This document shows positions 1 through 64,000 of a stretch of 64,000 nucleotides of DNA, piece after piece (position 1 is the stretch's first letter; the number at the start of each line of letters is the position of its first letter). The notes under the pieces are model-generated. The model was given only the letters and a program-made list of their open reading frames with translations. It searched no databases and was not told the origin of the DNA. Both the position numbers and the translations under genes were made by a program. This stretch comes from Octopus sinensis. Taxonomy: Eukaryota. Location: the NCBI RefSeq assembly GCF_006345805.1, contig NC_043001.1, positions 97,278,001 through 97,342,000 of the forward strand, given 5' to 3'.

Positions 1-28
1 CTTTTTTCTTTTGCCCTTGTTTATAAAT

Positions 29-45
29 GATATACATATACATAC

Positions 46-108
<63 letters not shown>

Positions 109-217
109 GTATATATATATGTATATATATATATAATATATATATATATATATGTGTGTGTGTCTATGTATGCATGTATGCATAGATGTGTGTTTCTATG
201 TATATCTATCTATCTAC

Positions 218-273
<56 letters not shown>

Positions 274-305
274 ATTATCTATCTATCGGTCTATCTATCT
301 ACCTA

Positions 306-370
<65 letters not shown>

Positions 371-424
371 TCACACTTACACACATTTGTGTGCATGTAT
401 GCTTGTGTGTATACACCCTATCTC

Positions 425-465
<41 letters not shown>

Positions 466-490
466 GCATATATATATATATACATATGAG
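29..490. repeat. Compound microsatellite (TA)n/(TATC)n/(CT)n/(CA)n; many similar tracts throughout the window
   Basis: Directly visible simple repeats; they explain the IY/YI/HT-rich ORFs in the track. Confidence 0.95.
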
Positions 491-1272
491 CACTCATTCT
501 AGTCAGCATAATTTCTCATTAATCATTATTAACTCTAATTGTACGAAATATATATATATGCAATTTATTTTGTATTATTATTTAACTACCAGCAGCGACG
601 TAATGTCCTTCCTATTACATCTGTCATTAAGTGTAATTAGCAAAATAGTTATTTACCTTTCAGAAAGATTCCATCTATGTAAGTGCTTGAATGATGCAAA
701 TTGACTAAATCTGACAATTTACGTTATATTTTTCCTGTTTATATATATATATATTCTTCTTATTTTGCTCTGTGCTAATGCTTGCTTTTTGTATATTGTT
801 TTTATTATCTTGTTTCATTTCTTTAAAAAGAAGTGTATGAATGATATGTAAACAAATAACAAAAAAAAAAAAGAAAAAGAAAATGATAACAATATAGTAC
901 ATTCATTTTTACATTTAGTCAATTATTAACAGAATACCATTCACGTATTGATAGTATTGGACATTAATTAGTAAATTGTTACTGTATTTGCCTCAATTAG
1001 GAAATATTTCACTGCCGCACAGCTATATATATATATATTATATATATATAATATATATATATAATATATATTATATATATATATATATTCGTGTGTGCGT
1101 CTGTGTGTGTGTCTGTGCGCGCGTGCGTGTGTGTATAAATGCATAACACTTATTTATGAAAACGTATCTACTTGAATCATATATACTTACAAACACGTGT
1201 GTTTATATATGCATGTATGTATATCGTATCTGTTACATTTTGCCTATGTCTCTCACTCTTTCTCGCAATATG

Positions 1273-1337
<65 letters not shown>

Positions 1338-1343
1338 GATATA

Positions 1344-1400
<57 letters not shown>

Positions 1401-1417
1401 CATACATATATATATAC

Positions 1418-1457
<40 letters not shown>

Positions 1458-2342
1458 CGTTCGTATATGAGTATATATGTATGAATGTATTTGCATGTGT
1501 CCTGTATTTGCTGTATTTGCTGTTCGGTTGTAGATAGTTTTATACAAAAGTATTACAAGATATATATATGTACGAACGAACGATTCCAAACAAGAAGTTT
1601 CGATTTCTGTTAGCAATGTTTCTGTGATACATAATGATATTAAGAAATATAAATGCTAAATAACCAAATGAACATAGAAACCATGGCTATATAATTAATT
1701 TGAATATATCTAACTACAGACGAAAATATAACCTCCCAGCATATATATTTCCAAGACAAAATTAAACGTACTGCAAATTTTCATTTCACAACCTGAACAA
1801 TTACCGAATAAAATACCCAAATATATTTTGTTTTCTGAAATGATTAACATATGTTCGTCTCTAATAATTTCGTATCTTATTCTTTTTTTTTACAGCATAT
1901 GTGCATTATTCTATAATATATTCAGGAAATAATATGTACAAGTACAAGTGAAATTAAGTATTCGAATTCAACGCAGCGTATGGTTTATAAAACAGTAAAT
2001 GCATTGCTTGCAATGTGTGTATATTCACATAACAGTCCATAACGAGTGATTTTTAACTGGATGAGAGTCTTCCAAAGTTTAAAAGAATTATAAGAAAAAC
2101 AAATAAGAGGTTTCCGTTGTCAGTCACAAATGACAGAAAAGCCCAGTTTGAGCAATAATAATGATTGTCTTCAAGGTTTATTTAGCATCATCATATGTAT
2201 GTGTGTATGTGCGTGTATGTGTGTGAGTGCTGGTGTGTGCGTGCTTGTGTGTGTTTGCTTGTGCGTGTGTGTGTGCGTGCTTGTGTGTGTGTGGGTTTAT
2301 GTATTTGTACGTTTGCATAACTAAGTGTTGCGTGAGAGCCTT

Positions 2343-2384
<42 letters not shown>

Positions 2385-2386
2385 CA

Positions 2387-2428
<42 letters not shown>

Positions 2429-2480
2429 GCTAGCTCGATGCTTGTATCTATCCGTATAAATAACATATATAGCGTATACA

Positions 2481-2518
<38 letters not shown>

Positions 2519-3967
2519 GATAGCACACACACACGCATGCACACGCACTCACACATCATGCATAAATTGGTAATAAGAATATATTGCTCGCATTACGCAA
2601 ACGACTCAAAACGGTACTGGTGTAACCAAAATATTTCATATCGAAAGCCCTACTCTGTTTCAGACAGGAACATTTTTCCGAAACTAAAGACGCCGCAGTT
2701 ATCGAATTAAGTATATAGCCTCCAAGGAATTGGTCTCCTACCCATTAAATTATTTTACACTCCTTATATTGATGTGTAGATTTTTTTTTGTATTTAAGTA
2801 AATTTTAAAATGAAATTTGTTATTGCATATAGTTATTTAATTACATTTTTTTATCTGTGTATTTTATTATATTTTTGTTTGTTTTGTTTATATTGTTATT
2901 AGTTTATGGGGATCTTAAACACAAAATTAAATGCAAAAATTAAATACAAAAAAATTAATAAGTAGGTATAAACACATGCACAAAATAAAGAAAAACAAAT
3001 TACACGAAAGTATATAAGCAGGAGATACATATATTACAGGCAGCCACACCCAACACACACGAACTAACTAAACACAGAATAGGTTTTCTTTTGCTCCATA
3101 TGTCATGCAACAATATACTTGTTTGAGTATTTTCATATAATGTAATTCAAACGCGATAGATCTCACCTAGCTCATGAAACATCAGTATATATAGGTAGCT
3201 ACAAGCGTAGTGACTACAAAATTGTCTCTATCTTCAAAGAGGAATGTCCACGTTTGTATTAATATCATTGTCTATTGCATTTATGCAGTTGTTGTAAAAG
3301 AGATAATTCACCAAATCAAATGGACGTCCTTGATACGCCGGTATGTTATATACTGTCATATCTTTTGTTATGGTATAGTTTAATATATTGAATTTCACAG
3401 CAAGGTACACACTGCATCTCTCAGTTCAGTTTATATAAGACCTATTTTCTTCGTCTTCATTATTCATAAGCTACATTTTCCAGTACAGACGATTTTTACT
3501 CACAAAAACAGAATATGTTTTCAGTGTAAAATGAGGATAAATGTAATTCTAGATTTCAGCCATACGCATGTGGATTCTCATCTAATAATTTTGCCATATA
3601 TGTATAAACGGATATGCCTTGAATAAATGTTTGAATTTACCTGGACAGTTCACATCATGAATTGCAATCAGGTTTTATGGTGGTGCAACATTTCTGATCT
3701 ATTCGTCTGTGTGAGTGAACTGGGAGTTTGTATCTTCTCGGCAGCTGTCTTTATTCATTATTTTATTGATGATAATTATTATTATAGTTCCCAAGCGCTG
3801 TGATAAAAGATGATTGCTCATCATTGCTGAAACTACTTTGATATATGTGTAGTTGCATCCACGTTATACCATGATTAGGCAAACGTAATTTTGATTCTGT
3901 CCATCCTTGATGTGTCAATTTAGGTCAAAATATCAACAATTTTATAACTATGTGTATACGAACTATA

Positions 3968-4132
3968 GGCGCAGGAGTGGCTGTGTGGTAAGTAGCTTGT
4001 TTACCAACCACTTGGTTCCGGGTTCAGTCCCACTGCGTGGAACCTTGGGCAAGTGTTTTATACTATAGCCTCGGGCCGACCAAAGCTTTGTGAGTGGATT
4101 TGGTAGACGGGAACTGAAAGAAGTCCGTCTTA

Positions 4133-4172
<40 letters not shown>

Positions 4173-4392
4173 AGCGTGTGTTTGTGTGTCTGCTTTGTCC
4201 CCCTAGCATTGCTTGACAACCGATGCTGGTGTGTTTATGTCCCCGTCACTTATCGGTTCGGCAAAAAGAGACCGATAGAATAAGTACTGGGCTTACAAAG
4301 AATAAGTCTCGTGGTCGAGTTGCTCGATTAAAGGTGGTGCTCCAGCATGGCCGCAGTCAAATGACTGAAACAAGTAAAAGAGAGAGAGAGAG
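3968..4392 (+). mobile_element. tRNA-derived SINE, family S1, full length with internal (TA)n/(TG)n
   Basis: Box A-like TGGCTGTGTGG, box B-like GGTTCAGTCCC, CORE-like CCTTGGGCAAGTG, 3' end ...ATGACTGAAACAAGTAAAAGAG. Homologous copies at 9841, 47632, 53795 and 57015. Confidence 0.9.
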
Positions 4393-4799
4393 TAAAGAGA
4401 ACGGACGACAAGAAAAACTTTCATTTATCAAAGGTAAAATAATGAAAGGTGTTACCACTAAGATGGATGTACGAAATAAATGCTCTAGTAACAATGGATA
4501 TACTATTGGTATCGTTGGAAGCAGATTTAGACTCATTTTCAATGGGAAACATGTCTTTACGAATGAGGGTAAGTGGAATAAAATTCAGTGAAATATGCAT
4601 TTGAAAAGACGATGCAATAAACATTTCCATGTCAAATTTTCGATTATGAGGCAGAATAACTTCTACATTGATAAAACAATATTTAACGAATTATGTAGCA
4701 GAGAGAAATTGCCTAAATTGACGAGATGTGCCTATACTGGTAACAAATGAGGATAATATTAAAACCCAACTTGAAATGATGACTAGAATACAATTTTGT

Positions 4800-5710
4800 T
4801 GGTCAGATATAGGCAATAGAAAATTTGCACCTTCGACCCAACAAGGGTCCTTATGTTACAGTTCAATCACGTGTGTACAGAAAAAGTCCAATATAGAAAC
4901 CTAACGTTCATGCCTATGATCCAGCACATAGCAGTTAAAACCCAGCTGTAAAAATACAGTCCCCATTTTAACGTTTCTTTCGATCCACACTCTCTATAAA
5001 TCTCGTAATGGGTCCTTTGTCAATAAATCATCAACAAACTTAATAGAGAAGATATGTGATTTTGCATTAATATGTAATGCATATCTATACGGAAGAAGGG
5101 TGCCCTTAAAATAATATACGCGGTAAATATCACGCATGATGTTGAACATAACTTTGAAAGACAATATGCAGAAACATGCCGTTGCATAACAAACCGGATA
5201 TACCAGCTAAAGATCAGTCAATCTCAAACTTATGGCATACAAATGATGCGGTATACTTGGCGAAGAAGTTCCACATCCACATCTAAAAAAACAAGTAAGG
5301 ATTCTTTATAGCTCATATAAATTTTGATCAGAAATTCACTTGATCGATTCTGATCTGGAGCTACGCACCAAACTTACAACAACTCCAAGACCATGATCAG
5401 ATATTAAACACAGTTGAAGCGATCGATAATTTCATCCACTATTTATCACAACAATACTAGTAATAAATGTAATAACAGTATACTTCTGAGGAATAGTAAC
5501 GATCTAGAGATAACTACACTTTGGACGGCTTCCATTATCCGATAAACATACCCACACATGTAACACAAAATAATTTTTTAACGTTATCGAAATAATCTCA
5601 AAAATAAGAGATGTTTCTTCTTAAAAATAAGTGATATTCACTGATAGAACGTATCCCCAACCTCCCTTTATTATATAAAACATATTTTTATGGCGAACTC
5701 TATCGCTAAA
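4800..5710 (+). pseudogene. Possible highly decayed Penelope-like RT remnant
   Basis: Hand translation gives scattered fragments in plausible order (YVMHIYT ~ DVxSLYT, IYQ, HYPINIP, YGELYR thumb-like), with many stops and frameshifts. Confidence 0.3.
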
Positions 5711-6512
5711 TGTACAATTCCTTCTACATGTCTGAAACTAAATCTGCTAAAATTGTCATGACAAAAACAAAGACTACATTTCCTACGTTATGGATTCACA
5801 GCTTAGCGTGGTGAAACTAAATACTATAATGGCTTTGTTTCCGTGCTTTCTCATCAATACTACTATAACAATACCTTAAAGAATGAAACTAAAATGCTGG
5901 TTGACAATGGATTAAAGGATTTAATTACCTAAGTAGGTGATATAGTTGGTGTGATAGATAATTGCATTTTCCTAAATGCTCGTGACGGAGAATAATATCT
6001 CTGTTGGGTTTTGAACTTAGTATACAATGAAGGGAACTATATAGTGTCAACGATGTAGAGTTGAGATATTCTTGCGCAAAATCTCCACAGTAATATTTCA
6101 GTCATATTACATGAGCCAACAGGTACGTTTTCTATTTTAATCGAGAAATTTAATAATTCGTCATACGCTATCATAACAATATATATTCAAAACGATAGCA
6201 TGTGCATGAATTCATAATGAAAGGAATGCCAATATGTTAAAATCAATTTCACTGCATTGAAATTAAGAAAAAAAGAAACATGGTGTAACAAGGTACATAC
6301 ATTGTAATCAATGGAATTCTCAGTTGAAATGCGTTCATTGAAAGCGGCCGTATACATACATAAATACATACATACACACACACACACACATATGTATATA
6401 TACACGTATGTATGCATACATATATATATATATCGACATATATATGCACACACAAACACATATACACACATACATGTGCATATATATTATATTACTCTCT
6501 TTACTCTTTTAC

Positions 6513-6550
<38 letters not shown>

Positions 6551-6649
6551 ATTTATATATTTATTTATTTTGTAAATATTTATACATAGATGGACACCTA
6601 TAAAACTGCACACACATATTCGCACGCACATATTTACGTACGTTAATGC

Positions 6650-6714
<65 letters not shown>

Positions 6715-8195
6715 GAATGAGTGCGTGCAATCACATACATATTTAGATATATACAGATTTACAAATGCATATATTCACATATAAGAACACAATTATTTTC
6801 AATATGTAATATGTCCAGATTAGATTTTGCGAAAGTAATATTCGGCAATACGTAATACCAAATTGCATTCTTAACTTTCTAATTCTTCGCAGACAAAAAT
6901 AAAAACGCACCATGCTAATTAGAAATTCAGTCAATGACACATTGATCTCTCATTCAGACGTTTTACTCACCGAGCTAACATAAGTCACTCCATGTAATAT
7001 CTGTTTCACATGGTGGAGACTGTTATACATGTGGGGTATGTTATTGACACGGTTAACACGCTAAAATGCATCCGGGGATGAGGATCCAATTTGGGATCTT
7101 GGAGGTTTCATGAACATGGAGTCATCGTTATTTTACCCTCATTCAAGGTCTCCCTGATCCGGAACGGAGGTACCAATCCGGGTCTCCTCTATGTGTTAAA
7201 TAAATTGTAGTACCGGTAGTGCTAAATTACTATTGTATTCCAATACATAGATAACGTTATGCCAGTTATTTTTACTTCGTGTCTGTTGGTTTCACAAACC
7301 TGCTTATTTGAACTAGGAAAAGTCAATCGCAGAAGCTACGTGAATGTGTGCTATCTTCGTACATACCTATTTGCAATGATTTTGTATCATATCTAAATAC
7401 CACACTAGTACTGGTTAAGTGTGAAACACGCTAAATCATTCGGATTTCAGAATACTTATATAATCTGCGATATGTCGTTTTCCGCGACCGATAATTGATA
7501 CATATTAAAATGATCAAATAGATCACATTGGTCCATGATTAGTATGAACAGCGATTTATCGTCAGGAAAATGGAAATCCGTTAACCCACCTTTACTTTAG
7601 CATGGAAGCAGTAAATGATTGTGCGAAACGGATGTTTACTTTTCATTATTGGGAAATAATATAAATATTCACACAAAGTAAACTGAAACTTCAATTCAGT
7701 TTCATAGTGTACAACAAATAGTTTCTCTCTATCTACTTATTGAGGTAAAATATGTTTATTTCAATAATTTTACTTTTAAAACCAAAATAATATGTGTTGA
7801 GATTTTTTCTTACGTCAACCAATTACAATTGTTACATTGGTGTTTCTTATACTTTTAAAAATATTTATCCACTGTATTGATTTGAATGAGAATTCGTATG
7901 CTGCTTCTAAAGAAGATGGAATACGCTCTTTTGCCCTATCTTTAATATTTATAGTTTATTGAGAGAGGGAAATGCAAAGACCTCTGCATTTGGTCGACAG
8001 AATCTCGAATCGCAAAAGACGAAAGAAGAGAAAGTTATGTACAGATCGTAGATCGGGTCGGAACTCTGCTGACGGTACCTGTTTTTTTCTGCGATGCTGT
8101 TCAACGTCACTAAATCATGCACAAAGATCTAAAACTCTTAGTGTCTATACGACGTAAAAAAGCGTAGTAGTTTGGTAAGAGTAGTGCTAGTACAC

Positions 8196-8428
8196 GACTG
8201 TGAGCTGGCAAAATAATCAGCATGATTCCACCAGCTCGTCGTCTTGAACTAACAAAATGCTTCGCAGTACTTCATCCATCTCTAGGTTCTTAGATTAAAG
8301 GCCGCCCATGTCGACTTAGCTATTCTTCCTCTCGAGTTCGATAAAATAAGTACTTGATGAGAACTAAGATTCATGTAATCGAAGTACCCGCACCTTGATA
8401 TTACTAATCTTGCGACAAAATTTAAACA
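8196..8428 (+). mobile_element. Decayed SINE, family S4
   Basis: GTGAGCTGGCA...AAAATGCTT...GTCGACTTAGC...CGATAAAATAAGTAC...GTAATCGA...CAAAATTTAAA; reverse-complement relatives at 11288, 17279, 18160 and 20771. Confidence 0.65.
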
Positions 8429-9840
8429 GAAAATTTGTACCATTTCATTTTATGTTAGAAGGTGACATAAAATACATTCATTGTTGTTGTTCAATTGTGT
8501 TCCTTGCATTAGTATATTTTTGCTCAGTATATCATTAACGGTAAGTTACATACTTTTGCACTTGAAGACTGAAGTAATTTGCTTTCACCTTTAGATTCTC
8601 TGCATCCTCGTAATCAAAGATTTGACACGAGAAGGAATTTCTGCCAAGCAATCTGGAGATGCTGGAAAACATATTCTGAACGAAATAGAGAATAAGAGTG
8701 AACACGTGAATTATGAAGGGAAGAGGTAAACAGTAGTGTTTTTCAGAGAATTTTTCACTTAATACAAAAACCTAGGAACATGATGCAATTTGGATGCGTG
8801 TACGTGCAGCTGGTACACACAAAATGTCACCCAAGAGAATAAGAAAATAATGACTTTTTATGATGAATATTTAGTGGAACACACGCCTGGGAAACCGGTT
8901 GCATCTGTTGGAATCAAGGATTACAAAAGACAGCCAAATATTTTTCTCTCGTTTATTACATTGATAACAACTTTTGTGAGATGAGGTGGGATATATGCTA
9001 GCGGATATATTTATAGCGTTCAAAACGCCGGCCCTTTTTCTAGAGTGGTTTCTAAGAAACCAATTTAGGTAGAATTTGATTTTCATAATTATAATTTCCC
9101 ATGCGAGACTCAATTTTGCTTTTTCTTTCCGAAGCATATATGTAACGTTTCCACTCCATCCAAGAAGTATTCTAAACTTAATAAACGTATTTATGTTTCC
9201 ATGCGAAATTTAAGAAACGAAGAAAATACGGATTTAAATTCAATGCCATCTTATTAATCTTGTTATTTAAAAATCTGAGCACTTTTCGATTTTTGCCGCT
9301 GGAGTTTGCGGTTTAATTTGACTCAAAACGCTGCTTTTAAATATAGTCAAGTTAGAATATGCCAGTGTCAAATGTTATAATTCAGGCATAGGATGTTATA
9401 AGTGAATTGACAACCAGTCATCTTATTTCAAATATAACAAAACCTATATAAAACGTATATATTATCAAGAGTACGTGATGCTTAGTACATTATTCAACTG
9501 AAAAATATTCAGAAATAAATATCTAATCTATGTCTATGAAGATGTAGAAAAACATAATTCAACAGGGACTGCAAATTGTCAATTATAGCGATCACACTGC
9601 TTGACCATTTCTCATTTCATAGCTCGAAATGAGTAAACGGTAAAAATGAAATAAAATTTAATACAAATAGTCATAAAGCCGTCTTTCTATCTTCGATAAA
9701 CGAAATATATTAACCACAAACGATGAAGCGACGGGAAGAATAAGACGAAAAATACCAACAAACAATCAAGAATCGGAAAGCGGTATATACTGAGCCAAGA
9801 GATAGGAATTCTAAAAATTAAAAGGAATTCCTGTCAAATG

Positions 9841-10232
<392 letters not shown>

Positions 10233-11287
10233 AGGGAATTTTCCAACAAGATTCGCCTCTCTGACAGAAAATGGCTTTACCGATATGTTAAAATACATTA
10301 AATACGGACGAAAATATGTGATCTTTCCATTTCAATGCCCATGTTCCGTTTTCCTTTTTACCTCCAGATAGGTTAATGGGCCACATAACAAAAAAAAATG
10401 TTTGGTTGTTTAGCTTGTTGCGCATTCATTAAATTGCAAGTTTAGCAAAAGCTACGGGTAGAAGACTTGCGAAAAAGTTCAAACTTGATTGCAAAAGAAG
10501 CACCATATCTAAACAAGAGAAGAAGGCCAAAGACGGAATTAGAATTACACGCAAATTAATGAACTCGAAATAGTAGAAAAGTCGGGCACGAAGAAAATAT
10601 TTATAGAGAAATATTGAAGATGACTCAAAAAAATTATTAGTATTGAAATAAATGTCACACATAATGTGATCGTTACCAATTATCTAGCTCTTTCAATATG
10701 TCACAGGTATACTGTCAATTGTAATTTCAATGAATTGGCGAAGTTAGATAGACAGAAATTATAGCAATGACAGGTATTAGAGTATAAAATAAAAAAGGCG
10801 ACAGAGAACAATTACGTTTACGACGGAAAGTGAGAGCTGGAATACGTCTGCAATTAGGTGAGTTGTATGATTACAAACCACGAGGCAGTTAACTGAAATA
10901 TATACAAAATATGATGAAAAATAACAGTTTCAGGTCGTCACGGTTATCACCCTCATGCGTGTAGTTATTAAAAGCATGTAGTATGGTTTCATGCATTATT
11001 TCAAATTTTTATGAAACCTCAAATACCCATAGATATTCTCTTGTCATACCTAATCGTGACAATAGAAAGCATCCACCATGGGACAGTTAGACGCAGAGAT
11101 AATTGTTCTGCATTGTCTGGAATTAATTTCAACTGAAGTGAAAATAAACAATCCCTCAATTCATGCTGGATCAGAATAAGCAAATATTAAGGAAACATTT
11201 CCTAAATGTACTGGGAAACATGAACTAAGAAAAAGTAAACTCTCTCCGAATACAATCTTGTACCTTGAGGCAGGAGTATTGAGTTAA

Positions 11288-11468
11288 AAGTTTGGCACTG
11301 GGCCATTAGTTTCGGAGGAGGGAGTAAGTCGATTTACTAGACCCCGTTACTCAACTGGTAATTATGGTATCGACCCCAAGGGAAGAAAGATAATGTGGAC
11401 GTTGGCGGAATAGGGACTCAGAACGCAAAGATAACGAAAATCTTTCTAAGCATTTTGGTCGGCGTACT
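11288..11468 (-). mobile_element. Decayed SINE, family S4
   Basis: Shares GGCGGAAT..GACTCAGAACG and TAAGCATTTT blocks with the 17279 and 20771 copies. Confidence 0.7.
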
Positions 11469-13173
11469 CTCGGGCAAAATTTCAGAATTTTTAGCTACCA
11501 GTTACATGGCAGGAACATAGTGTAATCAGTAGGATGGAGCGAAAAATGCAACTTTCGACATTGGTAACCAAGAGTCGATATTTTGTTGCAAATTAGGTTT
11601 AAAAGAAAGGTGTATAAAGAGCTGTGTGGTTAAATAATTTTTCAGGTTCCGCAACGCAATTGAAAATTTTAGAAATCGCTTTTTTTCGATTTCATGGATT
11701 ATAAGTGGCAACGAAAATACATTTCTGCATAACAGAATGCAACAGTTTTCTGAGAAGATTGCGTACCAAATTTCAATGCAATTGACTAATATCTTGAGGT
11801 TCCGCATTGACTATAAATAGAACGGGAATGTGACGTCCTCCACTGCCGCTGCGACGGTCGTTGCTTGTGGTCGTACGTCGTACGTGTGTGGGGTTTTCTG
11901 CTTTGTACCTTGACTTTAGGCCATTGTGTTAAAATTAATGACCGTGTTAAATTTAGTGTAGTTTACATTTAGTGATGACTCATAAACCAATAACGCGTTA
12001 TGATATTGAATGCCCAACATTTGGTACAATATTTGTGATCTTTTGGCGATTTTTTGCCAACTTTACAACGACGTACTAAAATGTGTTTATTTGGAGGAGA
12101 AAAAGATAAGAATGTAGTTAAGAAAGATCCTTCCACTAAATAAATTTTCTAGATTGTAGCAGGAAAGATAATTCTTCTTTGGCAAAAGGCATCCACCCCT
12201 TGTGTTACGATTGAGTCAGTTAAACCGAACTTCTTCAAGTTTTATCTAAAGTACAAAGCATTACTAAAATCTGTTGAAACTAGAAAAATGTGCCTTCGTT
12301 TAAAACAAAGTGTAATGTATTTAAAAACAATGCGACAAAATAATTATTTGACATTACCTGTTGCAAGTGCAACTCCTTTCAAAGCTGCAGTTGTAGTAGA
12401 GACAAAGATGTACCACAGAGAGAACAAGATTTTTCACAGGATAAAAGGACAAATCGAATAATGATCATTGGCGCGTTAGATCAAGCAGTATCTAAATAGG
12501 GCGTTCAGAGATTGATTAGGAAGAATCGGTTAGATCATAGTCAACCTTTTACGCCAGGAAAGGATTCTGAATTGATAGCGTGTTTATCAAGTAGTGAATC
12601 AGGTAATGGATCATCAGGTGATGATGAAGTATTTCCAATTCCATTTTCCATGAAACGAAAATCCGTCAGCAAAAACGTAAATTAAAAACACCACTACAAC
12701 GAATGAGATTCCCAGAACTAGCTTGTGACTCTGACTGCACCAGCGGGTCAGACCGTGCTGCTACTCTTCTTACAAGTTCAGACATCGACGACTTAACGGC
12801 AAGAACATTTGTTGAATGTTCTTTCGTTATAGACAAATCGAAGGTAAGGCTGGAATGATCTAGAACACGTAAATCCCTGTAGCAGGAAAGTAGACCACAT
12901 AAGCCATTGTCTGTCGTGTATTTTGATGGAAGGAGGGACACAACCCTTAGAAGTGAACAAATGGGAAAGGCATTTCGTAAGGAAACAATTCAAGAGACGT
13001 AGTAGTTAAGAGCGCGGGTTACTAACACCAAGATTCCGAGTTCGATTCCAGGCAGTGACATGAATAATAATAATAATCATAATCATAATAATACTACTAA
13101 TAATAATAACGACAACAGCAACAACAACAACAACAATAGTAATAATGATAATAATAATAATAATAATAATAAT

Positions 13174-14187
13174 CTGGTCAAATATCTCGAAATATCGAAT
13201 GACTGGATGCTAAAGCTCGTGGAAAATCACGAGAGACGAAAGAAGCTTCATTCTATCATAAAGGAAAGCAAAAAAATTGCTATTGATCTCGTGCAGGATA
13301 CCCAAACTGAACAACCCGAGGGAAGTACGGCAACTATTGTTGCAAAGAAGGTGAAAATGATGGCAATGAAGAAAGCGCACGAGCAATTGGCTGATAGGTG
13401 GGAGGAGAAACCTCTGCACGGCAAATATGTGACCCGCAGCAAACAAGCTGATGTTGACCAGAAGCAAACCCAACAGTGGCTACGGAGCTCAGGGCTAAAA
13501 GCAGAGAGCGAAGGTTTCATCATGGCTGCTCAAGATCAAAGCCTATTAACCCGGAACTACCAGGCCAATGTGATGAAAAATGGAGCAGACCCAAAATGCC
13601 GATTCTGCAACGACATGATTGAAACAGTGGACCACCTAATCTCTGGATGTAAAGTCTTAGCACCAGTGGAGTATAAATTAAGACATGACAGAGTTGGCCA
13701 ATATCTCCACTGGCTAATAAGTCGGCATTACAATATCAAAACTGCCGACAAGTGGTATAATCACCACCCTGAGGCTGTAACTGAAGGAGAAAATGTAACC
13801 ATTCTGTGGGACTTTCCAGTACATACAGACCGAACCATCAAGGCCAATAAACCAGATATTGTTGTGAAAGACCAAAACAATAAAGTTTGCTTATTGATCG
13901 ACATGAGCATCCCCTGTGATCATAATATCTCAGCGAAAGAGTTTGACAAGCTCAGAAAATATAAAGACCTACTCATTGAAATTGAGAAAATGTGGCATCT
14001 CAAGGCGGTTACAATACCAGTGATCGTAGGAGCACTAGGAATGATCAAGAAGGGAACCGAAAATTATATGAGAATGATCCCTGGCTTACCATCCCTGCAA
14101 GAAGTGCAAAAGATTGTCTTAACTGGTACATCACACGATGAGAAGAGCATTGTCGATGTGAGAACTGTTGCTGCTCATGTATTTTAA
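13174..14187 (+). pseudogene. C-terminal third of an R4-clade polyprotein (CCHC knuckle + restriction-like endonuclease)
   Basis: KPLHGKY, AAQDQ, CRFC..ETVDHLISGC, RHD, KPDIVV..IDMSIP, K..KY, IPVIVGALG. The poly-Asn N-terminus of the listed ORF is just the microsatellite. Confidence 0.88.
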
Positions 14188-14314
14188 TTTAACTTAAAAA
14201 AAAAAAAAAATGAACGAACTACTGAGTTTGGTTTAATGGCCTACCAATGTATGCTATGAGTCGGGAAGACACTCGGCAAGAAATGGAAGCAAATTTGAAA
14301 GAGGAAAAAAAAAA
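13174..14314 (+). mobile_element. 5'-truncated R4/Dong-like non-LTR retrotransposon inserted in (AAT)n
   Basis: Flanked by (AAT)n on both sides with an A-rich 3' end; encodes the C-terminal domains listed next. TAA-repeat targeting is established for Dong elements. Confidence 0.85.
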
Positions 14315-14321
14315 TAATAAC

Positions 14322-14411
<90 letters not shown>

Positions 14412-14732
14412 CAACAGCGACAACAACAACAATATCGAAAGTACCTTAGGAATGAGAACCTAGGTTCGAAATTTCCCCAAGGCACCTGATGAATGCTGGT
14501 ACGTTGTGTTAACAACAAACAAGATGAGGACAAATATCTGCCAATTGTAAATGATGTACATAATTCCTTATCTCTTAAATATAGAAAGTAATTAAAGAGG
14601 AACATACTTCATTGATAGAAGAACCTGAGTCCTGCTATCTTGTGTAATTTTCTGTTAAAACGTGTTCTGCAACAGTAGTTTTCGGTGGCTTGTTGAGTTA
14701 TTTTAAAAACCAGTGAGATTCTAACAAATCAC

Positions 14733-15920
14733 ATGAGCGCTGTATATTGCGATGATACTACAATCAATACAGGACCAAAAGGACGCGCCAATAGACTTTT
14801 GGAGAATAAATCGAAAAAGATATTGCATTGGTTTGTGTGTCAGTGCTACACAAATGAGATTCCGTTACTCCATTTTATTAACGATCTCGTCAGAGAAACT
14901 ACCGGGCCCAAGTGAATTTCTTTGGCCGATTGGCAAGAGACTGGAGCGATATGAAACACTTATTTTTGTGAAATTTAATCGGCACTGATTAAAAATGCCT
15001 TTTGATACCCAACAGTCTATTTCTGAAGGGAAATGTTCATCTGAAATGGCATTAAGGAATCCCGCTAAAGTGACGCATTCTCGATGTTTTATAAGTGCAG
15101 ATCGTAAGATACAGTTATGTGTTTGCACCAAGAATCCTTCTAACACGATTAAAATAATTGCTGCTTACATAATGAAAGTTTATAGGCCAATGTGATTCAC
15201 AATTAAACACAGGGCTTCCTCAGAAATGGGGCTCTATACGTGTTTAAGACGAATGAATCTTTGAAAGAAATGGATCAAACGCTACAACGTAATGCTCTCT
15301 TCGCGCACCCATAAAATATTTTACTGGCCATGATAAACGAAGACGGAGCCACATTCGAGAACTGGCGTGGACACGCATAAATCAGGCTCGATCACAGTAT
15401 AAAGTGAAATCTTTGGGAACTTTCAAACTTCCTGATCTAAACTTTACTGCCTCAAACTACATGGACATAATATGCCCATATAGTTTGAGGAAGATACGTT
15501 TAGAGCAGGAATTTTGAAAGTTCCCACAGATTTACCTTTATACTGTGTTCGAGTCTGATTTATGCGCTTCCACGCATAAAGTTACGTAGAATTATTTCGA
15601 ATAAATTGGAAATGTTAATTAGTTTATCACCAAAATGTGTCACGAATAACTTGGTAGGACACTATTGTTACTGAACCACCTCTAACACAGACATTTTCCG
15701 ATAAAGAAATCGATGCCTTCATTCGAGAGCGGCATTTCACGCAACTAGGAAGCTTATCGTGCCACACCCAAACTGTCGAAAGATGTATAAAGCTCCCTAC
15801 AGAAGCATCATCTAGTTTTTATGGTGGGGGCAGTCGAGACGGTTTCATTAGCGGTTTAATCGAATCAAAAGGAAACATTCTTGTGTTCGAGACAAAAAAT
15901 AAACTTCACATTGTAAGATA
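14733..15920 (+). pseudogene. hATm-like transposase, C-terminal part, disrupted
   Basis: Fragments CDDTTINTGPKG..LLE..LHWFVC..NEIPL..TTGP; NPAKVTHSR; YIMKVYRPM; LQRNALFAHP*NILLAM; TEPPLT; CHTQTVERCIKLPTEAS; RDGFI. These match my recollection of hATm transposase motifs. Confidence 0.75.
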
Positions 15921-17278
15921 AATACGGAGATAATCAATTAGAATTGTTTAGTTTTAGCTATTTTGAACATAGCAAATAGTTATGTCGTTTAAGGAATTTG
16001 AAAAACAATAAATCTTTGATTGTTCTGTTTCGTCATTTGAGTCTACGAAAGATATTAATTGGCTTTGTTACTGGAACGAAAAGGAATACACTACAACGAT
16101 TTGTATTATTTTGTTACATAGAATTATTTCGAATACATTGGAAATGTTAATTATTTTAATCACTAAAATGTGTCACGAATCACAGCTTGGTTTCCACATA
16201 ATTTTATTTTTAATGTGTGTGTAATGTAGATCTCATGGACTTCACATAGTCGGTAGTCTCGTGTTAAAAACAATAAAGAAAGGAACGTCGGAAAGTCTAC
16301 TTCACACAATTTTGAGGTTTCACTTGCGTTGCGGAGCTAGAGATTTTAACCAAAAGAGATTCGATTCGTAACATTGAATGTAAAAAGTAAAATGAGGAGT
16401 GACAAACGTGTTACAAATTGATTTTTTCGCTCTTTATTCAAAATTTTAAGTTGGCTGTAAATTTAAGAACCTCTGATTTTAACAGAGTTGATTTTTAAAG
16501 GATTTCGTAATAAAAATATATTCCTTAAAGACATATTTTGAAAATCTGTGTAAAAAGTACCCTTTTCACTATATCCTAGTAATCAGTTACAAAGTCTGTA
16601 GCGTTTTCAGTTTACCATGTAACCGGAAATTTTCAGACTTATAGTCTGTCAAATATTAGCATTCCAGAAATCATATAATTATGTGAGTCTATCTTTATAC
16701 AAATTCGAAAAACCAAAATATCAGAGTAATAAAAATTCCAAATGTTTAATTTTCACGATCTAGCCATAAGCTAATATAGTACGAGCAAGAATAAATTTTT
16801 GATGCATTTGGAATTATATCTCTTGTCACTTTTCATCAATTTCTTCTTTCTCATTAACCGACTGAAATCCTAAAACAGAAGAATCTGTCTGCGGATGAAT
16901 TATATTACAGACAAAAAGGACGAAGCGATGTGACTGGTTTGCGCTGTGGATATACTATAATATGTGAGAGACGTTTTAATTGACGATTATTCCCAAGATT
17001 GTTAGCCAGAACACAGTTGATTTAATGTTATATACATATATGTTCATATGCGATTATCTTTAATAACATTTGTCTTCCATATTTCCATTAAACTTTAAAA
17101 GATGTAGAATATTTCTGTGCACAATTGCGAAACGCAAACTATATCCAACTCGAATAATTAATGATGATCAACTATTACATTAAATAATACTACAAGAAGG
17201 GAGATTTGTTGGTACCATTTTAAAATTCTGCATTTATGCAAGTCTGAAAAAATTTTACTATTCGAAAGAAATTATTGA

Positions 17279-17466
17279 TTTCAAATTTTAGCACGAGTCC
17301 AGAACTTTTGGAGAAGGGCGTGACCGAGAGTGCCCCTACTACTTATTTTAGTGATGAAACCAAAGTCAACCTCGGCGGATTTTAAACTCACAGGACATAA
17401 CGACAGGCGAAATGCCGTTAAGTATTTTACTGCGCCCTCTAACGATTCGACCAATTCGCAACCTTT
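17279..17466 (-). mobile_element. Decayed SINE, family S4
   Basis: TTTCAAATTTTAGCAC...AAAGTCAACCTCGGCGGATTTTAAACTCA...CTAACGATTC. Confidence 0.7.
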
Positions 17467-18159
17467 AGGACCAGGGAAATTTTTGACAAGCACCAGAGAA
17501 TTTTATATACAAGAGCAATATATCAAACAAATGAAACAAAGAGATTTTAGGTTTGGAGGTGTCATGTTTACGCTTTGATTGTTTTAGGAAAATACAGGAA
17601 AATATTTTAAGGACTTATAATATTGAAGAAAGCCGGTGCCCTAAAGTGACAATTGTATTTGAAAATAAAACCTGCATAGTGTTAATGTAAGAAAATTGTA
17701 CATTTGCAGATGAGTATTCGTTCACGATAAAATCTGCGTAAGATATGTATGAAAATCATCGTAAAGTATGACGACACATTCCATTAACATTAATGTATCT
17801 GTCTTAGAAACATACTGGCACGCAATATAACATACCGGATAAAGATTTCACAGGGGAATATTGTTAGAGATTACGCATAGTTTCTAAGTTTAAGTTGAAA
17901 TTTGAAAAGCCTTGGAGAACCAGTTAATGTCAAATAATCAACTTGAAAGAGCTCACCTTAATGTATTCGAAAATTCCCTCGAGAAAACGGTATCTAAAAA
18001 GCACGAATCATTCTTTGAGTTGCAAGATCAATCGCATGCAGATAAAAAGCTTCTTGCACTACGTGCGGGCTCATATCTATCAACTGAAATGCAATTACTA
18101 TTAGAAATACATATTCAATATTATTTCTAATTTTAGCAAAAGCGTCAGCAATGTTCAGA

Positions 18160-18278
18160 ACTGGTATTCTATATTATCAATCCCGAAAGGATGAAAAGCC
18201 AATTCAATGTTGGAATTTGAATTCAGGACGTAAGCAGTCCGAAACAATTCTGCTGGGCTAACGATTCTGCCAATACGT
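18160..18278 (-). mobile_element. SINE family S4 fragment
   Basis: CCCGAAAGGATGAAA...GGAATTTGAATTCAG...GCTAACGATTCTGCCA. Confidence 0.6.
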
Positions 18279-19400
18279 TGACTTAAATAATCATTAAATA
18301 CACGTAAGAGGAGGCCACGTATTTGAAGAGCAGATAAGTCACATAGACGCTGAGATACATTGAATATTTTTATTGGTAAAATGATAAGGTATTTCACTAA
18401 AGAATTAAACGAAACTACACTTTCGAAAAAGAAATAAATTAACAATGGTTCATGTCAGCTGAAATCACAGATACAATCACCACTGAATCATCAATCGGTT
18501 TACATCTATCAAAAGAACACTTAAAACCATAATAGAATAACCACCTGAAGTAATAATTCTATATGGAAACACTGAAATTTTTCGCTTTTGGCCTTGAGAT
18601 TGGCAAATACTTGGAAAGTGGTAACACATCAAATGTGGCGCGTAAGAGATATTAGTGTTAGTGCCGCGGGGTTCATTGTCATTTGTAAACAACATTAGAA
18701 ATACAGCAATTGTAGTCAAATTATGTGTCCAAATACGCTATACATCACCCATTTAGAAATTCTAACTTTACGAAAACTTCAAAGGCACTGGAACTCTACT
18801 GAAACGGTATAATAGAGACTCTCGGTTGGTCTTTTGCAAAATTTCGTCATCCCCATCCTTCTACGCCTCCTCCACCATCTTCCCTGAAATAAAGCATCTT
18901 TTTAGAGTCCAAGTGCTTTCTAAGATGCTATACTATATTCTCTCCCGATGAAACAGTAAAGAGACGGACAACCTGTTGCCATCATGTTTTGACCTTCTGA
19001 ATCGACTTCATGGCTCGCTAATGTTGTTAGTGTAACATCATAGCAAACTCAAGCATCCCGATTTAGAAAATCAGAAACAAACAGGCCTCAGCGATTTATT
19101 TTACTCATTAGTCAACAACCTGACTAAGAAAGATATCATATTTTTTTTATGAAGAGTAAGATAATCTTTTCCAACACTAACCTAGCTGCGATGAAATTTT
19201 CTCTCGCCAGTATTTCCAACCGATATATTACATCCAAATGAAAAGCTTACTTAACATGATTTATATGTTCTCGCATCCAATTAAGAATATGCTTAAAGCC
19301 TTGCCTATATGGGTTTTCTGACTGATCTGTAATACCAGAGATGTAACGGAATGCAGTTAGCCAGTTAGCTTTGACACTTAATGTTTTAGATTTTTTTCAC

Positions 19401-19490
19401 CCCTTTGTTGATTTCCAAAACTGACGGTTCTTTAGCACTTTTGTTGATTTCCAACACTGACGGTTCTTTAGCCCCTTTGTTGATTTCCAA
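19401..19490. repeat. 36-bp minisatellite, ~2.5 copies
   Basis: TTGTTGATTTCCAA at 19405, 19441 and 19477, separated by near-identical sequence. Confidence 0.9.
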
Positions 19491-20180
19491 GAGTATCCGT
19501 AGCGGATATATTTTATGTGTAGTTTTAAATACATTTGCTATTGTCAGTATGCTTGCTAATGGGAGCACTACATCTACAATTGTCACTCTGCGCCAACTGA
19601 ACACATCTAATATCAAAGCGCCAACTCAACACATCTAATATCAAAAGGATTCTAGCTGTAACGGTACACACTTTTCCCTTTCAGGTTCTGTTGCTTTCAA
19701 TGCAGTCTCTTTTTAACATTTCAGTAGGGAATAATCGCGGACGATTTAATTGCTATTTCTAGAAATCGTGCGGGCGAGTCGAAAGAACCTTCTTACTTTT
19801 GTTGTTATTGAAAGAATATCAATATAATATCAGTAATGTTTTTGCAGACAGGAGCACCAATTTTTCTGTTAATTATTAATTGTCGCTAATATTAATGTTG
19901 TTCGCGCTGATGTTGATATTCGAAGAGCTAATACGATTTAGTTAACTACTCGAAACTCCTTTTATGAATTGTAATTTAATTCCCAGCCTCTAACATAAGA
20001 TGTTGGCATCTGCTAGCATAGGAAACACCGACCACTCAGTGCAATTTTTTATCGTTAAAGCGACGAAACAAACAAAAATTATGCTAACAATATTAAGATC
20101 ATAAATCTTAAGACAATAACATAAATCCACCATTTTCTTGACTGAATAAGTAAATGAATAGACAGGATATGTATCAATTG

Positions 20181-20563
20181 TGGACGCGCAATGGCCCAGT
20201 GGTTAGGGCAGCGGACTCGCGGTCATAGGATCGCTGTTTCGATTCCCAGACCGGGTATTGTGAGTATTTATTGAGCGAATAACACCTAAAAGCTCCACGA
20301 GGCTGCGGCAGGGGATGGTGGCGAACCCTGCTGTACTCTTTCACTATAACTTTCTCTTACTTTTACTTCCTGCTTCTGTTGTGCCTGTAATTAAAAGGGC
20401 CAGCCTTGTCACACTGTGTCACGCTGAATATTCCCCGAGAACTACATTTAGGGTACACGTGCCTGTGGAATGCTCAGTCACTTGCACGTTAATTTCACGA
20501 GCAGGCTGTTCCCCTGATCGGATCAACTGGAGCCCTCGTCGTTGTAAGCGATGGTGTACCATT
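20181..20563 (+). mobile_element. tRNA-derived SINE family S2, tail type a, full length with 14-bp TSD
   Basis: Box A TGGCCCAGTGG, box B GTTTCGATTCC; perfect TSD ATATGTATCAATTG at 20167-20180 and 20564-20577. Confidence 0.92.
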
Positions 20564-20770
20564 ATATGTATCAATTGAACTCTCGTTTCTTTCATTATAC
20601 TATAGCAAAGATATAAACATAAGGAAACCTGTCTTACGAAAGTATAAAGATCTGTCTGTTATGGAATAGTTTCCCGTGGTAAAATCCAATAAACAAAATA
20701 TAACAAAAATTAAAAAAATGGTATTAATAACAATAGTCCCAGCAATTTTAGGAACATTGGGATGCTCTTG

Positions 20771-20948
20771 TACATCGACCCCTGTGCTTCACTGCTAATT
20801 TATTTTGTTGGCTGTGACAGGATGAAAGAAACAGTTGGTTTCGCCGCAGGTCGACCTTGGCGGAATTTGAACTCAGAACGTAAAGACAGACAAAATGTCG
20901 TTAAGCATCATGTCCAGCGTGCTAAAGAGTCTACCAGATAGCCACCTT
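20771..20948 (-). mobile_element. SINE family S4
   Basis: GTCGACCTTGGCGGAATTTGAACTCAGAACGTAAAGAC block shared with the other S4 copies. Confidence 0.75.
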
Positions 20949-21299
20949 CATTATGATGATGATGATGCGGCGGAGAAGTACGTAGATGTGGAGGAGGGGA
21001 GGAGGTGGAGGTGGATGCGTAGAAGGATGGGGAGGACGAAAGGGATAATTCCTCCAAACTTTTACAAAAGACCAACCGGGAATCTGTCATACTATTTCAG
21101 AAGCGTGCCAGTGCGTTCCAAGACCATACTACCAAAGTAGGTGTCTGAAATGCTCTTCATCGTATCCCTTATATGAAGAACATCCAGTGAAAATAATGGA
21201 CCATATAATCTATAAGAAGGTACCCAAATGGTTCTAACAGACAGCATAGCCTCCCACTATATATATACTGTTTAATATGCCTCACATTCAAGTTCCTTC

Positions 21300-22715
21300 A
21301 CAAAGATAATTGGTGGGAACAAAACCCAACACAATTTCTCCAGAATGCGACGTAATCTATCTTGGAATTAAGGAGAATTTGTTTCTGCACATATGTTTAT
21401 CTGTCCACTCAGTGGGGTATCCATAATACTGGGGCCCCTTATTTGTGTTAGATGAATAATTAGTCTATTTATGAGAGTGAGTTTTGTTTATCTTGTGTAA
21501 TCCTCGTTATAGCCTTTATATTTTCTTTTCAGCTATATTACAGTTTTTTGACGGCGTTATCGAATACATTTTATGGTAAAATTTGTCTTGATTTAAATTC
21601 ATAATTTTTGTCTTCAGTGAGGTTAATTCAAGTCCCGCAGTTCAGTTGGCCACACTTTTTGACTGCTGATGTGGTGTGTGGTGGCAGTTAATTTAGAACT
21701 GGTGAGTGCCTTTTTGAAGTGTTTTGATTATCTTTTGCTTTTAATTATTTTGTCTATTTCGAATGTTTGTTTCATTCTTGGTTCTTATCTCAGAAGTAGA
21801 ATGCTTTCGTGGATAATGTTTTAAACCTGTGTGTTCTGGGGTTGTGTGCTGTGCCAAATGGTACAGTATTCGGTGTATCGGTGGTTTATTTTACTTTCCG
21901 TAATTCTAAAATGTCTATTGCTTTGCCACGCTCTATTTTATTGGATATTAATATTGACGGATATTTTCTTTCAAGCCGTATTTGTTTTCATTCTCTGAGA
22001 CATTGGTATTAAATTCCAACGTTGGAAAACATTTTTCACCTACTTCTTATTAGATTAAATGGCATATTGGTCTTCGTGTGTTTGGAATTGTATAAGAATA
22101 TCAGGTACTGATTAGTATCTGTTGTTTTATAATGAAGGTCTGTTGTAAAGTTTTTGTCTGTTTTCATGCTTAGAATGTCCAGGAATTGTTGTTGAGTTTT
22201 ACTGTATTCTATTGTGCAATTAACACTTGTTTATGCCGTGAATGAGGATTTCAAATAAATAAGCTGGTCAAATGTGTGCTTCCACAAAATCAGTCAGTCA
22301 TCTAAGTAACGTTTATAGTTTTCTAGTAAATATTTGTAGAATATCAAAACATATTTTAATTTAGATTGTACGTATACTTCAGCATTCATGTAAGTTTTGA
22401 CTGAAATGGGAAAAGTCGGAACGATTTTTCTAACCATCGCAGCCCTAGATATTTGTTGGTAAATTCTGAGATTAAAGTGGAAGATATTGTTTCCCAATAT
22501 GAATTTTAATACTTCGGAGATGAAACTACTTTCAGTTCTGTCTGAGACTTCACGAGGGAAATTTTCAAGCGGGAAACCTATTGTCACTAGTTCTTATTGA
22601 TTAAGGATTGTCGTATAAATGTTTACAACATCAAATGATACAATAATAGTATCTTTGTTGACTGTTTCAGAAGGGCAGTTGAATAGGTCCAGGCCGCTCC
22701 TCACTAGGAAGGCCT
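21300..22715 (-). pseudogene. Decayed Penelope-like element RT, thumb and degenerate GIY-YIG
   Basis: IIVSFDVVNIYTTI; FILGNNIFHFNLRIYQQISRAAM...KRYLDD; FLDI..TDLHYKTTDTNQYL..HTKTNMPFNL; downstream EDYTR*TKLTL.NRL..H..QI. Confidence 0.8.
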
Positions 22716-22730
22716 GATCTCTTTAATTGC

Positions 22731-22814
<84 letters not shown>

Positions 22815-22827
22815 CCAAATATATATG

Positions 22828-23180
22828 GTCAGTCAGTGGAAGGACTTCACTACCTCATATGTTCTTAAAATTTAAATCTACATCTTTGTCTGTATATCTA
22901 CCTTCTCTATAATGTTGCCACTTGATTTGAAAACTTTTGTATTAATGGAAAACCTCTATAATTGGCTGATGAGTACTCAGCATCTTAAATCTGTTGTAAT
23001 ACTTACAACATTTAATGGAATGATGTAGTACGAAACGATTGTATCAAATTACCGCAGTCATTCTTGTTGCTTATTTTGATTATAATCACCCCACAAATTT
23101 TTATGGATAACACCATACAAAATTCTGGTGCATCTAAATTAAGTACCATATTCATTCGAATCTAAATTTTTGCTAAACTT
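22828..23180 (+). mobile_element. PLE-type 3' terminal repeat and tail (relative of family C) next to (TA)n
   Basis: Contains an HHR; shares CATTCTTGTTGCTT..TTATAATCACCCCACA..GGTGCATCTAA..GTACCATATTCA with 60510-60608. Confidence 0.75.
22962..23047 (+). ncRNA. Type I hammerhead ribozyme motif (family C relative)
   Basis: ttgg-CTGATGA(22966)-gtact...agtac-GAAA-C-gatt-GTA-tcaa; long stem II. Confidence 0.75.
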
Positions 23181-24509
23181 ATATATATATGAAAAGAGAG
23201 TTGGAAAAAATTTACTACATCGTTTACAAACGTTTCATCACTACTCATTCTCATCGGTCTTAATGAACATTTTCTTATTCTTCACTTTTCAATTTGCCGG
23301 CATCTGGAGAAGTGCTTCATTTTGAAAGTCTGGGGACATCTGTGCACATGCACATTTTTCTTTTTCTCTCTCTTCCTTTTTGTTTTTCTGCTTCTTTTTC
23401 TCATTTTCACTTTCTGTTTTTCTTTTCCCCTCTCTCTCTCTCTGCCATTTTTTGTTCCAAGTGCAATTGACCTCATAGTATAGCAAACAATATACCTGAA
23501 GCCATTGTATATTCATTTATTAACACCGGAATCATGATGTATATATTTATGTATCTGTGTATGTGTGCGCGCGTCAGATGGCAAAAATTATATGAGTGCT
23601 GCTGAAAGATATGCGTTTGGCACATGATACCCCAAAGTGTAGATCTGGTCAGTGCAACATAATGATGAATTGCTGACTGCAGACTGCGTATTTAGCACCA
23701 CTATATCAACTCAGGCATATAATGCTATTTCCTTCAAAAATATTCTCCCCTCCGTCTACGTTCAGAAGCTAAAGATTTATTATTGTCACTGTATGCAAAT
23801 TACGATAAGACACTGTATCATGGTCGAAATAAAATTATTATATTACACACATAAATGAACACACACATTACACACGTACACACACACATACACATACACA
23901 CACATATATATATATATGTATATGCATATATATATGTACATATATGTATATATATATATATATATGTGTGTATATATATATATATACATACATTACACAC
24001 ACACACACATACACACACACACATTATATATATATTATATATCGTTTTAACCTCGAGGGAAATGTAAAGGTGAAAAGAAAAACTCAAACCATCAACATAT
24101 ATGAATTCTATATTCAATAATTTCTACTCCTAATATGATCACATACATTTACGCCAAATTTGTATTTCTAGTATCTTCGATTTATTTTGTTTTATACTTT
24201 TTTTATTCTTTTATATTTTTTCTCTTCATTTATTTTGCCAAACAACTGAGAAAATGTGACAAGTTGTTTACAACAAAGCAAACATGCTACCAACTTCAGA
24301 GCATACGTTTTCTACGTCATTTGCAAATATTTATGTTTGAGAAACTTATTCAAGAGGTCATGCGTGACATATAAAGTCGTGTAGAAATTTTAAACGCAGA
24401 AATACATCGGTAGCCACATGCAAAGTAACATTTAAAAGTGCTCAAAGTGTAGTACACACGCGCATGAAAACATATACACGTAAAATTATATGCACACACA
24501 CACACACGC

Positions 24510-24542
<33 letters not shown>

Positions 24543-24628
24543 CATAATATATATATGTGTGTGTGTGTGTGCATATATATATATATATATATGTATATAT
24601 AGTTGTGTCTGCGTGTAAATATATATGT

Positions 24629-24674
<46 letters not shown>

Positions 24675-24964
24675 GTATAGAGGGTATTATTACACATAAA
24701 TGCCTCTTAATTGTTAAATATATATATATATATATATTTACATATGTATATATATATATATTATATATATATTACAAAATTAGAGAATGGAGAAATATAC
24801 TTAAATCAGTAAAACATCAACTATCCGATGATACTCAATCCATACTTTAATACACCATTACATATGAGTAAAGGCAATACATAAAATGAAATGAGATATA
24901 CAGTAATAGTAAAAAGATAAAGAGATATAAGTAAAAAATTTTCAAATATAATATGCAAATAATC

Positions 24965-25078
24965 AAAACTGACAGCTGTTTCGGCAGTGAGGACAGTCAT
25001 ACCTCATTTACCTATAAGCCATAAGGCAGGTATAAATGAGGCATTAACAAGGATGCCCCACGGCCTCTTCAGAGAATT
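24965..25078 (-). ncRNA. Hammerhead ribozyme motif, family A
   Basis: Reverse complement of 25988-26103. Confidence 0.72.
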
Positions 25079-25427
25079 AAATTAAATTTGTTATAATAGT
25101 GAAAAATATTATACAATCATATACTATAAATATAAAATATAAAAATGTAAAATATAAAAACTTATACATCATAAAGCTACACTTATATAATATAATACAC
25201 ATTTGTACAAAAAAGGAAGGTAAACAGAACAAAATAAAAAAATATATAATAGTGTATATATTAATATCAATAAGTACCGATATTATACATATTTGGCTAA
25301 TAGTTTTTTTTATACATATAAAAAAAAGGCTAACATATAGGAGATGAAAAATAATAATTAAATCCGTGGTACAGTTCATAAGATTCTAAAGCTATAAAAG
25401 TTAATAAAATTACTATTAATAATAATA

Positions 25428-25465
<38 letters not shown>

Positions 25466-25987
25466 TATAATAAAAAATAGATACAGTTAAGTTAGCACCA
25501 AGTCCATCCTTACAAGATCGAAATAACTATTACTTAGTTATTTCGATCTTGTAAGGATGGACTTGGTGCTAACTTAACTGTATCTATTTTTATTATATTT
25601 TTTTATTATTATTATTATTATTATTACTATTATTATTATTATTATTATTAATAGTAATTTTTATTACTTTTATAGCTTTAGAATCTTATGAACTGTACCA
25701 CGGATTTAATTATTATTTTTCATCTCCATATATGTTAGCCTTTTTTTATATGTATAAAAAAACTATTAGCCAAATATGTATAATATCGGTACTTATTGAT
25801 ATTAATATCACTATTATATATTTTGTTTTATTTTGTTCTGTTTACCTTCCTTTTTTGTACAAATGTGTATTATATTATATAAGTGTAGCTTTATGATGTA
25901 TAAGTTTTTATATTTTACATTTTTATATTTTATATTTATATGTTAATGATTGTATAATATTTTTCACTATTATAACAAATTTAATTT

Positions 25988-26103
25988 AATTCTCTGAAGA
26001 GGCCGTGGGGCATCCTTGTTAATGCCTCATTTATACCTGCCTTTATGGCTTATAGGTTAAATGAGGTATGACTGTCCTCACTGCCGAAACAGCTGTCAGT
26101 TTT
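25988..26103 (+). ncRNA. Hammerhead ribozyme motif, family A (extended stem II, palindromic stem III)
   Basis: CTGAAGA(25994)-GGCCGTGGGG...CCTCACTGCC-GAAA(26086)-C-AGCT-GTC; ACAGCTGT is self-complementary; stem I is weak. Confidence 0.72.
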
Positions 26104-26507
26104 GATTTATTTGCATATTATATTTGAAAATTTTTTACTTATATCTCTTTATCTTTTTACTATTACTGTATATCTCATTTCATTTTATGTATTGCCTTTA
26201 CTCATATGTAATGGTGTATTAAAGTATGGATTGAGTATCATCGGATAGTTGATGTTTTACTGATTTAAGTATATTTCTCCATTCTCTAATTTTGTAGTAT
26301 TAATTTACGGTAATATTTACCTTTACCCATATAATGCAATAGATGAACTGATTGTTTGACAATTTTTAACATCTATGTATTAATTTTGTTGGTACCTATC
26401 TAGCAGTATATTGGATATATATTATCCCATGGTGGGTTGAATTTTCAACCCCTATCTCATTTTATACCTATATATATATATATATATATAATATTATATA
26501 CCGTATG

Positions 26508-26541
<34 letters not shown>

Positions 26542-26545
26542 CAGG

Positions 26546-26785
26546 TGGAGGCACGTGACTTAGTGCTTAGAGTGTCAGCATCATGATCGTAAGATTGTGG
26601 TTCGATTCCTGAACCGGGCGACGCGTTTTGTTCTCGAGCAACACTTCATTTCACGTTGCTCTAGTCCACTCAGCAGGCAAAAATGAGTAACACTGCGATG
26701 GTCTGGCGTTCCGTCCAGCTGGGGAACACATACGCCATAGAAATCGGGCCAATGTGCCTGTCTAGGCTTTAAAAATGGCGCATTT
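26546..26785 (+). mobile_element. tRNA-derived SINE family S3
   Basis: Box A-like TGACTTAGTG, box B GGTTCGATTCC, CORE-like TTGTTCTCGAGCAACAC, and a CTGCGATGGTCTGGCGTTCCGTCCAG block; flanked by (TA)n. Confidence 0.8.
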
Positions 26786-26787
26786 AT

Positions 26788-26822
<35 letters not shown>

Positions 26823-26823
26823 A

Positions 26824-29176
26824 TATAAAATATTATTCGAGACAAAACCAAACCACTATTTTGCAAAACAAACAAGGAAAGACTTAATCAATACATAAAT
26901 TTTAATAAATAGTCAAAAAAACCGCCACTACAATCGTTTCTTGTCTTGATCGACAATCTTCAGGTGGACTTCCAATCTAAAAAAATCATATTTTAAAATA
27001 ATAATAATTTTAAGATAATTAAAGTATGAATGAAAAATATAAGTATATAATCCATATATAACCTATCTATAATCCATATATAATCAATAATAAACAATAT
27101 ATAAACTAAAAAAACCTATCAACAATTAAATATAAAATATAAAATATAAAATATAAAATATAAAATATAAAATATAAAACAAAACAAAATAATAATAATA
27201 ATAATAATAATATAATATTAAACTATATATACACCCATACGCATATACCTAATTATATATAACCATATCTAACTACATACACTAAATCACACACCTATAT
27301 ATATATCCCTATACATACACATAAAAATGTCTAGGCAACTATAAATAATAAAATAGCTAAATACTTCAACACAATACTTATTCATACTCCCACACACCAC
27401 ACCTACAACCCACATTCACGCTCTAGAAAATGGACATCACTCAAAACTATGAACGAGAAATAGAATAATGGAATTAAAAATTATATTCACTTGGTAAAAC
27501 GAACACTACTTAAAAATTATGAATGAAACAATGCAATAAAACAACAGACATCGCAAATAGACACAATTACTACTACAATTCCTTATCAAACCTACCATGA
27601 TAACCAAAACTCATAAAAACATATAATGATAAAATCTCCCTTTACTAAACTCTATAACAAACCTATATAGCAATCCCCCTAACCTAAACATTCACACACA
27701 AATACACACACGTAAACCACACACCCCCGACATATACAAATACCCACCCACATACACACATACCTACATACATATAACCTCAACATATACTCCAAAAACC
27801 CACTCAACCCCCACAAGACAAATAAACACAAAAGTTATAATGGATTCTTTTATAAAACTACCATGATAAGCTAAAACTCACAAAACAGAAATGATAACCT
27901 CCCTTTACTAAACACTAAAACATACTTATATAGCAATTCCTTTAACCTATACTTCACACCAAAACCACTCGTAAACCACACACCCATAACAAATACAAAC
28001 TCCCCCCCCACTCACACACACCCACAAGTACATATAAGCCTCACATATACACCAAACAAAATTACTTACCAAGGAACTTAACATATATAAAAAAAGTATA
28101 ACCGCTCTGGAACGAACATCTCTAAATTAATGAATGGAGAATGGAATAAATGGAATTAAAAATAAAATTCACGTGGCAAAACGAACACCACTCAAAAATT
28201 ATGAATGAAACAATGTAATAAAACAACCAACATCGAAAATAGACAAATTACAACGAATTCCCTAAAAAAAAAAAACCATGATAAACCAAAACTCCTAAAA
28301 ACATATAACGATAAATCTCCCTTTGCTAAACTCTATAACAAACCTATATAGCAATCTCCCTAACCTAAACATTCACACACAAATACACACTCGTAAACCA
28401 CAGACCCACGACTTATACACATACCTATACTAACTTATAACCTCATATACAACCAAAACCACTCCCTCCCACACAGACAAATTAACACATACATCCCAAA
28501 ACCTAAATAACAAACCCATATACACATTCACACAAACACACACACCGCAAAACACACACACCCAACAGATACATATACTCCCTCACATATACGCATATAC
28601 ATACTCACTAAACTCGATATATACAACAATATTTACACACCCACACTCATACAGATAAATAAATTATACAACTAAAAACTCGCACACAATCTCTTATACA
28701 TAAACACACCTATGAAAACAACATTAAATACATCGTAATTAACCAGAATATCAAAAATAACAATATGACATAAGATAAATAAAATACATACTTACAATTC
28801 AGTGTCAAATTATGAAGTGAAATTAAATTCTTAGCCGTTAAAAAAATCAAACCAAAATTACGTTACCATAGAAATAACTTATGTAAAAAAAGAATACGCG
28901 TCATGGAAAGTAAACGTCATTTAAATTATGAATGGAGAAATAGAAAAATGGAACTAAATTTTGGTGTATATTGAGGTTTATAAATTAGAAACAATTGTAG
29001 TGGCGGTTTTTTTGACTATTTATTAAAATTTATGTATTGATTAAGTCTTTCCTTGTTTGTTTTGCAAAATAGTGGTTTTGTCTCGAATAATATTTTATAA
29101 TATTTTACTATAAAATCGATTTAATCCTAAATCTGATTTTTTCCCTGTAAATTTGGATTTATTCCCTAATATTTAT

Positions 29177-29180
<4 letters not shown>
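26824..29180 (+). mobile_element. Family B fold-back element 1: long inverted part, short sense arm 28987-29099, tail 29100-29180
   Basis: 26824-~26941 is the reverse complement of 28987-29099; internal degenerate CA-rich subrepeats; (TA)n on both sides; homologous to 30928-35179. Confidence 0.85.
26925..26967 (-). ncRNA. Hammerhead ribozyme motif, family B
   Basis: Minus strand: ccac-CTGAAGA-ttgtc-gatcaa-gacaa-GAAA-C-gatt-GTA-gtgg. Confidence 0.8.
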
Positions 29181-29255
<75 letters not shown>

Positions 29256-29257
29256 GG

Positions 29258-29306
29258 AGCTTCTACAGGACTAGTACTGTTTCATTCAAGAGAATCTTCA
29301 GGAAGC
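29258..29306 (-). ncRNA. Hammerhead ribozyme motif, family D (inverted copy)
   Basis: Minus strand: gcttc-CTGAAGA-ttctcttgaat-GAAA-cag-tactagtc-ctGTA-gaagc. Confidence 0.7.
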
Positions 29307-29310
29307 CCTG

Positions 29311-29361
29311 AGCTTCCTGAAGATTTCTCTTGAATGAAACAGTACTAGTCCTGTAGAAGCT
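29311..29361 (+). ncRNA. Hammerhead ribozyme motif, family D
   Basis: agcttc-CTGAAGA(29317)-tttc tctt gaat-GAAA(29336)-cag tactagtc ct-GTA(29353)-gaagct; 6-bp stem I, 4-bp stem III, short stem II with a U-U closing mismatch. Confidence 0.75.
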
Positions 29362-29444
29362 CCTTCTATATAATAAATTAATTTTACTCTGCTATGTATT
29401 GAGTACCTTACTTACTGTGGTTAACCCCGGATCAACCCGGGACC

Positions 29445-29480
<36 letters not shown>

Positions 29481-30672
29481 CACACACACAGATATATATA
29501 TATATATAGAGAGAGAGAGGTGCAAATGAGAGTAGCTGTATCAAACTCCATTCTTCACCAAGTGCCACATATTAGACGAGGTTCGTCGTAATAACAGCAT
29601 AGAACAAAACGGCGGTGCATCAGCATGGCCGCAGCTCGGAGCTAAAACTAGAAAAAAAAAAATATATATATGAATGTAGATATTGTAAAGCGTACCGAGG
29701 AAAATTTATAAACTTATTAAAATCGTTTGTGCGTGTGAAAACACACGCTCTCACTGAGCTACAGACAACTACCTATGCATGTATGTGTCCGCATATACGC
29801 ACAAACACACTAATACAGATGCTGATACACACATACGCAAACACCCAAACGCACAAACATACACACTCATATGTTCTTTAGTCTTGAAATTGTTGTTCGG
29901 TCTAAGACTGTGTATATGTGTTTAGCTTAGTTTTTGTTAGTTTCACTATTCAATGAGTGAGTATATACGTTTTACTTCCCGTGTTTGTTGATGAATTATA
30001 GATAAATCTAAAGGAATTACATCGACATGAGTGGCGTTTCATTATCAATGTCTCAGAGTTTTGAATTATTCGGTAACGTCCAGTATATCAGACGGAAAAT
30101 ATTGCTTGATGAAGTTAAAAAAAAAAGATTTTCTAACATTACAAAAACAAAAAAGAAAACAGCAAAAATACCCACATATTAGTAAACAAAGTATTTTTTA
30201 AAAGTAACATTAAATAAAATTACCCCTACAAAAAGAAAGGAAAAATAAATAGAACTAATATATATCAAGCGACAAGCAGACAGACAAATACGTTGTAGAC
30301 AAAAGCGATGAGACCTGGAGTGATGCCAAATTGAAAATACAGCGAAATGGTGAAGGATGAAAATAATTAGGACTATGTTGAAAATGTTTCGTTAAATTGA
30401 ATGATTTTTCTGAAAAGAAACGAAAACATAGAAAAATGTAATTGGAAATCAATGACGAAGACACTTTTCATGCATGGGTTCATGATTTTCTATATATCGT
30501 GTTAGTCTATTTGGTCAGTTCATAATCAGTCTAGAATCAGTTTAAGAGATTTAAGGTTTAGAATAATGTGTGATAATGATGTACACATGCCTTCTGAAAA
30601 CAACGTGTTATTTGTCTATTCGTAGTCAATGCTACGTAGTAATATATTTGAAGATAATATGTATATATACAT

Positions 30673-30714
<42 letters not shown>

Positions 30715-30823
30715 GTATACATATATACATATATACATATATATACATATATACATATATATAAACATATATATATATATATATACATATATATACATAT
30801 ATATATATACATATATATAAACA

Positions 30824-30858
<35 letters not shown>

Positions 30859-31112
30859 GTATACATATAGATAGATATATAAACATATATATATGTATGT
30901 ATATATACATATATATATACATATATAATAATAATAATAAATATTAGGGAATAAATCCAAATTTACAGGGAAAAAAATCAGATTTAGGATTAAATCCAAT
31001 TTTATAGTAAAATATTATAAAATATTATTAGAGACAAAACCACTATTTTGCAAAACAAACAAGGAAAGACTTAATCAATACATAAAATTTTAATAAATAG
31101 TCAAAAAAACCG

Positions 31113-31155
31113 CCACTACAATTGTTTCTTGTCTTGATCGACAATCTTCAGGTGG
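31113..31155 (-). ncRNA. Hammerhead ribozyme motif, family B
   Basis: Reverse complement of 35044-35086. Confidence 0.82.
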
Positions 31156-34100
31156 ACTTCCAATCTAAAATATCAATATTTTAAAATATAAAAATAATAA
31201 TTTTAAAATAATTAAAGTATTAATGAAAAATATAAATATATAATCCATATATAACCTATATATAATCCATATATAATCAATATATAAACAATATATAAAC
31301 TAAAATAAACCTATCAACAATTAAATATAAAATATAAAATATAAAATATAAAATATAAAACAAAACAAAAAAATACTAATAATATAATAATAAACTATAT
31401 ATACACCCATACACATATAACTAATTATATATAACCATATCTAACTACATACACTAAATCACACACCTATATATATATCCCTATACATACACATAAAAAC
31501 GTCTAGGCAACTATAAATAAATAAAATAGCTAAATACTTCAACACAATACTTATTCATACTCCCACCACGGACAAATAAACACATACATCCCCAAAAATT
31601 GGGCGCAATCCCACTCACACCAATCATATATGTATACAATTATACACACAAGAATAATACATTACTAACCCAAATATACAGAACATACCAAAAATCACCA
31701 ACAAACCACCATCACAAATGAAACCCACACCCATACAATGACAACCCCCCCCCTCCATACCCAATTTACACCCACATAGCAATCCCCATATATTCATCCA
31801 TACACGGACGCACGTGCGTGAAGCACATGCACACAACAAATACGTACAACCCCCCCAATACACACTCATATACATACGTATTAAGCTCGACATCCACAGC
31901 AATACGCTTACACCCACTCACACCCAGATGGGTGAACTGCACAACAAAGGAACGCACACACACACGTGTGCTTATTTTGATTGTGCACTTCGCCCATCAG
32001 CATGTATGCGGGCGTGATTACACCGTTGCACATATCGAGCCCAACTAGCATGCACATGTACATGTGAGTGGGTACACGCACATGCCGTGCGCGTGTACCC
32101 CCCGCATTTATACCCGTGCGTGAATATACACATGGAGACTACCACACAGGTACAAATGTGTATAGTAAAGGGAGCCCCATCACTACACTCAATGTATACT
32201 CTCACCCATCCGCACGGATGTGAAAGCGAATCACCGGTGTATATATTGAGGCTAATACGTAGCGTTGTGGAGGCGAACGTCGTTTAAATTGTGAATGAAT
32301 GGGTGGAGTTGGGAATTGTAACCGGGTGGTGGGCTAGCGTTGCTTAGAATTGGGAATGGAATAGTGTAGTAGAATCGCAGGCATCGAGAATAGACTTGGG
32401 TTACTGCAAATTGTTTGTTAGAGCTGCCAAGATGAGATAAAGCTCATAAATGTATATAATAATTTATCATGGTAGTTTTATTAAAGAATCCATTCATAAT
32501 AAATTTTTTTAAGTAGTGTTGGTTTGCGACGTGGATATAGTTTTTAGGTCCATTTATTCTATTTCTCCATTCATAATTTTAAATGACGTTTACTTTCCAT
32601 GGCGCGTATTCTTTTTATACATAAGTTATATTTCTATGGTAACGTAATTTTGGTTTGATTTTTTTAACGGCTTAGAATTTAATTTCACTTCATAATTTGA
32701 AACTGACTTGTAAGTATGTATTTTATTTCTCCTTATGTCATATTGTTATTTTTGATATTCTGGTTAATTACGATGTATTTAATGTTGTTTTTCATTGGAG
32801 TGTTTATGTATATGAGATTGTGTGTGAGTTTTTAGTTGTATAATTTATTTATCTGTATGAGTGTGGGTGTGTAAATATTGTTGTATATATCGTGTTTAGT
32901 GAGTATGTATATGCGTATATGTGAGGGAGTATATGTATCTGTTGTGTGTGTGTGTTTTGCGTGTGTGTGTGTTTGTGTGTGAATGTGTATATGGGTTTGT
33001 TATATAGGTTTGGGGATGTATGTGTTAATTTGTCTGTGTGGGGAGGGAGTGGGTTTTTGGTGTATATTGAGGTTTATAAGTTAGTATAAGTATGTGTGAG
33101 TGAGGTGGGTATTTGTATAAGTCGTGGGTCTGTGGTTTACGTGTGTGTATTTGTGTGTGAATGTTTAGGTTAGGGGGATTGCTATATAGGTTTGTTATAG
33201 AGATTAGCAAAGGGAGATTTTATCGTTATATGTTTTTAAGAGTTTTGGTTTATCATGGTTTTTTTAGGGAATTCGTGGTAATTTGTCTATTTTCGATGTT
33301 TGTTGTTTTATTACATTGTTTCATTCATAATTTTTGAGTGGTGTTCGTTTTGCCACGTGAATATTATTTTTAATTCCATTTATTCCATTTCTCCATTCAT
33401 AATTTTAAAAGATGTTCGTTTACAGAGCGGTAATACTTTTTATACATATGTTAAGTTCCTTGGTAACGTAATTTTGTTTGGTGTATATGTTGAGGCTTAT
33501 ATGTACTTGTGGGTGTGTGTGAGTGGGGTGGGTGATTGTATTTGTTATGGGTGTGTGGTTTACGTGTGTGTATTTGTGTGTGAATGTATAGGTTAAAGGG
33601 ATTGCTATATAAGTATGTTATAGTGTTTAGTAAAGGGAGGTTTTATCATTTATATTTTTGTGAGTTTTAGTTTATCATGGTAGTTTTATAAAAGAATCCA
33701 TTCATAATATTTTAAAAATAATGTTGGTTTACCGCGTGTATATAATTTTTAATTCCATTTATTCTATTTCTCCATTCATAATTTTAAGTGAGGTTTGCTT
33801 CCATAGAGCGTATTTTTTTTTATACATAAGTTATGCTCCTATGGTAACGTAATTTGGTTTGATGGTTTTAACGGATTAGAATTTAATTTCACTTCATAAT
33901 TTGAAACTGACTTGAAAGTATGTATATTATTTCTCCTTATGTCATATTATTATTTTTGATATTCTGGTTACTTACGATGTATTTTATATATCGTATTATG
34001 TGTAATAATGTTGTTTTTCTTTGGAGTGTTTATGTATGTGGGATTGTGTGTGAGTGTGTGCGTATTTTGGTTGTGTAGTTTGTTTATCTGTATGAATGTG

Positions 34101-35043
34101 GGTGTGTTAATATTGTTGTATATGTCGAGTTTGTGTGAGTATGTATATGTATATGGTGTGTGTTTTACGTATGTATATTTGTGTGTGAATGTGTTTATGG
34201 GTTTGCTATTTAGGTTTGGGGATGTATGTGTTTATTTGTCTGTGTGGGGTTGAGTGGGTTTTTGGAGTATATGTTGAGGTTTATATGTATGTATAGGTAT
34301 GTGTAAGTGTGGTGGGTATTTGTATATGTCGTGGGTGTGTGGTTTACGTGTGTGTATTTGTGTGTGAATGTTTAGGTTAGGGGGATTGCTATATAGGTAT
34401 GTTATAGAGTTTAGTAAAGGGAGATTTTATCATTATATGTTTTTATGAGTTTTGGTTTATCATGGTAGGTTTGTTAAGGAATTCGTAGTAATTTGTGTCT
34501 ATTTGCGATGTCTGTTGTTTTATTGCATTGTTTCATTCATAATTTTTAAGTAGTGTTCGTTTTACCAAGTGAATATAATTTTTAATTCCAATTATTCCAT
34601 TCTCCGTTCATAATTTTAAGTGATATCCGTTTCCAGAGCGGGATTGTGGGTTGTATGTGTGTGTGTGGGAGTATGAATAAGTATTGTGTTCAAGTATTTA
34701 GCAATTTTATTTATTTATAGTTGCCTAGACGTTTTTATGTGTATGTATAGGGATATATAATAGGTGTGTGATTTAGTGTATGTAGTTAGATATGGTTATA
34801 TATAATTAGTTATATGTGTAGGGTGTATATATAGTTTATTATTATATTATATTATTTTTTTGTTTTGTTTTATATTTTATATTTTATATTTTATATTTTA
34901 TATTTAATTGTTGATAGTTTATTTTAGTTTATATATTGTTATATATTGATTATATATGGATTATATATTTATATTTTTCATTAATACTTTAATTATTTTA
35001 AAATTATTATTTTTATATTTTAAAATATTGATAGATTGGAAGT

Positions 35044-35086
35044 CCACCTGAAGATTGTCGATCAAGACAAGAAACAATTGTAGTGG
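35044..35086 (+). ncRNA. Compact type I hammerhead ribozyme motif, family B
   Basis: ccac-CTGAAGA(35048)-ttgtc-gatcaa-gacaa-GAAA(35071)-C-aatt-GTA-gtgg; ACAATTGT palindrome in stem III; predicted cleavage after 35082. Confidence 0.85.
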
Positions 35087-35417
35087 CGGTTTTTGACTAT
35101 TTATAAAAATTTTATGTATTGATTAAGTCTTTCCTTGTTGGTTTTGCAAAATAGTGGTTTTGTCTCTATAATATTTTATATACAATATATTATAACATTT
35201 ATATATATATATATATCAATATATAACATATATATACATTATAATATATATTATACATACATATATATATAAATATATATATACATAAATATATATACAT
35301 ACATATATATATATATACATATATAAAAATAACTATATATTCATATATATATATACATATATATATATACATAAATATATATACATACATATATATATAT
35401 ACATATATATATATATA

Positions 35418-35514
<97 letters not shown>

Positions 35515-35655
35515 ATATATATAAATATATATACTAGCAGCATAGCCCGGCGTTGCCCGGGTATGTAAGAGCCCCTAGTAGGCAACGACTAATCCCAATG
35601 TAGTCCTTTCCCTCCAGGGAACGAAGGTGCATGTGGACGTTGCAATGTCTTGTCT

Positions 35656-38600
35656 TCACTGGAATACTTCTGTATATACGATGTTCCTAGCTGTCCGTTT
35701 GGGCGGAAACATGAAAACATCATTGCGCCTCCCAACGCGTGAACAGCCCACGTAGAGTTGACCGTGGGCGAAGCACTGTTCGCCCAAATGTAACCCAGCG
35801 ACTTGTAGCGTTTGGCCTTGGGATTTATTGATGGACATTGCGAAGCAGAGTTTAACAGGAAACTGAGAACGCCTTGAATTGGAGTAGGTCAGCGCCCGAC
35901 GGTTGAAGGTGCATCCGTGGAATGAAGACGTCCTCTCCCTTCCCACAACCGGTAAGTATTGTGGCCGTTATTAAATGTGGTGCCAAATGTTTCACAACCA
36001 AACGTGTGCCGTTGCACTGTTTAGGTGGAACCAAATTCCTGATGAGCATAATGGGCGCACCGACTTTTAACTTCAGGATGTGTGGTGGCAGGCCTGGCGG
36101 TTCAAGTGAATTCAGGAATTCAACAGGATAATCGGCAAGCTGGGCGGGGTCTGCTGTCCTATCTATAGATTTGTAGACGTGGACATCACCAGGAATAGCT
36201 TCAAGTAGCTGGATATTGATGGAGTTGACGGTTGTATTTTGGGGTGCGAGAATAGCTCTGCCTGCCAGCCATTTTAGGTCGCGTAAATTGTTTTGTAGGT
36301 CGTGGAAGACAGCGTCCGGAGGCTAGCAGGGGTGTCGACAATGGTGCAAAGTGAGTCCAATTGAACGTAGCCATCCGCATCAGACAGCATCCTATTTTCA
36401 CCGAGCGATAAGAGGTCCCTGGAGAATGCAGCGGATCCGCTGTCACCAATTAACTGCGCGCGCATGTTAGTTTGGAGGTGCAAGGGCCGCACATGTGCCC
36501 AAAGAGCTGACGACTTAAGGCACGCGCGCACGGCATCGGCACGGGTTCCTTTTGGAATAACAGGTAGAGTCTGCCTGAAGTCTCCTGAAAGAAGTAAAGT
36601 TAATCCTCCCATGGGGGCCGTAGAGTCTTGCAGGGACCTGTCCAGTGCCTCAAGGGCGCCTTTGTGTGCCATAGTGCACTCGTCCCATACGATGAGTTTG
36701 CATCTGCGCAGAATGTCGGCCTGTTCTGAGTTCTTGGCGATGTTGCAGATAGGTGACTCGGACTTTGCCAGATCGAGCGGGAGTCTGAAGGCAGAGTGGG
36801 CGGTTCTGCCACCCGGAAGCAACGTGGCCGCGATACCAGAGGAAGCTACAGCCAGGACAATGTCCGTGTTGCGTCTGACCTCTGCCAGAATTAGTTTAGT
36901 GACGAAGGTTTTGCCAGTGCCGCCGGGTGCATCAAGGAAGAAAATTCCCCCCACGTTGCTGTCTGACAGAGTTTACGATGGTGTTGTAGGCTATGCGCTG
37001 GTCTGGAAGCAGCCGTGGTTCATTATCTTGGACGTACTGGTGCAGTTCCTCAATGCAGTAGGAAGTTTCGCGTAACAATTCAGCAGACATAACATTGGCG
37101 TGTTCACGTGTGGGTGGTGGAAGGCCGTACTCTGTTAAAGCAGACCCACCCATATCGATGACAGCGTCTTCGAGTTGAATGAGCGCAAAATTGTAAATGA
37201 AGTTGGTGAACGTGATCTCGGCGGAAGGGCAGTGTTGCTGAGCCGTACGTAAGAAGTCGTGCGACATGTCATCCCTGTATTTCATCCAGAGACTTAGTGG
37301 ATCACTAAGCTGACATTTTTGAAGAAGGATTGCGAAAAGATGTCGTAGGGCCGAATGCGTTTGCAGTAAAGCACCCTCTGCCATCGTGGCGTCCCACTGG
37401 GAGTCATCCTCTAGAAGGCCAAGTCTCATACATGCTTCCCTGAAGGTGTCGCACAGAACCCCATTGACGGTACGTATATTGGCGAAACCTGTTGGACCAG
37501 TGACCTCATGTAGAAGGAGACGGAGGTAGAAGCATTCTTGCTGGTTTGGCGGGATGTTGTAAACTCGACCCAGGCAGGAGTCAAACTTGACGCCTGGGAA
37601 GCTTTCGACGTTTTTGCCGGATTTCCGTCGAACCCAGGTGTTTTTAGACCACACGAAGTACGATGGGACCTGTGGGTACAAAAGCGTTCGAGCGAAGTCA
37701 TCACGTTGGCATAATTTGAAGAAACCAGTCAACGTTGTGTCTTTAGGGCTGGTGGCTATCTGCACAGCACTTTGCTCTGTGAAGTAAATCTGCTGTCCAT
37801 TTTCCAAGTGTACAGCAAGCTGCACCACAGCCGGGTGTCTCTGATGGAGCGGGAAGCCGTAAATGCGCCAAAACGCTTCGTTGCTGCTGAGGTACCGGCC
37901 AGCCAAGTAGTTGGACACTTCGTCGCGACTGGTGGTCCTCTGGATGCTGAACATGGCAGCATCGCTGCCTTTGTTGATATATTTGCAGACATATTGTATT
38001 GACCTGATGGAGCTGCAGAACTCAACGTTGACGTGGGCTTTGAATATCTTCGACAGGAGAGGACAGTAGGGGACAATGTAGCTGTTGTCCACTTGATGTC
38101 GCCCAACCGTAATCGTGCGGCCTCCATTGGCTGGACTCCTTCGTTTGTACAGCGGATACCCATCGCCGCCTGTTTGAGTCTCCAAAGTGAACCGTTTAGG
38201 GAATCCCTTTGAGCAGGCTAATCCGTTTTTGTAGCATGGTGTGTTGGCGTAATTTGGTCCACAGGGCCCGTGTACCATGGTAGTGCGGACAATTTCGTAG
38301 AGTCCGGGGTCCTCATCGGGGTCAGGAATCTCGGCGGAAATGAATTTGTCAATGTCATTAGTCTCGATTTTATGAGTGAGCCAAATTAAGATGTGAGCAT
38401 GTGGCAAGCCCCTCTTTTGCCACTCGACCGAAAACATGTGGCACCTGACATGCCCGAAAATCTGACTCTTAACTATCAAATCCTTCATTTTGCCCAAATT
38501 CAGACGGAAAACCCTAGCAACGATGTCGTGTCGATGGGTGTGAGATTGACCCGGGAGGAGTTCGCGAGTGATTTCGTCGCAGCTGGGATTGCACGTGTAG

Positions 38601-40514
38601 GTGATAAAGAGGTCCGGCCGGCCGTAAATGCGCACGTAGGTCAAGGCGTCTTGGGTCCTTTCACGCATATATCGCGGTCCTCCCGTGAAGGTGGAGGGTA
38701 GAATGCATGGCTTGCCGATGTTGCGAGGGTCATTTTCTTGTTGCAAACCGTCACGGAGATGAATGTAGGAGTCGGAGCGAAGTTTGGTCTGATTAAGTTT
38801 AATGTATAGCAGCCTTTCCGATTCCATTTTTGCGGCCATATCGACGGCGAACTGGTTGAATAGCTGACGACAACGGGGCAATAAGTTGAACTCACCCTCC
38901 CTGACCATGAACCGGTATGAGTAGAACGCCCTGCAGGAAACCGTCTTTGATGCCGCAGTAGTTTGATTGGAGGGCTGCCGTAAAGGAATTCCGAAGTGGT
39001 AGCCGTCTTCCCCATAAGGGAAAAGCAATGGATAGTGAAGCGCGTCATAAGATCTGTGAGTCTCGCTGATCCTGTGTAGGTTGTTACCACGGGAGGAGAT
39101 GATTATGTCACGGCTGTTGTGTTGCTCTCCGTGTATAACTGCGGCAATTTCGTTGCACGCAGGTGCGTTGAAACGGCGTTCGTGCTCCCCGTGGGGTCGT
39201 TTATCAGCATCAATGACAACGGTGAAGTTTGGAGATGGAGCACTGTCCAAGGCATATCTGAAGCTGCAGACGTAGCTGTTGATATCATGAAGCATGTTTG
39301 GAGACGGAGAAGAATGTCTTTGCGGGGAACATAGCTTGTACCCGGTATTATTCCAAGGCGTGCATCAACCTGGTGGTTGTAGTCGGCAATGAAGTATATT
39401 TGGAGGAAAGAAGACTGCTGAATCTCGTCTGGCAGAAGTGACCCAATAAGATGGTAGACCTGTCCCTGCACTTTGAAAGTAGGCATCCAGCCTTCTCTGG
39501 GAGGAATTTTGGCCCCAAAAGAGGTCATTTGGAATGAGCAGTTGTACTTTCGAATTATTTCAAGGAATTGTGACGAATCGGGGGTTAAACCCGCCGCGAG
39601 ATCCTTCAGTGGTTGAGGTGGTTCCCGTAGGGGTGGCAGGTCCACTTTGCCACCAGAGCAGCACAAACCAGGTGGCTCTCCGGGCCATTTCTTGGCTTTG
39701 CAAAACTGGCATACAATTGTCATTGACCCTATCTTGATGTCGTCACGCAAGGAGAAGTTAATTGTGGCGTCGTAGTTGAATGCTAGTGACAACCAGAAAG
39801 CGGGGGCAGGGGTACGTACACCACGAATGATATCCCGACGTTTGTTGATACTCTCAAGTCGAGTGCACCGTGCCTCAGCAGATTCAGATGCACGTGCGAC
39901 AGCGGTAGCAGTGGCATCCTTGAAAGCCTTTCAGCTCTCGCCTCAGCACCCTCTGAAGCCCTAGCAGAAGCAGTGTTAATGGCATGTCTGGATGTCCGAA
40001 TAGTCCGTTGGTGTGGAGTTTCGGCAGATCGAGCCCTGGCTGTGTTTGCGGCGTTAGCAGCTTGGCGAGCTCTCCTCTGTTGAGGTGTTTCGGCAGCTTT
40101 GGCCATGGCTTTGTTTGCGGCGTCAGCATCTTGGCGAGTTCTCCTCTGCTGTGAGGTTTCGACAGATCGTGTCCTGGCAGTGCTAGTGGCGTTAGCCGCA
40201 TTCCGAATGGCCCTTTGTTCGGGGTTCTCGCGAGCTCTGCGGATGGAAGCACAGTAAGAAGCCCGCATGTTTTGGCTGGACTGTTGCTCTTTCGTCAACC
40301 TCGAGCGGAGGGAAGATCTGTACGCTGCGACCCTTGCAAGTCGGGTAGAACGGTCGCTAGTAGTTTCAGATGCCTGAGCAGCGGCATAACGGGAAGCTGT
40401 TTGCGAGAGGCGCAAGGCGGTTTCCTCGTGGGTCTCGCGTGCCCTTCTAGCCCTAGCAGCCGATGCCTTGGCCGTCCGAGGGCTGAGGAGGGTCCTTCTC
40501 TTCTTGGGTGGCAT
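35656..40514 (-). pseudogene. Helitron RepHel (HUH Rep + PIF1-like SF1 helicase), split by several frameshifts
   Basis: Start MPPKKRR (ATG 40514). Rep motifs PDLFITYTCNP, VEWQKRGLPHAHILI, YVCKYINKG. Helicase motifs DAPGGTGKT, IVWDEC, GDFRQTLPV, QFPVKLCFAMSINKSQGQTL, HGQLYVGCSRV. Spread over overlapping ORFs 39783-40670, 39103-39792, 36932-39295, 36274-36954, 35852-36049 and 35656-35946. Confidence 0.93.
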
Positions 40515-40634
40515 TTTGGTGGATAGCAATGTGTTTGGCAAAGGTGTAATAAAAAGGAACACGTGGGGTAAGTATTTTGGTGGATAGCAATGTGTTTGGT
40601 AAAGGTGTAATAAAAAGGAGCTCGTGGGGTAAGT
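40513..40634. repeat. 61-bp direct repeat x2 just upstream of the RepHel start
   Basis: ATTTTGGTGGATAGCAATGTGTTTGG.AAAGGTGTAATAAAAAGGA.C.CGTGGGGTAAGT at 40513 and 40574. Confidence 0.9.
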
Positions 40635-41849
40635 ATCCGAAAACGTATAAAAATGTACAAAAACGGCCAAAAGCTGGCAGCAATGTGAGTGACAACAACG
40701 AAAAAGTCAAAAGTGATCAAACTGAACAAACGAAAGGAAAAGTTTTTTGATGCACACGACAAAAGTGGTTTATAATAAACCAAGAGTTTGCAAGTAGCGT
40801 CCGAGGACCGTTAGGGTACGTCAAAAATTGAAGGTAAAACGTTTGGGGTGGTAGTTATAAAGAAAGTTTAAACCAAAAAAGTATTCGAATAACTTGCGGC
40901 TGCAGCAGCTATTAGCAGAAGTGGCGGTGTTGGGGGTAAAGTCTCGAATGTAATTTCTTCCTGGTAGGAATTGGTTGGATCGAATTATCGATAGCTAAAA
41001 AGGTCAAGTTGCGTCCCCTAGACACTCTGGTTTGTGTTTAATACACAAATTTGTTTGCTATGTGTGCCACATATGATTAAATTAACCGACTTTTTCCAAT
41101 AATGTATCCTATTGGAATAAAAAGGGCTATATAGCTCCTTGGAGCAGACATGATGCTCGTTGTGAAAAAAAAAAGATTCCTGCCAATTTGTGAAAGATAT
41201 TGTCGAAAATATGTCATCTTGAATTTGAACGCGATTTCCCAAAATGGCATGATTTTATCGATTGTTTCTGATGGTAAGGTATTGCATGGAAAACTAACGT
41301 CAGAATTGAGTTTCTTAGGGTAACATTAAGCTTCACCATGAGTTTGGTGAAAATCGATTGCAAGTTGTGAAAGCTACCATAGATAATGCGTTGCATAAAA
41401 AAAGCTTAGATTCTCGAGTTGCGTCCCCTAGCCAGTCTGTGGTTCATGTTTATGATTCTCGACCCCATGTCGAATTTATCAATTTTTTTTCAGAACTGGG
41501 GGAACTTTTCAAAATTTTCGCTGCGTTAGTTTTGAATTATGACATTGGGCTATGTGTGTGTCAAGTTTCATCAGAATCGGTTGAAAGCCGTGGTCAGAGT
41601 GAGGGTACGAGAAAACAGACACACAGAAGCACGCACAGACAAACTGCCGTTTATATATAGATATATATATATATATATATAAGTAAAAATTCATTATCTG
41701 ATTATCTATGAATTCGTCACCTTTTGCGTTCTCTCGTTTTGCATATATACATATACACATATATTTGGTATTTCAAACAGAAACTAATATAATTGATATA
41801 TTTTATATATTTAATATCTAGTTGTTTACCAAACAACTTTCACATTCAA

Positions 41850-42440
41850 GTGCTACCAGTCGAGAGCTCCGCATACCGGAAACTAGCAAGTGTAGCGTCT
41901 AATCAGGAGAGAATGCGCGCCGTTTCGGGGCCTACTCCTTGACGGCATCAGTGATACGAGGTCCCGCATTCTTGATCAACTGGTTATTAATTAAAACTCA
42001 ATATTCTTCTCACCATCGCTCATCGCTAAACCAGTGGTTATCGTTTTCCACTGTAGTTTGGATATCGGCCATGGTGGTATTTACGATGATTTAGGCCTAA
42101 CGATTAGAACAGTTGCCTCACACTGTGTCCAACAAACCCTCTACATCCGACTTCGATTGGAAAATGCTCCGCTTTCCAGCCCTCTTCTTTACATTCCTTG
42201 AAGAGGTTTACATAACGGTCAGTCTTTCGAACACGAGCGGCGTTCATGTTATCTTCATAAGGAACCGTTATCTCGACTACATTCACAACGTTCCTTCTTT
42301 CACACAACATTATAATGTCCGGCGTTTTCGTAACTCGGATGGGAAACACTTCCTAGCATCCTGGTAATCTGCAGTCAACTCCCAATAGCCGTTCTACCTT
42401 TGATCGCTTACAGGAAGCTTGTTGTTCTTCTCGTTGAAAC
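41850..42440 (-). mobile_element. 3' fragment of an RLE-type (HERO-like) non-LTR retrotransposon
   Basis: ORF 42104-42349: TPDII..VEITVPYEDN..RKTDRY..EC..EGW..FPIEVGCRGFVG; boundaries approximate. Confidence 0.75.
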
Positions 42441-42845
42441 GAATCCTGCGCGCACGGAGGTAATGAAATCTCTAGTCGGTACTATCAACGGTTTTTTTCT
42501 CACTGTTATTGATCACTTTTTTTCTCTATAGCATAGAAGATAACCTTAAGAAACAAGCTGTGCCTCTTTGTATATCTAGTCAACGCTAGTGAACAGCTAA
42601 AAATTAATACTTCAGTGTTACGATCTTTCCGTATTGCATATATCATTCTCTGAGACTAGATTTGTAGGTGATGGCAAGACATCATAGAACGAAAGAATCA
42701 GAAAACTTAGCCGGCATGTGCTCCACCGCCATATCTCATCTCAACTTATTTTGTTCTCAAAATCATGGTCCTCCCATTATCATGTCATCTGTCCATGCAT
42801 TGGGTCAAATGAAGCTCTCTTCTCTCTCAGTTAAGAGCAGGAGCC

Positions 42846-42846
<1 letters not shown>

Positions 42847-42888
<42 letters not shown>

Positions 42889-42889
42889 G

Positions 42890-42980
<91 letters not shown>
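42847..42980. repeat. (TTA)n(GTA)n microsatellite
   Basis: Directly visible. Confidence 0.95.
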
Positions 42981-43426
42981 TCTAGTTGTTGAATGTGTTG
43001 AAAGTTAATGTTTTCAAGTAATATTTTAACAATTTTCCTACTTAAAATCTATTTTTGCATTTACTTTACCGCTGAGAGAGTCATCTCTATCTGAAGCCAT
43101 TAACATTCTTTTTCGGTCGTTAAATTATTGTAAATGTAATGATTACACTTGAGCAAATTCCATAAGTTATTCGCCTGATGACATTGTGAAACAGAAATAT
43201 TTTCCACACTACCGTATATTCCAGTGTTGTAAGATAGTATATACAGGAATACAGAAAAGATTACCTATAGCACAAGTTGGTGAAAGTCAATTAAGAATAG
43301 CTATAAGGTTCCCCATAAGCAAACAAATTTAGTAGAATGACGCGCTCGGAAAAACATAATCCATAGAAAGCCGCATTTCACCGTACCCATCCAAGACACA
43401 TATCTGCCTATAAGTCTCTCTCTCTT

Positions 43427-43457
<31 letters not shown>

Positions 43458-43622
43458 CTATCCATCTATGTAAATCCACACGTATATATATATATACATT
43501 CAACAATATAAGGAATGGCCATATAGGACATTCGACTCACTAGAAAGAGCAGCCAAAACTCATACCGCTAAATAGTTGGAATTCTGAAATAGAAAGAGAA
43601 ATACAAACGTTTACCCCTTTCA

Positions 43623-43719
43623 TCTCTGGACTAAGCATAGTTTCGGCAAAACTTTGGCAAATGAATTAATTTTAATTAAATTAAATTCATTTACATCTGG
43701 CGTGCCTCGTCAGCAGAGA
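43623..43719 (-). ncRNA. Type I hammerhead ribozyme motif, family E unit 1
   Basis: Minus strand: tctctg-CTGACGA-ggca...tgcc-GAAA-cta-tgct-taGTC-cagaga; perfect 6-bp stem I, 4-bp stem III, long AU-rich stem II. Confidence 0.88.
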
Positions 43720-44093
43720 GCCTAGGACGAGTATATGTCCACGAGGCTATGGTAAAGAAGCCTCCAGTCACATATGCTCTAAATTTTCAAATCTTACCGC
43801 AATCGCGCGATCTACTCAGCAGCAAATATAAACCGCTGATTTAATTTCAAAATTAGCCAAAAAATCATTAATTAATAAATATAAGGGTAGCAAAAAATTC
43901 TAGAAAAAATTTTCCTCTACCAGCGGTCTAGTGAGAAAGGGAAAATAGTCAAAGACTATATAATATACATTCAACAATATAAGGAATGGCCATATAGGAT
44001 ATTCGACTCACTAGAAAAAGCAGCCAAAACTCATACCGATAAATAGTTGTAATTCTGAAATAGAAAGAGAAATAAAAACGTTTACCCATTTCA

Positions 44094-44184
44094 TCTCTGG
44101 ACTATGCATATTTTCGGCAAAACTTTGGCAAATGAATTAATTAAATTAAATTCATTTACATATGGCGTGCCTCGTCAGCAGAGA
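44094..44184 (-). ncRNA. Type I hammerhead ribozyme motif, family E unit 2
   Basis: Same as unit 1 but GAAA-A-tatgcata-GTC (C>A mismatch at the base of stem III). Confidence 0.75.
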
Positions 44185-44513
44185 GCCTAGGACGAGTATA
44201 TGTCCACGAGGCTATGGTAAAGAAGCCTCCAGTCACATATGCTCTAAATTTTCAAATCTTACCGCAATCGCGCGGTCTACTCAGCAGCAAATATAAACCG
44301 CTGATTTAATTTCAAAATTAGCCAAAAAATCATTAATTAATAAATATAAGGGTAGCAAAAATTTCTAGAAAAAATTTTCCGCTACCAGCGGTCTAGTGAG
44401 AAAGTAAATTAGTCAAAGACTATATAATATACATTCAACAATATATATGTTATGTTTTGACGATTTCCGTTTATTGTGTGTTTTTTTTTTACCTTATATG
44501 TATGTATATATAT

Positions 44514-46608
44514 ATATAAGAATGAATGTTTTTATATATAATGAACGTGAAATACAGGAAGGGACGAACACGGAACACAGACAAATCATTCGAAGCCTTC
44601 AATCTTCAGTCAGACACCGAATCATCATAGCAAATTTCGGCTGTTCAATTCTGATATTTGCTCCAACTCGGCCAGCCCCAAGAAAAAAAACTAAGCTGTA
44701 AGCATTAGATTTCTTGGTAGAAGACAGGAATGTGAACGCACAAGACGGATGTGAATACAAGAGACGAAAACGAAATTGAAAACAGTAATGAATAAACAGA
44801 ACATATATAACGGTGGTTGTCATACGACTTTAGACCAAATGAGACAAAAACACAACAACATAGCTGGCGTAGAAATAATTACCGTTTCGGTAGCGGGGAC
44901 ACATGTTGGTCGAGATACGAAGGCCAACAGAATGGTTTAAGAAGCAGCAGGTCGCAGGAGAGAGAGAAAGAGAGACAGAGAGAGAGGGAATCAAAGAGGG
45001 TGGAAGGCAGGGGACAGAATCAGTGACCAAGAGAAAAGGAAAAAGAAGGGATTAAGGAGGATGGGAGGAAGAGGGGAGGAGGATGGGAGGAAGAGAGGGG
45101 AAGAATCGGAGGGCGCCAAAAAGTTTGGTGAAGAAGCAATGGCGGGTAGTAAAAGACAGTGTGTATAGAAGTCGTGCAGGGTTTAAAAATTGGACAAACA
45201 AACGGGGGGGTGCACGTAACGCCGCAATAATATAAGAATGAATGTTTTTATATATAATGAACGTGAAATACAGGAAGGGACGAACACGGAACACAGACAA
45301 ATCATTCGAAGCCTTCAATCTTCAGTCAGACACCGAATCATCATAGCAAATTTCGGCTGTTCAATTCTGATATTTGCTCCAACTCGGCCAGCCCCAAGAA
45401 AAAAAACTAAGCTGTAAGCATTAGATTTCTTGGTAGAAGACAGGAATGTGAACGCACAAGACGGATGTGAATACAAGAGACGAAAACGAAATTGAAAACA
45501 GTAATGAATAAACAGAACATATATAACGGTGGTTGTCATACGACTTTAGACCAAATGAGACAAAAACACAACAACAACATAGCTGGCGTAGAAATAATTA
45601 CCGTTTCGGTAGCGGGGACACATGTTGGTCGAGATACGAAGGCCAACAGAATGGTTTAAGAAGCAGCAGGTCGCAGGAGAGAGAGAGAAAGAGAGACAGA
45701 GAGAGAGGGAATCAAAGAGGTGGAAGGCAGGGGACAGAATCAGTGACCAAGAGAAAAGGAAAAAGAAGGGATTAAGGAGGATGGGAGGAAGAGGGAGGAG
45801 GATGGGAGGAAGAGGGGAGGAGGATGGGAGGAAGAGAGGGGAAGAATCGGAGGGCGCCAAAAAGTTTGGTGAAGAAGCAATGGCGGGTAGTAAAAGACAG
45901 TGTGTATAGAAGTCGTGCAGGGTTTAAAAATTGGACAAACAAACGGGGGGGTGCACGTAACGCCGCAATAATATAAGAATGAATGTTTTTATATATAATG
46001 AACGTGAAATACAGGAAGGGACGAACACGGAACACAGACAAATCATTCGAAGCCTTCAATCTTCAGTCAGACACCGAATCATCATAGCAAATTCGGCTGT
46101 TCAATTCTGATATTTGCCCAACTCGGCCAGCCCCAAGAAAAAAAACTAAGCTGTAAGCATTAGATTTCTTGGTAGAAGACAGGAATGTGAACGCACAAGA
46201 CGGATGTGAATACAAGAGACGAAAACGAAATTGAAAACAGTAATGAATAAACAGAACATATATAACGGTGGTTGTCATACGACTTTAGACCAAATGAGAC
46301 AAAAACACAACAACAACATAGCTGGCGTAGAAATAATTACCGTTTCGGTAGCGGGGACACATGTTGGTCGAGATACGAAGGCCAACAGAATGGTTTAAGA
46401 AGCAGCAGGTCGCAGGAGAGAGAGAAAGAGAGACAGAGAGAGAGGGAATCAAAGAGGGTGGAAGGCAGGGGACAGAATCAGTGACCAAGAGAAAAGGAAA
46501 AAGAAGGGATTAAGGAGGATGGGAGGAAGAGGGGAGGAGGATGGGAGGAAGAGAGGGGAAGAATCGGAGGGCGCCAAAAAGTTTGGTGAAGAAGCAATGG
46601 CGGGTAGT
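44514..46608. repeat. Family F tandem repeat, ~2.9 units of 716-741 bp, flanked by (TA)n
   Basis: AATGAATGTTTTTAT at 44521, 45237 and 45978; length variation lies mainly in a GGAGGATGGGAGGAAGAGG purine subrepeat. Confidence 0.92.
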
Positions 46609-47631
46609 ATATATATATATATATATATACATACGGGAATATGCAAGCGCTTACACGCGTGTGCAAACCTATGGCATACTATCCACGGATAGAGAACGTA
46701 CGCGCGTGTGCGCGGATATGCAAATGTAAGTGTTTACTGTTGAGTAATATAACATCATTTTACCTCCGACTGCTATGTTATATTCCTCTAATGACTAGTA
46801 ACATTACCCCCCATCTCCCCCTTTTTATTTCGCTCCCCGCTTTCCTTCCTAGAAAATCCACCTTATTCCCACTACTAAATATGTAACCCCTTCTCTTCCT
46901 TTTGTATTCATTCCTAACAATTTCACTTCTAAAAATTCTAGCTTTTTCTTTTATTTTCTTTTGCTACTGTATAAGTGCATGTACTTGGGTGCGACAGTAT
47001 ATATATTTACCGTTGATAAAGTAAAATGACCCCAGCTTAACATCAACAACGACCTTCCCTCAGTCAACATCAGTTTGACCTAAAATACCCTTTCTCCCTC
47101 TCTCTCCTTTTCTTTATTCTTAACAGCTTCAGAAAATTGCCCTCATCTATAATGTTGATCTTCTTTTCTATTAGCGACCATTTTCTATTACCGAACCCTC
47201 GCGAATGGGAAAGTATAGAATTCCCTCCCTGCATAAGTGTCTCGTCAAGCGACGGACTGAGAGTTATCTCTCTAAATGGAATCTGTTTAGTTCGGGTGTA
47301 GTGTAGCATGTTCTTAGTGTCCGTAGATGAAGGCTGGGTAGGAATCTGCACCAAGGGATGCACCACAACTAGTTGTATAGCTTCCCACCCGCGAAGTATC
47401 GATGCAAGCTGTATCGAAACGATCGTAATGAGCAATATAGTTTCCCGTGCATTCAATGTCTGTCTCTATCGTTTGTTATTATACCAAACGGACACTGAAG
47501 ATTCCTGTGTTAGATCCAGTGATATTTGTTTAATTATCATGAATGCCGTCAGGTAGCCATAGATAGTGAACATGCTCTGTCGGTGTACTACTAGGGACAT
47601 ATACAACACTTAAATATTAGCCTTATATATA

Positions 47632-47791
47632 GGCGCAGGTGTGGCTGTGTGGTAAGTAGCTTGCTCACCAACCACATGGTTCCGGGTTCAGTCTCACTGC
47701 ATGGCACCTTGGGCAAGTGTCTTCTACTGTAGCCTCGGGCCGACCAAAGCGTTGTGAGTGGATTTGGTAGACGAAAAGTTGCACAAAGCCC
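47632..47791 (+). mobile_element. SINE family S1, 5' half
   Basis: Near-identical to 3968-4128. Confidence 0.9.
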
Positions 47792-47795
47792 ATAG

Positions 47796-47855
<60 letters not shown>

Positions 47856-47869
47856 CATGTATATATATA

Positions 47870-47941
<72 letters not shown>

Positions 47942-48763
47942 TGAATGTCACTTCTAATCCTATATCTTGGAAGGTGGTAAATCTTTCTGTATTGTTAGAT
48001 CGTTCGACTATAATTGTCTGAAATATTTCTTCCTGTCTTCGCATTCTGATTTCAAGAAACGCCGATGTTAAATTTAAACTAAGTTCTTCTCTGTAATAAA
48101 ATAATATACCGTGTAGGAACTGGATTTGAATTAATCGATTAACTCTGCCCTTGTTACTATTCTGAAGACAATAATTATCTAACACACATACACACCCACA
48201 TATACACACATACGTAAGTACATACATACATTCGTACGTACGTACGCACGTATATGTCATCTAGCCAGCCTTACAAATTTGCTGAATTTCTTGTAAATCA
48301 AACTAGCATTTCAACAGAAAATGCAAAAGTCTTTATGTCTCATACAAAATTAACAATACTTTTAAAGATATCTCGGGTGAAATTATGTTTATTCTTAGAA
48401 ATCATTTCAAAAAAATTTCTCGCTTCTATGAGTTCGTTGTTTTCAGCTGTCAACACTCAAGTGTCGCCTGGATGAACGTAGAAGAGATGGAAAAGATAAA
48501 AATAACTCTACTATACTTATAGAACATCTATTGTCCCGATTCTACCCTCAAACAACTTATTCTATGCGCTTCTTTGATTCAGTCGCTCATATAACTGACA
48601 AGGTTATCTCACTACCCCCTCTCTCTAATACTGGGGTACATCCTAGAGAAATTTAGTCGTGTTATCGACTTCTCTACTTATTTATTAAAACCTGCAACTT
48701 ATTTAATTGGTTATTTGTATAGAAGATGTATGCTACAGGGAATTCAACACACAAACAGCAAGG

Positions 48764-49155
48764 GGAAGCCCAATGGCCCAATGGTCAGGGCAGCGGACTC
48801 GCGGTCGGAGAATCGCGGTTTTGATTCCCAGACCGGGCTTTGTGTGTGTTTATTGAGCGAAAACACCTAAAGCTCCACGATGCTCCGGCAGGGGGTGGTG
48901 GTGACCCCTGTTGTACTCTTTCGCTCCAACTTTCTATCACCCTTGCTTCCTGTTTCTTGTCCCCGACTTCCTACGCAACTGCTGAGCCTGGATGCGCATT
49001 CATCCATCCGTCGATGCTCTCAGTGTCGGGGGTTGACCTGCTTTCTCTTCTGCGGGTCTGACGAATTGCAAAGGATCACGTTTCGGATTTCTCCCATCTT
49101 GCGAGCTCTGGGACGAAGATCATTCGCTCAACAGCAACAGCAACAGTAACAACAG
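48764..49155 (+). mobile_element. SINE family S2, tail type b ending in (CAACAG)n
   Basis: Head and body homologous to 20182-20375; unrelated 3' part. Confidence 0.85.
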
Positions 49156-49253
49156 TTGCCAGGAGTCGATAGGACAAACACACACACACACACACATCAT
49201 TTAATCATAAATCCGAAGTAGAAGCACATTTTAAGTCATAGAGCAGTAGAGTC

Positions 49254-49474
49254 TTTAGAGTATGTTAGCTTTGGCCGGTTCATGAGTTACTCAGAGTTTG
49301 GCGTCCATAAAGCTCTTAGCTATACACATGTTTCGTCATGTCCTCATAGTCGGTCACCTATAACAGTAAGCCACCAACCATTAGGGTCTGCGGAGACGTG
49401 TGTAAAGCTAAGCGCTTTATGGACGAGAAAAAGTGGGTAACCCTATGTACCAGCCATAACAAATATTTTCTAAA
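49254..49474. repeat. Imperfect inverted repeat (MITE-like)
   Basis: CGTCCATAAAGCTCTTAGCTATACACATGTTTC (49302-49334) pairs with GAGACGTGTGTAAAGCTAAGCGCTTTATGGACG (49393-49425); weaker pairing extends outward. Confidence 0.6.
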
Positions 49475-49492
49475 TATGTATATATATACATA

Positions 49493-49789
49493 GCACCGTT
49501 ACCACCGTGACCGACCAGGCTATCAGACGTTGTTACACATCGCTGATCACAATGCGCTTCACATTTTTAGCCGTCAAATGACGCCACCTCGCTGCCTAAG
49601 CGAGCAGGCCAACAGAAGAAAGTTGTGGGGAATGAGTATAGCAGGGTTCCCGACCATCCTCTGTTGGAGCCACCTGGAGCTTTATGTATTTTCGCTCAAT
49701 AAATTCTCACAAGGCCCCGTCTGAGAATCGAAACTGCGATCCTACGACCGCGTGTCCACTGCCCTAACCACTGGGCCATTGCACCTCCA
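49493..49789 (-). mobile_element. SINE family S2, tail type c
   Basis: Minus-strand head TGGAGGTGCAATGGCCCAGTGGTTAGGGCAG..; third unrelated tail ..GCGCATTGTGATCAGCGATGTG..GGTCGGTCACGG. Confidence 0.85.
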
Positions 49790-49868
49790 CACACACACAC
49801 ACACACACATGTTTCCGTCGGCCAAGTTCATTCTTCATAGGGCGTCAGTCAGTATGGAACTACATTCT

Positions 49869-50187
49869 TGGCACCCCGTCGGTTACGACGTCGAAGGTTC
49901 CAGTTCATCCGATCAACGGAACAGCTTGTCCGAGAAATTAACGCGCAAGTCGTTGAACACTCCACAGACACGTGTTCCCTTAACGTAGCTCTGGGGGAGA
50001 TTCAGCGTGACACAGAGTGTGACTGGTACAACAGAAAAACGAAAGAGTCAGAGAAACTTGCGGCGAAAGAGTGCATCAGGGTTCACTGCCACTCCCTGCC
50101 GGAGACACGTGGAGCCTTTAGGTGTTTTCGTTTTGGGAATCAAAACAGCGATCCTACGACCGCAAATCCGCTGCCATTGCGCCTCCA
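49869..50187 (-). mobile_element. SINE family S2, tail type a, decayed
   Basis: Reverse complement of 20182-20561 with deletions. Confidence 0.82.
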
Positions 50188-50503
50188 CGGCACTAACATC
50201 ATGTGTCGTAACCTGGAACTGAACTTCAGACCGCGTTCTCTTGAAGGGAAATTGTTAAACACAAAATCATGCCAGCGCTCGTGGAGGACTCCTTCATAAG
50301 TTCTCTATTATATATAAAGTTTATATATACCACGCCGAAACGCTTGTACATATGTCAAGACACACTCCGTAGTGTATGTTATTTTTACACACACACAAAC
50401 ACGCGCGCGCGCGCACACACACACACACAAAAACACAGACATATATCTGTGCGCACGCACATACACACACATATGGATGTATGAATATAAATATATATAT
50501 ATA

Positions 50504-50572
<69 letters not shown>

Positions 50573-50649
50573 GTGTGTGTGTGTGTTTGTGTGTGTATGT
50601 ATATATATGTATATGTATGTATACATACCTGTCTGTGTATGTGTGTGCG

Positions 50650-50885
50650 CGCGGGTCTTTCTGTTTGTGCCACCTTACCACTTGATAACCGGTGTTGCTG
50701 TGTTTACGTTACTGCAACTTAGATGCTCGGCCAAAGAACCCGATACAATATGTACAATATGACACTTGCACGTTAACTTCCCGAACAAGCCGTTCTGTTG
50801 ATTGGTGTTGATTCGTCCAACTAAAATTATTCATGACGGTTCCACAGCATGGCTGCAGTGTAGTGACTGAAACAAGGACAAGATA
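50650..50885 (+). mobile_element. Decayed chimeric SINE remnant (S1 3' half plus S2a block)
   Basis: CTTGATAACCGGTGTTG..CAGCATGGCTGCAGT..TGACTGAAACAAG (S1) around CACTTGCACGTTAA (S2a). Confidence 0.55.
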
Positions 50886-51808
50886 ATATATATAAATATA
50901 CATAAAGGGAGTCGATGTATAAAGATAAAATGATAGTTAGAAGTATGTTGTAGATATTTACAATTGTGCATTTGTATGTAAGTTAGTGTATGTGTAACCA
51001 TTTATACAGTGAGTGTATGTGTAACCAAATCTGGTTTAACGAAAGAAAACTACATATGATTTTCCTGAAATCTAAATCCAACAAGGATATGAAGAAATCT
51101 AGATTTTGTGTCTCGCATTCAGCCCATATCTTATTAGTCAATTACTTTTCTTACTTCGCGTATCATAGTAACCACGGATATATTTGGTAATCGACTATCT
51201 GATTCGATGCAGAATGGCATAACCCATATTCAACGATTCAAAAACATGATTTTCGTATTTGCTATGGATAGATGATCGAGGTGGAAATGAGCATTGTCCG
51301 AGATCTGATCGCAAAGTGGGAAAGATATGTAAGCATTATGAAAGGCACGGAAGGATTCAGTTCCCATTCGAATTCTGACAAGCATACTGGTTGTACGCAT
51401 AGAAATGTATTCACCAAAGTGATGATATTCATTAAAGAAGACGTGTTCAAACAACAAATGAATAATCTTATGATGGTGAGTGTTCAATAAACATGATTTG
51501 CATACTCGTACGTATATGAAAAAAACATACATACATACATACACACACACACATACACATATATATATATACATATATAATATATATATATATATATTAT
51601 ATATATATAATTATATATGTATATATATTCCATATATATATATATATATATATATATGATATTATATATATATGTATATATATATATGATATATCATATA
51701 TATATTTTATATATATATATATAATATGATATATCGTATATATATATATATGATATGATATATATGATATATCATGATATATCATATATATATGATATAT
51801 CATGATAT

Positions 51809-51844
<36 letters not shown>

Positions 51845-53794
51845 GTGTGTGTGTGGTGTTATTTCCTCGACAATGGAGTTGCGTTTTTTTTTCCCCCAGA
51901 AGCTACGTATTCACTTAGAACCTACTTTCTATGAATCGTTGTTTATGCCGGTGCGTATTGACGTATTCTTAATCGATATATATTTCGGACTGAGTCTGTT
52001 GTTTTCTTTTTTGTATTATTTTCTCTTGCGAATGTGGTGATGGTGGAGACGTTTAATGATGGTACATTTTCAGCAAACCGTGTCGAAATAGTCATTTTCT
52101 ATTTACATTTGGAGAAGTTTCACTTAATTTCCGTCACTAATGCCTGCAATAGCCTCATGCTCGTCACGAGTTTTTGAATGCATTCAATAAAATCGATATT
52201 CGATCAATTATATTGCTTCCGTAAAAAGTCATATAATTATAACAGATGAATTTTAAGTTGATGCATCAAACTTAGCTGAGATAAATATACCTTGTCATGA
52301 TTGTACATATTTAGTTTCTGATATTGCATTAACTTACATACATAATTATTACAGTTGTTATTGTTACTATTGCTGATGTGGTTACTATTGCAGCTATTAT
52401 ATTTTTTGTTGTTGCTAATACATAAACCCGTATATATACACAAAAGACACACATACACATACTTAAGATGAAATGGGGATGGGGATAGAGAGATAAATAA
52501 TTAACTAAAATAAAATATTTGGGAAGGGCACGACTACAAACAGGATAGAAAGAAAACCCTTATACACACTCAAATCACGCATACAAAACACACAGACATG
52601 TATATACACACCCCACGCACACACAAACACACAGGCTCAAACGCATGTGCAGATAACTATACACACTGAAGAACAGGTAGATACAAGTGGAACGGAGGGT
52701 CCCTGAAGAGGTCACAGATGTGGGAAGAAAGATGTCTAGACAATGGATATAAAACATGATTAAATGAAGGATGAATATATAGTGCCTGTGATTATTTGGC
52801 CAAAAAAAGGAGTATATCGAAATATTGTTGTTGTCCAAACTAGTGACACATATTTATTTCCATTTCAAAATATGCGTTATAATAAGCAAATACTTCTTAT
52901 GGGACTCTGAAGTAACTGTCCCAGTTGTATATATGTACACATGCAGCATATCTATCGGCTGTTGGATAGATTTCAATAAATATTTATACAGTGTGATTGA
53001 CTCATATATCATACCCGTCAGAGTAAATGAATATAAAAACCTCTTATACATAATTTCTTGGCTGAAATCTTACACGACCACCATTGTTTACAGGAGAGTG
53101 AAAGAATAGTGCAATTCACACACACATTAAAACGAGGTTGTATAAAATATTAAATAGTTTGCCATGAATAATTCCCTTATATAGTTATATATCCTAAAAA
53201 TTCTGTTGTTTCAGGTTTAAGAATTTGACGACTGAATTCCATTGTAAAAACGAGAATTACTTATATCAAGCAATTACTTTATACATTTAAATACTGTTTG
53301 AACAACTGCATACTTGGACAGTAAATTCTTGCGAAAAAGTAATATATTTATTGTATATGGAGTATTTACTCTTAGCATTATTATATACAATAGTTAAGAA
53401 AATTTTGTAATCATTTGTCCAGTGGAAAATTGTGTTTGATCTTTTACACGAAGGATAAACCCAAGTTTTAGTGCTTTTGCTGTACTTGCTAAATATACCA
53501 GGATACAATGAGCAGATTCTCAAAGAAGAACATTAATTAGCAAAGGTGTGCTCTTTGTAGGTTTTTGTCGATTTCCAACGGATAGCATCTGCCTCAAATC
53601 ACAACTTTTTGTTTTATGAATAAGATATATTTTTATAATCTAAAGTTAAGCACAGTTTTTCTGGAGAGAAAAGATAGTGTGTTCTTTAATCCAAGAATAA
53701 GTTTGTCAGCAGGCCTCAAAAATAAATGCTAATTAGGGTTAAACAACAGTAATAACAACTGTGTAACAAGAACAAAGAGAAATTCAATAACATA

Positions 53795-54199
53795 GGCGTA
53801 GTGTTAAGTAGCATGCTTACCAAACCCATGGTTACGGATTCAGTCCCACTGCGTGACACCTTGGGCAAGTGTCTTCTACTATAGCCTCAGACCGAGCAGA
53901 GCCTTGTGAGTTGATTCGGTAGACGGAAACTGAAAGAAACTCGTCGTATATATGTATATATGTGTGTGTGTGTCTGTGTGCGTTTTTGTGTCTGTGTTTG
54001 TCCCCCCAACATCGCTTGACAACCGACGCTGGTATGTTTACGTCCCCGTAACTTAACGGTTCGGCAAAAAGGACCGATAGAATAAGTACTTGGCTTAGAA
54101 AGAATAAGTCCTGGGGTCGATTTGTTCCACTAAAGGCGGTGCTCCAGCATGGTCACTGTCAAATGACTGAAACAAGTAAAAGAGTATAAGAGTAAAAGA
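53795..54199 (+). mobile_element. SINE family S1, near full length
   Basis: Colinear with 3968-4392. Confidence 0.9.
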
Positions 54200-54729
54200 A
54201 CACTGCTATTACATAAAATGTTCAATCTTTAACTGACTTTTTCGGCAGCCAGTTAAAGCTCGATATTTTGTTCTGAGTAAACATTACTCCAAGTTCATTT
54301 AATTTTCGTTCCTATTCTGTTCCTTAACACAGACGTCTATTTATACCCATGTTATTTTCATGTATTGTATATTAGCGAATATAAATCGTTATATTCGAAG
54401 GGATAGACATGGAGTAGTGAATATGAGTAAGAACTATATTTCCTCAAGCAATTATTGTCCAAAGCCCTAAATTTAGTACCAAAGAATTTATAGCATTGAA
54501 GACAGCAGAGCTTATATTCAAATTTAGTTTAGAATGGACAGTTTTTCTCAATAAAAAGAAATCATTATCCAGTTTCTATGTTACCGCATTTAACATTAAT
54601 AAAAATTGCATCCAAATGCCCGTACCGTTTTAGAAGGGAATAAACGACATCCTTTAATCATTACCAAATGCATAAGGTTTCAGTAGCAGGTTAACGTAAC
54701 ATTCTTTACATTACATTCCCTCCGTTTAT

Positions 54730-54795
<66 letters not shown>

Positions 54796-54797
<2 letters not shown>

Positions 54798-57008
54798 TTA
54801 GAGCTGGAAACAGTTGTCGAAACAAAGCGTGCAGCTCTGATGTAATACAAGAGTGATTCTTCTATAGAATCACTCAAAGAATTCAGAAAGGCAAGAAATA
54901 AAACCCAACTGACTGCCAGACGCTGTGCAAATAGTATCCAGTCAACTGCTGACAGTCGCGACACCTGTGGGACGTATGCAGGTTTGAAGAAGGCCCTTGG
55001 TCCATCCGCAACCAAGTCAGCCCCTCTGAAATCAACTACTGGGGATCTCATCAAGGACCAAAGCAAGCAAATGGATAGATGGGTGGGATACTACCAGGTT
55101 CTCTACTCACGAAAGACCATGGTAGCTGAGGCTGCAATCGAGGGTGTCAGGATCTTGCCAGTCATGTGTGAACTTGACAGTCTGCCATCTATAGCAGAGC
55201 TCACCAAGGCTATTGACTTCCTAGCAAGTAACAAGGCTCCGGGAAAAGACGGCATCCCCTTAGAGATCATCAAAACTGGCAAAAACACCATCCTGCTTCG
55301 GCACATTTATGAGCTTCTGTGTCAGTGCTCGGAATAGGGTATAGTCCCTCAGGATATACGGGATGCTAACATCATTACGCTTTACAAAAACAAAGTTGAC
55401 CGTGGTGATTGTAACAATTACCGTAGAATATCTCTTCTAAGCACTGTTGGAAAGGCTTCTGCTCGCATTATTCTGTCCAGGCTGTAAGTGCTTGCTTCTC
55501 GAATTTATCTAGAATCGCAGTGTGGCGTTAGAAGCAGCAGATCAAGTATTGACATGATATTCACCTTACGCCAATTTCAGGAGAAGTCCAGTGAGCAGAA
55601 AATGCCATTATATATGGCCTTCATTGCTCTGACAAAGGCCTTTGAATTGGAAAGTAGAAAAGGACTCTTCATCCTGCTCCAAAACATCGGATGTCCATCA
55701 AAGCTGCTGAGGATCATTACATCTTTCCATGATGATATGCAAGGCACCATACAGCACAATGGTTCAACATCAGCGGCCTTCCAAATAAAAAATGGGGTAA
55801 AGCAAGGTTGTGTCCTTGCTCCTACATTATTTGGCATCTTCTTCTCGCTGCTGCTGTCACATGCCTTTGTGACATCAGATGATGGAGTGTTTCTGCACAG
55901 TAGAAGTGATGGGAAACTGTTCAATCTCTCGCGTTTGCGTGCCAAGACCAAAATCAGAAGCGACCTGATCTAGGAGATGCAATTTGCTGATGATGCCACT
56001 CTGGTATCACACACAGAAGAAGCCCTACAAAGGCTCATCAACTGTTTTGAGCAAGCATGTGGCAACTTTGGCTTATTTATCAGCCTCAAGAAGACCAACA
56101 TTATGGGTCAGGCTACATTTACCTTCCCAAACATACATATTGGAGACCACAGACTACAGGAGGTGGAGAAGTTTACCTATCTTGGCTCGACCGTCACCTG
56201 CAACATATCCCTTGCTACTGAGCTCAATATACGCTTTGGCAAGGCAGCTTCTGGGATGGCCCAACTCTCCAAACGGGAATGGGACAACAATAAGCTGACC
56301 AATACCACAAATTGAAGATTTACCAGGCATGTGTACTTAGCACTCTACTGTATGGAAGTGAGACTTGGACGCCATACACGCGCCATACGACCCCATACGT
56401 CGCCTAAATATCTTTCACCTGCGCTGCTTCCGGAAAATCCTTCGCATCAAATGGCAGAACCATGTCCCCAACAAAGATGTCCTCAAGCAAGCAGGAATAT
56501 CAAGCATGTTTACACTCCTCACACAAAGACGTATGAGATAGCTTCGACGTGTTAGCCGTATGGAAGATGGCAGAATCCCCAAGGACATACTCAACGGAGA
56601 GCTTGCTGGGGGCACTAGGTCTGTGGGAAGACCGTTCTTACGATACAACAAGGATGTTTGCAAAATTGACATGAATGCCTGCAACATCAATATTACCAAC
56701 TGGAAAGCAGTTGCCAGCAACCGTGGAGATTGGCGACATACCGTAAAAGAGGTAACACAAAGGAGTGACATAGAAGGAGATGAGAAATGGAAAGACAAGA
56801 AAAGACGTAAACAAGAAAGTATGACCTTACAACCAGCCAGGCAAAGTCTTCGCTACATGTGCAGCACCTGCCAGAGAGAGTGTTTGTCCAGGATAGGACT
56901 ACACAGCTACAGCAGGAGATATATTAGGACATGGAATGTAAAAGCCGGACTAGATTATTTTATGCGCAACTCCGTTGTCTTCCGAGACAAAAAGGATGCC
57001 AACAACAA
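54796..57008 (+). mobile_element. 5'-truncated RTE-clade LINE, decayed
   Basis: RT motifs KAPGKDGIP, ESQCG.R..RSSIDMIF, GVKQGCVLAPTLF, QFADD, FTYLGS, MEDGRIPK, and C-terminal CSTC..CLSRIGLHS; (CAA)n tail; several stops and frameshifts. Confidence 0.92.
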
Positions 57009-57014
57009 TATATA

Positions 57015-57202
57015 TGGATTTCGTAGACAGGAACTGAAACAGATCAATCGTATATATATATATGTATATATGTAAGTGTATGTGTGTGTCTTTGTGTCTG
57101 TGTTTCGCCCTCATCACTGCTTCATAACTACTGTTCATTTATTTACACCCACAAAACTTACTGGTTTCACAAGAACAAACTAATAGAATAAGTACTAGGC
57201 TT
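57015..57202 (+). mobile_element. SINE family S1, middle/3' remnant
   Basis: GGATTTCGTAGACAGGAACTGAAA..TG-rich tract..ATAGAATAAGTACTAGGCTT. Confidence 0.7.
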
Positions 57203-57288
57203 ATCAACATAAAAAAGCACTAGGCTGTGTCTCATATTTTTGCTAGCCCACTCAGTTGTATCTATCAATTTATCTTTGTGTGTGTGTG

Positions 57289-57342
<54 letters not shown>

Positions 57343-57368
57343 CTATCTATCTATATATATATATATAA

Positions 57369-57439
<71 letters not shown>

Positions 57440-58498
57440 CATATATATATAACACCCTCATGGGAGCCTTAGCTCCCAAATTTTAGTCATTTCTTTTATG
57501 ATCTAAAACTAGGTCAAATGTACTGAATGGATCTTTATGAAATTTCGAAATTATGTTCTAAGCATAAGGGCCATAACCCCCATGACAATTCATATACTTT
57601 TGCTGTTCATGAAATTTTAACCATAGATATTAGACAAAAATGAAGTAATGTTTATAAAATTTCATCTTCTTACAAAGTTAGGAAGACCCCTCCATGGGGA
57701 CTTAACATCCACAATTTTGTCATTTTATCTAAGCAAACACGAATACAGTTGTGCTTTTGGAAGCTGTAGGGTTACCCGGCATAAAAATTGGGCATTATTT
57801 CTAATTCAATGGTACAACAATGTAACAGTTTGCTTTGACATACACTTACATTGTGATTTCTGCAATGTGGTGCATAAATTAAGTAAATGAGAGGCATCTT
57901 TGTCTCCACTGATTCAGTTGCAAAGTGTTGCGTTAAGTTATTTGATTGCAGACCTTCTTTCTGTCTTTTTATTATCACTCGGTCACACATAGTCCCCAGA
58001 TGGTAACATTGATTACAAGGCCTTCCCAGATCAGTGACTGGTTATTCAAAGACGTTTATAGATTTTAAATTCATTCTGTCCAGTTACGTATTAGTATAGT
58101 GACCATTTGCAAACTCCAGAGGTGACACTTTAATTTCTCCTAAGCCCTCACGGCACACAGTTGTTAATGTTGAATGCAGTTGGGTCACGCCCTTCAAATT
58201 GCTATAGATTTGTAATGCATCTTACGGCTATGCCTGTCACCTGGATGGTGAGGAATCCTACATTGGGAGTGGCAACGACTAGGGTAGGGTAACTGACTGC
58301 TTATTGTGATCATTCATAGTTTGGTATCCATATGGCACGATTACAATTTTTTTAGGGTGTGTAAAGAAGGTAAATAACCCTCATCTGCAATTTTGATGAA
58401 ATTCGAAACATAGATATTCCAGTTCATTCTGAAAATATAAAAGAAAAGTCTAATTTATCAATTCAATGTATCCGTGCAACGCCGGGTATCTCTGCTAG
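57369..58498 (+). mobile_element. Non-autonomous Helitron
   Basis: 3' hairpin TCCGTGCAACGCCGGG + TATCTCTG + CTAG|T (58495-58498), resembling the autonomous element's end; the 5' TC position within the microsatellite is uncertain. Confidence 0.7.
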
Positions 58499-58576
58499 TA
58501 TATGTATATATAAATATATACATATATATATATATATATATACATATACTTATATATATATATATATACTTATACA

Positions 58577-58614
<38 letters not shown>

Positions 58615-58646
58615 TAGCGAGAAAGAAGCAACAAGAATGGATAGGT

Positions 58647-58732
58647 TTTTAGTACAATCGTTTCATACAAGGACAGGCTTTATGTTGCAAAAATTACAGC
58701 ATATAAACGTGTCCCGTACTCATCAGCTAAAA
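58647..58732 (-). ncRNA. Hammerhead ribozyme motif, family C (inverted copy)
   Basis: Reverse complement of 60413-60502 with a small stem II deletion. Confidence 0.8.
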
Positions 58733-60412
58733 TACATGTGAGTTCTCTAGACATCCTAGTGGTTGAGGCTATACTCATGAAGTAATGTAGATAATTAAGT
58801 AACATAAACAGATTTCCAAAGTTCATTAAAGATGATGTACAGTCTTATCACAGAATTTTAAAAAGGTTTTAATAGCATCACAGAGAAGGTGACCTAATCC
58901 ATAGTGCACATATGAATTTCCCACGCTAAATTGAAGACTTTAAAATATTTTAAATGATTAGAATTTTCGTAACTAGATAGATAGATAGATATAACTTGAT
59001 TTTTACTAGTATAGCACTGCTTTAAGTAGATAACTAAGAGTTCTCACACTACAGTTATCTTTTTCGTTATATCTGCATCAGTTTGTTGAGAACAGAGAAA
59101 TGAATAGTACTTATACGCTGCTTAATTGAGGCTTTATTTAATTTCAAACTCATAATTTTAAATCTTAATTTTAAATCTTAATTGTAACTTTTAATTTTAA
59201 TTCTTAACTTAATCTAATTTAAGTAGCATAACTTTAATAAAATAAAATGAGTTACTAAAGCCCCATAATTCTATTTCAAAATTAAATAAATAAGGCTACT
59301 CCCTCGGTGATAATATGATTATCTTCATTATGATAGACAATTCCCTAACAACCTTGTAAATGATCTTCTAAGATTTGACCTGTAGTCCGTCAATGTATGA
59401 ATAATAACGGCAACTCCTTAAGACAATAAAAAAATGAATAAATGAAATAAATAAATTTTAATGACTTTTTGATAAGATTATACTTAGATTTTCCTAATGT
59501 ATTTTCTTTGATTTTAGCCTCTGACTCCTAAACCCCTGACCGTGTTATCTCTTTAGATTCTCTTTAAATTCATAGCTGATTTCAACAGCAACAATTAGCT
59601 GTTTTACTGGTCAAAGAATAATATTCTCCTCTAGTTCCTAGATGCCTGTAAATTAAAACTAGACTTGCCGTCTACTAATTCTTCTGTATAACTAGAACCC
59701 TCTTTTTTCTTTTTTTTTTTCCCTTCTTTCCCTATTTCTTTTCTTTTCTCTTTTTTCTTTTTCTTCTTCTTATTCTCTTTTTCCTTTTCTCTTCTCTTTT
59801 AGTCCCCCTCACCCCCTTTTTTGCTCCCTCCTCCTTTATTTTCTCTCTTTTCTTCTCTCCCTTCCCTTTTCTGTTCTTTGCATCTCTAGAAAGCCCTTCA
59901 GCCTTTAAAAGTTAAATAGCTACAGCCTCTTGTAAATAGCAGAATGTGATTAATGTGGCAAATACCTAATCATCTAAACAAGAATTGATACTTACCTCAT
60001 TGTGTTCAACCATTGATAAATTTATCGCCTGTGAATATGAAATTCCTCTTCATTTCTCTGGAAATTTACATCTACACCATTGGAAATTGTGCATCTATAC
60101 AAAGGATTAATTCACCCTCTCTGTAATGCTAATAAGCAGGAATTGAGACCCCACATCGTTGTGATAACAATGGATAAATTTGTCGTCTGTGAGTATGTAA
60201 TCCCTCCTCATATCTGGAAATTCATATGTGCACTATGGATTAGGTCACCTTCTCTGTGATGCTATTAAAACCTTTTTAAAATTCTGTGATAAGACTGTAC
60301 ATCATCTTTAAAGAACTTTAATGAACTTTGGAAATCTGTTTATGTTACTAATATCTACATTACTTCATGAGTATAGCCTCAACCACTAGGATGTCTAGAG
60401 AACTCACATGTA

Positions 60413-60502
60413 TTTTAGCTGATGAGTACGGGACACGTTTATATGCTGTAATTTTTGCAACATTAATAAAGCCTGTCCTTGTATGAAACGATTGTACTAA
60501 AA
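60413..60502 (+). ncRNA. Type I hammerhead ribozyme motif, family C
   Basis: ttttag-CTGATGA(60419)-gtacgggaca...tgtccttgtat-GAAA(60485)-C-gatt-GTA-ctaaaa; perfect 6-bp stem I. Confidence 0.83.
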
Positions 60503-60914
60503 ACCTATCCATTCTTGTTGCTTCTTTCTCGCTTATAATCACCCCACATTACTGTATTGTTAAAACAGTATAGTTTTTTTGGTGCATCTAAGTTAGGTAC
60601 CATATTCAAGTAAATTCATTTAAATTAACTTGAATCTTTATTGCTTTTTATATACATATATAATATATATACATATATATATAGATAATATATATATATA
60701 TATATATATATATAATACTACAAAATTAGAGAATGGAGAAATAGAAAATACTATAAATCAGAAAACATCAACTATCCGATGATACTCAATCCATACTTTA
60801 ATACACCATTACATATGAGTAAAGGCAATACATAAAATGAAATGAGATATACAGTAATAGTAAAAGATAAAGAGATATAAGTAAAAAATTTTCAAAATAA
60901 TATGCAAATAAATC

Positions 60915-61030
60915 AAAACTGACAGCTGTTTCGGCAGTGAGGACAGTCATACCTCATTTAACCTATAAGCCATAAAGGCAGGTATAAATGAGGCATTAAC
61001 AAGGATGCCCCACGGCCTCTTCAGAGAATT
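60915..61030 (-). ncRNA. Hammerhead ribozyme motif, family A (third copy)
   Basis: Reverse complement of 25988-26103. Confidence 0.72.
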
Positions 61031-61366
61031 AAATTAAATTGTTATAATAGTGAAAATATTATACATCATATACATATAAATATAAAATATAAAAATGTAA
61101 AATATAAAAACTTATACATCATAAAGCTACACTATATAATATAATACACATTTGTACAAAAAGGAAGGTAAACAGAACAAAATAAAACAAATATATAATA
61201 GTGTATATATTAATATCAATAAGTACCGATATTATACATATTTGGCTAATAGTTTTTTTTATATATATAAAAAAAAAAGGCTAACATATATGGAGAAGAA
61301 AAATAAAAATTAAATCCGTGGTACAGTTCATAAGATTCTAAAGCTTAAAAGTTAATAAAAATTACT

Positions 61367-61403
<37 letters not shown>

Positions 61404-62621
61404 TAATAATAATAATAATAATAATAAAAAATATAATAAAAAATAGATACAGTTAATTAGCACCAAGTCCATCCTTACAGATCGAAATAACTATGAGTTA
61501 AGAAATGCTGACCACTAGGTAAAGAAAATATAGATTAATTCGATTGGCTATTGGTTTGAAATTTAAATCACAAAAGAAATTATACGGTTGGTTAGTCAGG
61601 GAACGCCAATATTCACACACGCATCTACAGATCAATCGCACATACACACATAGTAAATATGTATATGCTACAATACACATACATAATTACAAGCACAACT
61701 AGCACATAGATAAACAAAAAGGGAAGCAACTATGCTACAATTTAGTCCTTCAAATTATAATTGTGCCTCAATAATAAAAGAAGAACCATCCATGCATTCC
61801 ATAAAATATTTAATTTAGATATAAATATATTTTAAATATCAGTATATTACTAAGTCAGATACTTTACATGGGTAACTTAAAATTTATAACACCGGTTGTT
61901 GCAGAGTAAACATACGGTTGTTAGATTTATCGTAAGTTTTGTTATGGTTTTAAGTACGCTAAATATAAAAAAATATAAAATATAAAATATATTAATTAAA
62001 TTATTATAATAAGTAACTTATAACTTAATAAATATAGTGCCATAATATACCAGTTTAGGCATTAAAGAATAGAAGGGGAAGTATTAATGTAAACGCTTAT
62101 GAGAACATCATAGAAATTTTAAATAAATTTTATATTATAAAGACTTAAGATGAAAAGAGATAAAATAAATAAGAAGGAATAAAATACGAAGGAATAAATA
62201 CGGTTATACACATAATTTAAGTACAAAAACCAGTATATATGTATTCATATATTATTAAAATTAAATAAAAATAAATGATAGATATGTATGTATAAAACTA
62301 CCCCAGTATAAGTAAATAAGTAAAAATAAATAGGTAGCAAATTAGATGACTTGATATGTATGTAAACATCTACACTTAAATAGGCAAATAAATAAATAAA
62401 TAGAAGACTAGATGCAAAAATTGATAATATTACAATAAAATGGAAAATAAATAAAAAATAATAAATAGAGTGAATATATATGTATATTGTTGAAAGTAAA
62501 TATGTATGGAAGGATAGTTTAAAGTACAGATCCAGAGTATAGATATAAACTAATATATGAGGCTGGTAATAATTATAAAGCATAATGCATGTAAATGAGA
62601 AAATGAAAAAAATGAAAAAGG

Positions 62622-64000
62622 TTTATCATTAGTCAGAGAATTTCTAGTTTATCCTCAAACGAGGAAATTTTTAACAAACACTGTGACAGATACAATGCAG
62701 CATTGCTTAAGGCAGGATATAAAAGTAAGATTTGGTTTATACCTAAGGGGAACCCCCCTAAATGTAGTAGAACTATCAGGAACAACACAAATAGATTTAG
62801 GATAATCAACAATATACATAAGAATTGTAAAAATGGAATATATGATAACACCTATAATAAATGTAGAAGTGATGTTAACCTTGGAAAGGTGAACGGTAGC
62901 TCAAATAGATCTAAACATACGGGTAATAGTAGGAATATTAATAATAATATACGAATTAAAACTTATGGCAGACATGATAATGGTAAAGTTTACTTGCGCA
63001 ATAACCATGGTAATATTGATATAGATAAATATAACAATGACAGTGGTAAGAATAGTAATCCTATGAGTTGGTCTACGAATAGGATTTTTACAAATAACAT
63101 TAATTCTATAGGCAATCCTAATTCTGATAAGGATACTCTTTGGTGATTATCCATATGCAATGCAGATTAAAACAACATAGTGAGAGCTTTGCATAATGTT
63201 ATTTTTAGGCATTTTGGTAAGGATAAGAATAAATTTAGTCCTTAATTAACAACGGTACTGTTAGAGTGGGATATAGCATTACTCATAATCTAGCCACCAT
63301 TATCTCCTCTTTTAATAACAAGAAACTGGATCACTTCTATAAGGATAAATTGAATTTAGACCAGGAAAACTTGCCCCTCTTCATTAATAATAGAATAGAA
63401 ACTTTCTTGGAACAAATGGGAACAACCTCCTTACTAATAATGAGTGCACCATACCTGTCAGAGATATATAAATGAAATAGATCATACTACTACTACCAAT
63501 ACTAGTACTAGTGATAAGAATATAGCCGATAATGGGAAATTAACTCATTCGTTGTTTTGGGTTTGGATGATGATAACAATTGTAACACTTATAATGTGAA
63601 TAGTAGTATAGGGTGTTTGTCCAATTTCAGATTTCCTCATTCTGTTAATCTTTGTAATTTCAGAAATAAAAATAAATGTGTATTTGGTAATCAATGCCTC
63701 AGGAAGAGGTAGTTTACCAATGCACTGTAGATACACAATTGAGTAGTAGGTGTATATCGGGGCAACTATGAATAGCATAAAACAAAGATGGAATTATCAC
63801 AGATATACTTTTAGGAATAAAAATAGAATGTACTCTACAGGCTAAGTGCATACATTTGGGAGCTTAAAAATAAGAACTTAGATTTTAGATTAAACTGGAA
63901 AATACTAACTTCAGCACCTGTGTATAATGGAAAAAATAAAAAATGCTCTCTATGTATTAATGAAATTTTCTTCATTATTAAAGCGGGTCGGAAAATTATT
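62622..64000 (+). pseudogene. PLE polyprotein C-terminal part: thumb end, Asn-rich linkers, GIY-YIG endonuclease (Naiad-like), frameshifted
   Basis: Hand translation: ISQRISSLSSNEEIF..YNAALLKAGY; TVRVGYSITHNLATIISSFNNKKL; CNFR..CVFGNQCL..VVYQC..VYIGAT..KQRWNYHRYTF..LSAYIWELK..WKIL..CSLCINE. The clade assignment is from memory of motifs. Confidence 0.82.

Follow-up and report, generated by a model that had tools for sequence, protein, structure and literature searches.

Introduction

A piece of DNA that consists of little more than two opposed hammerhead motifs and a tail raises the question of whether it moves on its own or is left behind by a larger element. We addressed this question for a hairpin of about 200 bases at positions 29251-29448 of the window, by which we mean the whole 64,000-nucleotide stretch of Octopus sinensis DNA analysed here. 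The first-pass annotation of this locus had allowed for either a minimal mobile ribozyme unit or a very short Penelope-like insertion. Endonuclease-bearing Penelope-like elements are described as inserting as a unit of a pLTR, an adjacent inverted and 5'-truncated copy, and an optional tail (PMC8557442, PMC3846280). Inverted pLTRs, junction palindromes, one-sided tails and nearby opposite-strand hammerheads are all in print already (PMC3846280, PMC8557442, PMC4209133).

Results

Structure of the hairpin

The head-to-head arrangement was confirmed in the sequence. Positions relative to the parent element described below are numbered from the A of AGCTTCC (window 29311) as +1. The left arm (29251-29306, 56 nt, minus strand) is an inverted copy of parent positions from about +2 to +58, and the right arm (29312-29368) measures 57 nt; one A missing from the left arm is present in the near-identical copy L002. 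Between the two arms lies, as annotated, a plus-strand CCTGA spacer (29307-29311), composed of a CCT filler, a G at -1 (29310) and the A at +1, the putative transcription start. The element is bounded by two (TA)n target tracts without assigned strand, at 29180-29250, also the end of a fragment of another family (28701-29180), and at 29449-29476. On the plus strand, an AT-rich site at 29365-29382 (+55 to +72, mostly +68, which is 29378) forms the border with (TA)n in inverted arms and short solo copies; it is the candidate inner priming site, and the left arm would be the cDNA primed there. The plus-strand tail (29379-29448) ends in ACCTACA at +138 (29448), the candidate outer priming site, and continues in the parent as TATCC and on into the 5' leader and then the ORF. 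The tail hairpin CCCGG-ATCAAC-CCGGG recognised earlier is indeed present at 29426-29441. The tail end shared with the window's family A stood in part: ACCTA before (TA)n also occurs in that family (26461-26471), but the true end here is ACCTACA before (TA)n. Most copies have a 4-bp stem in the tail hairpin and CTAG as the palindrome; the 5-bp stem and the 6-nt ACTAGT seen here occur in a minority subfamily.

One hammerhead core lies on each strand, at 29317-29355 on the plus and 29301-29264 on the minus strand. These are the only two matches in the 64 kb to our motif scan, which is blind to motifs with a very short stem III. Each arm amounts to about one hammerhead, as the annotation had it. 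In the plus-strand type I motif (29311-29362), stem I pairs 29311-29316 with 29356-29361 (6 bp, or 7 counting the spacer G), followed by the core at 29317-29323, a weak stem II at 29324-29335, GAAA at 29336-29339 and a 4-bp stem III around the palindrome ACTAGT (29344-29349), with a predicted cut after 29355 (+45). The corresponding minus-strand core starts at 29301 and its cut site lies after 29264. The CUGANGA core, GAAA, NUH and stems I and III of type I hammerheads are all present, and the core position that differs among subfamilies is N7. Stem II consists of a U.U at 10.1-11.1 and then 3 bp; the G10.1-C11.1 pair that closes stem II in type I hammerheads (PMC4209133) is absent. An Rfam search returned no hammerhead family at E<=1, just generic hairpin matches under their cut-offs.

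The fold of 29251-29400 has a z score of -21, so the hairpin is not a chance structure. Its total energy is -101.5 kcal/mol versus about -11 kcal/mol for each hammerhead fold alone, a weak structure with z about -0.8. The antisense arm would be transcribed first on either strand, and the ribozyme fold would therefore be blocked in a hairpin transcript, which makes the annotation's idea of an RNA switch unlikely. The hammerhead lies within the first 52 bases of the predicted parent RNA and would hence be carried along in copies.

The window contains several other repeats. A second family occupies 26820-35200 as several direct and inverted fragments (e.g. 35037-35200 plus, 30933-31150 minus and 28701-29180) and has its own hammerhead motif, with a CTGAAGA core, a 4-5 bp stem II and, for stem III, the palindrome CAATTG. 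One of these fragments ends in the (TA)n that houses the studied element, and L009, L029 and L331 sit in the matching tract of other copies of the family. A third family, family A of the first-pass annotation (24762-26471 and 60700-61490), is also head-to-head: its arms at 25473-25591 pair perfectly over 54 bp, its hammerhead-like core carries a long insert, and its tail, about 175 bp long, ends in ACCTA before (TA)n. The ORFs at 35852-40700 (minus), which are in pieces, we take by their motifs to be Helitron-like Rep and helicase; those at 13006-14187 and 54846-57075 (both plus) are presumably non-LTR retrotransposon fragments. A short ORF piece at 62616-63146 (plus) matches the thumb region of the parent described below over its first 41 residues (46% over 37 aa) and continues in an asparagine-rich stretch that recalls the N-rich inserts in PMC3846280. 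Elsewhere, at L245:2000-2330, a long and imperfect inverted repeat with a 40-nt spacer was seen that is unrelated.

The parent element

The hairpin corresponds to the first ~138 bases of the end repeat of a longer element plus an inverted copy of the first ~60-70. A longer, ORF-bearing parent, as the first annotation had proposed to look for, was found at L207, where an inverted copy with tail is followed by a pLTR, a leader, a reverse transcriptase-endonuclease ORF, roughly 3 kb of 3' sequence and then a further, tailless pLTR. An adjacent inverted 5'-truncated copy is thus a feature of this family as well. The unit spans 5,388 bp from hammerhead to hammerhead, and its ORF is broken by frameshifts in that copy. 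By motifs, an ORF linking reverse transcriptase to a C-terminal GIY-YIG-type endonuclease was recognised in L207 and nine further long loci; the ORF end was reached from L164, and a first look gave 419 candidates in the genome. The motifs found are RWR (for RWK), DKT, CxCX5C, CxxC and CxH, with a GIY-YIG-like C-terminal domain that has no inner cysteine pair, and a Pfam scan returned no relevant family. On its motifs the parent fits a Hydra-like Penelope-like retrotransposon.

In parent coordinates, a TATA-like box, TATAAAT, starts at -29, although such hexamers are easy to find in AT-rich DNA; the predicted ribozyme cut falls after +45 and the end of the tail between +136 and +138, and the start codon would probably lie some 50 bases past the tail. 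Many tail-bearing copies extend upstream through a T-rich and then a simple-repeat-rich region. A pattern search for parent sequence reading through past the tail returned target junctions only. A GIY-YIG ORF near L158 was rejected as the parent ORF: it belongs to a different family, and the shared sequence starts only downstream of it. That other Penelope-like family (L158, minus strand, 5600-8400) has a zinc-finger-type GIY-YIG domain and an inverted repeat of its own.

Copies across the genome

We searched the source genome (2.72 Gb, 13,516 contigs) for further copies. The best 40 scored matches were all full-length or nearly so, 94-100% identical and distributed over many contigs. Exact patterns, which give lower bounds, identified at least 468 head-to-head junction sites, versus 0 for the reversed control, and at least 1,733 tail ends. 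Counted by spacer, 6 sites have the CCTGA junction and 12 have TCTGA, which differs from it by one base. The annotation's reading as a very short Penelope-like insertion thus gained support, except that the hairpin is neither a one-off nor a random truncation: it belongs to a stereotyped class that makes up 31 of 91 sampled tail-bearing insertions.

Contigs of sequencing runs from three organisms also match the repeat; the seven runs used to look for RNA evidence give contigs, which carry no information on starts, strand or level. Loose ends of some contigs resemble what we take to be a template-switch adaptor; these lie on the opposite strand, in single contigs and in no case at +1, and were set aside as evidence for a start.

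A boundary at +1 and an extra G

To locate the 5' ends we used 91 tail strands from the first 90 of the 1,733 tail sites, all on contig C1 and all exact-tail copies, two of them a local duplicate. Eighteen strands start at +1 and 13 at +3 to +12, compared with 2 at -12 to -1 and 3 at -140 to -13; the others extend past -140 (40) or start below +12 (15). The boundary is sharp (31 starts at +1 to +12 versus 2 at -12 to -1, p = 1e-7), and all 31 strands starting at +1 to +12 carry the inverted arm. Genome-wide, parent bases upstream of +1 are present in the short junction at 9 sites (11 matched the pattern), compared with 468 junctions. Two palindromes lie just upstream of +1, GTTAAC (6 bp) and CTAG (4 bp); three of the nine upstream-base sites join at the former and none at the latter. 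Among 49 sampled junctions, a perfect AGCT join was seen in 20 and upstream bases in none. Self-complementarity alone would not account for the peak at +1, which a physical RNA end would explain. Three sites (G000:C6:11809012, C8:10882978 and C12:29788857) have the same palindromic junction, some 12 bases upstream of +1, which our model does not explain and which may reflect a minor start site or duplication.

The base next to this boundary is also distinctive. At 19 sites with all-distinct flanks, +1 abuts (TA)n directly, with G at -1 in 11, T in 3 and a short TCAG fold-back in 5. The parent has T at -1, and the window copy has G (29310). A genome-wide count of G versus C at -1 (189 versus 14) was set aside as an unfair control because locally templated fillers ending in GA also give G, which leaves the 19 sites as the clean set. 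For L1 and SVA, copying of the cap has been given as the source of the untemplated G found at complete 5' ends (PMC3287187, PMC4859970). Taken together, the TATA-like box at -29, the +1 boundary and the extra G, all read from DNA, would fit a start site inside the pLTR and a cap at +1.

Two probable cDNA products in one hairpin

The outer end of the inverted arm falls between +55 and +75, mostly at +68, and at the same place in long insertions, four of which (L091, L094, L160 and L162) start with the same inverted arm end. Both products exist alone between (TA)n tracts: among 11 sites of solo products with the extra G, 7 end at the inner site (~+68), 3 at the tail end and 1 otherwise. In L110, L276, L304, L123, L131, L143 and L145 the short arm keeps bases that are missing from the tail strand, and it was thus not copied from that strand. 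The tail was called on exactly one side in 48 of 49 junction copies, L268 being a two-tailed exception. One tail per insertion suggests that the two priming events are coordinated, as would suit the dimer predicted for PAc, a purified Penelope-like protein (PMC11167929).

From these features we propose, with a probability of roughly 70%, that the hairpin is a dead-end by-product, formed by the head-to-head joining of two target-primed cDNAs after run-off at the capped 5' end of the element's RNA. The element endonuclease would cut both strands of the (TA)n tract. Each DNA end would then prime reverse transcription through a homology of a few A/T bases, one of them at about +138, the tail end, and the other near +68. 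With priming in the 5' leader of the mRNA, not in the downstream repeat, both cDNAs would reach +1 after only 70-140 bases, and the cap would often be copied as an extra base. The two cDNA 3' ends would then anneal through the self-complementary AGCT or be patched by short, locally templated fillers such as CCT. The tail would simply be the distance between the two priming sites, and all copies would derive from uncut RNA. Long insertions would arise from the same two sites in the downstream repeat, each cDNA being 5'-truncated at a random point. The short product has no promoter box and would fold into a single long hairpin, which would keep its hammerheads silent. The earlier suggestion that the element pinpoints cis-required sequences holds for the two putative priming sites, which it marks; the TATA-like box lies upstream and outside, and the element thus does not hold all cis sequences.

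Alternative explanations

The high copy number, close identity and fixed size of the hairpins are also what might be expected of a minimal, MITE-like ribozyme element that propagates itself, its read-through transcripts being copied whole by the parent enzyme; some junctions do recur, and the retention of both priming sites would allow occasional recopying. The junctions speak against it, falling into 20 types in 49 copies (taken from the 50 sites at the head of the junction list). Four marker backgrounds are represented among the CCTGA copies, which have the tail on the right in 4 cases and on the left in 2, and TCTGA has it on the right in 10 and on the left in 2. Among strict-pattern matches, subfamily markers are equal between the arms in 24 of 24 copies, and each of the four marker types with short copies also has long ones (17:19, 4:3, 2:2 and 1:1); a fifth type has 4 long copies only. 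Moreover, the unit has no promoter box inside. Varied junctions, a tail on either side, matching arm markers and long copies of each type together indicate that the hairpin is made anew at insertion, and the minimal mobile ribozyme unit of the first-pass annotation is quite improbable.

The remaining alternatives concern how the +1 junction arises. Reverse transcriptase copying a long RNA from the downstream repeat might stall or fall off at the far side of the hammerhead and add an untemplated base, with joining as in run-off. The 5' strand of stem I does start exactly at +1, and the 40 long strands among the 91 mean that long templates are in use, but stalling would be expected on entry into the helix, near +51, where no pile-up is seen, and not after exit; the hammerhead fold is weak, and the added base is specifically G at clean junctions (11 of 14 non-fold-back sites). 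We regard stalling as unlikely. Self-priming of the second strand by a single folded-back cDNA, the route suggested for rotifer elements on an antisense template (PMC3846280), would explain why the arms are always alike, and fold-back does occur, given the 5 of 19 target-joined sites with a short remnant whose extra base matches the subfamily. As a general route it is improbable, in view of short arms with bases that the tail strand lacks, the existence of solo short products, asymmetric joins that, among 9 oriented cases, left the short arm intact 6 times and the tail arm 3 times, and a +1 boundary that it leaves unexplained. Hammerhead cleavage as the determinant of the ends has in its favour one strand that starts exactly at +46 (L269) and one tandem junction exactly at the cut site, a single case of a tandem pLTR whose upstream copy ends there (L217, G000:C1:1599710). 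The centre of the fold lies 45 nt from the cut site, though, and junctions showed no enrichment there, the 11 pattern matches at the cut being mostly small indels and the 12 target-joined sites near it forming no peak. The predicted cleavage appears to have left no visible trace in the junctions; this cause is already largely refuted and very improbable.

Discussion

Retroviral strong-stop DNA is a short cDNA ended by the RNA 5' end, and the hairpins of our run-off model would resemble it in stopping there. L1 twin priming yields non-overlapping inverted pieces; here, unlike L1, both cDNAs would cover the same 5' bases and give a palindrome. What would be shared with L1 is that two target ends prime on element RNA and that complete 5' ends carry an extra G (PMC4859970, PMC3287187). 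The closest parallel in vitro is PAc, from Poseidon of Anolis, which cuts and extends both strands of an AT-rich target, initiates at a pair of internal sites that flank the tail and works on uncleaved RNA, with no need for the hammerhead; a small stem-loop with an A/C-rich loop also lies near the outer site (PMC11167929). PAc priming was reported without target homology; in the present family, each of the two ends has a few A/T bases in common with (TA)n. The available text does not link the inverted repeats to run-off at the cap (PMC11167929).

Among Penelope-like elements, the head-to-head inverted copy, junction palindrome, one-sided tail, (TA)n targets and hammerhead in the pLTR all match the published insertion unit, which is described with variable 5' truncations and a 30-40 bp tail; here there is a fixed class stopping at one base, an extra G and a tail of ~70 bp. 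The Hydra clade has in common with the parent RW[K/R], DKT, CxCX5C, CxxC, CxH, the C-terminal GIY-YIG-like domain without inner cysteine pair, a hammerhead and (TA)n targets; its members are generally <3 kb, a tendency and not a strict criterion, versus 5.4 kb here with ~3 kb of simple-repeat-rich 3' sequence (PMC8557442). Non-LTR retrozymes are likewise non-coding, pLTR-derived and equipped with type I hammerheads, but form head-to-tail tandem units with two hammerheads on one strand, in contrast to the dispersed head-to-head pairs on opposite strands here (bioRxiv 10.64898/2026.07.22.740005). PMC13282606, in its available text, lists Penelope families without hammerhead detail. Our literature search, mainly of freely accessible papers, found no publication tying the junction to a start site and cap; this sequence-based evidence is what the present analysis adds to the head-to-head hairpins.

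More broadly, and at somewhat less than even odds, these hairpins may be the strong-stop DNA of Penelope-like elements, mapping start site, cap and both priming sites to the base. The head-to-head repeat and one-sided tail of all endonuclease-bearing Penelope-like elements would then arise when twin priming takes place in a coordinated way on capped and uncleaved sense RNA, and neither an antisense template nor a ribozyme cut would be needed. Tandem and inverted Penelope-like structures have been ascribed to still undefined features of the cycle (PMC8557442), and head-to-head palindromes have been explained by self-priming on an antisense template (PMC3846280); hundreds of natural, base-precise products point to a mechanism other than the latter. 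What 5' mapping and the existing in vitro system should show can also be predicted exactly from this family. As a caution, a short hammerhead hairpin in a repeat library is not necessarily a mobile ribozyme. Ordinary as an object, the hairpin studied here is useful as evidence on mechanism. The hairpins are a real, abundant and likely dead-end insertion class of a Hydra-like Penelope element, and those transcribed in passing would yield a ~60-bp double-stranded RNA matching the parent leader, a possible trigger of silencing.

Follow-up and report, generated by a model that had tools for sequence, protein, structure and literature searches.

A 954-base insertion on the minus strand of Octopus sinensis contig NC_043001.1 (positions 43492-44445 of the window, i.e. 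of the 64,000-nucleotide stretch of DNA analyzed here) is likely best filed as a new non-LTR retrozyme. It belongs to a dispersed hammerhead family, and we hold it moderately probable that the members of this family arise when the reverse transcriptase-endonuclease of a Penelope-like element copies their RNA into (TA)n microsatellites, the template being a monomer of about 470 nt ligated into a circle. A first-pass annotation had described two head-to-tail units plus about 19 nt and no ORF, and this description was borne out by TRF (43485-44445, period 465, 2.1 copies, 95% matches), by the unit boundaries given below and by the ORF listing, in which no ORF of at least 120 aa overlapped the tandem. 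The cleavage-to-cleavage length of 471 nt was likewise recovered, with predicted cuts after 44100 and 43629.

43492-43962, minus strand: unit 1, 471 nt.
43963-44426, minus strand: unit 2, 464 nt.
44427-44445, minus strand: 19-nt remnant, read as the start of a third round at the 5'-truncated end of the cDNA.
43492-44445, minus strand: whole insertion, with its RNA-sense 3' end at 43492, merging into (TA)n, and its 5' end at 44445.
43629-44099, minus strand: predicted cut-to-cut monomer, 471 nt, 34% GC.

Apart from the TA repeats, no target-site duplication was discernible at 43492-44445. Of 452 sites compared between the two units, 14 differ, while two to three rare alleles are common to both, as would be expected if one template had been copied twice and the product had then aged. 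Alleles private to the locus include those at 43634, 43916 and 44111. The GC content of 34%, the lack of an ORF and the lack of a tRNA gene form our basis for regarding the element as non-coding, low in GC and devoid of LTR retrotransposon anatomy. A tRNA/Pol III origin was considered and rejected: the box A- and box B-like words of the plus strand pair with each other, and ARAGORN found no tRNA at the locus.

The 2.72-Gb genome contains many relatives of this insertion. A 16-nt core was present in 662 exact copies (control, 1), a second 20-mer, located downstream of the ribozyme, gave 584 matches, and the unit used as a query returned 2,321 candidates, 40 of which were scored. All 70 sampled core loci (from the first 100 listed: the first 30 and 40 more on contigs C1-C3) belong to the family, matching the unit at about 65-98%. 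Sister families are about 50-70% identical; their common tail motif matched 2,586 times (control, 0), and one of them, with a CCATGG stem III, 624 times (control, 2). Sister copies that are long enough return to their ribozyme after about 430-480 nt. The proposal of a retrozyme family is thus supported: the repeat is dispersed, non-coding and AT-rich, its type I hammerhead is conserved, its copies number in the hundreds, and none of the loci examined held a coding version. Two ribozymes in one run were seen in only 2 of 76 family loci, a rarity that makes the locus studied here a possible source copy. Intact dimers of the family occur, for instance, in L305 and L125. A literature search gave no description of this hammerhead family, which Repbase or Dfam may nevertheless catalogue.

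The insertion contains two candidate ribozymes.

43624-43718, minus strand: type I hammerhead of unit 1, predicted to cut between 43629 and 43628.
44095-44183, minus strand: type I hammerhead of unit 2, predicted to cut between 44100 and 44099.

In unit 1, stem I pairs CUCUG (43718-43714) with CAGAG (43628-43624), the core comprises CUGACGA (43713-43707), GAAA (43644-43641) and a GUC cut after 43629, stem II (GGCA/UGCC) encloses a 54-nt AU-rich insert, and stem III reads CUA-UGCU-UAG (43640-43631). The core words of unit 2 lie at 44178-44172 (CUGACGA) and 44115-44112 (GAAA), while an A instead of C at position 15.2 (44111) produces a private A15.2·G16.2 mismatch beside the core, found in 1 of 93 aligned ribozymes. 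Relative to the minimum-energy fold, the hammerhead costs about 8 kcal/mol in unit 2 and about 3 kcal/mol in unit 1. The earlier claim of a well-formed type I hammerhead in each unit therefore stands for unit 1 but not for unit 2, with its A·G mismatch next to the core. Since the defective ribozyme is the upstream one, the locus may not release a monomer unless a double-hammerhead fold rescues it. Such a fold is conceivable between GAAAC of unit 1 and GUC of unit 2, the duplex being worth -9.5 kcal/mol, compared with -17.3 kcal/mol for the common palindrome; a circle derived from the locus would, on this model, carry the intact stem III of unit 1. Rfam missed the hammerhead both at the gathering threshold and at E values up to 5, returning only chance snoRNA and miRNA matches, probably because of the long stem II insert.

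Variant cores are kept across whole subfamilies of sister families (e.g. L174, L210, L225 and L232). An A·A at the first position of stem II occurs in 22 of 93 rows, mostly from sister families, and CCGA replaces CUGA in 16 of 93. A GGTAAA motif (window 43609-43615 and 44080-44086, minus strand) follows the cut site by 9-18 nt and recurs in all sister families seen; its role could be that of a splice donor, of a protein site or of a tertiary contact. It resembles a splice donor, yet no skip joint that would point to an intron was found in contigs from sequencing runs of uncertain type.

Folding gave z-scores of -5.6 for the minus-strand monomer, -2.9 for the plus strand and -4.6 for the minus-strand circle, the last of these being a check that the first-pass annotation had suggested; taken together with the 662 cores against one in the control, the two minus-strand values argue against chance. 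Covariation was assessed in 16 full-length natural copies with a 78-pair structure derived largely from RNAalifold, the hammerhead stems being set by hand. In this set, 94% of cells were paired (slid controls, 37-44%) and 23 of 78 pairs changed on both sides, which none of 500 shuffles reached, both figures being inflated in that the sequences are related and the structure was derived from the same sequences. Covariation extends to each of the three hammerhead stems and to several long-range helices, and where only one side of a pair has changed, G·U pairing on the minus strand mostly accommodates the change. Two structures noticed previously are among the covarying helices.

43729-43779, minus strand: hairpin of two nested stems upstream of the ribozyme (helices 7 and 8, both covarying).
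43927-43935 with 44007-44015, minus strand: long-range helix CTCACTAGA/TCTAGTGAG (helix 2, covarying, with G·U wobbles).

The nested stem is thus real as proposed, and so is the CTCACTAGA/TCTAGTGAG pairing, except that, within the predicted monomer, TCTAGTGAG pairs with the unit-2 copy at 44007-44015 and not with the one at 43536 that had been suggested. A further helix (CCGCU/AGCGG, CCACU/AGUGG) covaries by eye. Together, the helices close a domain enclosing two fixed RNA 3' ends that are described below.

In an alignment of 93 motif-anchored ribozymes, 449 of 465 cells of stem I and 324 of 372 cells of stem II were paired, with several pair types. The commonest stem III was CTATGCATAG, present in 65 of 93 ribozymes, a count that is partly circular because the loci were chosen by a core pattern; it is also the palindrome to which the two stem III variants of the locus had been reconciled. 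Across the alignment, stem III alternates among the palindromes CTATGCATAG, CGATGCATCG, CCATGG and CCAATTGG. That it stays palindromic suggests that cleavage would probably proceed as a double hammerhead, and the alternation fits the dimeric hammerhead described for animal repeats in the accessible part of PMC4209133.

The anatomy of the insertions was examined in two samples: 76 loci, i.e. all insertions among the first 100 of the 584 20-mer matches, and a core-based sample of 70 loci with 110 pieces, which overlaps the former in part. Of the pieces examined, 84 of 95 motif-bearing ones (76 loci) and 92 of 110 (core-based sample) start at one of two fixed RNA 3' sites.

43492-43500, and internally at about 43963, minus strand: site 1, a fixed RNA 3' end at which 51 of 95 and 57 of 110 pieces start.
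43865-43880 (about 43871), minus strand: site 2, a fixed RNA 3' end at which 33 of 95 and 35 of 110 pieces start.
43871-43962, minus strand: "tail" of about 92 nt between the sites, with a TAGTC/GACTA hairpin and the TAGACCGCTGG motif common to all sister families.

We infer that reverse transcription starts at site 1 and that site 2 is a second start used in other copies. An inverted arm was present at 38 of the 76 loci, with the two sites on opposite arms in 33 of these 38, and 28 of 70 loci were inverted in the core-based sample. TA repeats flank 64 of 110 pieces under a strict rule, and insertions of the family show 5' truncation and partial tandems. The circularly permuted array ends that had been predicted were found only in part: the 5' ends do vary, but the RNA 3' ends are fixed at the two sites. 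Fixed 3' ends combined with variable 5' ends point to Penelope-type priming. In Penelope-like elements, the tail is the stretch between two internal initiation sites (PMC11167929), and the pattern set out in the available portion of PMC8557442 comprises 5' truncation, an inverted arm, a one-sided tail and microsatellite targets. The anatomy of the insertions thus gives good support to mobilisation of the family by Penelope-type machinery.

These observations led us to propose the following cycle. The minus strand would be transcribed and the RNA cleaved, probably as a double hammerhead, so that a monomer of about 470 nt is released from the rare two-ribozyme copies and ligated into a circle that serves as the template. 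The reverse transcriptase-endonuclease of an autonomous Penelope-like element would copy this RNA into (TA)n microsatellites, priming internally at site 1 or site 2 inside the structured domain, with an inverted arm resulting if both are used, and copying could go round the unit for any length. The insertion at 43492-44445 would then be a cDNA begun at site 1 and extended for two rounds and 19 nt. Of 69 pieces with an identity of at least 83%, 33 continued across the cut site and 10 were longer than one unit, while none in this subset passed a second cut; the read-through and the pieces exceeding one unit favor a circle or seamless end-to-end copying. The longest pieces in the 76 loci measured 870 and 994 nt, and the 954-nt copy of the window is among the longest. 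Within 30 nt around the cut site, 5' ends were found in 14 of 47 pieces at risk, about twice the neighboring rate and with no sharp pile-up, which is a weak hint of cleaved templates. Contigs assembled from the four sequencing runs of uncertain type contained diverged family pieces on parts of the unit, none of them spanning it; two joints go back 470 and 472, fitting a tandem and a circle equally, and two contigs of 471 and 477 nt match the unit in part only.

The main competing explanation keeps the same Penelope-mobilised family and replaces the template with linear, uncut multimers from a few tandem master loci, the ribozyme trimming 5' ends or acting late and no circle being formed. We regard it as rather unlikely, though it accounts for the data on read-through and long copies as well and draws on several observations: in the one Penelope system studied in vitro, that of the anole Poseidon protein, RNA did not have to be cleaved and was used mainly in its uncut form (PMC11167929), a result that counts against the proposed cycle, as does the cleavage in vitro of only one of nine predicted Xenopus retrozyme dimers reported in the accessible text of bioRxiv 10.64898/2026.07.22.740005. 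Moreover, read-through of the cut site by half of the pieces is equally possible with uncut RNA, L304 and L305 hold arrays of 2.5-3 units, and 5' ends show a weak excess near the cut site. On the other hand, copies made from linear RNA with 5' truncation can only become shorter, yet sister families 50-70% identical keep multi-unit copies, which a circle, or seamless jumping between monomers, would regenerate. The longest array seen, furthermore, has about three units, a figure that collapse of long arrays in the assembly may have lowered, and circles were shown for coral, mussel and axolotl retrozymes, for which the part of PMC7229834 available proposes Penelope-like elements as drivers.

Penelope-type mobilisation raises the question of whether the unit could be a pLTR, the terminal repeat of some coding Penelope-like element, with the copies representing 3' fragments of that element, solo or in tandem. 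The insertions do bear all the marks of a Penelope 3' end; type I hammerheads with a palindromic stem III are typical of pLTRs according to the accessible part of PMC4209133, and Xenopus retrozymes are homologous to pLTRs in the available text of bioRxiv 10.64898/2026.07.22.740005. Coding elements with reverse transcriptase and GIY-YIG domains are abundant in the genome (147 matches among 150 scored of 5,029 candidates in a GIY-YIG search), some having unbroken, intact-looking ORFs of 775-781 aa, and they likewise sit in (TA)n. Clade labels such as Neptune-type are assigned to them provisionally, from domain order and known motifs. The search for a coding form covered about 220 locus records at about 170 distinct places, a sample out of several thousand, and in none of 70 core, 30 sister-family, 30 tail-motif and 30 CCATGG-core loci did the unit continue into a shared ORF. 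Copies extending past site 2 instead reach the ribozyme again within about 240 nt, and the terminal repeats of the coding families examined (Neptune-type elements and their relatives, and a second large family) matched neither the unit nor the superfamily profile. As no coding version was found at the roughly 170 places, the unit is probably not simply a solo terminal repeat; the origin from a coding Penelope-like element that the first-pass annotation had named as one of its counter-cases is not borne out, no Penelope ORF being framed by the unit at these places, and we consider it improbable, though a rare coding form may exist. ORFs near L005, L106 and L147 were inspected as a coding form and rejected, microsatellite or unrelated sequence intervening. 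A window rich in microsatellites and other tandems might also suggest a duplication unique to this locus, the other counter-case of the first-pass annotation, or a satellite or an assembly artefact, in which something like a hammerhead arose by chance; the probability of this is negligible in view of the hundreds of dispersed copies on many contigs (662 cores against one in the control), the covarying stems and the 3% difference between the units, which excludes a read-level duplication.

In three sister-family insertions (L121, L231 and L325), none of them from the subfamily of the window, site 1 or site 2 directly abuts a Neptune-type element at its 5' end, with no TA spacer in between. At L121 and L231, the far side holds no upstream part of the coding element, as would be expected if the polymerase had jumped from its own RNA to retrozyme RNA. 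Among 40 further Neptune-type loci, however, none had a family member joined at its 5' end, and both types of element favor AT-rich sites, so the three junctions could reflect shared targets. The driver is most likely a Neptune-type element, although no homology to the terminal repeat of any coding element was found. A 63% match upstream of the L121 coding element was rejected as a partner, being a separate sister retrozyme. The search also brought to light a young Neptune-type family with many near-identical copies (L115:174-3874 and L121), which has an extra ORF of about 479 aa upstream of its 781-aa reverse transcriptase/GIY-YIG ORF. At L142, a different family takes part in a complex chimera; L142:1283-2500 and L118 contain a third non-coding hammerhead repeat, with core GAAACATATGTC, joined in a chimera to a truncated coding element and a copy of the family.

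The family shares several properties with the metazoan non-LTR retrozymes of Cervera and de la Pena (2020), as far as the accessible text of PMC7229834 describes them: (i) a non-coding unit with GC below 45% and a type I hammerhead, (ii) genomic copies in the thousands, alongside autonomous Penelope-like elements, and (iii) a palindromic stem III that suits dimeric cleavage, as in the axolotl family. It differs from them in its unit of about 470 nt (170-400 nt there), in its stem II insert of 35-60 nt and in its copies, most of which are dispersed and shorter than one unit, whereas long arrays are reported there. The same text proposes Penelope mobilisation; two fixed initiation sites and inverted arms, on which it is silent, are features of the family described here. 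Li, Clavereau and Pollet treat non-LTR retrozymes as non-autonomous Penelope derivatives with units of 51-972 bp in the available part of bioRxiv 10.64898/2026.07.22.740005, a range within which 471 nt does not stand out as relatively long, contrary to the initial impression. With two consecutive hammerhead units, the insertion agrees in outline with their definition of an "active" retrozyme, and their scheme permits a high proportion of monomers. Their Penelope link rests on co-occurrence and pLTR homology, ours on insertion anatomy and three junctions; unlike their retrozymes, the octopus family yielded no homologous coding pLTR. Endonuclease-positive Penelope-like elements, as presented in the accessible parts of PMC11167929 (anole Poseidon) and PMC8557442 (Neptune, Naiad, Hydra), resemble the family in having two initiation sites, a one-sided tail, 5' truncation, an inverted 5' arm, partial tandems, microsatellite targeting and a hammerhead upstream of the tail. 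Their tail is 30-40 bp long, whereas that of the octopus family is about 92 bp and accompanied by no ORF, and their ribozyme has the minimal form, as opposed to the complete stem III and elongated stem II found here. The 3' ends of non-autonomous Chlamys elements such as MRC1 are similar to those of their autonomous counterparts, while no such counterpart was found here, and most Chlamys lack hammerheads, unlike the octopus family (PMC8557442, available part).

Several other repeats lie in the window. A second, unrelated tandem (44514-46609) starts 70 nt from the retrozyme and consists of about 2.9 copies of a non-coding unit of 716-741 nt. Its family is dispersed and very young (40 of 40 scored matches 98-100% identical; 1,590 candidates); one end is fixed, at 44514, and multi-unit arrays occur at other places. 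Its minus strand contains a hammerhead-like GCCGAAA...CUGAAGA, a word also found beside Hydra-like Penelope ORFs, and no standard hammerhead fold was confirmed in this tandem. Lying upstream of the retrozyme on the same strand, it could be a source of read-through transcription. Six more type I hammerhead candidates with a CGATTG or CAATTG stem III are located at 22966 (plus), 26963 (minus), 31151 (minus), 35048 (plus), 58726 (minus) and 60419 (plus); the last two constitute a pair of inverted terminal repeats, downstream of which lie remnants of a Penelope-like reverse transcriptase and endonuclease (62616-63985). A broken Neptune-type reverse transcriptase/GIY-YIG remnant occupies 21365-22707 (minus strand). 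ORFs at 35852-40706 (minus strand), one of 810 aa, have the look of what we take to be a Helitron Rep/helicase, and 13006-14187 and 54846-57075 are presumably fragments of non-LTR retrotransposon ORFs.

Animal retrozymes were already known, and their dependence on Penelope had been proposed from co-occurrence and sequence similarity. To this, the octopus family adds mechanistic footprints, namely two fixed priming sites, a one-sided tail, inverted arms and Neptune-type junctions, as well as a covariation-supported fold, and it makes two questions testable: what role the hammerhead plays in the Penelope cycle and whether the template is a circle. It also represents a ribozyme family of several thousand copies overlooked by Rfam models. 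A broader interpretation, which we advance only tentatively, is that an old, diversified superfamily has recorded, in thousands of insertions, Penelope two-site priming on a ribozyme-made circle. In that case, the conserved multi-helix domain just downstream of the hammerhead may be a landing pad for the Neptune reverse transcriptase, kept without homology to the ends of the driver, and the two-ribozyme loci may be the sole renewing sources. If true, this would amount to evidence, at the level of genomes, for the circle-to-genome step that has been proposed for animal retrozymes, and it would supply a compact template on which that step could be tested in vitro.

What the first reader, a model, noticed from the sequence alone, without database searches (positions are those of the whole stretch)
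60713..64000. Fold-back family A is physically linked to a GIY-YIG Penelope-like ORF, giving a testable parent and a prediction beyond the window
Seen: the same arm as 24773-25529, then A-rich non-coding DNA to ~62620, then an abrupt start of thumb + GIY-YIG coding on the plus strand with no RT core. The HHR here is antisense to the ORF. The frameshifts look like single-base deletions. Inference: this is a 5'-truncated PLE with an inverted 3' region, and the 24773-26470 palindrome is the ORF-less extreme of the same family.
Basis: partly seen in the sequence, partly recalled or inferred. Interest (0 to 1): 0.7.

Follow-up and report, generated by a model that had tools for sequence, protein, structure and literature searches.

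The report
Oversized Hydra-clade Penelope retrotransposon, twin-ended insertion
This is a cut-short, mirror-ended copy of a young jumping gene whose intact 5.6-kb parent lies elsewhere in the genome; the layout is a known one, but the ends of dozens of copies suggest that each insertion is likely started twice on the element's RNA and often runs to a predicted RNA start point.

Summary
Observation and prediction hold. Past 64000 the ORF ends, the reverse complement of 60713-62628 follows (95.6%), then the 26303-26470 tail and (TA)n. The missing RT core is this copy's 5' truncation. Other copies extend 1.5 kb further, and two carry an intact 947-aa RT + GIY-YIG ORF with the motifs of Hydra-clade Penelope-like elements. 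The 24769-26470 palindrome is the same family's last 0.8 and 1.0 kb, head to head.

The layout is published, and this scan has reported such stubs and twin priming on other DNA of this genome. This family differs in size: a 5.6-kb unit (listed Hydra elements are at most 3.05 kb), a 2.6-kb 3' UTR, a 169-nt tail (usually 30-40) and an 85-nt hammerhead stem II.

In a chromosome-ordered census, 43 of 44 two-arm insertions pair one short end with one long end. Arm 5' ends pile up six-fold at one site (22 seen, 3.6 expected), just downstream of a conserved CCAAT box and at an initiator-like motif; the window's palindrome folds exactly there. Likely mechanism: two primings at two internal RNA sites, with run-off at a transcription start. 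No RNA evidence was obtained.

The parts
60645..60712 (.). (TA)n target microsatellite, left flank
   Evidence: 91 of 91 short ends found in the fetched loci abut (TA)n
60713..62628 (-). Inverted arm: 3' UTR of the element, unit positions U5433 (short end, at 60713) back to U3489; no tail
60921..61024 (-). Type I hammerhead motif: CUGAAGA core, 85-nt stem II, GAAAC, palindromic minimal stem III, predicted cut after GUC; antisense to the ORF
   Evidence: z -4.3; identical to the parent copy; Rfam found no hammerhead match
61489..61497 (-). Initiator-like motif at U4640-4648 (motif label recalled); site where arm 5' ends cluster; predicted transcription start
61541..61549 (-). CCAAT box at U4590, about 50 nt upstream of the cluster; its 8-nt core is invariant in 5 of 5 aligned copies including the most diverged
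62627..62628 (.). Head-to-head junction, 2-nt microhomology (CA)
62627..64000 (+). 5'-truncated ORF (about residues 465-926 of P0001): RT thumb, linker, GIY-YIG endonuclease; continues past the window to a stop at window-equivalent 64069, then 3' UTR, sense hammerhead (66194), tail ending at 66657, (TA)n
62750..63130 (+). Asn-rich insertion 1 (about 125 aa, 26% Asn), absent from 8 of 11 aligned homologues and shorter in the three closest; predicted disordered
63370..63645 (+). Asn/Thr-rich insertion 2 (about 90 aa), predicted disordered
63650..64000 (+). CxCx5C linker motif (second Cys reads Phe in this copy), VVY...YIG core, CxxC; CxH lies just past the window
24769..26470 (.). ORF-less palindrome of the same family: short-end arm (minus, U5433 to U4643) joined to long-end arm (plus, U4644 to U5602) with tail 26303-26470; hammerheads at 25072 (-) and 25994 (+)

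Best explanation
This is a 5'-truncated insertion of a young Penelope-like retrotransposon with Hydra-clade motifs, made of a sense copy and an inverted copy of the element's 3' end, and it was likely formed by two separate priming events on the element's RNA. Shown: the 5602-nt unit (5' UTR, 947-aa RT + GIY-YIG ORF, 2.6-kb 3' UTR with hammerhead); two fixed 3' ends 169-173 nt apart; (TA)n flanks; one short plus one long end per inverted insertion; a cluster of 5' ends at U4590-4670. Inferred: the endonuclease nicks both strands of a (TA)n run; one nick primes reverse transcription at the short internal site and the other at the long site; the two cDNAs stop at different points and are joined by microhomology, giving tail-out mirror arms. 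Inferred with less support: the RNA starts near U4643, under a CCAAT promoter in the upstream copy's 3' UTR. Priming in that first terminal repeat and run-off at the RNA's 5' end would give the ORF-less 1.7-kb palindromes such as 24769-26470.
For: Downstream prediction met. Intact ORFs in 2 of 11 loci checked; RT motifs DKT, FD, MGS, YRDD; the top five Foldseek matches are telomerase RTs. In a census of the first 100 of 362 exact hammerhead hits, 43 of 44 two-arm insertions are short + long. In 14 of those 43 the tail-less arm reaches more than 45 nt further 5' than the tailed arm, so neither arm can be a copy of the other. Nine of 43 are symmetric within 45 nt against 2.4 expected (permutation P 0.00015), as expected if both copies can run to the end of one RNA. 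Hotspot: 22 of 60 arms at risk end in U4590-4670 against 3.6 expected (P 5e-11; 20 vs 3.6 without the window's copies), 10 of them at U4642-4648, in both a young and an older subfamily. CCAAT core invariant in 5 of 5 copies; initiator region 16 of 17 identical in a subfamily 75.7% identical over the 3' UTR; no stable RNA fold at U4481-4720 (z +0.3 to +2.5). Two internal RT start sites defining the tail were shown in vitro for an anole element (PMC11167929), and a promoter in the pLTR for Drosophila Penelope (PMC2377424).
Against: No RNA, cleavage or priming data: every mechanistic step is read from DNA ends. Arm ends were read by hand from BLAST limits in an indel-rich assembly, and the hotspot window was chosen after seeing the data. 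L125 has a long end plus an end inside the tail. Outside the hotspot the symmetric excess is weak (5 of 39 vs 1.7, P 0.02). Three tandem copies have upstream pieces reaching 5' of the proposed start (L019, L053, L058), which needs longer or read-through RNAs. The initiator motif is not kept in the most diverged copy L062, and such short motifs arise by chance in AT-rich DNA. In vitro the anole enzyme showed no strand difference in start site (PMC11167929), so strict short/long pairing has no biochemical basis yet. Pfam gave no significant match, and no GIY-YIG structure is among the Foldseek rows listed; the endonuclease call rests on motifs and homologue alignment.
Confidence: 0.7

Rival explanations
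1. Self-priming (snap-back): one cDNA or an antisense template folds back and copies itself, producing the mirror arm, as proposed for Adineta Penelope elements.
For: Nine of 43 two-arm insertions are near-symmetric. Several hotspot junctions are centred on short self-complementary words, and a 5-bp hairpin lies at U4637-4649. Proposed in PMC3846280 (Discussion read).
Against: In 14 of 43 the short arm reaches further 5' while only the other arm has the tail, so neither can template the other. Single-arm and asymmetric insertions end at the same hotspot.
Confidence: 0.15
2. The 5'-end hotspot is not a transcription start but an RT stop, an RNA break site, or the 5' edge of short non-autonomous master copies.
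For: Three single-arm copies (L079, L111, L127) share one internal deletion and all begin in the hotspot. An (ATT)n run lies about 60 nt downstream. A second excess of ends falls in the hammerhead stem II (13 of 96 at U5131-5212), so structure can stop the RT.
Against: No stable fold is predicted at the hotspot. Junctions differ between copies and occur in two subfamilies. A conserved CCAAT box lies upstream.
Confidence: 0.35
3. The inverted arms are fold-back artefacts of long-read sequencing or assembly.
For: The two arms of this copy differ by 60 indels but only 10 substitutions, which points to low base accuracy here.
Against: Mirroring stops exactly at element ends and never includes flanking DNA. 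Arms are mostly unequal, one has the tail and one does not in 43 of 44, and outer ends abut (TA)n.
Confidence: 0.03
4. An endonuclease-only (RT-less) family that begins at the thumb.
For: All 17 copies first compared with L013 that reached that far appeared to stop at or inside the same point.
Against: That limit was the reference's own end; against L019 the copies extend to many different points and 13 places match the first 501 nt at 95% or more.
Confidence: 0.01

Closest known systems
Hydra clade of C-terminal EN+ Penelope-like elements, including Hydra-1_Obim of Octopus bimaculoides (Craig et al. 2021, PMC8557442; parts 1-6 of 10 of the text and supplement parts 1, 2, 7, 52 read)
   Same: Single ORF, RT then GIY-YIG; RWx, DKT, CxCx5C, CxxC and CxH motifs; no CCHH; hammerhead near the 3' end; (TA)n targets; partial tandems, inverted 5'-truncated copy, tail at one end. 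The first 400 residues of Hydra-1_Obim look homologous by eye.
   Different: Unit 5602 nt against 1080-3045 nt for the 27 listed families; ORF 947 aa against 709 for Hydra-1_Obim; 3' UTR 2.6 kb; tail 169-173 nt against 30-40; stem II region 85-100 nt against loops of at most 10 nt in the listed Hydra hammerheads. It is a different family from Hydra-1_Obim (different hammerhead and N-terminal sequence, by eye).
Poseidon of Anolis carolinensis, PAc (Frangieh et al. 2024, PMC11167929; parts 1-2 of 4 read)
   Same: Two internal end points bounding a tail; AT-rich targets; hammerhead cut site is not the insertion end.
   Different: There the start sites lie 111-118 nt into the ORF and the tail is short; here both ends lie upstream of the ATG (about 310 and 140 nt) and 200-375 nt past the predicted cut. 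No strand pairing rule or 5'-end hotspot was reported in the parts read.
Adineta vaga EN+ Penelope families (Arkhipova et al. 2013, PMC3846280; passages and Discussion read)
   Same: Inverted pLTR with optional tail, palindromic junctions, in-frame Asn-rich insertions between RT and EN, promoter motifs in the pLTR.
   Different: Different clade, about 200-bp pLTRs, 31-bp tail, few copies; the authors favour self-priming on an antisense template.
Drosophila virilis Penelope (Schostak et al. 2008, PMC2377424; passages read)
   Same: Transcript begins in the upstream partial copy, so a tandem is needed for activity.
   Different: Its promoter is internal (downstream of the start); the candidate here is a CCAAT box upstream of the inferred start, which copies made from that RNA would lose.

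Membership tests
Penelope-like elements (EN+) | Telomerase-like RT with catalytic motifs | tested here: met
   D283, MGS, YRDD (377-380) conserved in 28 aligned proteins; top five Foldseek hits are telomerase RTs
Penelope-like elements (EN+) | Partial tandems (pLTR), inverted 5'-truncated copy, one-sided tail | tested here: met
Hydra clade | C-terminal GIY-YIG endonuclease in the same ORF | tested here: met
   VVY...YIG, R855, H859, E914, N927 aligned with homologues; by motif only, since Pfam and Foldseek gave no endonuclease match
Hydra clade | RWK motif and DKT | tested here: met
   RWR at 38-40 and DKT at 139-141
Hydra clade | CxCx5C linker; CxxC and CxH around the conserved E and N; CCHH absent | tested here: met
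   C810/C812/C818, C908/C911, C936/H938; only one Cys between VVY and YIG
Hydra clade | Canonical hammerhead near the 3' end | tested here: met
   core intact, stem II extended to 85 nt; cleavage not tested
Hydra clade | Insertion into (TA)n | tested here: met
   91 of 91 short ends and 78 of 88 long-end anchor hits
Hydra clade | Generally shorter than 3 kb (a stated tendency) | tested here: not met
   5602 nt
Hydra clade | No insertion-in-fingers domain | tested here: inconclusive
   spacing between motifs A and B equals that of the homologues; no reference alignment run
Hydra clade | RT phylogeny groups it with published Hydra families | not tested
   published reference proteins were seen only as cut text in the supplement and were not aligned
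Naiad/Chlamys clade | N-terminal endonuclease with CxC motif | tested here: not met
   endonuclease is C-terminal
Metazoan non-LTR retrozymes | Short non-coding head-to-tail hammerhead repeats | tested here: not met
   copies are ends of a coding 5.6-kb unit, mostly head to head; one direct pair (L092) among the 66 entries of the census

The most novel reading that the evidence does not exclude
The genome records the Penelope replication cycle directly: one ribonucleoprotein primes twice on a single RNA at two sites 170 nt apart, always one per target strand, and the ORF-less palindromes are run-off copies of the RNA's 5' terminal repeat, so their fold point (U4643) marks the transcription start under an upstream CCAAT promoter that every such copy loses.
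Probability: 0.4. Interest if true: 0.65.

Novelty: new variant of a known kind. Interest (0 to 1): 0.42.

Why it matters
How Penelope-like elements make their tandem and inverted ends is still open: self-priming was proposed in 2013 and two internal start sites were shown in vitro in 2024. This family is young (22 of 29 compared copies within 2% of L019), has intact ORFs and at least 362 hammerhead-bearing arms, and its long tail makes the two ends easy to tell apart. It gives sharp predictions: two start sites, a one-per-strand rule and an RNA 5' end near U4643. It also names the coding parent of a common class of octopus-type hammerhead palindromes and doubles the listed size range of the Hydra clade. 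The locus itself is an ordinary dead copy.

Tried and rejected
Rfam scan of the window: 105 matches, none to a hammerhead family, mostly microsatellite-driven miRNA noise; the hammerheads were found by a motif script. Pfam: nothing significant for P0001. PDB sequence search: one weak retron RT hit, E 0.0074. Sequencing runs: no RNA holder listed; no reads were laid on the element, so expression, strand and RNA ends are untested. Naiad or selenoprotein reading: dropped, since the endonuclease is C-terminal and the intact ORF has no in-frame TGA. RT-less family: an effect of using the truncated copy as reference. Fold of the tail region: not better than shuffles (z -1.3), so no structure can be assigned to the two end sites. 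Two rows of alignment A3 (L059, L060) had mis-set coordinates and were not used. No tree was built. Literature searches listed no paper on this family, a pairing census or a 5'-end hotspot; subscription journals and Repbase/Dfam were not searchable, and the repeat library behind PMC13282606 (passages read; 31 recently active Penelope-like families in O. vulgaris; supplement not opened) may hold this family unnamed.

Full report
Setting. The window is G000:C5:97278001-97342000 in a 2.72-Gb genome. The host is probably an octopod (inference: the closest named homologue is from Argonauta hians, and earlier scan notes say the same). L013 holds window 60001-64000 plus the next 6 kb.

Observation. 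Window 60713-61493 matches both arms of the 24769-26300 palindrome at 93.8-94.6%. Coding sequence starts at 62627 in the RT thumb, and tblastn with the full protein finds no RT core in the window. A motif script finds the hammerhead on the minus strand at 61024-60921; Rfam missed it. Against an intact copy the ORF part has 9 substitutions, 13 deletions (12 single-base) and 2 single-base insertions. Twelve of the 13 deletions fall in runs of one base, and the two arms of this insertion differ by 60 indels but 10 substitutions, so most frameshifts are probably assembly errors (inference).

Prediction beyond the window. It is met in full. The ORF ends at L013 4069; L013 4583-6494 is the reverse complement of 713-2628 (95.6%); the tail follows to 6657, then (TA)n.

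The parent. Other copies extend further 5'. L019:2097-7698 is a 5602-nt unit (U): 5' UTR 1-141, ORF 142-2985, 3' UTR to 5602, hammerhead core at U5127, short end U5433, long end U5602 to +3. Thirteen places match its first 501 nt at 95% or more. Of 11 loci checked, L019 and L029 have an unbroken 947-aa ORF. Full units are preceded by a partial direct copy in each case where flank was visible. Exact 24-mer counts fall from 3' to 5': hammerhead 362, tail 255, U4653 126, U4528 68, endonuclease 72, RT 13; these are lower bounds, and probes differ in how many subfamilies they catch. Twenty-two of 29 compared copies are within 2% substitution of L019, with older subfamilies at 4-28% (top-scoring hits, so biased to young copies).

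The protein. Twenty-seven homologues at 29-43% identity align over RT, thumb and endonuclease. It has RWR, DKT, CxCx5C, VVY...YIG without CCHH, CxxC and CxH, the features Craig et al. give for the Hydra clade (PMC8557442). The model (mean pLDDT 74.8) is disordered at 52-79, 506-631 and 715-806; the last two are Asn-rich insertions (26% and 20% Asn), a phenomenon already described in rotifer Penelope elements (PMC3846280). The top five Foldseek matches are telomerase RTs. Pfam gave nothing significant, and no endonuclease structure was listed. No tree was built, so clade membership rests on motifs.

The hammerhead. Core and minimal palindromic stem III are as described for metazoan elements (PMC4209133, parts 1-2 of 4 read). 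Stem II holds an 85-nt hairpin (z -4.3). It is 95% identical in a subfamily whose 3' UTR is 75.7% identical overall; the tail is 92% identical. Older subfamilies keep an 85-100-nt stem with a CCGAAGA core, and 4 of 23 consensus pairs show two-sided changes among 7 related sequences (weak, since the sequences fall into two groups). The predicted cut lies 200 and 370 nt upstream of the two ends and so does not define them.

Census of ends. I took the first 100 of the 362 exact hammerhead hits, listed in chromosome order. They gave 43 two-arm insertions with one short and one long end, one with a long end and an end inside the tail (L125), and 22 single arms, two of which form a direct pair. Left out of the count: L090/91 (long + short, junction not seen), L029 (three pieces; outer ends long + short) and one place not fetched. 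Across all fetched loci, 91 of 91 short ends and 78 of 88 long-end anchor hits abut (TA)n; the other 10 are 6 tandem junctions, 2 chance anchor matches, 1 cut by a locus edge and 1 short TA run. In 14 of the 43 the short arm reaches more than 45 nt further 5', in 20 the long arm does, and 9 are symmetric (2.4 expected by permutation, P 0.00015). The 14 cases exclude simple snap-back copying, because the tailed arm has sequence the other lacks and vice versa. Two primings fit all cases and match the two internal start sites shown in vitro for the anole element (PMC11167929).

The 5'-end hotspot. Of 60 arms reaching U4670, 22 end in U4590-4670; 3.6 are expected from flanking rates (P 5e-11; 20 vs 3.6 without the window's own copies; the interval was chosen after seeing the data, and a 15-fold correction leaves P near 1e-9). 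Ten end at U4642-4648. The window's palindrome folds at U4643/4644. Junctions differ between copies and come from two subfamilies. U4640-4645 fits an initiator consensus (recalled) with A at U4643. CCAAT boxes lie at U4583 and U4590; the second is invariant in 5 of 5 aligned copies, while the initiator motif is lost in the most diverged one. No stable fold is predicted there. I read the hotspot as the RNA's 5' end, since Penelope is transcribed from its upstream partial copy (PMC2377424). This step is inference only. Three tandem copies reach further upstream, and three single arms sharing a deletion all start in the hotspot, so short master copies or an RT stop remain possible.

Novelty. The arrangement is published for Penelope-like elements, Hydra elements are known from an octopus, and this scan has filed similar stubs and the twin-priming idea on other DNA of this genome. 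What this locus adds is the coding parent, its unusual dimensions, a counted pairing rule and a candidate start site. Five literature searches listed no description of these; the preprint 10.64898/2026.07.22.740005 was read in part 1 of 5 only. Verdict: a new variant of a known kind, interest 0.42.

Noticed in passing
window 58611-58921 and 60216-60537: A second, unrelated family's inverted pair (94.5%) with hammerheads at 58726 (-) and 60419 (+) and 55-59-nt stem II regions; it ends in the same (TA)n run that the finding's element inserted into.
   Followed up: partly
window 22966, 26963, 31151, 35048, 43713: Five more hammerhead motifs of other families, some with long stem II regions (59-62 nt); the window holds 10 motif hits in all.
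   Followed up: no
window 26791-35563: A large nested inverted and direct repeat complex (for example 27835-28958 vs 33707-32543, 92%) with a GC-skew flip near 32000 and three hammerheads; looks like another family of the same kind.
   Followed up: no
L062-L068: Older subfamilies of this element carry a CCGAAGA hammerhead core in place of CUGAAGA but keep the long stem II and the same two end sites.
   Followed up: partly
L079, L111, L127: Three single-arm copies share an identical deletion of about U4849-4996 and all begin in the hotspot; possibly a short non-autonomous lineage.
   Followed up: partly
L017 and L035 (G000:C6:47077.9-47090.5 kb): One copy appears split by an insertion of about 8.7 kb at U3898-3905.
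   Followed up: no
L028: Exactly one permuted unit: tail first (from U5444), whole body, ending at the short site.
   Followed up: no
window 43485-46609: Tandem repeats with periods of about 470 and 716-739 nt, 95-99% alike.
   Followed up: no
window 63660; L054: The second Cys of the CxCx5C linker reads Phe in this copy and in L054, so it may be an inherited variant, not an error.
   Followed up: no
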